Shown: positions 1 to 64,000 of the stretch, piece after piece | Layout: the number at the start of each line of letters is the position of its first letter | Position numbering within the stretch: position 1 is the stretch's first letter | NCBI RefSeq assembly: GCF_963921235.1 | Contig: NC_086108.1 | Coordinates: forward strand, 46,564,001 to 46,628,000 | Reading direction: 5' to 3' | DNA length: 64,000 bases | Origin: Mobula hypostoma | Lineage: Eukaryota | Notes under the pieces: model-generated | What the model was told of the DNA's origin: nothing | Seen by the model: only the letters and a program-made list of their open reading frames with translations | The model's database searches: none | Made by a program: the position numbers and the translations under genes

Positions 1-3000
1 TGCCCTTCACCCCCACACTCCCACTGTTCCCATCTGCCCTTCAACCCCACACTCCCACTGTTCCCATCTACCCTTCACCCTCACACTCCCACTGTTCCCA
101 TCTGCCCTTCACCCTCACACTCCCACTGTTCCCATCTGCCCTTCACCCTCACACTCCCACTGTTCCCATCTACACTTCACCCTCACACTCCCACTGTTCC
201 CATCTGCCCTTCACCCTCACACTCCCACTGTTCCCATCTACCCTTCACCCCAACACTCCCACTGTTCCCATCTGCCCTTCACCCCCACACTCCCACTGTT
301 CCCATCTGCCCTTCACCCTCACACTCCCACTGTTCCCATCTACCCTTCACCCCCACACTCCCACTGTTCCCATCCACCCTTCACCCTCACACTCCCACTG
401 TTCCCATCCACCCTTCACCCTCACACTCCCACTGTTCCCATCTATCCTTCACCCCCACACTCCCACTGTTCCCATCTACCCTTCACCATCACACTCCCAC
501 TGTTCCCATCTACCCTTCACCCTCACACTCCCAGTGTTCCCATCTACCCTTCACCCTCACACTCCCACTGTTCCCATCTACCCTTCACCCTCACGCTCCC
601 ACTGTTCCCATCTACCCTTCAGCCCCACACTCCCACTGTTCCCATCTGCCCTTCACCCTCACACTCCCACTGTTCCCATCTACCCTTCACCCTCACACTC
701 CCACTGTTCCCATCTACCATTCACCCTCACACTCCCACTGTTCCCATCTGCCCTTCACCCTCACACTCCCACTGTTCCCATCTGCCCTTCACCCTCACAC
801 TCCCACTGTTCCCATCTGCCCTTCACCCTCACACTCCCAATGTTCCCATCTGCCCTTCACCCCCACAGTCCCACTGTTCCCATCTCCCCTTCACCCTCAC
901 ACTCCCACTCTTCCCATCGACCCTTCACCTCCACACTCCCACTGTTCCCATCTACCATTCACCCTCACACTCCCACTGTTCCCATGTACCCTTCACCCTC
1001 ACACTCCCACTGTTCCCATCTACCCTTCACCCTCACACTCCCACTGTTCCCATCTACCATTCACCCTCACACTCCCACTGTTCCCATCTACCCTTCACCC
1101 ACACACTCCCACTGTTCCCATCTGCCCTTCACCCCCACACTCCCACTGTTCCCATCTAACCTTCACACTCACACTCCCACTGATCCCATCTACCCTTCAC
1201 CCGCACACTCCCACTGTACCTCATCTGCCCTTCACCCGCACACTCCCACTGTTCCCAAATGCCCTTCACCCGCACACTCCCACTGTTCCCAAGTGCCCTT
1301 CACCCACACATTCCCACTGTTCCCATCTGCCCTTCACCCTCACACTCCCACTGTTCCCATCTACCCTTCACCCTCACACTCCCACTGTTCCCATCTGCCC
1401 TTCACCCCCACACTCCCACTGTTCCCATCTGCCCTTCACCCTCACACTCCCACTGTTCCCATCTACCCTTCACCCTCACACTCCCACTGTTCCCATCTGC
1501 CCTTCACCCCCACACTCCCACTGTTCCCATCTGCCCTTCACCCTCACACTCCCACTGTTCCCATCTACCCTTCACCCGCACACTCCCACTGTTCCCATCT
1601 GCCCTTCACCCTCACACTCCCACTGTTCCCATCTGCCCTTCACCCCCACACTCCCACTGTTCCCATCTATCCCTCACCCCCACACTCCCACTGTTCCCAT
1701 CTACCCTTCACCCTCACACTCCCACTGTTCCCATCTGCCCTTCACCCTCACACTCCCACTGTTCCCATCTGCCCTTCACCCTCACATTCCCACTGTTCCC
1801 ATCTACACTTCACCCTCACACTCCCACTGTTCCCATCTGCCCTTCACCCTCACACCACCACTGTACCCATCTGCCCTTCACCCTCACACTCCCACTGTTC
1901 CCATCTGCCCTTCACCCTCACACTCCCACTGTTCCCATCTGCCCTTCACCCTCACACTCCCACTGTTCCCATCTACCCTTCACCCTCACACTCCCACTGT
2001 TCCCATCTGACCTTCACCCTCACACTCCCACTGTTCCCACCCGCCCTTCACACTCACACTCGCACTGTTCCTATCCACCCTTCACCCCCACACTCCCACT
2101 GTTCCCACCTACCCTTCACCCGCACATTCCCACTATTCCCATCTGCCCTTCACCCTCACACTCCCACTGTTCCCATCTGCCCTTCACCCCTCACACTCCC
2201 ACTGTTCCCATCTATCCTTCACCCTCACACTCCCACTGTTCCCATCTGCCCTTCACCCCCACACTCGCACGGTTCCCATCAGCCCTTCACCCTCACACTC
2301 CCACTGTTCCCATCTACCATTCACCCTCACACTCCCACTGTTCCCATCTGCCCTTCACCCCCACACTCCCACTGTTCCCATCTACCCTTCACCCCCACAC
2401 TCCCACTGTTCCCATCTACCCTTCACCCTCACACTCCCACTGTTCCCATCTGCCCTTCACCCCCACACTCCCACGGTTCCCATCTGCCCTTCACCCTCAC
2501 ACTCCCACTGTTCCCATCTACCCTTCACCCTCACACTCCCACTGTTCCCATCTACCCTTCACCCTCACACTCCCACTGTTCCCATCTGCCCTTCACCCTC
2601 ACACTCCCACTATTCCCATCTGACCTTCACCCTCACACTCCCACTGTTCCCACCTGCCCTTCACACTCACACTCGCATTGTTCCCATCCACCCTTCACCG
2701 CCACACTCCCACTGTTCCCATCTGCCCTTCACACTCACACTCCCACTGATCCCATCTACCCTTCACCCGCACACTCCCACTGTTCCCATCTGCCATTCAC
2801 CCTCACACTCCCACTGTTCCCATCTGCCCTTCACCCCCACACTCCCACTGTTCCCATCTATCCTTCACCCTCACACTCCCACTGTTCCCATCTGCCCTTC
2901 ACCCCCACACTCCCACGGTTCCCATCTGCCCTTCACCCTCACACTCCCACTGTTCCCATCTACCCTTCACCCGCACATTCCCACTGTTCCCATCTGCCCT

Positions 3001-6000
3001 TCACCCTCACACTCCCACTGTTCCCATCTGCCCTTCACCCCCACACTCCCACTGTTCCCATCTATCCTTCACCCCCACACTCCCACTGTTCCCATCTACC
3101 CTTCACCCTCACACTCCCACTGTTCCCATCTGCCCTTCACCCCCACACTCCCACTGTTCCCATCTGCCCTTCACCCTCACACTCCCACTGTTCCCATCTG
3201 CCCTTCACCCGCACACTCCCACTGTTCCCATCTGCCCTTCACACCCACACTCCCACTGTTCCCATCTACCCTTCACCCTCACACTCCCACTGTTCCCATC
3301 TACCCTTCACCCTCACACTCCCACTGTTCCCATCTACCCTTCAGCCCCACACTCCCACTGTTCCCATCTACCCTTCACCCTCACACTCCCACTGTTCCCA
3401 TCTACCCTTCACCCTCACACTCCCACTGTTCCCATCTACCCTTCAGCCCCACACACCCACTGTTCCCATCTGCCCTTCACCCTCACACTCCCACTGTTCC
3501 CATCTACCCTTCACCCTCACACTCCCACTGTTCCCATCCACCATTCACCCTCACACTCCCACTGTTCCCATCTGCCCTTCACCCTCACACTCCCACTGTT
3601 CCCATCTGCCCTTCACCCCCACACTCCCACGGTTCCCATCTACCCTTCACCCTCACACCTCCACTGTTCCCATCTGCCCTTCACCCTCACACTCCCTCTG
3701 TTCCCATCTGCCCTTCACCCCCACACTCCCACGGTTCCCATCTGCCCTTCACCCCCACACTCCCACTGTTCCCATCTACCATTCACCCTCACACTCCCAC
3801 TGTTCCCATCTACCCTTCACCCTCACACTCCCACTGTTCCCATCTGCCCTTCACCCTCACACTCCCACTGTTCCCATCTACCATTCACCCTCACACTCCC
3901 ACTGTTCCCATCTACACTTCACCCCAACACTCCCACTGTTCCCATCTGCCCTTCAGCCCCACACTCCCACTGTTCCCATCTGCCCTTCACACTCACACTC
4001 CCACTGATCCCATCTACCCTTCACCCTCACACTCCCACTGTTCCCATCTACCCTTCAGCCCCACACTCCCACTGTTCCCATCTGCCCTTCACCCTCACAC
4101 TCCCACTGTTCCCATCTACCCTTCACCCTCACACTCCCACTGTTCCCATCCACCATTCACCCTCACACTCCCACTGTTCCCATCTGCCCTTCACCCTCAC
4201 ACTCCCACTGTTCCCATCTGCCCTTCACCCCCACACTCCCACTGTTCCCATCTACCCTTCACCCTCACACCTCCACTGTTCCCATCTGCCCTTCACCCTC
4301 ACACTCCCACTGTTCCCATCTGCCCTTCACCCCCACACTCCCACGGTTCCCATCTGCCCTTCACCCCCACACTCCCACTGTTCCCATCTACCATTCACCC
4401 TCACACTCCCACTGTTCCCATCTACCCTTCACCCTCACACTCCCACTGTTCCCATCTGCCCTTCACCCTCACACTCCCACTGTTCCCATCTACCATTCAC
4501 CCTCACACTCCCACTGTTCCCATCTACACTTCACCCCAACACTCCCACTGTTCCCATCTGCCCTTCAGCCCCACACTCCCACTGTTCCCATCTGCCCTTC
4601 ACACTCACACTCCCACTGTTCCCATCTACCCTTCACCCGCACACTCCCACTGTTCCCATCTGCCCTTCACCCGCACACTCCCACTGTTCCCAAATGCCCT
4701 TCACCCGCACACTCCCACTGTTCCCAAGTTCCCTTCACACGCACATTCCCACTGTTCCCATCTACCCTTCAACCTTACACTCCCACTGTTCCCATCTGCC
4801 GTTCACCCCACACTCCCACTGTTCCCATCTACCCTTCACCCTCACACTCCCACTGTTCCCATCTGCCCTTCACCCCCGCACTCCCACTGTTCCCACCCGC
4901 CCTTCACACTCACACTCGCACTGTTCCCATCTACCATTCACCCTCACACTCCCACTGTTCCCATCTGCCCTTCACCCTCACACTCCCACTGTTCCCATCT
5001 ACCCTTCACCCGCACATTCCCACTGTTCCCATCTGCCCTTCACCCTCACACTCCCACTGTTCCCATCTGCCCTTCACCCCCACACTCCCACTGTTCCCAT
5101 CTATCCTTCACCCCCACACTCCCACTGTTCCCATCTACCATTCACCCTCACACTCCCACTGTTCCCATCTGCCCTTCACCCTCACACTCCCACTGTTCCC
5201 ATCTGCCCTTCACCCTCACACTCCCACTGTTCCCATCTACCCTTCACCCTCACACTCCCACTGTTCCCATCTACCATTCACCCTCACACTCCCACTGTTC
5301 CCATCTGCCCTTCACCCTCACACTCCCACTGTTCCCATCTACCATTCACCCTCACACTCCCACTGTTCCCATCTGCCCTTCACCCTCACACTCCCACTGT
5401 TCCCATCTGCCCTTCACCCTCACACTCCCACTGTTCCCATCTGCCCTTCACCCTCACACTCCCACTGTTCCCATCTGCCCTTCACCCTCACACTCCCACT
5501 GTTCCCATCTGCCCTTCACCCCCACATTCCCACTGTTCCCATCTACCCTTCACCCTCAGACTCCCAGTTCCCATCTACCCTTCACCCCAACACTCCCACT
5601 GTTCCCATCTACCCCTCACCCTCACACTCCCAGTTCCCATCTACCCTTCACACTCACACTCCCACTATTCCCATCTACCCTTCACCCCCACACTCCAGCT
5701 GTTCCCATCTGCCCTTCACCCCCACACTCCCACTGTTCCCATCCACCCTTCACCCCCACACTCTCCACTGTTCCCATCTGCCCTTCACACTCACACTCCC
5801 ACTGATCCCATCTACCCTTCACCCGCACACTCCCACTGTTCCCATCTGCCCTTCACCCTCACACTCCCACTGTTCCCATCTGCCCTTCACCCCCACACTC
5901 CCACTGTTCCCATCTATCCTTCACCCCCACACTCCCACTGTTCGCATCTACCATTCACCCTCACACTCCCACTGTTCCCACCTGCCCTTCACCCTCACAC

Positions 6001-9000
6001 TCCCACTGCTCCCATCTGCCCTTCACCCTCACACTCCCACTGTTCCCATCTGCCCTTCACCCTCACATTCCCACTGTTCCCATCTACCCTTCACCCTCAC
6101 ACTCCCACTGTTCCCATCTGCCCTTCACCCTCACACCTCCACTGTACCCATCTGTCCTTCACCCTCACACTCCCACTGTTCCCATCTGCCCTTCACCCTC
6201 ACACTCCCAGTGTTCCCATCTGCCCTTCACCCTCACACTCCCACTGATCCCATCTACCCTTCACCCCCACACTACCACTGTTCCCATCTACCCTTCACCC
6301 TCACACTCCCACTGTTCCCATCTGCCCTTCACCCTCACAGTCCCACTGTTCCCATCTACCCTTCACCCCAACACTCCCACTGTTCCCATCTACCCTTCAC
6401 CCTCAGACTCCCAGTTCCCATCTACCCTTCACCCCAACACTCCCACTGTTCCCATCTACCCTTCACCCTCACACTCCCAGTTCCCATCTACCCTTCACCC
6501 CCACACTCCCACTGTTCCCATCCACCCTTCACCCTCACACTCCCACTATTCCCATCTATCCTTCACCCCCACACTCCCACTGTTCCCATCTGCCCTTCAC
6601 CCCCACACCTCCACTGTTCCCATCTGCCCTTCACCCTCACACTCCCACTATTCCCATCTGACCTTCACCCTCACACTCCCACTGTTCCCACCCGCCCTTC
6701 ACACTCACACTCGCACTGTTCCCATCTACCCTTCACCCCCACACTCCCACTGTTCCCATCTGCCCTTCACACTCACACTCCCACTGATCCCATCTACCCT
6801 TCACCCGCACACTCCCACTGTTCCCACGTGCCCTTCACCCGCACATTCCCACTGTTCCCATCTGCCCTTCACCCTCACACTACCACTGTTCCGATCTGCC
6901 CTTCACCCCCACACTCCCACTGTTCCCATCTACCCTTCACCCTCACACTCCCACTGTTCCCATCTACCCTTCACCCCCACACTACCACTATTCCAATCTG
7001 CCCTTCACCCCCACACTCCCACTGTTCCCATCTGCCCTTCACCCTCACATTCCCACTGTTCCCATCTACCCTTCACCCTCACACTCCCACTGTTCCCATC
7101 TGCCCTTCACCCTCACACCTCCACTGTACCCATCTGCCCTTCACCCTCACACTCCCAGTGTTCCCATCTGCCCTTCACCCTCACACTCCCACTGATACCA
7201 TCTACCCTTCACCCCCACACTACCACTGTTCCCATCTACCATTCACCCTCACACTCCCACTGTTCCCATCTGCCCTTCACCCTCACAGTCCCACTGTTCC
7301 CATCTACCCTTCACCCCAACACTCCCACTGTTCCCATCTACCCTTCACCCTCAGACTCCCAGTTCACATCTACCCTTCACCCCAACACTCCCACTGTTCC
7401 CATCCACCCTTCACCCTCACACTCCCACTATTCCCATCTACCCTTCACCCCCACACTCCCACTGTTCCCATCTGCCCTTCACCCCCACGCCTCCACTGTT
7501 CCCATCTGCCCTTCACCCTCACACTCCCACTATTCCCATCTGACCTTCACCCTCACACTCCCACTGTTCCCATCTACCCTTCACCCTCACACTCCCACTG
7601 CTCCCATCTGCCCTTCACCCCCACACTCCCACTGTTCCCATCTGCCCTTCACCCTCACACTCCCACTGTTCCCATCTGCCCTTCACCCTCACACTCCCAC
7701 TATTCCCATCTGACCTTCACCCTCACACTCCCACTGTTCCCACCCGCCCTTCACACTCACACTCGCACTGTTCCCATCTACCCTTCACCCCCACACTCCC
7801 ACTGTTCCCATCTGCCCTTCACACTCACACTCCCACTGTTCCCATCTGCCCTTCACACTCACACTCCCACTGTTCCCATCTGCCCTTCACCCGCCCACTC
7901 CCACTGTTCCCACGTGCCCTTCACCCGCACATTCCCACTGTTCCCATCTGCCCTTCACCCTCACACTACCACTGTTCCGATCTGCCCTTCACCCCCACAC
8001 TCCCACTGTTCTCATCTACCCTTCACCCTCACACTCCCACTGTTCCCATCTACCCTTCACCCCCACACTACCACTATTCCGATCTGCCCTTCACCCCCAC
8101 ACTCCCACTGTTCCCATCTGCCCTTCACCCTCACATTCCCACTGTTCCCATCTACCCTTCACCCTCACACTCCCACTGTTCCCATCTGCCCTTCACCCTC
8201 ACACCTCCACTGTACCCATCTGCCCTTCACCCTCACACTCCCACTGTTCCCATCTGCCCTTCACCCTCACACTCCCAGTGTTCCCATCTGCCCTTCACCC
8301 TCACACTCCCACTGATACCATCTACCCTTCACCCCCACACTACCACTGTTCCCATCTACCCTTCACCCTCACACTCCCACTGTTCCCATCTGCCCTTCAC
8401 CCTCACAGTCCCACTGTTCCCATCTACCCTTCACCCCAACACTCCCACTGTTCCCATCTACCCTTCACCCTCAGACTCCCAGTTCACATCTACCCTTCAC
8501 CCCAACACTCCCACTGTTCCCATCCACACTTCACCCTCACACTCCCACTATTCCCATCTACCCTTCACCCCCACACTCCCACTGTTCCCATCTGCCCTTC
8601 ACCCCCACGCCTCCACTGTTCCCATCTGCCCTTCACCCTCACACTCCCACTATTCCCATCTGACCTTCACCCTCACACTCCCACTGTTCCCATCTACCCT
8701 TCACCCTCACACTCCCACTGCTCCCATCTGCCCTTCACCCCCACACTCCCACTGTTCCCATCTGCCCTTCACCCTCACACTCCCACTGTTCCCATCTGCC
8801 CTTCACCCTCACACTCCCAATGTTCCCATCTACCCTTCACCCCCACACTACCACTGTTCCCATCTGCCCTTCACCCCCACACTACCACTGTTCGCATCTA
8901 TCCTTCACCCCCACACTCCCACTGTTCCCATCTACCCTTCACCCTCACACTCCGACTGTTCCTATCTGCCCTTCACCTTCACACTCCCACTGTTCCCATC

Positions 9001-12000
9001 TGCCCTTCACCCTCACAATCCCACTGTTCCCATCTACCATTCACCCTCACCCTCCCACTGTTCCCATCTGCCCTTCACCCTCACACTCCCACTATTCCCA
9101 TCTGACCTTCACCCTCACACTCCCACTGTTCCCATCTACCCTTCACCCTCACACTCCCACTGCTCCCATCTGCCCTTCACCCCCACACTCCCACTGTTCC
9201 CATCTGCCCTTCACACTCACACTCCCACTGTTCCCATCTACCCTTCACCCTCACACTCCCAATGTTCCCATCTACCCTTCACCCCCACACTACCACTGTT
9301 CCCATCTGCCCTTCACCCCCACACTACCACTGTTCGCATCTATCCTTCACCCCCACACTCCCACTGTTCCCATCTACCCTTCACCCTCACACTCCCACTG
9401 TTCCTATCTGCCCTTCACCTTCACACTCCCACTGTTCCCATCTGCCCTTCACCCTCACATTCCCACTGTTCCCATCTACCATTCACCCTCACACTCCCAC
9501 TGTTCCCATCTCCCATTCACCCTCACCCTCCCACTGTTCCCATCTGCCCTTCACCCTCACACTCCCACTGTTTCCATCTGCCCTTCACCCTCACATTCCC
9601 ACTGTTCCCATCTACCATTCACCCTCACACTCCCACTGTTCCCATCTACCATTCACCCTCACAACTCCACTGTTCCCATCTGCCCTTCACCCTCACACTC
9701 CCACTGTTCCCATCTGCCCTTCACCCTCACATTCCCACTGTTCCCATCTACCATTCACCCTCACACTCCCACTGTTCCCATCTACCATTCACCCTCACAC
9801 TCCCACTGTTCCCATCTGCCGTTCACCTTCACACTCCCACTGTTCCCATCTACCATTCACCCTCACCCTCCCACTGTTCCCATCTGCCCTTCACCCTCAC
9901 ACTCCCACTGCTCCCATCTGCCCTTCACCCTCACACTCCCACTGTTCCCATCTGCCCTTCACCCTCACATTCCCACTGTTCCCATCTACCCTTCACCCTC
10001 ACACTCCCACTGTTCCCATCTGCCCTTCACCCTCACATCTCCACTGTACCCATCTGCCCTTCACCGTCACACTCCCACTGTTCCCATCTGCCCTTCACCC
10101 CCACACTCCCACGGTTCCCATCTGCCCTTCACCCCCACACTCCCACTGTTCCCATCTACCCTTCAGCCCCACACTCCCACTGTTCCCATCTACCCTTCAC
10201 CCTCACACTTCCACTGTTCCCATCTGCCCTTCACCCGCACACTCCCACTGTTCCCATCTACCCTTCACCCCAACACTCCCACTGTTCCCATCTGCCCTTC
10301 ACCCCCACACTCCCACTGTTCCCATCTATCCTTCACCCCCACACTCCCACTGTTCCCCTCTACCCTTCACCCTCACACTCCCACTGTTCCCATCTGCCCT
10401 TCACCCTCACAGTCCCACTGTTCCCATCTACCCTTCACCCCCACACTCCCACTGTTCCCATCTACCCTTCACCCTCACACTCCCACTGTTCCCATCCACC
10501 CTTCACCCTCACACTCCCACTGTTCCCATCTACCCTTCACCCCCACACTCCCACTTTTCCCATCTGCCCTTCACCCCCACACTCCCACGGTTCCCATCTG
10601 CCCTTCACCCTCACACTCCCACTGTTCCCATCTGCCCTTCACCCTCACACTCCCACTGTTCCCATCTGCCCTTCACCCGCACACTCCCACTGTTCCCATC
10701 TGCCCTTCACACCCACACTCCCACTGTTCCCATCTACCATTCACCCTCATACTCCCACTGTTCCCATCTACCCTTCACCCTCACACTCCCACTGTTCCCA
10801 TCTACCCTTCAGCCCCACACTCCCACTGTTCCCATCTGCCCTTCACCCTCACACTCCCACTGTTCCCATCTACCCTTCACCCTCACACTCCCACTGTTCC
10901 CATCTACCATTCACCCTCACACTCCCACTGTTCCCATCTGCCCTTCACCCTCACACTCCCACTGTTCCCATCTGCCCTTCACCCTCACACTCCCCCTGTT
11001 CCCATCTGCCCTTCACCCTCAGACTCCCACTGTTCCCATCTGCCCTTCACCCCCACACTCCCACTGTTCCCATCTACCCTTCACCCCCACACTCCCACTG
11101 TTCCCATCTACCCTTCACCCTCACACTCCCACTGTTCCCATCTGCCCTTCACCCCCACACTCCCACGGTTCCCATCTGCCCTTCACCCGCACACTCCACT
11201 GTTCCCATCTACCCTTCACCCCCACACTCCCACTGTTCCCATCTACCATTCACCCTCACACTCCCACTGTTCCCATCTACCCTTCACCCTCACACTCCCA
11301 CTGTTCCCATCTGCCCTTCACCCTCACACTCCCACTGTTCCCATCTGCCCTTCACCCCCACACTCCCACTGTTCCCATCGACCATTCACCCTCACACTCC
11401 CACTGTTCCCATCTACCCTTCACCCTCACACTCCCACTGTTCCCATCTGCCCTTCACCCTCACACTCCCACTGTTCCCATCTGCCCTTCACCCTCACACT
11501 CCCACTGTTCCCATCTACCATTCACCCTCACACTCCCACTGTTCCCATCTGCCCTTCACCCTCACACTCCCACTGTTCCCATCTGCCCTTCACCCCCACA
11601 CTCCCACGGTTCCCATCTGCCCTTCACCCTCACACTCCCACTGTTCCCATCTACCCTTCACCCCCACACTCCCACTGTTCCCATCTACCATTCACCCTCA
11701 CACTCCCACTGTTCCCATCTACCCTTCACCCTCACACTCCCACTGTTCCCATCTGTCCTTCACCCTCACACTCCCACTGTTCCCATCTGCCCTTCACCCT
11801 CACACTCCCACTGTTCCCCTCAGCCCGTAACCCTGAAACTCCTACTGTTCCCATCTACCCTTCACCCACACACTGACACTGTTCCTATCTGCCCTTCACC
11901 CGCACACTCCCAGTGTTCCCATCTACACTTCACCCTCACACTCCCACTGTTCCCATCTGCCCTTCACCCACACACTCCCACTGTTTACATCTACCCTTCA

Positions 12001-15000
12001 CCCTCACACTCCCACTGTTCACATCTGCCCTTCACCCCCACACTCCCACTGTTCCCATCTACCATTCACCCTCACACTCCCACTGTTCCCATCTCCCATT
12101 CACCCTCACCCTCCCACTGTTCCCATCTGCCCTTCACCCTCACACTCCCACTGTTTCCATCTGCCCTTCACCCTCACATTCCCACTGTTCCCATCTACCA
12201 TTCACCCTCACACTCCCACTGTTCCCATCTACCATTCACCCTCACACCTCCACTGTTCCCATCTGCCCTTCACCCTCACACTCCCACTGTTCCCATCTGC
12301 CCTTCACCCTCACATTCCCACTGTTCCCATCTACCATTCACCCTCACACTCCCACTGTTCCCATCCACCATTCACCCTCGCACTCCCACTGTTCCCATCT
12401 GCCGTTCACCTTCACACTCCCACTGTTCCCATCTACCATTCACCCTCACCCTCCCACTGTTCCCATCTGCCCTTCACCCTCACACTCCCACTGCTCCCAT
12501 CTGCCCTTCACCCTCACACTCCCACTGTTCCCATCTGCCCTTCACCCTCACATTCCCACTGTTCCCATCTACCCTTCACCCTCACACTCCCACTGTTCCC
12601 ATCTGCCCTTCACCCTCACACAACCACTGTACCCATCTGCCCTTCACCGTCACACTCCCACTGTTCCCATCTGCCCTTCACCCCCACACTCCCACGGTTC
12701 CCATCTGCCCTTCACCCCCACACTCCCACTGTTCCCATCTACCCTTCAGCCCCACACTCCCACTGTTCCCATCTACCCTTCACCCTCACACTTCCACTGT
12801 TCCCATCTGCCCTTCACCCGCACACTCCCACTGTTCCCATCTACCCTTCACCCCAACACTCCCACTGTTCCCATCTGCCCTTCACCCCCACACTCCCACT
12901 GTTCCCATCTATCCTTCACCCCCACACTCCCACTGTTCCCATCTACCCTTCACCCTCACACTCCCACTGTTCCCATCTGCCCTTCACCCTCACAGTCCCA
13001 CTGTTCCCATCTACCCTTCACCCCCACACTCCCACTGTTCCCATCTACCCTTCACCCTCACACTCCACTGTTCCCATCCACCCTTCACCCTCACACTCCC
13101 ACTGTTCCCATCTACCCTTCACCCCCACACTCCCACTGTTCCCATCTGCCCTTCACCCCCACACTCCCACGGTTCCCATCTGCCCTTCACCCTCACACTC
13201 CCACTGTTCCCATCTGCCCTTCACCCTCACACTCCCACTGTTCCCATCTGCCCTTCACCCGCACACTCCCACTGTTCCCATCTGCCCTTAACACCCACAC
13301 TCCCACTGTTCCCATCTACCATTCACCCTCACACTCCCACTGTTCCCATCTACCCTTCACCCTCACACTCCCACTGTTCCCATCTACCCTTCAGCCCCAC
13401 ACTCCCACTGTTCCCATCTGCCCTTCACCCTCACACTCCCACTGTTCCCATCTACCCTTCACCCTCACACTCCCACTGTTCCCATCTACCATTCACCCTC
13501 ACACTCCCACTGTTCCCATCTGCCCTTCACCCTCACACTCCCACTGTTCCCATCTGCCCTTCACCCCCACACTCCCACTGTTCCCATCTGCCCTTCACCC
13601 TCACACTCCCACTGTTCCCATCTACCCTTCACCCCCACACTCCCACTGTTCCCATCTACCATTCACCCTCACACTCCCACTGTTCCCATCTACCCTTCAC
13701 CCTCACACTCCCACTGTTCCCATCTGTCCTTCACCCTCACACTCCCACTGTTCCCATCTGCCCTTCACCCGCACACTCCCACTGTTCCCATCAGCCCGTA
13801 ACCCCCACACTCCCACTGTTCCCATCTGCCCTTCACCCCCACACTCCCACTGTTCCCATCTATCCTTCACCCCCACACTCCCACTGTTCCCATCTACCAT
13901 TCACCCTCACACTCCCACTGTTCCCATCTGCCCTTCACCCTCACACTCCCACTGTTCCCATCTGCCCTTCACCCTCACACTCCCACTGTTCCCATCTGCC
14001 CTTCACCCTCACACTCCCACTGTTCCCATCTACCCTTCACCCTCACACTCCCACTGTTCCCATCTGCCCTTCACCCTCACACTCCCACTGTTCCCATCTG
14101 CCCTTCACCCTCACACTCCCACTGTTCCCATCTGCCCTTCACCCTCACACTCCCACTGTTCCCATCTGCCCTTCACCCTCACACTCCCACTGTTCCCATC
14201 TACCCTTCACCCCCACACTCCCACTGTTCCCATCTGCCCTTCACCCTCACACTCCCACTGTTCCCATCTGCCCTTCACCCTCACACTCCCACTGTTCCCA
14301 TCTACCCTTCACCCCACACTCCCACTGTTCCCATCTACCCTTCACCCTCACACTCCCACTGTTCCCATCTACCCTTCACCCCACACTCCCACTGTTCCCA
14401 TCTACCCTTCACCCTCACACTCCCACTGTTCCCATCTACCCTTCACCCCCACACTCCCACTGTTCCCATCCACCCTTCACCCTCACACTCCCACTGTTCC
14501 CATCTATCCTTCACCCCCACACTCCCACTGTTCCCATCTGCCCTTCACCCCCACACCTCCACTGTTCCCATCTGCCCTTCACCCTCACACTCCCACTATT
14601 CCCATCTGACCTTCACCCTCACACTCCCACTGTTCCCATCTGCCCTTCACCCTCACACTCCCACTGTTCCCATCTACCCTTCACCCCCACACTCCCACTG
14701 TTCCCATCTGCCCTTCACCCTCACACTCCCACTGTTCCCATCTACCCTTCACCCTCACACTCCCACTGTTCCCATCTGCCCTTCACCCTCACACTCCCAC
14801 TGTTCCCATCTGCCCTTCACCCTCACACTCCCACTGTTCCCATCTGCCCTTCACCCCCACACTCCCACTGTTCCCATCTACCCTTCACCCTCACACTCCC
14901 ACTGTTCCCATCTACCCTTCACCCACACACTCCCACTGTTCCCATCTGCCCTTCACCCCCACACTCCCACTGTTCCCATCTGCCCTTCACCCTCACACTC

Positions 15001-18000
15001 CCACTGTTCCCATCTACCCTTCACCCTCACACTCCCACTGTTCCCATCTGCCCTTCACCCTCACACCTCCACTGTTCCCATCTGCCCTTCACCCTCACAC
15101 TCCCACTGTTCCCATCTGCCCTTCACCCTCACACTCCCACTGTTCCCATCTACCCTTCACCCCCACACTCCCACTGTTCCCATCTACCCTTCACCCTCAC
15201 ACTCCCACTGTTCCCATCTGCCCTTCACCCTCACAGTCCCACTGTTCCCATCTACCCTTCACCCCAACACTCCCACTGTTCCCATCTACCCTTCACCCTC
15301 AGACTCCCAGTTCACATCTACCCTTCACCCCAACACTCCCACTGTTCCCATCCACCCTTCACCCTCACACTCCCACTATTCCCATCTACCCTTCACCCCC
15401 ACACTCCCACTGTTCCCATCTGCCCTTCACCCCCACGCCTCCACTGTTCCCATCTGCCCTTCACCCTCACACTCCCACTGTTCCCATCTGACCTTCACCC
15501 TCACACTCCCACTGTTCCCATCTACCCTTCACCCTCACACTCCCACTGTTCCCATCTGCCCTTCACCCTCACACTCCCACTGTTCCCATCTGCCCTTCAC
15601 CCTCACACTCCCACTGTTCCCATCTGCCCTTCACCCTCACACTCCCACTGTTCCCATCTACCATTCACCCTCACACTCCCACTGTTCCCATCTGCCCTTC
15701 ACACTCACACTCCCACTGTTCCCATCTACCCTTCACCCTCACACTCCCACTGTTCCCATCTACCCTTCACCCTCACACTCCCACTGTTCCCATCTGCCCT
15801 TCACCCTCACACTCCCACTGTTCCCATCTGCCCTTCACCCGCACACTCCCACTGTTCCCATCTGCCCTTCACCCTCACACTCCCACTGTTCCCATCTGCC
15901 CTTCACCCCCACACTCCCACTGTTCCCATCTACCCTTCACCCTCACACTCCCACTGTTCCCATCTGCCCTTCACCCCCACACTCCCACTGTTCCCATCTG
16001 CCCTTCACCCCCGCACATTCCCACTGTTCCCATCTGCCCTTCACCCTCACACTCCCACTGTTCCCATCTACCCTTCACCCTCACACTCCCACTGTTCCCA
16101 TCTGCCCTTCACCCTCACACTCCCACTGTTCCCATCTGCCCTTCACCCTCACACTCCCACTGTTCCCATCTGCCCTTCACCCTCACACTCCCACTGTTCC
16201 CATCTGCCCTTCACCCTCACACTCCCACTGTTCCCATCTACCCTTCACCCCCACACTCCCACTGTTCCCATCTACCCTTCACCCTCACACTCCCACTGTT
16301 CCCATCTGCCCTTCACCCTCACACTCCCACTGTTCCCATCTACCCTTCACCCCAACACTCCCACTGTTCCCATCTACCCTTCACCCACAACTCCCAGTTC
16401 CCATCTACCCTTCACCCCACACTCCCACTGTTCCCATCTACCCTTCACCCCCACACTCCCACTGTTCCCATCTGCCCTTCACCCCCACACTCCCACTGTT
16501 CCCATCTGCCCTTCACCCTCACACTCCCACTGTTCCCATCTGCCCTTCACCCTCACACTCCCACTGTTCCCATCTACCCTTCACCCTCACACTCCCACTG
16601 TTCCCATCTACCCTTCACCCCCACACTCCCACTGTTCCCATCTGCCCTTCACCCTCACACTCCCACTGTTCCCATCTGCCCTTCACCCTCACACTCCCAC
16701 TGTTCCCATCTACCCTTCACCGTCACACTCCCACTGTTCCCATCTGCCCTTCACCCCCACACTACCACTGTTCCCATCTATCCTTCACCCCCACACTCCC
16801 ACTGTTCCCATCTACCCTTCACCCCCACACTCCCACTGTTCCCATCTGCCCTTCACCCTCACACTCCCACTGTTCCCATCTGCCCTTCACCCTCACACTC
16901 CCACTGTTCCCATCTACCATTCACCCTCACCCTCCCACTGTTCCCATCTGCCCTTCACCCTCACACTCCCACTGTTCCCATCTGACCTTCACCCTCACAC
17001 TCCCACTGTTCCCATCTACCCTTCACCCTCACACTCCCACTGTTCCCATCTGCCCTTCACCCCCACACTCCCACTGTTCCCATCTGCCCTTCACCCTCAC
17101 ACTCCCACTGTTCCCATCTACCCTTCACCCTCACACTCCCACTGTTCCCATCTACCCTTCACCCTCACACTCCCACTGTTCCCATCTGCCCTTCACCCCC
17201 ACACTCCCACTGTTCCCATCTACCCTTCACCCCCACACTCCCACTGTTCCCATCTACCCTTCACCCTCACACTCCCACTGTTCCCATCTGCCCTTCACCC
17301 TCACACTCCCACTGTTCCCATCTGCCCTTCACCCTCACACTCCCACTGTTCCCATCTACCATTCACCCTCACACTCCCACTGTTCCCATCTCCCATTCAC
17401 CCTCACACTCCCACTGTTCCCATCTGCCCTTCACCCTCACACTCCCACTGTTCCCATCTGCCCTTCACCCTCACATTCCCACTGTTCCCATCTACCATTC
17501 ACCCTCACACTCCCACTGTTCCCATCTACCATTCACCCTCACACCTCCACTGTTCCCATCTGCCCTTCACCCTCACACTCCCACTGTTCCCATCTGCCCT
17601 TCACCCTCACATTCCCACTGTTCCCATCTACCATTCACCCTCACACTCCCACTGTTCCCATCTACCATTCACCCTCGCACTCCCACTGTTCCCATCTGCC
17701 GTTCACCTTCACACTCCCACTGTTCCCATCTACCATTCACCCTCACCCTCCCACTGTTCCCATCTGCCCTTCACCCTCACACTCCCACTGTTCCCATCTG
17801 CCCTTCACCCTCACACTCCCACTGTTCCCATCTGCCCTTCACCCTCACATTCCCACTGTTCCCATCTACCCTTCACCCTCACACTCCCACTGTTCCCATC
17901 TGCCCTTCACCCTCACACCTCCACTGTACCCATCTGCCCTTCACCGTCACACTCCCACTGTTCCCATCTGCCCTTCACCCCCACACTCCCACGGTTCCCA

Positions 18001-21000
18001 TCTGCCCTTCACCCTCACACTCCCACTGTTCCCATCTACCCTTCACCCCCACACTCCCACTGTTCCCATCTACCCTTCACCCTCACACTCCCACTGTTCC
18101 CATCTGCCCTTCACCCGCACACTCCCACTGTTCCCATCTACCCTTCACCCCAACACTCCCACTGTTCCCATCTGCCCTTCACCCCCACACTCCCACTGTT
18201 CCCATCTATCCTTCACCCCCACACTCCCACTGTTCCCATCTACCCTTCACCCTCACACTCCCACTGTTCCCATCTGCCCTTCACCCTCACACTCCCACTG
18301 TTCCCATCTACCCTTCACCCCCACACTCCCACTGTTCCCATCTACCCTTCACCCTCACACTCCCACTGTTCCCATCCACCCTTCACCCTCACACTCCCAC
18401 TGTTCCCATCTACCCTTCACCCTCACACTCCCACTGTTCCCATCTGCCCTTCACCCCCACACTCCCACTGTTCCCATCTGCCCTTCACCCTCACACTCCC
18501 ACTGTTCCCATCTGCCCTTCACCCTCACACTCCCACTGTTCCCATCTGCCCTTCACCCGCACACTCCCACTGTTCCCATCTGCCCTTCACACCCACACTC
18601 CCACTGTTCCCATCTACCCTTCACCCTCACACTCCCACTGTTCCCATCTACCCTTCACCCTCACACTCCCACTGTTCCCATCTACCCTTCAGCCCCACAC
18701 TCCCACTGTTCCCATCTGCCCTTCACCCTCACACTCCCACTGTTCCCATCTACCCTTCACCCTCACACTCCCACTGTTCCCATCTACCATTCACCCTCAC
18801 ACTCCCACTGTTCCCATCTGCCCTTCACCCTCACACTCCCACTGTTCCCATCTGCCCTTCACCCTCACACTCCCACTGTTCCCATCTGCCCTTCACCCTC
18901 ACACTCCCACTGTTCCCATCTGCCCTTCACCCCCACACTCCCACTGTTCCCATCTACCCTTCACCCCCACACTCCCACTGTTCCCATCTACCCTTCACCC
19001 TCACACTCCCACTGTTCCCATCTGCCCTTCACCCCCACACTCCCACTGTTCCCATCTGCCCTTCACCCCCACACTCCCACTGTTCCCATCTACCCTTCAC
19101 CCCCACACTCCCACTGTTCCCATCTACCATTCACCCTCACACTCCCACTGTTCCCATCTACCCTTCACCCTCACACTCCCACTGTTCCCATCTGCCCTTC
19201 ACCCTCACACTCCCACTGTTCCCATCTGCCCTTCACCCCCACACTCCCACTGTTCCCATCGACCATTCACCCTCACACTCCCACTGTTCCCATCTACCCT
19301 TCACCCTCACACTCCCACTGTTCCCATCTACCCTTCACCCTCACACTCCCACTGTTCCCATCTACCCTTCACCCTCACACTCCCACTGTTCCCATCGACC
19401 ATTCACCCTCACACTCCCACTGTTCCCATCTGCCCTTCACCCTCACACTCCCACTGTTCCCATCTGCCCTTCACCCTCACACTCCCACTGTACCCATCTG
19501 CCCTTCACCCTCACACTCCCACTGTTCCCATCTGCCCTTCACCCCCACACTCCCACTGTTCCCATCTGCCCTTCACCCTCACACTCCCACTGTTCCCATC
19601 TACCCTTCACCCCCACACTCCCACTGTTCCCATCTACCCTTCACCCTCACACTCCCACTGTTCCCATCTACCCTTCACCCTCACACTCCCACTGTTCCCA
19701 TCTGTCCTTCACCCTCACACTCCCACTGTTCCCATCTGCCCTTCACCCTCACACTCCCACTGTTCCCCTCAGCCCGTAACCCTGAAACTCCTACTGTTCC
19801 CATCTACCCTTCACCCACACACTGACACTGTTCCTATCTGCCCTTCACCCGCACACTCCCACTGTTCCCATCTACCCTTCACCCTCACACTCCCACTGTT
19901 CCCATCTGCCCTTCACCCTCACACTCCCACTGTTCCCATCTACCCTTCACCCTCACACTCCCACTGTTCCCATCTGCCCTTCACCCCCACACTCCCACTG
20001 TTCCCATCTACCCTTCACCCTCACACTCCCACTGTTCCCATCTCCCATTCACCCTCACACTCCCACTGTTCCCATCTGCCCTTCACCCTCACACTCCCAC
20101 TGTTCCCATCTGCCCTTCACCCTCACACTCCCACTGTTCCCATCTACCATTCACCCTCACACTCCCACTGTTCCCATCTACCCTTCACCCTCACACTCCC
20201 ACTGTTCCCATCTGCCCTTCACCCTCACACTCCCACTGTTCCCATCTGCCCTTCACCCTCACACTCCCACTGTTCCCATCTACCATTCACCCTCACACTC
20301 CCACTGTTCCCATCTACCCTTCACCCTCACACTCCCACTGTTCCCATCTGCCCTTCACCCTCACACTCCCACTGTTCCCATCTGCCCTTCACCCTCACAC
20401 TCCCACTGTTCCCATCTGCCCTTCACCCTCACACTCCCACTGTTCCCATCTGCCCTTCACCCTCACACTCCCACTGTTCCCATCTGCCCTTCACCCTCAC
20501 ACTCCCACTTTTCCCATCTACCCTTCACCCACACACTCCCACTGTTCCCATCTGCCCTTCACCCTCACACTCCCACTGTTCCCATCTGCCCTTCACCCTC
20601 ACACTCCCACTGTTCCCATCTGCCCTTCACCCTCACACTCCCACTGTTCCCATCTACCCTTCACCCTCACACTCCCACTGTTCCCATCTACCCTTCACCC
20701 TCACACTCCCACTGTTCCCATCTGCCCTTCACCCGCACACTCCCACTGTTCCCATCTACCCTTCACCCTCACACTCCCACTGTTCCCATCTGCCCTTCAC
20801 CCCCACACTCCCACTGTTCCCATCTGCCCTTCACCCCCACACTCCCACTGTTCCCATCTACCCTTCACCCTCACACTCCCACTGTTCCCATCTGCCCTTC
20901 ACCCCCACACTCCCACTGTTCCCATCTACCCTTCACCCCCACACTCCCACTGTTCCCATCTACCCTTCACCCTCACACTCCCACTGTTCCCATCCACCCT

Positions 21001-23188
21001 TCACCCTCACACTCCCACTGTTCCCATCTACCCTTCACCCCCACACTCCCACTGTTCCCATCTGCCCTTCACCCCCACACTCCCACTGTTCCCATCTGCC
21101 CTTCACCCTCACACTCCCACTGTTCCCATCTGCCCTTCACCCTCACACTCCCACTGTTCCCATCTGCCCTTCACCCGCACACTCCCACTGTTCCCATCTG
21201 CCCTTCACACCCACACTCCCACTGTTCCCATCTACCATTCACCCTCACACTCCCACTGTTCCCATCTACCCTTCACCCTCACACTCCCACTGTTCCCATC
21301 TACCCTTCACCCCCACACTCCCACTGTTCCCATCTGCCCTTCACCCTCACACTCCCACTGTTCCCATCTACCCTTCACCCTCACACTCCCACTGTTCCCA
21401 TCTACCCTTCACCCTCACACTCCCACTGTTCCCATCTGCCCTTCACCCTCACACTCCCACTGTTCCCATCTGCCCTTCACCCTCACACTCCCACTGTTCC
21501 CATCTGCCCTTCACCCTCACACTCCCACTGTTCCCATCTACCCTTCACCCCCACACTCCCACTGTTCCCATCTACCATTCACCCTCACACTCCCACTGTT
21601 CCCATCTACCCTTCACCCTCACACTCCCACTGTTCCCATCTGTCCTTCACCCTCACACTCCCACTGTTCCCATCTGCCCTTCACCCTCACACTCCCACTG
21701 TTCCCCTCAGCCCGTAACCCTGACACTCCTACTGTTCCCATCTGCCCTTCACCCGCACACTCCCACTGTTCCCATCGGCCCGTAACCCCCTCACTCCCAC
21801 TGTTCCTATCTGCTCTTCATCCACACACTCCCACTGTTCCCATCTGCCCTTCACACCCACACTCCCACTGTTCCCATCTACCCTTCACCCTCACACTCCC
21901 ACTGTTCCCATCTGCCCTTCACCCACACACTCCCACTGTTCCCATCGACCCTTCACCCTTATACTCCCACTGTTCCCATTTATCCTTCACCCCCACACTC
22001 CCACTGTTCCCCTCAGCCCGTAACCCTGACACTCCTACTGTTCCCATCTGCCCTTCACCCACACACTCCCACTGTTCCCATCTGCCCTTCACCCTCACAC
22101 TCCCACTGTTCCCATCTGCCCTTCACCCTCACACTCCCACTGTTCCCATCTGCCCTTCACCCTCACACTCCCACTGTTCCCATCTACCCTTCACCCTCAC
22201 ACTCCCACTGTTCCCATCTGCCCTTCACCCTCACACTCCCACTGTTCCCATCTGCCCTTCACCCTCACACTCCCACTGTTCCCATCTGCCCTTCACCCTC
22301 ACACTCCCACTGTTCCCATCTGCCCTTCACCCCCACACTCCCACTGTTCCCATCTACCCTTCACCCCCACACTCCCACTGTTCCCATCTACCCTTCACCC
22401 TCACACTCCCACTGTTCCCATCTGCCGTTCACCCCCACACTCCCACTGTTCCCATCTACCCTTCACCCTCACACTCCCACTGTTCCCATCTACCCTTCAC
22501 CTTCACACTCCCACTGTTCCCATCTGCCCTTCACCCTCACACTCCCACTGCTCCCATCTGCCCTTCACCCTCACACTCCCACTGCTCCCATCTGCCCTTC
22601 ACCCTCACACTCCCACTGTTCCCATCTGCCCTTCACCCTCACATTCCCACTGTTCCCATCTACCCTTCACCCTCACACTCCCACTGTTCCCATCTGCCCT
22701 TCACCCTCACACTCCCACTGTTCCCATCTGCCCTTCACCGTCACACTCCCACTGTTCCCATCTGCCCTTCACCCCCACACTCCCACTGTTCCCATCTGCC
22801 CTTCACCCCCACACTCCCACTGTTCCCATCTACCCTTCAGCCCCACACTCCCACTGTTCCCATCTACCCTTCACCCGCACACTCCCACTGTTCCCGTCTG
22901 CCCTTCACCCCCACACTACCACTGTTCCCATCTATCCTTCACCCCCACACTCCCACTGTTCCCATCTACCCTTCACCCCCACACTCCCACTGTTCCCATC
23001 TGCCCTTCACCCCCACACTCCCACTGTTCCCATCTGCCCTTCACCCCCACACTCCCACTGTTCCCATCCACCCTTCACCCCCACACTCCCACTGTTCCCA
23101 TCCACCCTTCACCCCCACACTCCCACTGTTCCCATCCACCCTTCACCCTCAGACTCCCACTGTTCCCATCTATCCTTCACCCCCACAC
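1..23188. repeat. 34-bp tandem minisatellite, ~680 copies, consensus TGCCCTTCACCCTCACACTCCCACTGTTCCCATC; continues past the window start
   Basis: Unit read directly. Common variants are TGCC/TACC/TACCA and CCTC/CCCC/CCGC, with occasional 1-2 nt deletions. Ends abruptly at 23188 against a CR1 tail. Confidence 0.99.
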
Positions 23189-23330
23189 ATCATAGAATCA
23201 TAGAAATCTGCAGCACATTACAGGCTGTTCAGCCCACAATGTTGGGCCGACTGTGTAACCTTTTCTGGACAACACCTAGAATTTCGCTCACAGATAGCCA
23301 TGTATTTTTCTAAGCTCCATGTACCTATCT
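23189..23330 (-). mobile_element. CR1 LINE 3' end fragment
   Basis: CATAGAATCATAGAA is the reverse complement of a CR1-type TTCTATG tail. Sequence resembles the CR1 3' end at 52937-53070. Confidence 0.8.
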
Positions 23331-23365
23331 ATTTTTTATATGATGATCTAGTGTTGTTTAGTTAC

Positions 23366-23752
23366 CTTGGTAACACAGTGGCCTCTTCCTTTTCTTGCAA
23401 GGCTCATCATTCCACTTTCCTGAATTTTCTCCCACATTGATGTACATTTCCACACAGTCTTCATTAGCCTTTCCATTGTTGGGTTCACCACGAGCCCAGT
23501 TCTCGCCTATATCCTCCAATTTGCGACGTGTTCCAATCCAGGTCCAGGTGTTGTTGCGCTTCCTCAAACCAATCCAGACGTGACCCCTCGTACTTGACAA
23601 ATGGTTTACCAGGAAATCAATTTCCTCCTTATTCTGTATTGCCACCATGTCCGTGTATCTTCTCCGACAGTAAGCCCTTGCCGTAGCCCAAATCATGTTT
23701 TTATCGGAGTAATGGTATAACCAGCCATGTGCACCTCCTAACATCAGAACCT
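23366..23752 (-). CDS. Selectin C-type lectin exon (P/L-selectin-like architecture), 387 nt, phase 1-1
   Basis: Translates to WLYHYSDKNMIWATARAYC...WIGLRK...NWARGEPNNGKANEDCVEMYI...GKWNDEPC...LCYQ. C19, C90, C109, C117, EPN and WND fall at selectin positions. Acceptor TTTACAG at 23753-4, donor G|GTAACT at 23365. Confidence 0.96.
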
Positions 23753-24529
23753 CTGTAAACCAAGAACATTGTACCAACATTTTTAATCTGTTGCTGATGG
23801 GTTAAAGAGAAAGGTAAATATGATTAATGAATTTATTCCTCCCAGAAGCAAGTATTAGGATTGGGTGTACAATTAAGCCTTGAGTATTAATTGCAACCAC
23901 AGCTGTCAATTGGTTGCTATTATTAAGCCTGATTAGCACAAGCATAGACTAATTAATCAAACAGATTTCTTTTTCATGTTCTGTGACATCCTTTAAGGAT
24001 ACATTCAGCCAGCCTGGTATGCTCCCTCATGTGGATGAAAAAGAGAGATGAAAAATTGGGCGAGGGAGAGAGGGACACAGAGTCTAGAGCAAAGATCCGG
24101 ATCCAATTCCTTTGTTTGAAAACTAGAACTTTGTTTAATTTACAGTCATTCTTCAGTCACTCATCCAGTTGCATCTTCTCTCTATCCATCATCTCCTCCC
24201 TTACCTACCTATATTTCTTTCCCACTCCCTTTCACTATTTTCTTTTCTTTCCTCACAAAGAAAATTAGGTCCTGTGCACTTTATCATGAAAACTTCGATG
24301 GTGTATAAGCTTGATTCTAAATTGCAGAATGCTACACCAACAGCATTGGGGGTATATCTTCATCTGAATGTCTTCAGTAGTTCAAGAACATGGCTCACTG
24401 TCATCTTGAGAATAATTAGTTGGTAATTCTATATACCTCATCTATTTGTCTTGCTATTGAAGATCTTCAAAAAAGCACACAATAGATATTTCCTTCCCAT
24501 ATTGATTTCTCCTTACGGTCAATAAATTC

Positions 24530-24820
24530 CACCCCCCCCCCCCACTTGCTTCAATTCCCACTCTGGCCTCTTACCTCTTCTAACCTGCCTCTTCCTTCTC
24601 CCTGTGTCCCCTCCATTCTCCACGGTCCATTCTCCTCTTCTATCAGATTACTTCTTCTCCAGCCCTTGACCTTTCCCACCCATCTGGCTTCACCAATCAC
24701 CCTCCAGCTAGCCTCCATCCCATCCCCCACCTTTTTATTCTGGAATCTTCCCCTTCCTGCTCAGCCCGAAATGCCAATTGCCGATTCACTTCCATAGATG
24801 CTGCCTGACCTGCTGAGTCA
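24530..24820 (+). mobile_element. Penelope-like element terminal fragment
   Basis: Pyrimidine-rich tract followed by CCCGAAA...CATAGATGCTGCCTGACCTGCTGAG, matching the end of the GIY-YIG element at 56650-57830. Confidence 0.7.
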
Positions 24821-26660
24821 ATATTCAATTTTGCTTCAATATCCAAAGTTATATTTCTATCAACGTATTGACTTTGCCAGCAATGCCTATCTAAACTGCA
24901 AAAAAAAGCAGATCATTCTTACAGCATTCTAAGATATTTGCATTCTATCACTATTGAAAAGTGCAATGAAACCTGTAATTACTTTTGAAGCACTTATCAG
25001 TTCCAGGAGTAATTGAAATTTGTGCTGCCAAGGGTGAAATAATTTTATCTTCCAGCAGCATTATCAACAGGCAGGGTAGTCAGGACTGACCAAGCGTTAG
25101 GCAATTCCAATTTTATGGGTTCTAAGATCATGCAATAAAGAGTCTTCTGACTCTTTTACAGAAGGTGCCTGGACAGGTGAGATGCTCATTACGTTTTTGC
25201 ACTGGTCTTCTGAGTGTTCCAATGCACAGACTCTTAATACCAGCCACTCTCTCTGCTCTGAGTTGTCATGGACCAAAGACTGCCAAGGGTGAGTGGTGAA
25301 CTTGGAGTAGATCCCCTCCCTGGCTATCCCTTCCCATGACAGAGCTCAAAATAGAATGGCAGTTTCACATTTCTTGTGTCAGGCATACGAGTGGCATGCC
25401 CTGCCCAAGAAAACCAATTGAGTACAAGTGCTCAGGATGTCAGCCTGGGGGAAGACACTGTTGTTTATTTGTTTATCATTCTGGTGAATTTGGAGGATTT
25501 TGCAGAGCTGACACAAGGTGCACACGTCATACAGCTGTGAGGAGTATACAGTCTTGTTTAATTTAATCTTTGATGAAGGGCTTCTTTCAACCGCTACATT
25601 ACCAAAACTCTATTCTAAGTTATGTAATATAAACTAATAATGTGTTTTTATAACCTGTTTAACTCAGGTCAACCAGGCAATAACAATAGTGTCAAATGGA
25701 AAAAAAAAATCATTCAGCAAGCACAACATCAGGTGTGTGGTCTTTCACTGTCAAAGGTTTATTGAAAAGCTTTACTCTGCAGCCTCTTCATTTTACTCTA
25801 AAACCTCTCTCCTGTTTCTGTTTGCTGACGTCCTACAAATTCCTCCTCACTTTCCTGCACAAATTCAACGTGTATGATGGGTTCAGCCTTGTGACGAGAT
25901 ACTAGTTCATTTTTATTTCCATCCCCAAGCCTGTCTTCCTTGGGCCATTTCCTGGACACTCATCTCCAGATAGCAGCAATAGCACTTTTTCCCTAGTAGT
26001 GAAATTCAGTTCTCAAGCTTCCAAGACAATGCTTAATACACGACTGATATTTTGGGACCATGGCGCCTTTAACACAACTGATCATGGAATGAATTTCAAG
26101 GTTTTTTTTAATCCATGTGCTACTGCTCTTGACTGCAAAGCAAACAAGCATCCTAGTTCCAAACTCAGGGCAACTCAGGAAAAGTGGTTTGAAGTGTTCT
26201 GGCATAGTGCCTTCTGGAGGACAGTTTACTTAAATTTGTGAAATAGCATTAATAAAAGTAATTTGCTTCTGAAGAAAATTCAGTTTTCAGATTCTTTTCC
26301 TCATACATTTGGTGCACAGATCAAATGACTAGTTCTGTGGGACAGGGACAGTTCTTTTTAAGAGATGAAGGAAAATTTATATAAAGCAAAAACACTGACA
26401 TTTTGGCAAAAAGGGAAGAAAAAAATGGACTGTCAAATGACTGAATGAGAATCCCTGGTCCAATCTTTCGCCCCTGGGGTGAGAAATTTGGTTGGGGAGG
26501 TGGTGGTGGATGTGGAGTTGTCGGAGGGAAAAATGGAATGTAATCCAAGCTGATGTCTTTTCAAAGACGATGTTTTTTTCAAATTATTTATTAAAACAGA
26601 AAAACAGTCCTTGCAATATCACCAAGTAACAGATCAGTCAAATAATCAACAGAATCTTAC

Positions 26661-26754
26661 CATAGATAATCACAGTTAATGTCAAGAATCGAAATATCTT
26701 ATCTTGTATCTGTGGATATTGCATGTATGGATGGTTCACACTACCACGGGATAC
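26661..26754 (-). CDS. Selectin exon 2 (signal peptide), 94 nt, phase 0-1
   Basis: TTCACATGCAG| acceptor and G|GTAAGA donor. Open frame VSRGSVNHPYMQYPQIQDKIFRFLTLTVIIY joins the lectin exon in frame (E-VLMLGGAHG-W), giving a hydrophobic core and an AHG cleavage site. Confidence 0.85.
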
Positions 26755-27629
26755 CTGCATGTGAAGAATAGATCAAGCAAAAATTTGAAGAATAGATTTA
26801 AAATAAAATTCCTAAAGTCTCACTGACGTGCATATCCTGCGTACAAAATGAAAGAATAACAACCTCAGCCATTAGCTTATATACAAGTAAAATACTGAAT
26901 TGTGCTGTTTGGTACTTTTATGTGTTGTGATATCATTTTTGGCCAAATCTTATTCTTGGATATTATTGTATGATTGCGATAATAAATATTCATTTCCTTC
27001 CTCAAGTCAGCTTTCCTCATAGACATAGCAATCTGTTGAGGAACAGGAGAGTATCAGAGCCAAAGCTGACTTTATTTCCACCCGACAGACCCGCTCCCAA
27101 CCTACAAATGCGAAAACCAGAAATAATTTACATCTTTGTTTGATGAGTATTAAAATAGTAGAGTATTTACATCTTTCTATGAAGTTGAAATGAACATAAT
27201 GTTTTCTATGGTTGCAATGATTGCAAATACATACAAAAATATCCTCAGTTTGCTTTTTGTTTAATGTTTCCTTTCTATACTTCTTTAGCAGAGAGCATGA
27301 ATTCCTTCCTTTAATTTGGAATAAGTATTTCCTCCAAAAGTGCTGGGTGGACTAGTAGAAAATATGTTTTGGATAATTGTGCATCGGTTTCATAATATGT
27401 TGTAATCATTATGAATTTTGTACATGCCCACAACTTCCATGGAAATTTATCATCTGAGTTTTGTTTCCTGTTTGGTTTCTGGATTACGAATTTGACCTTG
27501 GAAATGAACAACTTTAGCACTCCAAATGTATCCGTTTATTACAAGTTTTCCTAAAGATTATACAAACAGCTCTGCAGCAATGTCGCATGCAGGCTGAGGA
27601 AGCTGGTGGTCGATATGGTGAGAGGTCGT

Positions 27630-30600
27630 ACAAAGGCCACAAGACCACAGGACACAGGAGTAGATTTAGGCCATTCAGCCCATCAGGTTTGCATCACCAT
27701 TCCATCATGGATGATTTATTAACCCCCTCTCCACCCCATTCTTCTGCCTTCTACCTGTAACCCTTCGAAGACCTGATTAATCACCAACCTGTCAACATCT
27801 GCCTTAAATAGACCCAATGACTTGGCCTGCACAGCTGTTTGTGACAATTAATTCCACAGATTCACCAACCTCTGGCTAAAGAATTTTTTCTTATCTCTGT
27901 CCTAAATGGACATTTCTCAATTTTGAGAATGTGTCCACTGATCTTAGTCTCCCCCAGTATCGGAAACATACTCTCAACATTTACTATATGTACTAAACCT
28001 TTAAATATTTGATACATTTCAATGAGATTCATCCTCATTCTTCTAAACTCCAGTGGATACATGCCTAGAGCCATTAAATGTTCCTCATATGTTAAGCCTT
28101 TCATTCTTGGGATCATTCTCTTGAACCTCCTCTGGACCCTCTCCAATCCCAGCACATCCTCCTCAGATAACGGGCCCAAATCTGCTGACAGTCCTCCAAG
28201 CCTGGTCTGGCTAATGCCTTATAAAGCCTCAGCATTACATCCTTGCTTTCGTATTTTATTCCTCTCAAATGAATACTAACATTTGTCTTCCTTTCCACTA
28301 ATTCAACCTGGAAGTTAACCTTTAGGGAATCCTGCATGAGGACTTCTAAGTCCCTTTACACCTCTAGATTTTTAAATTTTCTCCCTATTTAGAAACTAGC
28401 CCACTCCTTTATTCCTTCTGCCAAAGTGGATGGCCATGCACTTCCCTTCATTATATTGCATCTGCCACTTCTTTGCTATTCCCCCAATCTGCCTAAGTCC
28501 TCCTGAAGTTGTTGCCTTCTGTTTGTTTTTAAAAGCATCCCAATCCTCAATATTATATGCCTTCTCTTTTGCCTTTATGTTGTGTAATGTCCTGGTTAAA
28601 ATGTCTACTGCTATGCTGTGAGATAGTTTATATCAGCAGTTTTCTGTAAAAGCAGTGTGCCTTGCTGGAAAGGGTGTTTTGGCCTTGGCTAAGATAAGGA
28701 CCCATGCTGTCCAACTGAGGAATGTGAGTCAGCCAATCAGGATGGCAGGATGTGAGAGAAGGTTCTAGAGAGCTGTGGGAAGAGGATTCCGAAGGACAGT
28801 AGTCTCGTTTAGGGTCTTTTGGCAGGAACTGCGGAGTAGGGCACAAGGGAAGATGCTGCAGAATGCCGTTGGAAGGAGAGTTCTCATTGCAAGAAGTGCT
28901 TTGTGGCTCCAAGAAGAAAAGGTCAATACTCCTGAGAAAGTCAATTTATTTGAGATGGTCTTTGAGGGGAGTTTGGAATGTGGCAGGTTCTTTCATGCAG
29001 TCATGGGCCCAGCATGTGAGTAAAGAGATACACCCCCGACAACCCCAGTATGAGCTCCAATGTTATATGCGCATTGAGCTGGTTTAACTGTAATGGACCC
29101 TTTTATTTTTATTTTCTTTTTCTGTAGCTGTTAATTAAAGGTGAAAACTTGGTAAATATACTTCCTTTATAATTTTATGTTGGTGTATGATCTGTCATTT
29201 CTGGGCTACTGATAACTGTGTATGGGCAGTATTTACACAGCATTTGCTCAAATCGAGGTTTCTTTAATTGGACCATCACAATGTTCCTGTTTGGTTGAAC
29301 CCCAAATCACACCAACCTTAGACATATATTGCTTATAAAAGGTGGCCTTCTCATTGGTGAGTCACGTGGCTGTTACCAGAGTTAGCTAACTAGTCAAGTC
29401 CGTATACAAGCTCTGGTAAGAGGGTCACAGCTATCTTTGACTTCCCTTGTCAGCCACGGTTACTTCAACCACCCGTTAGAATACTTCTTCATCTTTGGGA
29501 TGCACCTTTCCTGCACTTTCCGAATTTACCCCAGAATTCGGAAGGTGGCCATTGTTGTTCTGCCATCATCCCTGCTAGTGTCCCCTTCCAATCAACTATG
29601 ACCACCTTCTACCACATGCCTCTGCAATTCCCTTTACTCCACTTTAATACTGATACATCCAATTTTAGATTCTCTTTCCTCAAACTGCAGTGTGACTTCT
29701 ATCAGATTATGATTACTGCCTCCTAAGTGTTCCTTTACCTTAAGCTCCCTAATCAAATCTGTGTAGCTACATAATACCCAATCCATAATTGTCATTCCCC
29801 GTGTGGCCATCTCATAGACATTCTACAAATTCCCTCTCTTGGGATCTTGCACCAACAGGATTTTCCCAATCAACCTGCATATCGAAATCCCCAATGACTA
29901 TGGCAACATTGCCTTTTTTTACATGGCTTTTCTAACTCCCATTGTAATTTGTAGCCCAGATCCTGGCTACTGCTCAGAGGCCTGTATAAAACTCCCATCA
30001 AGATCCTTTTACCCTTGCAGTTTTTTAACTCTACCCACAACGATTCTACATCTTCTGCTACTCTGTCACCTTTCTAAGGATTTGATTTCATTTTTTAACC
30101 AGAGACACCCCACTCTCTCTGCTTACCTGCCTGTCCTTTCAATACAATGTGTATCCTTGGATTTTAAGCTCCCAAATATGACCTTCTTTCAGCCACAACA
30201 CAGTAGTAGCAACTATGTCATACCTGCCAATTTCTAGCTGCACTACAATATCATCCATCTCATTCCATATCGTGTGTGCATTCAAATGTAATACCTCCAG
30301 TCCTGTATTCATAAATCTTTTCTCATTTTGCTCCCCTGTCCCTTTCACATCCACAGAATCTGCTTTCTGGTCGTCTAACCATAGAATTCCCCTGTCCCTA
30401 CTGCCTCCTCTTCTTCCCACTTCCCTTCTGAGCCACAGAGCCAGACTCAGTGCCAGAGACCTGGTCACTGTGTCTTCCCCCTAATAGGCCTTCCCCCGTA
30501 CAATAGTTTCCAAAACAGTAGGCTTATTATTGAGGGGGACAGCCACAGGTGTACTCTGCTCTGGCTGCCTATTCCCTTTCCTCTGCAGCTTAGGGGGTGA

Positions 30601-31000
30601 CTGCTTCTCTGTAGCTCCTATCTATCACCACCTCATTTTTCCATATGAGACAAAGGTCATTGAGCTGCAGCTCCAGTTCCTTAACACAATCTAAGGAGCT
30701 GCAGCTCTATTCACTTTACACAGATGTAGTTATCAGGGAAACTGGAGCTCTCCCAAAGTTCCTACATCTCACAAAAGGAACATACCACAAAATATGGACC
30801 CATTCTCAATGCAGTAGCTATGTATTAACAAAAACTTATTAGAAACTTAATTACTTAGAACCTCCGCCTGCGCTTGCCCAAGCCTGTACACACTTAAGCC
30901 TACTGAGCCAAAGCCTGGCCACTCTAACACTATCCACTCACACAGTGGCCACTCCACTTACATCTCATTCCTTTTCATTGGCCCCGTGCTGATTTCAGCC
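27630..31000 (-). mobile_element. Old, internally deleted CR1 LINE (ORF2 C-terminus, endonuclease and ORF1 relics), interrupted by a solo LTR
   Basis: LERVQRRF.RMIP at 27862-28179. LHLNAHTIWN...YDIVA at 30139-30468. ORF1-like EVVIDRSYREAVT near 30600-30640. Confidence 0.85.
28583..29429. mobile_element. Solo LTR (847 bp) inserted in CR1
   Basis: TGT...ACA termini, imperfect 4-bp TSD GTTG/GCTA, CR1-like sequence resumes after it, internal CCAAT box. Confidence 0.7.
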
Positions 31001-32049
31001 CACCGAAAACACCAGAGTTCTTATCAAACCTTGCACTGCATCACCAATAAATGACCTCTCGCTCTAATGGCAACCCACCAACAAAGAAGCTAATGAGTAG
31101 GAGAGCTTGTTCGGGGACAAAATTTGTAATCAGCTGGACTGTTGGGGAAAGAACATTTGAGGGCTGATTTGTGGGAGAAACCAGGAAAGTACTCCTGCTC
31201 CTCTGGCCCATAAGAGTGCACTTATGAAAATGATTTCCTACTGCCCCTTAAACTATTTAATCATTTACCAAGTCTTGTATTTTTAATATTATACTCCTGA
31301 TTCTCTAGCCTAAATCAAAGTGAACCCCATTTTAACCAATCAGAAAATCATTGCTATGTCTCTTGAGCCATTGCTGGATGGTGAGCGAAGGAGAGGTGAT
31401 GGTGGAAAAGGTGCAAAGATCATGAATTCTGTTAAACCTTATAATATTGAGGTAATTTAGTTGGAAAATTCAAAAAAAATATATAAATATACTAGGCATA
31501 TCAGTTGTAATGGACTTAGAACATGAAATAGGCCCTTCCTTGTCTGCACCACTCAAGTGAAAGGAGCTTCCACTTAAAATGTTGCGAGGCCTTCTTTTTG
31601 CCAATTAAATATCCAGTTTACCAATATTCATTTGAGACCACGTAGACAAATATATTTATTATGTGGTACTTTATCAACAGATGTTGGAACTTCATGTATA
31701 CAACACCTTTATTTAATTAATTTCATCGGCTCTTTCTTTGTTGAAGAATTCAAACACCTGAGATTTACATCCTTTAACAAAGCCACCGCGGTCATCTCCC
31801 ACTGTGGAATTCCAACTAAAAATTAATTCATGCCTTGTTAATGATCACCCGTAGTTTTCCCCGTAATTGTGAGTTCTTTCAATTCCCTTTTATATTGTCC
31901 ACTACTTTTTGTACGGTCTGTGGTCACTTTTTACCCTTTGAAACTTCTCTTTCACAATACTGTATTTGTCAATGTGGAGCAGAGAATGAGTTTGTAAACC
32001 TGGCAGAAACAAACAACGTTGGGAGTGGCGCTGCATGAGGGGTGAGGGA

Positions 32050-32616
32050 CAGATGGCAGAGGAGAGCCAGGGTGGAAGGAGGCATGGGTGCAGACACAGC
32101 CAGCCCCGAGACACCCAGCAACTTCATCTGATTCTAAACAATTGATTTATTGTTCATGACAGAATGTCTCTCTGGTGCTTCCCACTCCCTCCCCTCTCTC
32201 AACTCTTTCCTGAAGCATGATTGCCCTCTTCCCACTCCCAGTCCACAACAGAGACCCATATCAGAATCAGGTTCATCATCACTCACATACATCATGAAAT
32301 GTGTTTGTTTTTTTTGTGGCAGCAGTACAGTGCAAAAAAACAAAATTACTACAGTACTGTGAATAAGCCCTTGCTATATCTATGTGTCTAAGAGTTTTGC
32401 AAAGTACAGACTACTTTGCCTACACTGCATTTGTCTAATTCACGGTTGGGAAAAGTTAGAAGGGAGAGGAGAGGGAGTAGGAGGCACCGGAGAGACATTT
32501 TGTAGGGATCAATAGATCAATTGTCTGGAATCAAATGACCTTACCTGGTGTCTCAGGGCTGGGTCTGTCTGCACCCACACCATTCCCTACCCCTGGAATT
32601 CCTCCGCTGCCACCTG
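32050..32616. repeat. Inverted pair of ~150-bp repeat fragments (32050-32200 and 32468-32616) around a LINE-tail/MITE-like spacer
   Basis: GGGTGCAGACACAGCCAGCCCCGAGACACC matches the reverse complement of GGTGTCTCAGGGCTGGGTCTGTCTGCACCC. The match extends along both arms. Confidence 0.8.
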
Positions 32617-32859
32617 AATTGGGTATCTATCTTCATTGCAGTACTTTTTTAAAAGTTCTTTTCCCTTTCTCTTCTGCGGCTTCTGGCTATGGATGATCCT
32701 TTCCTTCTCGTATTTTTGATAAATGACTTGGCTAAAGCCATAATCCTCAACTGATTGCATTGATAATCAAGGGTTTTGCACTTTATGGATTAACACATTT
32801 ACTGTACTATATATACGTTTGTACAAGCATTTGCTCAATGCAATGAATAGTGCATAGCA

Positions 32860-33252
32860 GAAACTCAGCCAGCTCATCATGAACACTAGTCTCCCCAGCA
32901 TTGAGGACATTTTTAAAAGGCGATGCCTCAAAAAGGGGGCGAGCATCATTAAGGACCCCCAGCACCCAGGTCATGTCCTATTCTCAGTGTTGCTGGTACA
33001 GGAGCCTGAAGATACACACTCAACAATTCAGGAACAGCTTCTTCCCCTCCACTCTCAGATTTCTGAATGGACAATGAATCCATGAACACGACCTCAGTAT
33101 TTTTCCCTCTCTTTCTAAACTACTTATTGAATTTAATGTTCTCCTTTTATATACTTTTTATTGTAATTTATAGGGTTTATTATTATGTATTGCAATGTAC
33201 TGCTGCCATAAGTTTAATAACACATGCCCGATATATTAAATCTGATTCTGAT
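32860..33252 (+). mobile_element. Rex1/Babar-like LINE 3' end
   Basis: LPSIEDIF..RCLKK.ASIIKDP.HPGH C-terminal motif and TCTGATTCTGA tail. Confidence 0.8.
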
Positions 33253-33524
33253 ATCTGGTCATGAATAGTTAATAATACTGACACTGTTTCATATGTAGCA
33301 CTAGAACAAGAATAACCTCGTGTATTTTCTTGTGGCCTTTTCTTTATGTAAATAAATGAGGTTACAGTTCTTTTGGCTGGTGGTTTCACTGTTGTATTCT
33401 GTGCTCCCTCTACCACTACCAGTCCATCCTCCAAGCAGTCTGCTAAAGCCCAGATGAATTACACTGCATCAGGCAAACGTTACACAAGTTTACTTTCCCA
33501 AACTTCAAAAAAATCTTCACTCAC

Positions 33525-33533
33525 CATTTTCAT
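33525..33533 (-). CDS. Selectin exon 1 coding part (MKM)
   Basis: ATG AAA ATG|GTGAGT strong donor, phase 0, compatible with exon 2. A first exon ending at a Met matches SELP/SELL gene structure. Confidence 0.75.
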
Positions 33534-33599
33534 TAGATAGTATATCTGTAAGAGCGTGGTTTCCAGTCCTCACAGCTTCGTGGTTATCCACCTTCTGCA

Positions 33600-33750
33600 G
33601 TTAATTCTTCAACAGCAGGAGTATAAAGCTTAACATCTGCGTGGATTTCCTGAAGAACTGTTGATTTGGGACTCGCCCACTTCTGCTTTTCTGAGAAGCT
33701 CCTCGCGCATGCGGAAAACTATACAATTCCTTTAATGAAGTTTCCATTTG
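33600..33750 (-). promoter_or_regulatory. Putative selectin proximal promoter
   Basis: Unique DNA just upstream of exon 1. TTTATA (minus, 33622-27), kB-like GTGGATTTCC (33641-50) overlapping an ETS core CAGGAAAT, GAS motif TTCTGAGAA (33689-97), and GCGCATGCG (~33705). Confidence 0.5.
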
Positions 33751-34239
33751 ATAACTGTCTATCCTTGTATTATTTTTCCAAAGACAGTGTCTTATTTTAA
33801 ATTATTCTTAGTTATTTTGGCTTCAAAAGGAAGAGGAGGTGTGCTGGGGCTGTATCTCCTCATCGGAGGATAACCAACCACCATTTAGAAATATATTTCT
33901 TACTCTGACTTACAGCTTTTTATGGATTATGCTGTACTGCTGCCACAAAACAGCAAATTTCACAACATATGTCAGTGATATTAAACTTGATTGTGATAAG
34001 GAAGGAGAGAGAACAAAGGAGAAGACTCATTACTTTCTCCCCATTTACTAGCTGTTGCTATCAGCAACCATATCTTTGCAAATTCTGATTAGAACATACA
34101 AAACAAAAATGATTTTTGATGATTTTGCAAAATAATCTGTAGGTTTAATATAATAATGTGAGATGTTAACATATTGCACCTCATACAGAGGTGCAGTGTG
34201 CTGACATTTCGAAGATCTCATATTATACTAATGTAGTGT

Positions 34240-35026
34240 ACCATTACAGACACTTGGCTTCATGAGGGACAGGACTGGCTGCTCAGTATCGCTAAGTTTC
34301 ATTGTTTCAGATGTGATGGGGAGGGGGACGGATAAAAGAGGTGGAAGGGTTGCACTACTGATAAGACAAGAGTGTTACAACAGTACTCAGGGTGGACGCA
34401 CTGACGGGGTCATCCACACAGGCAATTTGGGTGGAGCTCAGAAATAAGAAATGTGCAATTATACTGATGGGATTATACTATGAGCTCCCCAATAGCCACC
34501 AAGAGATGTAGGAACAGACACTGATTATGGAAAAGTGAATAGTGAGAGACTTCAACTTCTTCAAAATTGATTGGAGCTTCCTTATACATGAGACTTAGAT
34601 GGGGCGGGATTGCTTTGGTGCATCCAGAAGGGCTTCTTGAAGTAAAATCTGGACAGCCCAGCCAGAGGAGAGGACATACTGGACCTGGGTTTGGGAAATG
34701 GGCTAGGATAGGTGACAGGCCTGACAGTGGGAATAGTGACAACTCACTACATTTTAAGATACTTATGAGTAAGGATAAAATCAGATCTTGTACTAAACCA
34801 GTTACTAAATTGGGGAAAGGTAAATTACGATGGGATAGATAGAATCTAAGGAGTGTTGATTGGGAGCAGCTGCTTCTGGACAAGTCTATATATGTGGGAG
34901 ATGATAGGAACCAGCTGTTCAGAGTTCAGGAAATGCACGTTCTGGTAAGGCATTAGGACAAGGATGGGGAAGTAAGGGAACCCTGGATGGCCAAAGATAT
35001 CGTAAACTTAGTCAGAAAAGAAAGCA
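34240..35026 (+). mobile_element. Degenerate CR1 endonuclease-region fragment
   Basis: KRGGRVALLIR and WVELRNKK-like segments, similar to 39790-40600. Confidence 0.7.
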
Positions 35027-35028
35027 TA

Positions 35029-36125
35029 CACTGCCTATAAAAAGTATTCACTCCCCTGGAAGTTTTCATGTTTTATTGTGTTACAACATGGAATCACAAT
35101 GGATTTAATTTGGCTTTTTTGATACTGATCAACAGAAATGACCCTTTCATAGCAAAGTGAAACAAATGTCTACAAATTTGTCTGAATTTATTACAATTAT
35201 TAAACACAATATAGTTGATTGCATAATTACTCACCCCCTTCAAGTCAAGTAGATGCACCTTTGGCAGCAATTACAGTCTTGATTCTGTGTGGATAGGTCT
35301 CTAACAGCTTTGCACATGTGGACACTGCAATTTTCCTCCATTCTTCTTTACAGAACTGCTCAGGCTTTGTCAGATTGCATGGGGATTGTGAGTGAACATC
35401 CCTTTTCAAGTCTCAATTGGATCGAGGTCTGGACTCTGACTTGGCCACTCCAGACATTTGTTGATTTTAAGCCATTCCTGTGTAGCTTTGGCTTTATGCC
35501 TGGGGTCATTGCCTTACTGGAAAACAAATCTTCTCCCAAGTCACAGTTCTTTTGCAGACTGCATCAGATTTTCCTCCAGGATTTAACTGTATTTTGCGGC
35601 ATTCATTTTACCCTCTACCTTCACGAGCCTTCCAGGGCCTGCTGCAGTGAAGCATCCCCACAGCATGATGCAGCCACCACCATGCTTCATGGTAGGGATG
35701 GTGTGTTTTTTGATGAAGTTCAGTGTTTGGCTTACACCAAACATAATGTTTTATCTGATAGACCAAAAGCTCAATCTTGGTTTCATCAGAAGATAATTTC
35801 TTCCAGCTGACTTCAGAGTCTCCCAAATGCTTTCTGGCAAATTCTAGCTGAGATTTCATGTGAGTTTTTTCAGCAGTGTCTTTTTCTTTGCCAGTCTCCC
35901 ATAAAGTTGTGACTGGTGAAGCACACAATCTCTCCCATCTCAGTCACTGAAGCTTGTAACTCCTCCAGAGTTGTCACAGGCCTCTCTCATTAGTTCCCTT
36001 GGTCACTCAGTTTTTGAGGACAGCCTGCTCCAGGCCAATTTACAGCTGTGCCGTGTTCTTTCCATTTCTTGATGATTAACTTAACTGTACTCCAAGGGGT
36101 ACAGTTGACTTGCAGATGTTCTTGT
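35029..36125 (-). mobile_element. Truncated Tc1/mariner transposon (one TIR plus transposase relic)
   Basis: TA|CACTGCCTATAAAAAGTATTCAC TIR. Minus-strand translation LEFARKHL...SDETKIEL and KHGGGCIMLWGCF. Confidence 0.85.
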
Positions 36126-37435
36126 ATCAACAATCATGAAGCGCTTTGAGAGGCTGGTAATGGATCACATAAACTCCAACCTTCCAGCCACATGGGAGCC
36201 TTTCCAGTATGCCTACCACTCAAAATGGTCCACTGATGATGCCATAGCCTCAGCTTTGAAAACTTCCTTGTACGCCAGGATGTTGTTCATCGACCAGCTT
36301 GGTGTTTAACATGATCTTCCCTGAAGTTAGTGGGTAAACTGTATTTGCTGGGACTCAAAGCCCTGGATTCCAACCTCAAAGACTGCAACTGGATCTCAGG
36401 CTTCTTGACGGGAAGACCAAAGCCAGTCGGAATTGGTAGTGACATCTCAAACTCCATCACAGGTGCCCCCCACCAATGTGTGCTCAGACCACTGCTGTTC
36501 ACACTTCTGACTCACCACTGTACTGCCAGATTTAGCTCAAGCCACATCAAGTTCACTGATGATACTACAGTGGTTGGCCTCACCAGCAACAATGATGAGT
36601 TGGTATACAGAGAGGGGTAAAGAGGCTTGTCAAACAGTGTGAGAATAAGAACCTGAGTCTCAACGTTACATGACAAAGGAGATGACTGTGGACTTCAGGA
36701 AGGCACAGGTTGACCTCTCTCCATTGCACATCAATGACTCTGCCATGGAGAGGGTGAAGAGCACAAAGTTCCTGTTATGTATAGCACATAACAGACTATC
36801 TAACCTGGACCCACAAGACCCCTTCACTAGTCAAGAAGGCACAACAATATTTACATTATCTGAGGAGACTGAGACATGCAAACATCCCTGCTTTCATTCT
36901 AAAAACTTTCTATAGGAGCACCACTGAGCGGGTCCTGTCTGGCTTTCTGGAAGTTGCAAGGTATCGAACAGTAAGCACCTCTGAACGAATCACTGGAGTC
37001 TCCCTCCCCGCTATTTGTGACATTTATCAGGGGCATTGCAAACGAAGGGCGCAAAGTATTGTTGAGGATCCCTGCTACCCACTCCACAATCTCTTTGCCC
37101 CACTACCATGAGGAAGAAGGTACAGGAGCATCAGGACTAGCACTGCCAAACTGTGTAACAGCTTTTTCCCTCAGGCTGTGAACCTAACATCTACCCAGCC
37201 ATCACTGAGGTCTCGTGACCAGGACAGCGATCTATTTACTGCACCAATTACTGTTTACTATTTACCTGTGCTGCACTTACTACAAGCATTTTGAGTTATA
37301 TTTTACTAACTTATTTAGAGTATAGTACAGTATTTTGGTTTATATGCTATATGGGATATATATTGTGCAGGTGCACCATGGCCCAGATGAATGTTGTTTC
37401 TTTTGTTGAATTTATGTACAGTCAGAACTTGAACC
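36126..37435 (+). mobile_element. Rex1/Babar-like LINE, degenerate RT and 3' end
   Basis: MKRFERLV, GAP.QCVL.PLLF, KFTDDTTVVGL, TKEMTVDFRK, and GAACTTGAAC tail. Confidence 0.85.
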
Positions 37436-38620
37436 TCTAAGGAATAACATGTAAAGCCTATTCAACTTTGTCCTTTATAATAGAAACTAGAGTTTTATGT
37501 TTTGGTAAGAACTATAACATGTTTCTTTCTGTGTATTAAGTAATTAAAATGTGTGGGTAAGAAAGAAACCATAATAAATCCCAGTAATCAAATGAAAGTA
37601 CTGATGGTGAAAGACAAGTAAATATAAGGAGGATATTTGTCTTGAGAATATGATTCATAAATACAACAAATGGGGGTTATAATCTGCTGACACTGAAATA
37701 TTTGAGAAAGAGCATTTGAGATCCTTTGTTTGTATGATAAAGATTGGAATGTGAAGTTAAAGTCCAGCTGGAGCAGGTTTGATTGAGAATATCCTGAAGC
37801 ATTTTCACCAAAAAGGATGATGAAAGATTCTTGAAAGATTTTAATGTCTAAATCAGATGGAAGTCAATAGAAACACTGTCAAAAAAAAGTAACATGACAG
37901 AATCACTTATTAACTGTTGGTGGCAAGAGAAGATTGGCTTACCACTCTTGTTCATCTGAAAGTGATAAATAAGCAAGCCAGACATTTGAAATGGTGTGGT
38001 GAATGTATGATTGATTCAGTCCATATCATAATTTTAAAATGAGTGTATTTCATTTGTTAAATACAACGTTCTGTGAAATTTCCCTAACCGATACATTTGT
38101 GGTGAACTCATAGAAAATGGACCCCTTGCGTTTTTTTAACAGTTCACTGGCACTGATTGTGGGAAGTTCCTGAAGTTCTTATCTCATCATGTACATTGTT
38201 TTGGGGCCTCGGCTTCTGGTATTGAGATTCAATCCATTGCCTTGTATGCTTGTGTCTGCAAGATCTCATAGTAACTTCCCCTGCTCCTATCAACTTGCTC
38301 CATCAAACCCTCCAGTCCAGTGCTGGGTTGGAAACTCTTGGAGCCTTATTTCTCATGTTATGCCATTCTTCCAAGAATTACAGCAGACTGACTTTCATGA
38401 AATGACCCCCACCATGACAAAGGAAAGTCAGTGGATGTTGTTTACTTGTATTTGCAGAAGGTTTTGACAAGGTGCAGCTGCAGCACATGAGGCTGCCTAA
38501 CCAGTGGGAAGCGGCCAGTGCATGAGTGGGCCAGTGAAGGAGTGGAGCTTTGAGGCTTTGACTCGAGAGGCTTCGACAAGAAGAGGCAGAGGACAAGCTA
38601 GCTCGCAGTTAGTTTTTACA

Positions 38621-39562
38621 ATGTCCCCTGAGACGGTGATGTGCCTCTCATGTGAGATGTGGCAGTCTTGGGGGAACGCCCCTCTCCCGCAGAGTCACAT
38701 CCGCCAGAAGTGCATACGGCTGGGCGATCTGGAAGACTGTGTAAGGAATCTGGAGCAGCAGCTGGATGACCTTCGACTCATAAGGGAGAATGAGGCAGTC
38801 ATAGATGAGAGCTACAGGGAGGTAGTCACACCTAGGCTGTCGGAAGCAGGTTGTTGGGTGACAGTCAGAGAGGGGAAAGCGAAGGTGAGCAGACAGGTAG
38901 TGCAGAGCACCCCTGTAGCCATTCCCCTGAATAATAAGTTTACCATCCTGGATACTGTTGGCGGGGACGACCGACCAGGTGTGAGCCACGGTGGCAGGGC
39001 CTCCGGCACTGAGTCTGACCCTGTGGTGCAGAAGGGTGGGACGGAGAAGAGGAGAGCTGTCGTCATTGGAGACTCTATAGTCAGGGGAGCAGACAGGAGA
39101 TTTTGTGGACATGAGAAGGACACTCACATGGTTTGTTGCCTCCTGGGTGCCAGGGTCCGGGATGTCTCTGACTGGGTGCATGACATCCTGGTACAAGAGG
39201 GAAAGCAACCAGAAGTCGTGATACATGTTGGGACCAACGACATAGGCAGGAAGAGGGATGAGGTCCTGAAGTGTGAGCTTCAGGAATTAGGCAGAAGGCT
39301 GAAGAACAGGACCTCAAGGGTGACGTTCTCAGGATTGCTGCCAGTGCTACGTGACAGAGATGGTAAGAATTGGAGGAGATGGCAGTTGAATGCGTGGCTG
39401 AGGAGTTGGCGCAGGGAGCAGGGTTTTAGATTTTTAGATCATTGGGATCTCTTCTGGGGAAGGTGGGACCTGTACAGATTGGATGGGTTGCACCTGAACT
39501 CGAGGGGGAGCAATATCCTTGCAGGTAGGTTTGCTAGCATGGTTTGGGAGGGTTTAAACTAA
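38621..39562 (+). CDS. CR1 ORF1p: zinc finger, coiled coil and SGNH/GDSL esterase domain
   Basis: CLSC..HIRQKC, VRNLEQQLDDL, VVIGDSIVR, HVGTND, DGLHLN. Frame is open. Confidence 0.92.
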   Translation: MSPETVMCLSCEMWQSWGNAPLPQSHIRQKCIRLGDLEDCVRNLEQQLDDLRLIRENEAVIDESYREVVTPRLSEAGCWVTVREGKAKVSRQVVQSTPVAIPLNNKFTILDTVGGDDRPGVSHGGRASGTESDPVVQKGGTEKRRAVVIGDSIVRGADRRFCGHEKDTHMVCCLLGARVRDVSDWVHDILVQEGKQPEVVIHVGTNDIGRKRDEVLKCELQELGRRLKNRTSRVTFSGLLPVLRDRDGKNWRRWQLNAWLRSWRREQGFRFLDHWDLFWGRWDLYRLDGLHLNSRGSNILAGRFASMVWEGLN

Positions 39563-42487
39563 TTTTCAAGGGGGATGGGACCCAGAGTGATAGAGCAGTG
39601 AAAGAAGTGCATGGAGTAAAGCCAGATCTAACATATAGAGAGGCTTTGAGGAAAGAGAAGCAGAATAAATGGTGTAAAGGTAGTAAGGCAGAAGGGCTGA
39701 AATGTGTGTACCTCAATGCAAGAAGCATCAGGAACAAAGGTGATGAACTGAGAGCTTGGATATATACATGGAATTATGATGTAGTGGCCATTACAGAGAC
39801 TTGGCTGGCACCTGGGCAGGAATGGATTCTCAATATTGCTGGATTTCAGTGCTTTAAAAGGGATACAAAGGGCGGGAAAAGGGGAGGAGGGGTGGCATTA
39901 CCGGTCAGGGATACTATTACAGCTACAGAAGGGGTGGGTAATATAGCAGGATCCTCTTTTGAGTCAGTATGGTTGGAAGTCAGGAACAGGAAGGGAGCAG
40001 TTACTCTACTGGGGGTATTCTATAGGCCCCCTGGTAGCAGCAGAGATACAGAGGAGCAGATTGGGAGGCAGATTTTGGAAAGGTGCAAAAATAACAAGGT
40101 TGTTATCATGGGTGACTTTAAATTCCCTAATATTGATTGGCACCTGATTAGTTCCAAGGGTTTAGATGGGGCAGAATTTGTTAAGTGTGTCCAGGACGGA
40201 TTCCTGTCACAGTATGTTGACAGGCCGACCAGGGAGAATGCCATACTAGATCTAGTACTAGGTAATGAACCGGGTCAGGTCACAGATCTCTCAGTGGGTG
40301 AGCATCTGGGGGACAGTGACCACCGCTCCCTGGCCTTTAGCATTATCATGGAAAAGGATAGAATCAGAGAGGACAGGAAAATTTTTAATTGGGGAAAGGC
40401 AAATTATGAGGCTATAAGGCTAGAACTTGCGTGTGTGAATTGGGATGATGTTTTTGCAGGGAAATGTACTATGGACATGTAGTCGATGTTTAGAGATCTC
40501 CTGCAGGATGTTAGGGATAAATTTGTCCCGGTGAGGAAGATAAAGAATGGTAGGGTGAAGGAACCATGGGTGACAAGTGAGATGGAAAATCTAGTCAGGT
40601 GGAAGAAGGCAGCATACATGAGGTTTAGGAAGCAAGGATCAGATGGGTCTATTGAGGAATATAGGGAAGCAAGAAAGGAGCTTAAGAAGGGGCTGAGAAC
40701 AGCAAGAAGGGGGCATGAGAAGGCCTTGGCGAGTAGGGTAAAGGAAAACCCCAAGGATTCTTCAATTATGTGAAGAAAAAAGGATGACAGGAGTGAAGGT
40801 AGGACCAATTAGAGATAAAGGTGGGAAGATGTGTCTGGAGGCTGTGGAAGTGAGCGAGGTCCTCAATGAGTACTTCTCTTCGGTATTCACCAATGAGAGG
40901 GAACTTGATGATGGTGAGGACAATATGAGTGAGGTTAATGTTCTGGAGCATGTTGATATTAAGGGAGAGGAGGTGTTGGAGTTGTTAAAATACATTAGGA
41001 CAGACAAGTCCCCGGGGCCTGACGGAATATTCCCCAGGCTGCTCCACGAGGCGAGAGAAGAGATTGCTGAGCCTTTGGCTAGGATCTTTATGTCCTCGTT
41101 GTCCACGGGAATGATACCGGAGGATTGGAGGGAGGCGAATGTTGTTCCCTTGTTCAAAAAAGGTAGTAGGGATAGTCCGGGTAATTATAGACCAGTGAGC
41201 CTTAAGTCTGTGGTGGGAAAGCTATTGGAAAAGAATCTTAGAGATAGGATCTATAGGCATTTAGAGAATCATGGTCTGATCAGGGAGAGTCAGCATGGCT
41301 TTGTGAAGGGCAGATCGTGTCTAATAAGCATGATAGAGTTCTTTGAGGATGTAACCAGGCATATAGATGAGGGTAGTGCAGTGGATGTGATCTATATGGA
41401 TTTTAGTAAGGCATTTGACAAGGTTCCACACGGTAGACTTATTCAGAAAGTTAGAAGGCATGGGATCCAGGGAAGTTTGGCCAGGTGGATTCAGAATTGG
41501 CTTGCCTGCAGAAGGCAGAGGGTGGTGGTGGAGGGAGTACATTCAGAATGGAGGATTGTGACTAGTGGTGTCCCACAAGGATCTGTTCTGGGACCTCTAC
41601 TTTTTGTGATTTTTATTAACGACCTGGATGTGGGGGTAGAAGGGTGGGTTGGCAAGTTTGCAGATGACACAAAGGTTGGTAGTGTCGTAGACAGTGTAGG
41701 GGATTGTGAAAGATTGCAGAGAGACATTGATAGGATGCAGAAGTGGGCTGAGAAGTGGCAGATGGAGTTCAACCCGGAGAAGTGTGAGGTGGTACACTTT
41801 GGAAGGACAAACTCCAAGGCAGAGTACAAAGTATATGGCAGGATACTTGGTAGTGTGGAGGAGCAGAGGGATCTCAGGGTACATGTCCACAGATCCCTGA
41901 AAGTTACCTCACAGATGGATAGGGTAGTTAAGAAAGCTTATGGGGTGTTAGCTTTCATAGGTCGAGGGATAGAGTTTAAGAGTCGCGATGTAATGATGCA
42001 GCTCTATAAAACTCTGGTTAGGCCACACTTGGAGTACCGTGTCCAGTTCTGGTCACCTCACTGTAGGAAGGATGTGGAAACATTGGAAAGGGTACAGAGG
42101 AGATTTACCAGGATGCTGCCTGGTTTAGAAAGTATGCATTATGATCAGAGATTAAGGGAGCTAGGGCTTTATTCTTTGGAGAGAAGGAGGATGAGAGGAG
42201 ACATGATAGAGGTGTACAAGATAATAAGAGGAATAGATAGAATGGATAGCCAGCGCCTCTTCCCCAGGGCACCACTGCTCAATACAAGAGGACATGGCTT
42301 TAAGTTAAGGGGTAGGAAGTTCAAGGGGGATATTAGAGGAAGGTTTTTTACTCAGAGAGTGGTTGGTGCGTGGAATGCACTGCCTGAGTCAGTGGTGGAG
42401 GCAGATACACTAGTGAAGTTTAAGAGACTACTAGACAGGTATATGGAGGAATCTAAGGTGGGGGCTTATATGGGAGGCAGGGTTTGA
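39544..42487 (+). pseudogene. CR1 ORF2p (APE endonuclease plus RT) with one nonsense codon (40480-82) and one frameshift (~40750-40785)
   Basis: YLNARS, ITETWL, MGDF, SDH; GVPQGSVLGPLLF, KFADD. Split over ORFs 39544-40482, 40486-40773 and 40784-42487. Confidence 0.95.
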
Positions 42488-43789
42488 GGGTCGGCACAAC
42501 ATTGTGGGCCGAAGGGCCTGTACTGTGCTGTACTATTCTATGTTCTATGTTCTAACGAGATAAGAGCCCATGGTATTACAGGAAGTATACTAGTATGGAT
42601 AGAAGATTAGATGACTGGCAAGGAGACAAAGAGTGGGAATAAAGAGAAACTTTTCTGGTAGGCTGCCAGTGACTAGTGGTGTTCCGCAGGGTCGGTGTTA
42701 GGACTGCTTCTTTTCACGTTACATGTCAATGATTTGGATGACGGAATTGACGGCTTTGTGATCACGTTTGCAGACAATACAAAGATAGCTGGAGGTACAG
42801 GTAGTGTTGAGGAAACAGGGAGCTTGCAAAGGACTTAAACGGATTGGGAAAATAGGCAAAATGTGGCAGACGGAATATAGTATAGGGATGTGTATGTCAT
42901 GCACTTTGGTAGGAGGAAAAAGGTATAGACTGTTTGCTGAATAAGGAGAAAATTCAAAAATCAGAGGTACAGGATTCCCTAAAGTTAACGTGCAGGCTGA
43001 GTGAGTGGTAAGGAAGGAAAATGCTATGTCAGCGTTCATCCCAAGAGGATTAAAATGTAAGAAAAGATGTGTTGGCATTGGAGAGGGTCCAGCAGAGGTT
43101 CACAAGAATGATTCCAGGGATGAAATATTTAATGTATAAGGAGCTTTTGTTGGCTTTGGGCCTGGTACTCACTGGAGCTTTGAAGAATGAGGGAGGATCT
43201 CATTGAAACCTATTGAATGTTGAAAGGCCTAGAAAGAGTGGATGAAGATATTTCCTATTGACGGAAAGTCTAGGACTGGAGGGTACAGCCTCAAAGTAGA
43301 GGGGCGTCCATTTCAAACCAAGATAAGGAGGAATTCTTTAGCCATAAGGTTGTGAACCTGTGGAATTCATTGCCACAGACAGCCATGATTGAATGGTGGA
43401 GCAAACCCAATTGGCTGAATGGCCTAATTCTGCTCCTGTGTCTCATGGTCTTATGGTCTTACCTCCTGCACATCCAATACACTTCCTCGTTAAGAGGTGG
43501 GTGAAATTTAAGCAGTGCTTGTTGATCACAATTAGCACTCTGCTAGGGTGTGCAGTTAGTAAAGCAATCTCCTTGAGTGATATCTCATTAATCGTGCTAA
43601 ACATTCATTCTTTCATTTGCCAGTGTGCAATAACTGACTTCCAGTAAGACAGCAGTGTGTTCAGTTGCAGTGGCTTCTACAGGGTTAACAAAGGGTGCTA
43701 TTATCCTATTTAAACATATTTTTAATGATGGTAAGATCCTGCTATACATTAAGAACTGCAGGTCTACCTCATCAGCGAGTAGCTCGTTG

Positions 43790-44330
43790 AAGGAGAAAAT
43801 GAAGGAGCTGTGCATCGTGCTGCTGCCTGAGTCGAAGGAGGCTCACAGTCAAATAGCCAGTGACCATGTTGGTTGTTTTTCTTGTGATTGCAAGATCCTT
43901 TTGGACACTGTTAATGTGGTATGCCACAAGTTCAATTCAATAATTTATTGGTGCAGAGTAGGGGCTGAGAGCAATGGAGCTGTTTGGTCTCGGTGGTAGA
44001 GAGAACTAGGCCTCAAGGCACAGTCTCGCCTGTTTGCAGCTGCCATGAGAGAGGTGTCGTAGCTGGAGTGCTCCATAGGGGGCGGTGTGGCGCGGCGTCC
44101 GAGTTGGAGTCAGTGCTGCCGTGCCCCTGTCCCCCACCCCCCGGTGTTTGCTACACAGATTTCTGTGATGTTGGATGGCTTGAGTTTGTATTCTTTTATA
44201 TCTTACTATCTTGTACATGGTATGTGTGACTGTCAGTACTGCGTTTATCGCCTTGGCCCTGAAGTAACACTCTCCCATTTGGCTGTATTCAAGTATGGGT
44301 GAATGACGATTAAAGTTGAATTGAATTGTA
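43790..44330 (+). mobile_element. Probable non-LTR retroelement 3' end
   Basis: Ends in ATTAAAGTTGAATTGAATTG, a tandem tail like those of the Rex1-type elements here. No protein motif seen. Confidence 0.4.
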
Positions 44331-44559
44331 GTGTGTAGCACATACAAACTGGACTGTAGTTACTTACCATGCCCCAATCCTTGAATCTTTCCACTATGAC
44401 CTCCAAGGATTTCAGACTCATGGGAGCACTGTCAATTGCAGATTCCAACAAAACTGTGGAATCACTTCACCAGAAGCAGTCAAAGAAGGTAGTTTATTCC
44501 CAGCTTTTTAAGGACAGTTAGGGATGAGCTTTAAAAGTCGGCCCTGAGGGTTGCTGGCA

Positions 44560-44955
44560 GATAATCAACTCAGTAAAAGACGTCCTTTGGTTTGCCTAAA
44601 GGTTGTCGGTCTGCCATCGCATCGAGATGTCTGCGGAGGAGTGTTGTCAGCGGGCACATTCCAGGCTGCAGGAGTACGCAATAAGGCATGCACTGAAGCG
44701 TGGTGCGACCACCACCAGGGCTTGATGGGGAAGTTCCACTACTGAAGAGGGAGCGGCCGGGTTGGGTGAGGAAGCCCCTCAATTGTTGTAGTAATATACC
44801 ACTCCGAAGGGCCTCATGAGTGGCAGCAGTGCTGTCGGTGTATAGGAATGTAATTGAAAGCATTGACTACGAATGTAAGAATGAAAAGGCATTGCACGAT
44901 TTGTTCCTGTAAATATTTTTCATAATGAATAAAGTTTATTCTGACATATAAAAAG
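44560..44955 (+). mobile_element. Tx1/L1-like LINE 3' end
   Basis: INSVKDVLW...EMSAEECC.RAHSRLQEY..R.ALK relic followed by AATAAA and an A-rich tail. Confidence 0.65.
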
Positions 44956-45225
44956 TGTAGGCCTTCAGAGTAATGCTAAGCTCCCAAAAATTAATAAGGA
45001 GAAAAATGTCATCCTGGTAATCGAGTTAGCCTTCAAGGGAATGATATCCCACTCCAATTTGCTACAAGGATCCTACATGAAATGGATTTGAGGAAAGAAT
45101 CTATTCTTGTGGACTGTCTTAAAAGATATTTCTCCTTTCATATTCTGCAAGGGTTTTTGCAATCTTCTGCTGCTGGCAACTACGTAGTCACGTAGTGATC
45201 TTCAAAAAGACAAATCTAAAGATTG

Positions 45226-45330
45226 AACACAAGAGATTCTGCAGATGCTGGAAATCCAGAGCAACACACACAAAATGCTAGAGGGACTCAGCAGGTCAGG
45301 CAGCATCTATGGAAATGAACAATCAGCATT
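45226..45330 (-). mobile_element. Penelope-like terminal fragment
   Basis: TCTGCAGATGCTGGAAATCCAGAGCAACACACACAAAATGCT...CAGCATCTATGG, same family as 56650-56740. Confidence 0.75.
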
Positions 45331-46434
45331 TCTAGGTTCTTTTCCAGAGGGCTAAATGCATACTCTGTAATCATGTTATGTTAATTTTTCCTCTTTAAAT
45401 GTGTCCATTTTCTTGGGTGTGAAAATCAGTGAAGTAGCTATTGCTTCAGAAAATGCAATAGTGAGTGTGTCCAACCTCACCTTAAATGTTTATCACTGTT
45501 TTCAGTCTGATTCATTATTCTTGCCAGAGTGTAAGCACTGGTGTTCCTCTGTATTTCCATAACATTGTAAATAAAATTCCCTGAGGGTGAGACTAAAGCT
45601 CTTTCGTTCTCCTCTCCATCTCTCTGTTCCGTCCTTCATTGTCTATATCTGCTTGACTACATTAGCTTGGTGTTACTCCCAGCTAATTTAACTTCCCTGT
45701 TTTTAATTTGATGAAGTGATCTTGCAATGGTCAACATTATGTGGTAATTCGATTACTCAACATTATATCAATGTTGATGAAATCACTGTTGCCAAAAATC
45801 TTGCTTCCCTTCTTCTCTGAACATAATGTGAAGTACTGTGAAATTCTTAATTAACATCTGTCTCATTCTTTTGTCTAACAGTTTTACCTCAAACCTATTA
45901 TGATGGCTACCACATAAGAAAATTTAAAATCAAGACTGACACTATGGGCACGCTACATTGTGGAAAATATATTAAATTGAGGCCCTATCTTTTCCTTTTA
46001 GTGTGGGGCAGGTGAGTTATCTTTTGGTGTTCTTTCCAATATTTCTCTTTCAAGGACATTATGATTCATGGGAGCTTGCAAATGCAAAGCAATGACAATT
46101 TTTTGCAATATAATAGCAATGACTACGCCTCAAACATACTTACTAAATTGTTTTCCAATCAAGGATGACCGAGGCACAACTTAATTCTTATCTTTGAACT
46201 TTTTATTTACATTCCAAACAAAGTTAATTGGAAGTTACATCAGAACTCACCTCTATGCTCCCCCTCCTTTGAGAGACATTATAAATCTCCATAAAATCAA
46301 TGAAGACATGGACAGAAAATGTTGTTGCATCCTTAATATCTAATGCTTCCACAGATAATTGTATGCTTGCTCTATTTAAAGACAAAGAAAAGTGAACAAA
46401 TGATGGGACTAGGGTGGATTTTGAACTCACTCAT

Positions 46435-46748
46435 GGTGAGAGAGTCTAAGACCAGAGGACACAGCCTCAGAATAGAGAGGCCCCGTTTTAGAACAGAGAT
46501 GAGGAGGAATTTCTTTATCAAGAGAATGGTGAACCTGTTGAATTCTTTGCTGCAGACAGCTGTGGATGCCAAGTCCTTAGGTATATTTAAGGCAGAGGTT
46601 GATAGATTCTTGAGTGGTCAGGGATACAGGGAGAAGACAGGAGATTGGGACTAAGAAGAAAATTGGATTAACTATGATGAAATGGTAGAGTAGACTTGAT
46701 GGGCCAAATGACCTAATTATGCTCCTACATCTTATGGTCTTATGGTAT
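46435..46748 (+). mobile_element. CR1 3' end
   Basis: SKTRGHSLRI..RFRTEMRRNFF and a TTATGGTCTTATGG tail. Confidence 0.85.
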
Positions 46749-47249
46749 TAGGCAAAAATCAAGAAAGACCTGCAGGACAAAGGGTTGATAATTCAAATAT
46801 ATTAATATTTAATGTTATATGGCCTTGCGTCATTAACAGTTGCCAGGGAGAATTTAATGAAAATCAGACAGCAATGTTTGAGTTGCTAACAATAATATCT
46901 CCTCCATTATCAAAACTTGCAACTGTTTTCCTTGATGACCAGAAATATTTTAATCTCCAGTTGTTGTGTTAATTCTTTCTCTGTTAAATTTTGGAGGGGT
47001 TTCTGAGGATTGGTGCTAACCTTGTTATTTAGTATCGAGACCCATGCATCTGCCTGTTATAGTGAAAATAGGTGCTGATAACAGATCTACAATCTGGGTT
47101 TCTGAGGAGGAGCAGGCTGGGGAATCACTGGAGACCAGGATTCGTAGTCACTGACCCACTTGCAGCTGTGTGAGAGAGAAGGGTCCTGACAGAGATGCTG
47201 TCTGCATGAGATGTGCAGACAAAAGCCAGTTGTCCTCCATATGTCAGAA

Positions 47250-47589
47250 CAACTGAACCTAGTGGCCTGGTGTCATGACAATAACCTTTCCCTCAAGGTC
47301 AGCAAAACAAAAGAATTAGTTATCGATGTCAGAAAGGGGGGCATTTTACATTCTCCTGTTTAAATCAATGGTGCTGAGGTCAAGAGGGTTGAGGGTTTCC
47401 AGATGTCAACAACTACAATAGCCTCCTCTGCTCCAAACACATGGCTGGCATAACTAAGAAAACTCACTGGTGCCTCTGCTTCTTCAGGAATCTAAATAAA
47501 TTTGGCATGTCACCTTTGACCCTCACCAATTTTATCAATGCACCACAGAAAGCATCCTACCTGGATGCACCCCAGCTGGGTGTGGCAAC
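47250..47589 (+). mobile_element. Rex1/Babar-like fragment
   Basis: LVAWCHDNNLSL.VSKTKEL and FFRNLNKFGMSP.TLTNF. Confidence 0.75.
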
Positions 47590-47794
47590 TGACTTGAAGT
47601 GGGTGAGTAATTACGCAATCAATTATTTGGTGCTTAATAATTGTAATAAATCTAGACCCATTTGTAGAAATTCGTTTTCACTTTGACATGAGAGAGCTAA
47701 TCAATGTCAAAAAAGCCAAAATACTGTGATTCAATGTTGTAAAACAATAAAACATGAACCCCTCCAAGGGGGTAAATACTTTTTAAAGACATTG
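47590..47794. mobile_element. Isolated Tc1 terminal inverted repeat
   Basis: Reverse complement of 35029-35247, ending CATTG|TA. Confidence 0.85.
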
Positions 47795-47799
47795 TATAT

Positions 47800-49095
47800 G
47801 TATACTAAAGAGTTAAATAAAAAATAGTACAAAAGCAGAAAAAAAAGTGTTCATGGGTTCAATGTCCATTTAGGAATCAGATGGCAGAGGGGAAGAAGCT
47901 GTTCCTGAATCGCTGAGTGTGTGCCTTCAGGCTTCTGTACCTCCTTCCTGACGGTAACAATGAAAAGAGGCATGCCCTGGGGTGATGAGGTACTTAATAA
48001 TGGACGCCACCTTTCTGAGGCACTGCTCCTTGAAGATGTCTTGGATACTACAGAACTAGCACATGATAGAACTGACAAACTTTACTACTTTCTACAGCTT
48101 ATTCGATCCTGTGCAGTAGCCATCCACCACCCCCTCTCATCCAATACCAGACGGTGATGCAGCCTGTCAGAATGCTCTCCGTGGTACATCTATAGAAGTG
48201 TTCGAGTGTTTTAGGTGACAAATCAAATCTCCTCAAACTCCTAATGAAATATAGCCGCTGCCTTGCCTTCTTTATAGTTGTATCAATATGTTGGGACCAG
48301 GTGAGATCCTCTGAGACGCTGACACCCAGGAACTTGAAACTGCTCAGTGTCTCCACTTCTGATCCCTCTATGAGGATTAGTTCATGTTCTCTCATCTTAC
48401 CCTTCCTGAAGTCCACCATCAGCTATTTGGTCTTGCTGATGTTGAGTGCAATATTATTGCTGCGACATCACTAAACTAGCTGGTATATCTCGCTCCTGTA
48501 CACTTTCTCATCTCCAGCTGAGATTCTGCGAACAATTAGAATATTTCTAAATGGCATTAGAGCTATGTGTAGCCACACAGCTAAGGGTGTAAAGAGAGTA
48601 GAGCAGTGGCTAGGCACTCACCCCTGAGGTGCGCCAGTGTTGATCATCAGCGAGGAGGAGATGTTATCACCAATCCGCACAGATTGTGGTCTTCCTCTTA
48701 GGAAGTTGAGGATCCAGTTGCAGAGGGAGGTACAGAAACCGAGGTTCTGTAGCATTTTGATCAGGACTGTGGGAATGATGGTGTTAAACGCTGGGGTATA
48801 GTTAATGAACAGCATCCTAACATAGGTGTATGTATTGTCCAGTGATCTAAGACCGTGTGAAGAGCCATAGACGTTAAGCCTGCCGTAGACCTATTGTGGT
48901 GATGGGCAGATTGCACTGGGTCCAGGTTCTTGCTGAAGCAGGAGTTGATTCTAGCCAAGACCAACTTCTCAAAGCATTTCATCATCATAGATGTGAGTGC
49001 CACTGGACGGTAGTCATTAAGGCAGTTCACACTACTCTTCTTGGGCACTGGTATAATTGTTGCCCTTTTGAAGCAGGTGGGAACAACATATTGCT
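47800..49095 (-). mobile_element. Rex1/Babar-like LINE (RT to 3' end)
   Basis: IIPVPKK...LNDYRPVALTS.MMKCFEKLV, TGAPQG, KKARQRLYFIRSLRRF. Confidence 0.9.
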
Positions 49096-49099
49096 GATC

Positions 49100-50865
49100 A
49101 GAGAAAGTCAAGTGAAGGGAAGATAGTCCTCCCACAGCCAGGTGGCCAAGTCATGGTGAGAGAGCTGCCAGAAAAGGCAGGGTTTTCTCCCAGATGGATA
49201 GGACCACATGACACCACGTCTGTGTACAGACCTGACGAGGTAGCCAGTGGAAACACTGGACTCAGTTTAAATCATACGACCCACCTTCTTGTTGCCTCTC
49301 AGACGGAGCAAAAAAATAAGTGTTCCCGTTAACAGTGTCATTGCAGGGAACCCAAGTGACTAACACCAGCCAGCTGTGTCAGATCTGACCACAGCTGACA
49401 GAAGCAGACCCACAACAAACACAGATGTAGAGGACACAGAGAGTGTGACAGCAAACTGTGAGCAGCGCGGTTACAGTGTAACAAAAACTGAACTCTGTAA
49501 TGAAGGCTGGTTAGATGATCAGTTGTATAGATCAGATTAGAAAGATATTGGGGAAAAAAGGTGGGATGGGATCCGAGTTACAGCAGAGACTTCAGGTTCC
49601 ACAACTTCAATGGTGTGGTAGACTGAGAAAGAGAATAAACTACACATGGCATCCGGCCTGAATAGAGAGTGAATACTAATGAGCTGGGCCCTTCGGTGGT
49701 TGACCCAGCAATCGAATGGACAGTTCGGAAGGGGGTGCCACCAGAGTGAGGTCCTTGCAGTCATTCAAATAGTGACCACCACAAACTCTCCTATGCATCA
49801 ATGAGAGGGTCTAAGAGACCAGTTCTCAGATCCTGACAAATCTGTATCACGACATGGACTATGAATTGTTGCTTGTGAGCCTGATGTGGTTCCCTTGCTG
49901 GTGCCCCTGACCAGAGATACCACTGACAGCCACTGTTGAGTTTTAGCTACCGGAGAATGAAGGGGTGAAGATAAAGAATGTGATTAAACTGCAATTGGCC
50001 AGCAGAGAAGGAGACGGGCAGGCACTTGAATGACGAAGCTGCATTTTAAAAACTGTTGGTCAAATGTTTGGAACAATCCCTGCTCGGAGTCTTGGAGGTA
50101 GCCGTTAGGGTTGATAGCGTAGATGTAGGTACGCATAGGAATATGATAGATAGTTGGGGAAGGGGATCCGAAGAACAAGGGGTCAGAAGTTCTTTCCTCT
50201 TCAGCCCTTAACCTTTCCCACCCCCCTGGCTTCACCTGTTACATTCCTGCTAGCCTCTTTCCCCACCACCCTCTCCATTTTTATTCTGGCATCTTCCCCC
50301 TTCCTTCAGAGTCCTGAAGAAGGGTCTTGTGCCAAACCGTCAACTGTTTACTCTTTTCTATAGATACTGTCTGATCTGTTGAGTTCCTCTCACGTTTTGT
50401 GTGTTACAGGGCATCTTTGCTACCCTTCTGTGATAGAAATGGTTAAAACTAGTGCATGATGGGATACTTGACCACTCAGGAGCAGTTGGACTTAAAGACT
50501 GCTGATGCAAATCGAGAATAACCCTGAATGATAAGTGCAGCACCAGGAACTCAAATAAACAGGATATTAAATCCCTGGAACCAGGGAGAGGATGCGTCTG
50601 CGGTAAATCGTGAGTCCTACTAACAGGGAACAAAAAGAATTATTAAACTCTTGTAAAAGATTGATCATGCACTGACTGTGGGATGTCAGACAAAGTCACA
50701 TGATGTTGTTTGTCTTGTTATATAAATATGAGCCAGGTATAACCAAAATATCAGAGCGCTGGTGTCAGTGGAGACTGCTGCAGACTCTCCATGATATCAT
50801 GTTAATAAATTCTTAAAACAAAACTTGAAGTTGCTCTGGTGATCTCAGTCAGAAGTTCCACGACA
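49100..50865 (+). mobile_element. Endogenous retrovirus/LTR element 3' remnant: integrase C-terminus, decayed internal region, PPT and 3' LTR (49966-50865) interrupted by a Penelope fragment
   Basis: QPGGQVMVRELPEKAGFSPRWIGPH (49135-49209) and WKHWTQFK (49248-49271). GGAGAATGAAGGGG|TG at 49952-49967. TATAAAT ~50720, AATAAA 50804, terminal CA. Confidence 0.65.
50185..50406 (+). mobile_element. Penelope-like terminal fragment with degenerate hammerhead
   Basis: AGTC-CTGAAGA-AGGGTCTTGTGCC-AAACCGTC-AACT followed by the family 3' end. Confidence 0.75.
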
Positions 50866-51489
50866 CCTACTGTCTTCAATCCTCCTTGAAGTTTGGCTTT
50901 TCCTGGAACAAGTTTATTTTTGTCCAGGAGGGCCCAGAGGAGATCCATCATAAAAATTCCTTCTCTTTTGGAGTGAATTGAAGGAAAGCCAAACTACACT
51001 GCAGGTCAGGGGTTGTGTAACAGCGGTACCGAGATCTGGCTGCCGGCCATGTGATTACTGATTACTAAGAGCTTACATTCTTACTTCTCTTTGCTGTCAG
51101 CCACAAAGGAAAGAAAAGCTGCACGTTTCCAGCTTCTAGTCTACGCATTGTGCTCAGGTCCAGGGGGAATGCCACATATTTCCAGCTTCTCCTAACCCCT
51201 CAGAACCTGCAGCAGTCAGATTCTACAGAAGTCAGGTACTACCGAAGAAGAGCAACATGATCATGTTTTGACAATAAGCTTCTTCATTGGAAGGGACCCA
51301 AGGGAAGTGCTGAATTTGCCTTAAGAACATTAAGAAGGAAACACTTTGATACTTCTATGGAATTGCACACCACAAATGTGTCTTTTTCATAAGGTTGACA
51401 GGAAACTCAAAGAGAAGTTTTGATACAGGAATTTAAATCTGACAGATGCAAACTGTTGGATTTTGAGATGTTAGATCAGCATAGTAAAT

Positions 51490-51810
51490 TAGTGGGTCCC
51501 TGAACATACTTTGGAACAGAGAGATCCAGGGCTACAGGTACATCATTCTCTGAAACTGGGGACATGGGTCGATAGGGCAGTGAAGAAAGCATTCAGCATG
51601 CTTGCCTTCTTTGGTCGCAGCACTGAGCACAAGGACTAGGACGTCACGTTACAGCTGTAAAATAATTGTTGGTGTAGACTGCTTTTGGATTATTGTGTGC
51701 TTTTCTGCTCACTTGGATATAGGAGGGATGTCATTAATCTGGAAAAGCGTAGAAAAGATTGATGAGGATGCTGCTAAGACTGAGCAGTTTAAAGTATGAG
51801 ACAGGATAGG
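51490..51810 (+). mobile_element. Highly degenerate CR1 fragment
   Basis: EQRDPGLQVHHSLK...VDRAVKKAFSML resembles CR1 ORF2 at 41860-41960. Confidence 0.7.
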
Positions 51811-52046
51811 CTGGCACTGTTTCACCAAGCAGATCAAGAAACAAATTCAAGAATGTGTTCAAAGTCTTCTTATAGACATACAACATTCCCACTGACACCT
51901 GAGAACCTCCAGATCCATGACCAAGTGGAGAAGGGGCATTCAGCATGATATTGGGAAACTTGAGTCCATGTATTGTGAGTACGCAGAAGCCTTGCGTAAG
52001 TGACAGGAGAAGCACACCACTTCACAAGCTGCTTGTACCTACTGAG

Positions 52047-52242
52047 CAACACACACAAAATGCTGGTGGAACTCAGCAAGTCAGGCAGTATCCATGGAGA
52101 AAAATAAACAGCCCTGATGAAGGGTCTCAGCTCGAAACTTTGACTTTTCACTTCCCTGCATAGATGCTACCTGACTTGCTAAGTTCCATCAGCATCTTGT
52201 GTGTGTCGTTCAAGATTTCCAGCGGTTGCAGAATCCCGTGTG
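52047..52242. mobile_element. Foldback Penelope-derived mini-element with a hammerhead core between its arms
   Basis: Arms 52047-52097 and 52159-52208 are reverse complements. CTGATGA at 52114-20 and GAAA at 52134-37. Confidence 0.8.
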
Positions 52243-52716
52243 CTTGTTGGTTCTAACTGCCCAGTTGATCAAAGTGTCTGCTGATCCTTGGCTTGTCTCA
52301 TCGGTCACATCAAAAACCATAAATCTAGAGGAGTAGCAGATCGTCCTCGATCCTGAGGCTCTGCCTAAGAAGAAGACCTAAATGTTATCAAAGTATTGAA
52401 AGAGCAGAAGTATTGTCTTTCAAGGCATTATTAGTATTCAAAGCATTATATTGCAAGAGATCGCCAGGAAGATAAAAGTTCATAATTACTTGAAGTTAGT
52501 GAACTGGTAACCAACTGGATTAAAATGAAACAACCTGTCTCAAGAGAAAAAAAGCAAAAGCCTAGGGAAACAAAACCAAACTGTAAAACATAACTGCAGA
52601 AATGTGCACTTGATTCCTAACTTTTTCAAAGGTATCTAAATCCATGTGAGTATTAGTGGCATTCTCCGTTCTGCTTTGAATATTCCAGAATATTTTGAAT
52701 ATATCACCTTCTAAAG

Positions 52717-52920
52717 GGGGCAGTGATATAAGCTAATAGAGTTCCTCCCTCATAGCAGTTCAGTCCTAACCTCAGAGAGTGCCTATGTGGAGCTTGCATG
52801 CTCTCCATGTAATCATGCAGTTTGGTAGTTGTAATTGGCCACTCTAAACTATCCCAAGTGTTAAATGAGTTGCAGAATATGGGGAGGGTTGAAGAGAATG
52901 TGGATAGACTAAAATATAGG
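52717..52920 (+). mobile_element. Degenerate tRNA-derived V-SINE/HE1-like SINE
   Basis: TGTGGAGCTTGCATGCTCTCC central motif and downstream AATTGGCCACTCTAAACTATCCC resemble the V-SINE core. Confidence 0.55.
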
Positions 52921-52936
52921 CTTAATAGTGTAAAGC

Positions 52937-53443
52937 ATGGAAAACATAGAAAATCTACAGCACAATACAGGCCCTTTGGCCCAAAAAGCTGTGCCGAACA
53001 TGTCCCTACCTTAGAACTACCTAGGCTTTACCCATAGCCCTCTATTTTTCTAAGCTCCATGTATCCATCCAGGAGTCTCTTAAAAGACCCTATCGTTTCC
53101 GCCTCCACCACCACAACTGGCAGCCCATTCCACACACTCACCACTCTCTGCATAAAAAACTTACCGCTGACATCTCCTCTGTACCTACTTCCAAGCACCT
53201 TAAAACTATGCCCTCTCGTGCTAGCCATTTCAGCCCTGGGGAAAAGCCTCTGACTATCCACATGATCAATGCCTCTCATTATCTTATACGCCTCTATCAA
53301 GTCACCTCTCATCCTCTGTCACTCCAAGGAGAAAAGGCCGAGTTCACTCAACCTATTCTCATAAGTCATGCTCCAAAATCTAGGCAATATCCTTGTAAAT
53401 CTCCTCTGCACCCTTTCTATGGTTTTCATATTCTTCTTGTAGT
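52937..53443 (-). mobile_element. CR1 3' fragment
   Basis: MRGDLIEAYKIMRGID...TRGHSFKV...RVVSVWNGLP, with a CATAGAA tail. Confidence 0.92.
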
Positions 53444-53529
53444 CTGACTATTGGTCGCTGTAGACTCGGCGGACTGCATTCTGCATTCTCTGACTCAGAA
53501 TGAACAATTGAAAAAAAAGGTGCATATTT

Positions 53530-54045
53530 TCTTCTGAAAGTTGTACAAAACATTGGTTAGACCTCACTTGGAGTACTGTTTGTAGTCTAGTCTACATACT
53601 CCTTGGAGGGACATGGTGTCAATACAGAGTGCGGAAGTGATTCACTTGTATTTTGCCTGATAAGGAGGGCTGCAGTTCTAAGAATAGACAATCTGGGCTT
53701 ATTCTCACTTGAATGTAGGAGGCCAAGAGGTGATTTAATAGGGGTTTATAAAATAGGGGGCATTGATGGGATAGATAGATGGTTGGAGTCTTTTTTCCCC
53801 AGGGCATTGGAGTTAGAACAAGAAGGCATGGCTTAAGGTGAGAGGAGAGAAATTTAATGGAAGACTGAATGGTAAATTTTACATACTGCTGGCAAATATT
53901 TAGAAGAAGCTGCTAGAGGAGATGGTGGAGGCAGGTGCAAATTTAATGTTCAAATGGGATTAGCATAGATAAGCATCATGGTTGGTACAGTTAGGTGGGC
54001 TGAAAAAGATCTACCTGCATTGTATGTTTTTATGATTCTATGTTA
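53530..54045 (+). mobile_element. Degenerate CR1 3' fragment
   Basis: LYKTLVRPHLEYC and LGLFSLECRRPRGDLIGVYKI, with an ATTCTATG tail. Confidence 0.8.
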
Positions 54046-54219
54046 TGATTGCCTTTTTTGTAATTAAACAAGGCTTTCATTCTTACAGTGTTTTCACGGT
54101 GCATGCTTCAAATACTTGCAGGCAGTCACAATGTAATTTGCAGCACAAGGCTCTGTCCTTTCTCTGCTATTTTATCATTCGTATCTGAGAAGTAAGAACA
54201 CAAAATGAGAGGGAAAAAT

Positions 54220-54430
54220 AAAAGACTGCAGATGCTGTAATCTGGAGGAACAAAGAAAATTCTGGAGGACCTCAGCAAATCAAGCAGCGTCTGATGAGGA
54301 AAATGGACAGTCAATATCTTGGGCTGAGACCTTTCATCTGGACATGGACATTTCGGGTCAAAACCTTTCATCTTGTACCAGGAAAGAGTCTTGACCTGAA
54401 ATATCGGTTGTCCATGTCCTTCCATAGAAA
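54220..54430. mobile_element. Penelope terminal fragments, tandem and inverted
   Basis: CTGCAGATGCTG family end plus three hammerhead-like relics. Confidence 0.65.
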
Positions 54431-56649
54431 GTGGAAGGGGTGTTGTCAGACAGATAGGAATAATGTAATAATTATCTGGAATAATATTTGGGAAAGCTGG
54501 AAATTCCCAGCCGGAAGGGTCCAGTCTGGAGAGAATGGCAACAGCAAGATATCAAGGTGCATTGAAATAATAGCATTTAATGCCAGAAGCACTGTAGAAA
54601 AAGAAACTATGGAAGAAGAAACAATTTACATTTCAGACCCGGAAGTCTTCCTCAGAAGTGGGAAAGCAAGAAAACAACAAGTGAGCAGTGAAACGTATGC
54701 GGCTGACTACTGCTTGTGAACATAGTCTTGTATGTTTGATATCCATCAGCAAAATTAAAATCAATAATTCCAGCCAACGCTGGCAGATGCCCTTATGTGC
54801 CATGTCATCTTGGAGGGGTGGGGGTGGCGTCTGATCTGAACAGCAGCCAAAACCAGTGCAAGGTGACCTGTGCTGTTTAAGGCCAGCCTGAATTTCAGAA
54901 GGAAGATAAAATATGACTGTAGCAAATCATACAGGTCATTGGAAAAATGACTGTCACTTGTAGTAGAATTCTGGCTTAACTTTGTTACTCTGGTATACAT
55001 GGCGGAGAGAAAGGAAGATGTTTTATATTTGCAGAGGGTGAAAGGGCCCACTGGGCTAGGAGGAGACGACTGCAACGATCAAGGTTAGGCATTGAACTGT
55101 AAGGATCTGAATGCTGTTTAACAGGAAGCTCTGACCTCGCTTGACCTCACTTTCAAATGCTATATCCTGCCCTCCACAATATTCACACCATACCCACACA
55201 ATATACCACATTGCCATCACTTGGTCCCCAGTCAAGACTTGTGCCTGATTCCTGACACATGCCATCAGATCTTACACATTTAACATTGCTGCAAACACTC
55301 AAAAGTTAACATTCACTGCTCGTACTTCAACCAGGGCAGGCAGCTCACCCAGCCACATGGCAATAATAATCTCCAGCCTAATGCATCCTTCTCTACTTGC
55401 CCATTATTCCACTGTGCTTTTGATTTACAGGCTGTTCTGCTAACTTGCACCACTCCTGCAAGCTCATATTAACCAGCCACTCCCTTCACCATGACCCTGT
55501 TCATAAGCTTTATTCCCCTCAGATAGCCAAACTGGCCAGGTGCAGGTAAAAAAGTAAATGTAGTGAGATCTTCTCAGCTTAACTTGTGAGTTACAAGAGA
55601 GTGATACTAACAAAGCACAACATGTACAGTATTTGGCCTGGAGAAGGGATCTGTAGCTAGAATAATGGTAGGTGTAGAACAGGCACAAGCTTCTTGAAAC
55701 GTGAGGTTATACAGCAATGCTCAGATGGGGGCATTGATGGGATAACCTGTGGGAAATATTTGATGTAAAAGCACTGTAAAATTGCACCACGTTAGGGAGA
55801 CGTTAACCTTCCCTATCAGGCAGAGAGCTAGTAATGGTTGGTAGTCTTCCCACGATACTTGCCTGCTTCATTCATTGGCTTTAGTTGCAGGAATTTTAGA
55901 CACAGGTAAGAGCTTCTTAACATAATGACAACTGTGCTTCTTAACTTAGTTTAATTCCTGTAGCTTTTGCCAACAGCTTGATTTCTGCTTGACCAGAATC
56001 ATCGCTGTACCCATCCAAATAGCATATAGAACTAAGATCAATCTTTTAGTTCAAATGGAAAGTGTCAATTATTTTAGTTGCATTTAAACTTCTATGTCTT
56101 GAAATTCATATTTAAACTATCCCAATGTTCCCAGTATCTCAGGAGCCCGAGGGATGAGACCTTATTGATGCATGCCACTCCTTCCGCCCAGAGGACTCCA
56201 CCCTCACAGTCTTGCTGTCTAAACAACATGCATTCTGAGAACAAAACAGGAAAATGTTGAAAATGCTCAGCAAGCCAGGCAGTTTCTCTGGAGAGAGAAA
56301 TAGAGTTAGTGCCTGAGATCACTGCCCTTCTGTCAGAATGGGAAAATGTTTGGGATGCATTATTTATGGAGCGGTTCAATGTGGGAAGGACCAGCGCCAT
56401 GAGACAAACCGGATGGCTATGTGATAAAGAAACACAAAATATATCTGGTGGAGATGTAAAAGAGTATAACCTTTCACCAGCTCCCATTGTCCAAAACCTT
56501 GGGACAGTTGTTATGGTCAGAAATTGTTGAGCTTATTTATGAGTGCACAAGATTGTAAAGTGCATGATCAATATGCATTTTACATTTACTTCTTGGTTTC
56601 TTTCAAAGTCTGTATAAGCAAAAGAAATGCAAGTAATAATAGGAAAATC

Positions 56650-57830
56650 ACAAGAAAATCTGCAGATGCTGGAAATTCAAGCAACATGCACACAATTCCG
56701 GAACTCAGCAGACCAGGCAGTATCCATGGAAAAGAGTAAACAGTTGACATATCAGGCTGAGACCCTTCATTGGGAATGGAAATAAAAGATGAGATCAGAG
56801 CAATAAGGTGGGGGGAGTGGAAGAAGAAGCACAAGGTGGTACATAATAGATGAAACCAGGAGTGGGGGAAGGGGTGAAGTAAAGAGCTGGGAAGTTGGTG
56901 AACAAGATAAAGGGCTGGAGAAGGGGGAATCTGCTGGAGAGAGTAGAAAACCATGGAAGAAAGGGAAGAGCGAGGAGCACCAGATGGATGTGAAAGGCAG
57001 ATGAGGTGAGGGAAGGAAATGGGGAATGGGGGAATGATGAAAGGGAGACAATTACTGGAAGTTTGAGAAATTGACGTTCTTGCCATCAGTTTGGAGGCTA
57101 CCCAAATGGAATATAAGGTGTTGCTCCTCCAGCTAGAGAGTGGTTTCATTGCAGCAGCAGAGGAGACCATAGACTGACATGTCAAAATAGGAATGGGAGG
57201 TAGAATTGAAATGGGTGGGCCACTGGGAGATCCTGCTTTTTCTGGCGGACAGAGCACAGGTGCTCGACGAAGCAGTCTCCTAGTCTATGTCAGGTCTCAC
57301 AAATATACAGGACACCTCACTAGGAGCACCGGATACAGTAGATGATCCCAACAGACTCAGAGGTAAAGTGTCACCTCAGTTGGAAGGGCTGTTTGGGGCC
57401 CTGAATGGTAGTGAGGGAAGAGGTATAGGGGCAGATGTAAAACTTGTTCTGCTTGCAAGAGTAAGTACCAGGAGGGAGATCAGTGGGGAAGGATGAAAGG
57501 ACAAGGGAGTCCTACAGGGAGCGATCCCTGTGGAAACTGGGGGGAGGGAGGGAAAGATGTGCTTGGTGGTGGGATCCCGTTGGAGATGGTAGAAGTTGCA
57601 ATAAATTATGTGTGGACATGAAAGCTGGTGGGATGGTAGGTGAGGACGAGGAACCCTATCCCTGATGGGGTGAGGACTGACGTGCACAAAATGGAAGAGA
57701 TGCATGTGAGGGCAGTGTTGACGGTGGAGGAAAGAAAGCCCCTTTCTTTGAAGAAGGAGGATATCTCGTTAGTTCTGCAATGATAAGCCTCACCCTGGGA
57801 GGAGATGCGACGGGGACTGAGAGACTGAGG
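56650..57830 (-). mobile_element. Penelope-like retroelement 3' half (GIY-YIG endonuclease relic plus terminal repeat)
   Basis: Minus strand reads GPKQPFQL..HFTSESVGIIYCIRCS...LYICET.HRL, then LEEQHLIFHLGSLQ. Contains stops. Confidence 0.88.
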
Positions 57831-58724
57831 AAATAATAGGAAGTGCGTCCTTTCATGTCTGCCTCACCATTGAATAAGCTCATGGCAGTCTGATCCTGCC
57901 CTTGTTTTCATTATCCTGTCTAGTTCCAGGAAATCTGAATAAAGTCAAAATAGCTATTTTGATTCTGAATATACTTAATATTTCTGCCTTCACAGCTCTC
58001 TGAGGAAGCTAATATCAATGATTCACACCTCTGTGTAAATTGAAGACGAAGATGTCTGAGAAGCCAGTGAACAGAAACTCTGTCACAATTGTGGATTAAG
58101 GATATTCAGTTAATTAAGACTCAGATTCGATGGAGCAGAATCCATTGCAGAGAATTTGAGCAGATGTTTACAGCCTAAATTGCTTCTTGCTGATAATGAT
58201 ATGAATTACTTGATTGATAAAGCATTCTTTGTTTACTTACATAGTTCATGATGGATTATATGTAAGCACCATCAGATGACACCACATCATATGTCAGCAC
58301 CTCACTATAAGAAACTAAGTACATATGTTTCCCGGCTCCCATACTTTTCTTTCAATTAATTTCTGTAGTACAAAAACATAACAGTGGCAACAAGGAAGTT
58401 TAAAAGTGAACGCAAGATGGATACCTACCTGTTGAAACGGAGCACATTTTTTCCTTTAGAAGGGGAAGGAGATGGCTGAGTTAAAAGTCAAAGGCAGAAA
58501 ATGGACAAAATTTACTGGTTCAAGAACAGAGAGTGTTGGGCAATAATAATAAGAAATTTATATGACTGAATTGAAGAAATTGTCCAAACATTGTTAGTTC
58601 AATGATGGACTTAATGAGGTACTAAGAGATTGCTTGGTTTCTGTAACCTTGCAAAAATCATTCAAATATGGCTCCAACTCACATTGAAATGAGCAGTTGA
58701 AATCACTGTATCAATGGAAACAGT

Positions 58725-59623
58725 TGTCATAAGGAGATGGCTGGGAATGGACCCAAGTGCAAGACACAGACACTGAAGTACTAGGGACAGGACTAGGATA
58801 CAGGGTGAGGGCTAGGACATGGATATGAAAACAGGGAATACGGAACAGGGCTGGACAAGAGAGCTAGGAGCCCGGGCTTGGACTCTGAGCCAGAGACTGG
58901 ACAAGGACCCAGAACCTGGGTCTTGCCTCTGGCTCAGACCCCAAAACTAGGCAAGAACGTGACTTGGCTGGCAGGCAGGACGAGGCTGGAGACCAGAGAC
59001 TTGAGGTGAGGCTTGAGACCAGAGGCTTGAGGCGAGGCTTGAGACTACAGGCTTGAGGCTTGGGGTCTTGAAGCTTGGCTTGGGATCTTGAAGATTGGCT
59101 TGGGATCTTGAAGATCCTCCTGGGCAGGGCGTGGTACTCCTGGGCAGGGTGCGGATCTGCACCCGACAGAGGCAAGGGACAGGAAGGGACAAAACCAACT
59201 GCAAGGTAACAGCAATACGGCCTGGTTTACTCGACAGAGGCAAGGGACAGGAAGGGACAGAACGAACCGTAGGTAACGGCAAGACGGCCTGGCTTACCCG
59301 ACAGAGGCAAGAGACAGGAACGGAGCTAGGTACAGGGTGGCTCCAAGACAAGACTACAGGCGAAGTGAGGCAAGCATTACCAGCAAGACAAGGTAGGGCT
59401 TCAGGCGAGGAAACAGAAGGCGGGGAAGGGATACAAGAACAAGAACAATCCAGCAGCCACAGCCTGGAGGTATTTATGCAGCCAACCCCAATGAGAATCA
59501 GCTGCCTCAATTAGTGCTCAACAGGAACAGGAACAGAAACAGGGTAGACAGGAAAACCTGGAGCAAGGGTCGATGGACTAGACCGTGAACCGGAATGCAG
59601 ACTTCACGGACCAGACCATGACA
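58725..59623 (-). mobile_element. Solo LTR (899 bp) with internal tandem repeats
   Basis: TGTCAT...ATGACA termini, flanks ACAGT/ATGGT, TATA-like ATAAATA on the minus strand ~59475. Confidence 0.85.
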
Positions 59624-59971
59624 ATGGTAGCCAGAGTTGCAGTCAGAAATGAAAGTGAGTGTGAACAAATTTGTAACATCTAAACAGAAACCTGCCAACC
59701 TGAACAAATCATGTTACTGTTGTGTCAGAGGCTCACATACTCCAGACCAATGCAGATTCAAAGGCAAAAATTGAAGAAAATGCAACATAGTAAGACACAT
59801 AAAAAGAGCTTGCCAGGAAGATACAAATAAATGATTTCCACAGGGAAGAGAAAAAGCTAAAAAGTCCAGTTCCAGTTTCAAAAAGAGCACTTATCTGTAT
59901 GCTAATAATGAAAAATCTGTTATTGATGAGAGTGACACAGGACTGGCCTTGGATTTGCATTGTGAAAACTA

Positions 59972-61412
59972 CAAACCCCATTTCCAGAAAAGTTGGGATA
60001 TTTTCCAAAATGCAATAAAAGCAAAAATCTGTGATGTGTTAATTCACGTGAACCTTTACTTAACTGACAAAAGTACAAAGAAAAGATTTTCAATAGTTTT
60101 ACTGACCAACTTAATTGTATTTTGTAAATATACACAAATTTAGAATTTGATGGCTGCAATACACTCAACAAAAGTTGGGACAGACCCCTTTGTGCCAAAA
60201 TTTGTGAGAGAATTGTTAGTCAGTTCAAAAGGAACATTTCTCAACGCAAGATTGCAGAGAATTTAGGTCTTTCAACATCTACAGTACATAATATTGTGAA
60301 AAGATTCGGAGAATTCAGAGACATCTCAGTGCGCAAAGGGCAAGGTCAGAAACCACTGTTGAATGTGCGTGATCTTCGAGCCCTCAGGCGGCACTGCCTA
60401 AGAAACCGTCATGCTACTGTGACAATTATAGCCACCTGGACTCGGGAGTACTTCGGAAAACCATTGTCACTCAACACAGTCCGTCGCTGCATCCAGAAAT
60501 GCAACTTGAAACTGTATTACGCAAGGAGGAAGCCATACATCAACTCTATGCAGAAACGCCGGCGAGTTCTCTGGGCCTGAGCTCATCTCAGATGGACAGA
60601 AAGACTGTGGAACCGTGTGCTGTGGTCAGATGAGTCCACATTTCAGCTAGTTTTCGGAAAAAAACGGGTGTCGAGTTCTCCGTGCCAAAGATGAAAATGA
60701 CCATCCAGATTGTTATCAGCGAAAGGTGCAAAAGCCAGCATCTGTGATGGTATGGGGGTGCATCAGTGCCCACGGCATGGGTGAGTTGCATGTATGTGAA
60801 GGTACCATTGACTCTGAGGCGTATATTAGGATTTTAGAGAGACATATGTTGCTATCAAGGCGACGTCTCTTCCCGGGACGTCCATGCTTATTTCAGCAGG
60901 ACAATGCCAGACCACATTCTGCACAGGCTACAACAGCGTGGCTTTGTAGACACAGAGTACGTGTGCTTGACTGGCCTGCTGCCAGTCCGGATCTATCTCC
61001 TATTGAAAATGTATGGCGCATCATGAAGAGGAGAATCAGACAATGGAGACCACGGACTGTTGAGCAGCTGAAGTCTTATATCAAGCAAGAATGGACAAAA
61101 TTTCCAATTGCAAATCTACTACAATTGGTATCCTCAGTTCCAAAACGAATAAAAAGTGTTAATAAAAGGAAAGGTGATGTAACACAATGGTAAACATGCC
61201 TCTGTCCCAACTTTTGTTGAGTGTGTTGCAGCCATCAAATTCTAAGTTTGTGTATGTTTACAAAATACAAATAAGTTGGTCAGTAAAACTATTGAAAATC
61301 TTTTCTTTGTACTTTTGTCAGTTAAACAAGGTTCACGTGAATTAACATATCACAGATTTTTGTTTTTATTACATTTTGGAAAATATCCCAACTTTTCTGG
61401 AAATGGGGTTTG
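59972..61412 (+). mobile_element. Tc1 (DD34E) transposon, IR/DR type, 1441 bp
   Basis: TA on both sides, ~212-bp TIRs starting CAAACCCCATTTCCAGAAAAGTTGGGA, inner direct repeat AAAAGTTGGGACA. Confidence 0.96.
60186..61193 (+). pseudogene. Tc1 transposase lacking its start, with a stop (60578-80) and a frameshift (~60660)
   Basis: WSDES, VMVWGC, QQDNARPH, then SPDLSPIE with 34 residues between D and E. Confidence 0.93.
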
Positions 61413-61553
61413 TAACAATAGACAAGTAATATGGCTTACACCACAAGTGCATGGTAAATTGGTTAAAGTAGAATTGGACACTGGCTCGGATGTTTCAGTC
61501 ATTCCACAAAATGACTTTAAATGGTATTTCAAAGATATTGAACTGAAACCTGC

Positions 61554-62352
61554 TGTCATGGTCTGGTCCGTGAAGTCTGCATTCTGTTTCACGGCCCGGT
61601 CCATCGTTCCTTATTCCAGGTTTTCCCTTGTTCTGTTGGGTGCTCTAATTGAGGCACATGATTCTCATTTTGGGCTGGCTACATAAATAGCTCCTGGGTT
61701 CAGCTTCATTTGCTGGACTGTTCCCTCTCCTTCCCCTTCCTTCTGAAGACTTGCCTGCTACCTTCGCCTGTAATGCCATCAGGTTCAAGCGCCAGGGCAA
61801 GACTGGGGCCTTGCTGTGTCTAGATAAGGAACTGTCTTTTGTTGTTTGGAACCATCTCTTTGTGCCCTCGCCTCTGCTGAGTAGGTCCGGCTGTTTACTG
61901 CTACCTTGAATGGAGATCTGTCTCTCATTGTTCTGTGTATGAGTCCTGGCCCTACGTCCTGTTCCCTAGGAGGGGTCCTAACTCTGTGTAGAGCCCCGGC
62001 CCCAAGTCCTGCTCCCAAAGAGAGGTCCCAGCTCTGCGTTCCATGTTCCTATTCTCCCTCAACCAAGTCAAGGCTTCGTGTTCTTGTCCTGTCCATGTGC
62101 CTCGCCCAGCCCAGGAGTACATCACCCAGCACAGTGCTGGGGTTCCCTCATCCTGTCCCAGAGTCTCACATCCAGTCCTGTTGCCACTCCTCATCCTGTA
62201 GCCACGTCTTGTCCTCGCCAGGTTCCAGAGTTCTGTGTCACTAGCCCAGGCTCCTAGTTCCTAGATCCTTGTCCTGGTTCTGTTTTCCTAGTCAAGTCCT
62301 AGCCCAGGCCCTGTATCCTAGTCTTGTCCAGGCCCTGTATCCCAGTCTCGTC
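61554..62352 (+). mobile_element. Second LTR of the same family as 58725-59623, opposite orientation, 3' end missing
   Basis: TGTCATGGTCTGGTCCGTGAAGTCTGCATTC is the exact reverse complement of 59593-59623. ACATAAATA at 61681. Confidence 0.85.
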
Positions 62353-63381
62353 TTTCATAAATTACCATCATTCCATGCAATCCTATTCACCTTTAAAAAG
62401 AGAAACTTGCAGAATGGCATTTAACTACCAGGCACATTGAAATGAGTTGGGAGTCAGTTTTGGGCCAGACCATGAAATAACTCACATTATTGCAATCTAG
62501 TAGGTTCCTAAGGTCTAGAAATTGTACTATGCCTAAAAAAACAGAATCTAAAATTGCCCTGCATGGGCAAAGTTTTTGTACAAGGTCCCTAAGCTATGAT
62601 ATTCCACTGAACTGAGGGCACGCTGAATGACCTATGCAGTTGTATAGATCTCACACAAGCTAATGTGCACAAAGGCACTTCCTTCATAAACTCCTGTTGC
62701 TGCTGCTCAGGAGGGAGATGATCAGGAGTGGTCAGGGCGAAGACTGGTTGGAGGGTTGGGGAGATGATCAATGATAGGGAGGCTATCGGGAGAAGACTGA
62801 GGCTATCGGGGACATCACCGGGAACAGAAACATAGGCAATCAGTCTAATGTAAAGATAAAGAAGTTACTGATTCAGAAGAAGATGCTACCTCTAATCTCC
62901 AGTGACCTTGACGGTATTCCAGCATTTGCACCAGTGTTGGGTTAGAATTTCACTAAACTTGCTGTTTCTGCCATTTGATGGCACTGCATATACCCAACAG
63001 TCACTTGCATATTCACACCTAGACAGTAATTCAAATTCCTGCAGTCCTTGTTGAGGTGGTTAACAATTTCACGAGTTAAATTCCTTCAGATCACTTGAAT
63101 AAGGAGATTCTGAAGTCTTCCTCAAACCTGAACAATTTTGAATGCACACTCATTGATGCTAAAATCGGGGTATTTCACATAGGTCACTTGTGAATCAATC
63201 CTGTTGCAAAGTCATAGTTTAGTAAATAGAAAATTTTCTTCTCAACTTCTGACAGCTATAGTTCCATGAATCTAATCAATTAAGAAGACAAATTACTAAT
63301 CTATGGGCAACCCTCCAAAGACTGGGTTTAGTTGCAGAATGTGACAATTCCCTTGGGAGTAGTGTGTATTGTATCACTCAC

Positions 63382-63449
63382 TTTCACAGTATTTGCATAA
63401 CTAACAGCACCCTTGCTATTTAACTGCAAGTGCCAAACTTTCTGGCATC
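63382..63449 (-). other. Candidate 68-nt exon of an upstream gene
   Basis: TTTGCTTGTTTCAG| acceptor and AAA|GTGAGT donor. A further acceptor TTGCAACAG| lies at 63201-2. Confidence 0.3.
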
Positions 63450-64000
63450 CTGAAACAAGCAAATGAAATCACAACTGAAATTCACAGGGCTGGAAGATAT
63501 GGCAAAAAGCACATGGCTGTTTTCTTGCCTGCCTTTGCAGAAGGTGTTCAAGCAGGAGATGGTTGTTTTGACAATTCTGTAGCTTATTTTGATGACTTTA
63601 GTGGTTTGCATATCTGATCTGCACTCTGGATTAATCTAGCAAATCAGCATGGGCGGCACCTCAAGATGTGTTGTTTTCCTCTTCTGTTTGTTAAATTTAA
63701 CTGCAGATTCTGTCCAACAGTTGTTTACCCTACTTTGAACTGACAAATAGTGGCAGTCACCAACACTGCGATTCCTCCTTCAAGTCAAGCCAAATTTATT
63801 TATATAGCACATTTAAAAACAACCCACGTTGACCAAAGTACTGTACAGGCCAGAGCAAATAGCCAAAATCACAAATACAAGAAACACAGACATAACCAAC
63901 AAGGCAAACAGCTTATAGGTACAAAAAAAATGACACAAGGGCCTGGCACAAGCCAAAAATCAGCCACATTAGAAGGATTCAAACACTTAGATTAGATTAT

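Follow-up and report, generated by a model that had tools for sequence, protein, structure and literature searches.

Does a giant array of G-rich repeats inside an immune adhesion gene act on that gene, or is it simply carried along? This question is raised by a window of 64,000 nucleotides from the ray Mobula hypostoma (the whole stretch of DNA analysed here), which opens with such an array next to the exons of a selectin gene. The array adds to the giant tandem arrays of a repeat-rich ray genome; many regions of stingray genomes are reported to consist mostly of simple tandem repeats, with similar repeats in introns and intergenic DNA (10.1101/2025.06.08.657570). A literature search, with most subscription papers and supplements outside its scope, identified no paper about ray selectin introns or this array. 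The array is probably an intronic minisatellite of giant size, tolerated and not maintained by selection. Its significance is twofold: splicing in an expressed vertebrate gene apparently spans at least 15-23 kb of G-rich repeat, and the array is a caution that assemblies can smooth giant arrays.

The repeat array and its unit

Tandem Repeats Finder reports the repeat as a single array with a period of 34 bp and 93% matches (Table 1), which is far beyond chance, and the repeat is real. The array starts at base 1 and is open at the left edge of the window, so that 23.2 kb is only its in-window portion. Its head-to-tail units fall within the ~10-60 bp of minisatellites (VNTRs), and it also has the interspersed variant units and block duplications of that class. 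The minus-strand consensus, in which four GGG tracts have loops of 6, 7, 4 and 5 nt, is identical to the unit quoted in the original prediction and contains no CpG. The 682 complete units comprise 143 types; four GGG tracts are kept in 489 units, three in 170, two in 22 and one in a single unit. A variant said to cost one tract (TACCATT) corresponds to C>A at position 5 on the plus strand and was indeed recovered, in 60/682 units. When the unit is aligned to itself at a shift of 8, 19/34 positions match.

Table 1. Coordinates of the features discussed in the text (positions within the 64,000-nt window).
Feature	Position	Strand	Remarks
34-bp minisatellite, 682.5 copies	1..23188	-	minus strand (selectin sense strand) G-rich, with 52.7% G and 78% purine
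Internal tandem duplication, copy 1	6489..14436		~233-234 units with a 7,948-bp period; ends approximate
Internal tandem duplication, copy 2	14437..22354		ends approximate; 52 rare variants seen in copy 1 are missing
5'-truncated LINE 3' end	23189..23329	-	high-copy; its short tandem tail adjoins the first unit of the array
Intron after the lectin exon, first 177 bp	23189..23365	-	GT donor at 23,365
Selectin C-type lectin exon	23366..23752	-	387 bp; Pfam Lectin_C, E=1.3e-24
Signal-lectin GT-AG intron	23753..26660	-	2,908 bp; joint 23,752/26,661 in RNA-like runs X10 and X12
Selectin signal-peptide exon	26661..26755	-	95 bp; 30/31 residues identical to P0016

A coding array was rejected, the plus-strand open frames being antisense to the gene and matching no known protein. 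The unit was also sought as a spurious protein: 8,000 scored candidates gave 1 match, at 40% identity, that is not a unit copy, 8,000 longer candidates gave none, and a further search gave 15 matches at 15-52% identity, of which the 9 inspected are unrelated repeats. Repeats are usually masked ahead of annotation, so that such a protein search is a weak test. In a metagenome scan, a 43-letter pattern of the unit found 0 loci and a 21-nt core found 2, neither with the array unit; Rfam gave 0 families at gathering score on the window.

Probable position within a selectin gene

As had been claimed, the array is very probably intronic; its host is an expressed P-selectin-like gene. A signal peptide and a selectin-type C-type lectin domain are encoded in two exons that are both on the minus strand, in agreement with the original prediction that this is the selectin sense strand. 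The best PDB matches of the lectin exon are L-, P- and E-selectin (E=1.7e-41 to 1e-37), with the next non-selectin at 3.5e-17, and the exon matches the P-selectin-like protein P0016 of Mobula birostris at 86%. The start codon is not in the signal exon and lies in an exon further upstream. Two probable RNA contigs contain the spliced lectin exon and cover the signal exon without differences; they come from runs X10 and X12, the two examined of four runs (X9-X12) whose RNA nature is presumed, none being recorded as RNA, and the joint between the two exons is absent from the DNA runs X1 and X8. Both contigs depart from the DNA at 23,366, the lectin donor, and run 1,439 nt more elsewhere. Splicing at this donor was seen with 0 differences in 2/2 RNA-like runs, and no such joint occurs in 2/2 DNA runs. 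Since a fully spliced junction is present, the array, which begins 177 bp into the intron following the lectin exon, is no block to the gene.

The closest relative, P0016, has EGF, sushi and transmembrane domains. We infer that the next selectin exon lies beyond the array. It is highly unlikely that the array is outside this intron owing to a contig misjoin at the LINE stub or to a next exon located elsewhere. Such an error would fit the junction 23,188/23,189, which is bridged by no contig among those examined, the best single-copy contigs starting at 23,303 (source run) and 23,232 (organism B), and the exon past the array is not in the window data. Short-read unitigs are, however, expected to break at the end of a high-copy repeat, the run of the RNA contigs past the donor means that downstream exons exist, and no EGF or sushi exon was found anywhere in the window.

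G-quadruplex and R-loop potential

The original prediction had described a switch-like configuration that favours both R-loops and G-quadruplexes (G4s), and had suggested that the array could brake selectin elongation or be an instability hotspot, with possible i-motifs on the C-rich strand. Non-overlapping G3+N1-7 matches number 553 on the minus and 0 on the plus strand of the array, with 3 in the other 40.8 kb, and these matches and the four-tract units give the unit the G4 consensus expected of a G4-unstable minisatellite. The motif is only mildly beyond chance: among 20,000 shuffles of the unit, 9.1% contain a G3+N1-7 match and 7.8% at least four tracts, and its G4Hunter score of 1.18 is equalled or exceeded by 81% of 20,000 shuffles. 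The array has 0 matches to the short-loop motif (G3+N1-3); 2,321/2,532 gaps between G tracts measure 4-7 nt, and 26 measure 3 nt or less. In yeast, two reports tie G4-driven minisatellite instability to loops of 3 nt or less (PMC6614823, PMC5491262). An array selected for G4s would be expected to have G tracts that are more conserved than its loops, which is not seen here. Changed copies per site are 19.4 at tract C versus 16.7 at loop C (p=0.93), and variant events per site are 8.75 versus 10.0 (p=0.45); a second count of changes gave 12.25 for tracts versus 10.3 for loops, and the left array part alone 13.6 versus 11.7, in a comparison of 12 tract with 6 loop sites that has low power. For two units, ViennaRNA predicts an RNA G4 at 25 °C (-26.2 vs -6.0 kcal/mol) and a marginal one at 37 °C (-8.2 vs -4.0 kcal/mol). 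Judged from sequence, the G4 case for the array is weak, and with loops of 4-7 nt, no short-loop motif and tracts that vary as the loops do, the proposed G4 role is not supported.

R-loops over the array are predicted to be strongly favoured thermodynamically. The RNA:DNA hybrid preference of the sense strand is -0.30 kcal/mol per step, versus -0.013 +/- 0.049 for other 500-bp windows (lowest -0.19). By an approximate initiation rule, there are 783 G-cluster initiation-like sites on the sense strand of the array and 0 on the antisense strand, and G makes up at least 50.2% of every 500 nt tested, i.e., G clusters are followed by a long G-rich non-template zone as in R-loop-forming sequences. 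Of the switch-like configuration, the G-rich, hybrid-favouring sense and non-template strand is supported, while the G4 and switch components are not. Immunoglobulin (Ig) switch regions are defined by AID hot spots (AGCT/WGCW) together with non-template G-richness. AGCT occurs once in the 23.2-kb array versus 4.0 per kb outside, and WGCW 10 times versus 21.2 per kb outside; AID hot spots are thus almost absent, and the host is a selectin gene rather than the IgH locus upstream of constant exons. The likeness to Ig heavy-chain switch regions (PMC5971202) is that both are long, repetitive, intronic, non-template G-rich and R-loop-favouring.

Internal duplications and variant loss

In total, 15 significant duplicated blocks take in 385/682 array units, and an internal tandem duplication accounts for two long copies (Table 1). 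Copy 1 holds nested duplications of 13, 28, 32, 33 and 76 units, through which rare variants were kept and passed on. In 113 paired units, 52 variants occur only in the left copy 1 and 1 only in the right copy 2, and dating of the duplications by block divergence was dropped because the differences are one-sided. The loss of variants in copy 2 falls as their array-wide frequency rises (19/30, 23/44, 8/31, 4/17, 3/31 and 0/52), and position 2, which is split 368:308 array-wide, differs in 0/113 pairs, a result that speaks against random conversion between units. Among 38 lost variants, 16 were on a linked background found elsewhere, where 8.1 are expected if they were new (z=3.3); as this background is shared with copies elsewhere, many of the lost variants are old and were then lost. 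Hypermutation of the left copy alone as the source of the 52:1 asymmetry is weakened by this linkage test, and random unit-to-unit gene conversion was rejected, position 2 differing in 2/249 unit pairs versus ~50% of random pairs. Four-tract units make up 242/374 of the array left of ~12.7 kb versus 247/308 right of it.

These observations suggest that the array right of ~12.7 kb (the right-hand 10 kb) has probably been partly smoothed towards consensus by assembly error correction, and an artefact in part, with majority correction of the right-hand portion, is on balance the better account of the asymmetry, the frequency trend, the linked backgrounds and the uniformity of position 2 within pairs. 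Over-correction is a known hazard of large tandem repeats (PMC12016036). Rarer variants are also younger, however, so that new mutations confined to the left copy account for some of the trend. It is possible, though doubtful, that the 7.9-kb copy is a false duplication in which one stretch was put in a second time, as itself or as its other allele; the visible array would then be ~15 kb, not 23 kb. Against an artefact, the copies are out of register (offsets 232, 233 and 234, with a 33-unit extra block) and are not one read repeated. As the one-sided variant loss is likely over-correction, the array length and its fine structure are uncertain.

Substitution spectrum

Transitions account for 19/64 (about 30%) of the non-redundant differences between blocks, versus 15/22 in dispersed repeats of the window (p=0.002) and 44/65 and 99/152 in two contig-comparison controls (p=2e-5 and 3e-6). 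With each substitution type counted once, a transition is no likelier than a transversion (ratio 0.84-1.05, where ~4 is expected at 65-68% transitions). On the G-rich strand, G>T occurs at 18/18 such sites and G>A at 14/18. The array could accordingly be viewed as a point-mutation hot spot whose G-rich strand, displaced by transcription, is damaged or miscopied by error-prone repair, with a transversion-rich spectrum and frequent block duplications as the outcome; this is unlikely, and it may coexist with a tolerated minisatellite. The transition share below all three controls, the G>T changes and the inheritance of rare variants through nested duplications speak for it, as does a shark pedigree in which all 4 validated de novo mutations were transitions (PMC10587355). 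The controls are themselves limited, however: the contig comparisons include CpG sites, the lack of CpG in the array unit lowers its transitions, and the CpG-free control amounts to only 22 changes from 2 alignments. In addition, the spectrum is flat at A:T sites of the array too, the excess of G>T fades when the threshold is raised to 2 and 3 copies (15 and 9/18, vs 12 and 11 for G>C), and read errors or correction artefacts could contribute.

Origin of the array and rival explanations

In the favoured reading of a tolerated minisatellite, the 34-bp unit would have arisen from a G-rich sub-motif of ~8 nt, from which the four GGG tracts would follow, and have been amplified in place just past the LINE stub in the selectin intron. 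Growth would have come from blocks of 13 to ~234 units that were repeatedly copied out of register, presumably through unequal exchange or slipped repair synthesis. RNA polymerase II would read through the array and the spliceosome would remove it, while weak, long-looped G4s could form in the nascent RNA or the displaced strand. The array would be tolerated because its sense strand lacks both polyadenylation signals (0 AATAAA, 0 ATTAAA) and a pyrimidine tract that a cryptic exon could use (longest pyrimidine run 4 nt). Nothing shows selection for G4s or R-loops in the array. Several findings run against a purely tolerated array, namely, a hybrid preference that is extreme and well below every 500-bp window elsewhere, a transition share unlike ordinary neutral change, and the RNA G4s predicted at 25 °C, if marginal at 37 °C.

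Functional readings of the array fare less well. A length-variable brake, in which R-loops and repeated G4s slow RNA polymerase II over at least 23 kb and so tune selectin dose or induction, is improbable. It would draw on the sense-strand hybrid preference, the initiation-like sites with their sustained G content and the 553 G4 motifs, and it has an analogue in the human CACNA1C TRACT repeat, whose long alleles (~24 kb) show lower expression in fibroblasts and testis (PMC13131567), which also bears against a purely tolerated array. On the other side, the G tracts are not conserved over the loops, the loops are of 4-7 nt, and a spliced transcript is present in 2/2 RNA-like runs, although contig depth does not measure expression. 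Still more remote is the idea that the array both records transcription stress in an immune adhesion gene and acts as a dial for it: during transcription the G-rich strand would stay open over tens of kb, a transversion-rich record would be written into it through damage or error-prone repair, which would also drive block duplications, and array length would set selectin output. In the boldest form of this idea, the one-sided loss of rare variants in the copy nearest the exon would be real and reflect polar, homology-selective conversion that removes rare variants and keeps common ones. If a brake or a transcription-linked spectrum were true, the array would be a natural test of the dose and mutation effects of R-loop-prone introns outside Ig switch regions.

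An origin from a mobile element, with a retroelement piece amplified in place or brought in behind the LINE tail, is rather unlikely. The first unit directly follows the tail of the LINE stub, which we take to be CR1; the stub has a very high summed contig depth and matches 52,942-53,069 as well as 42,490-42,549, where an RVT_1-bearing element ends. Squamates are reported to have SINE-derived satellites, short-unit tandem arrays that likewise sit directly beside a retroposon fragment and have grown from retroelement pieces (PMC10702118), whereas the array unit has no source element in the window. Neither of the two other LINE-end copies in the window adjoins the unit, and the best local score of the unit in the other 40.8 kb, 37, is reached by 8/40 shuffled units and is not significant, in a comparison that covers the window, with the far flank and the rest of the genome outside it. 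A resemblance to the unit in a C/T-rich dispersed repeat (near 24.6 kb) was rejected, since its score of 31 falls in the range of shuffled units.

Comparison with known arrays

By description, the array resembles TRACT, a 30-bp VNTR in intron 3 of CACNA1C, in its ~30-bp unit, intronic position and mosaic of variant units; gene and lineage are unrelated, and each unit of the ray array has four sense-strand GGG tracts. TRACT ranges from 3 to >30 kb, with a bimodal length and no overt instability (PMC13131567). Transcription through a long satellite-like intron is shared with Drosophila Y-loop genes, whose introns extend to megabases and depend on a dedicated expression programme (PMC6508621); the array measures tens of kb, with no sign of such a programme. 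The human minisatellites CEB1 and CEB25 have a G-rich unit of similar size with G triplets near the G4 consensus, but their instability needed, beside short loops, a high thermal stability (PMC5491262, PMC6614823). The array is far longer than the CEB1 and CEB25 test arrays of 19-42 units.

The array and its host gene

A 34-bp unit, repeated in tandem 682.5 times at 93% matches, fills the window's first 23,188 bases; the array's left edge is open. Wrap-around alignment resolved 682 complete units into 143 types, with a mean of 1.54 differences per unit and an insertion or deletion in 18 units only; unit positions 2 (368 G : 308 A) and 13 (448 T : 185 C) are common polymorphisms. No description of this locus was found in a literature search.

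To the right of the array lie two exons of a selectin-like gene (see table). Among solved structures, the lectin exon matches L-, P- and E-selectin best, with E-values from 1.7e-41 to 1e-37 (next family 3.5e-17), and the proteins closest to its domain are ray P-selectin-like, from Mobula birostris (86% identity), Hemitrygon (77%) and Hypanus (73%). The M. birostris protein is 97% identical over the signal exon, and this contrast with the lectin domain may reflect fast lectin change or a paralogue; the flanks differ from those of a related organism at only ~2.3% of bases. Together, the protein matches place the window in a ray near Mobula.

In four probable RNA runs from the same organism, the share of sequence words recovered from a 1,171-bp stretch was 0.32, the exon making up one third of that stretch. 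Two of these runs, both from one study, and two DNA runs were aligned to 23,189-29,200. In each aligned probable RNA run, one contig (2,066 and 2,167 nt) carries the signal and lectin exons spliced together, a GT-AG intron of 2,908 bp having been removed, with 0 differences in either contig, and this joint was not found in either DNA run over the same stretch. Both contigs depart from the window DNA exactly at 23,366, at a GT donor, and run on for 1,439 nt off the aligned stretch, which together with the joint indicates that the gene is expressed and spliced onward. The 145 and 246 nt that they hold 5' of the signal exon are likewise not on 23,189-29,200, and thus point to a first exon further upstream or outside the window. 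The original prediction had called the array intronic; the used donor and the sequence that follows it agree with this. Neither an EGF nor a sushi exon scored anywhere in the 64-kb window. We infer strongly, if short of proof, that the array very probably lies inside the intron after the lectin exon, the next exon being outside the window.

Features annotated in the window besides the array
Feature	Position	Strand	Remarks
Selectin C-type lectin exon	23,366-23,752	minus	387 bp; separated from the array by 177 bp
Selectin signal exon	26,661-26,755	minus	30/31 residues identical to Mobula birostris P-selectin-like protein
Truncated LINE 3' end	23,189-23,329		presumably CR1; tail directly adjoins first array unit
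Near full-length LINE	38,501-42,549	plus	ORF1 open stretches; RVT_1 E=6.3e-35
Transposase remnant	60,128-61,190	plus	two frames; DDE_3 E=1.9e-14; presumably Tc1/mariner-like
Short tandem repeats	58,981-59,324 and 61,932-62,352		periods 7-26, 20, 67, 50, 24 bp

G-quadruplex and R-loop potential

On the minus strand, the sense strand of the gene, the consensus unit has the four GGG tracts that had been described, their loops being 6, 7, 4 and 5 nt long, and all four tracts are kept in 489/682 units. The G-quadruplex (G4) rule G3+N1-7 likewise holds as claimed, with 553 non-overlapping matches on the minus strand of the array and 0 on the plus strand. The mean G4Hunter score is 1.22. Gaps between tracts are nearly all 4-7 nt, and no G4 motif with loops of at most 3 nt occurs in the array, which sets it apart from minisatellites assayed in yeast, reported to be destabilised only by short-looped, thermally stable G4s (PMC6614823, PMC5491262). 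Among 20,000 shuffled units, 9.1% also yielded a G4 motif and 81% scored as high as the unit; a motif so frequent among shuffles is largely a result of composition. In a low-power conservation test of 12 tract against 6 loop sites of the same base, tract positions were no better conserved. The G4 motif claimed for each unit is present, but it is weak by published criteria. The unit matches itself at 19/34 positions at a shift of 8, suggesting that an 8-nt G-rich building block lies behind it. For 25 °C ViennaRNA gave a clear RNA G4 prediction and for 37 °C a marginal one, so that folding in nascent RNA of a fish would be possible.

The sense strand of the array is 52.7% G, and its RNA:DNA hybrid is favoured by 0.30 kcal/mol per step, against a mean of 0.013 ± 0.049 and an extreme of 0.19 in the rest of the window. 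The view of the G-rich sense strand as R-loop-favouring was thus right as far as sequence goes, and the array counts both as a minisatellite and as an R-loop-prone sequence. Such sequence is shared with Ig switch regions, but the proposed likeness ends there: AGCT occurs once in 23.2 kb of array versus 4.0 per kb outside, and the array is not a switch region. Neither AATAAA nor ATTAAA, nor any pyrimidine run longer than 4 nt, is present on the array sense strand, which accordingly has nothing to prompt premature termination and no cryptic acceptor. Its 423 donor-like GTGAG words, with no acceptor-like pyrimidine tract, may be candidate weak U1 or G-run binding sites.

Growth of the array and probable assembly smoothing

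Fifteen significant duplicated blocks take in 385/682 units at offsets of 13 to 291 units, the largest being a tandem copy of ~233 units with a period of 7,948 bp. Random unit conversion was rejected as the source of block differences, since position 2 differs in only 2/249 unit pairs. A related organism's contig spans 23,232-24,578, so the LINE stub next to the array is common to both. No source sequence for the 34-bp unit was found in the remainder of the 64-kb window. Simple tandem repeats are described as abundant in elasmobranch genomes in two reports (10.1101/2025.06.08.657570, PMC10620051). A metagenome contig (900-1096) carries a distinct C-rich minisatellite with a similar period, and the 21-nt stretch it has in common with the array unit is probably convergence.

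In the large duplication, 113 units pair well between the copies; across them, 52 variants occur in the left copy only and 1 in the right copy only. Absence from the right copy affects 19/30 variants in the rarest class and falls with frequency to 0/52 for position 2, while 16/38 missing variants lie on their usual linked background elsewhere (8.1 expected if they were new mutations). Per unit, the variant load is 0.94 left of ~12.7 kb and steps down there to 0.47, and the one-sided loss of rare variants spans 12,700-22,354; two duplicated blocks at or left of the step differ evenly (7 vs 6). Majority-vote correction of reads in repeats is described in PMC12016036, and assembly over-correction of this kind is probably behind the loss, as its pattern fits such correction better than any biological process we can name. 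The 7.9-kb copy may itself be a false duplication, although its two copies differ in register, which argues against an assembly artefact.

Variant spectrum and possible effects on the gene

Transitions make up 19/64 non-redundant block differences in the array, versus 15/22 differences between dispersed repeats in the window and 44/65 and 99/152 in two control sets from contigs on 23,189-29,200. When each substitution type is counted once, which removes the copying effect, transitions and transversions are equally likely in the array; on its G-rich strand, G>T is found at 18/18 sites. Single-stranded DNA damage or error-prone repair at a transcription-linked mutation hot spot would fit both features, but the flat spectrum could also reflect read errors, small controls or the unit's lack of CpG. 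The G>T lead weakens once single-copy variants are dropped; we regard such a hot spot as unlikely. The closest known case is TRACT in human CACNA1C, an intronic VNTR with a 30-bp rather than a 34-bp unit, which reaches 30 kb and is stable in living humans, its long alleles showing lower expression in some tissues (PMC13131567). Both the anatomy of the array and a length effect thus have precedent. The length-variable brake on selectin elongation that was originally put forward is nonetheless quite improbable in our judgement, and the array is most likely a tolerated one.

Elsewhere in the window, one part of the near full-length LINE was judged by eye to be endonuclease-like; the element is interrupted by frameshifts and stops.
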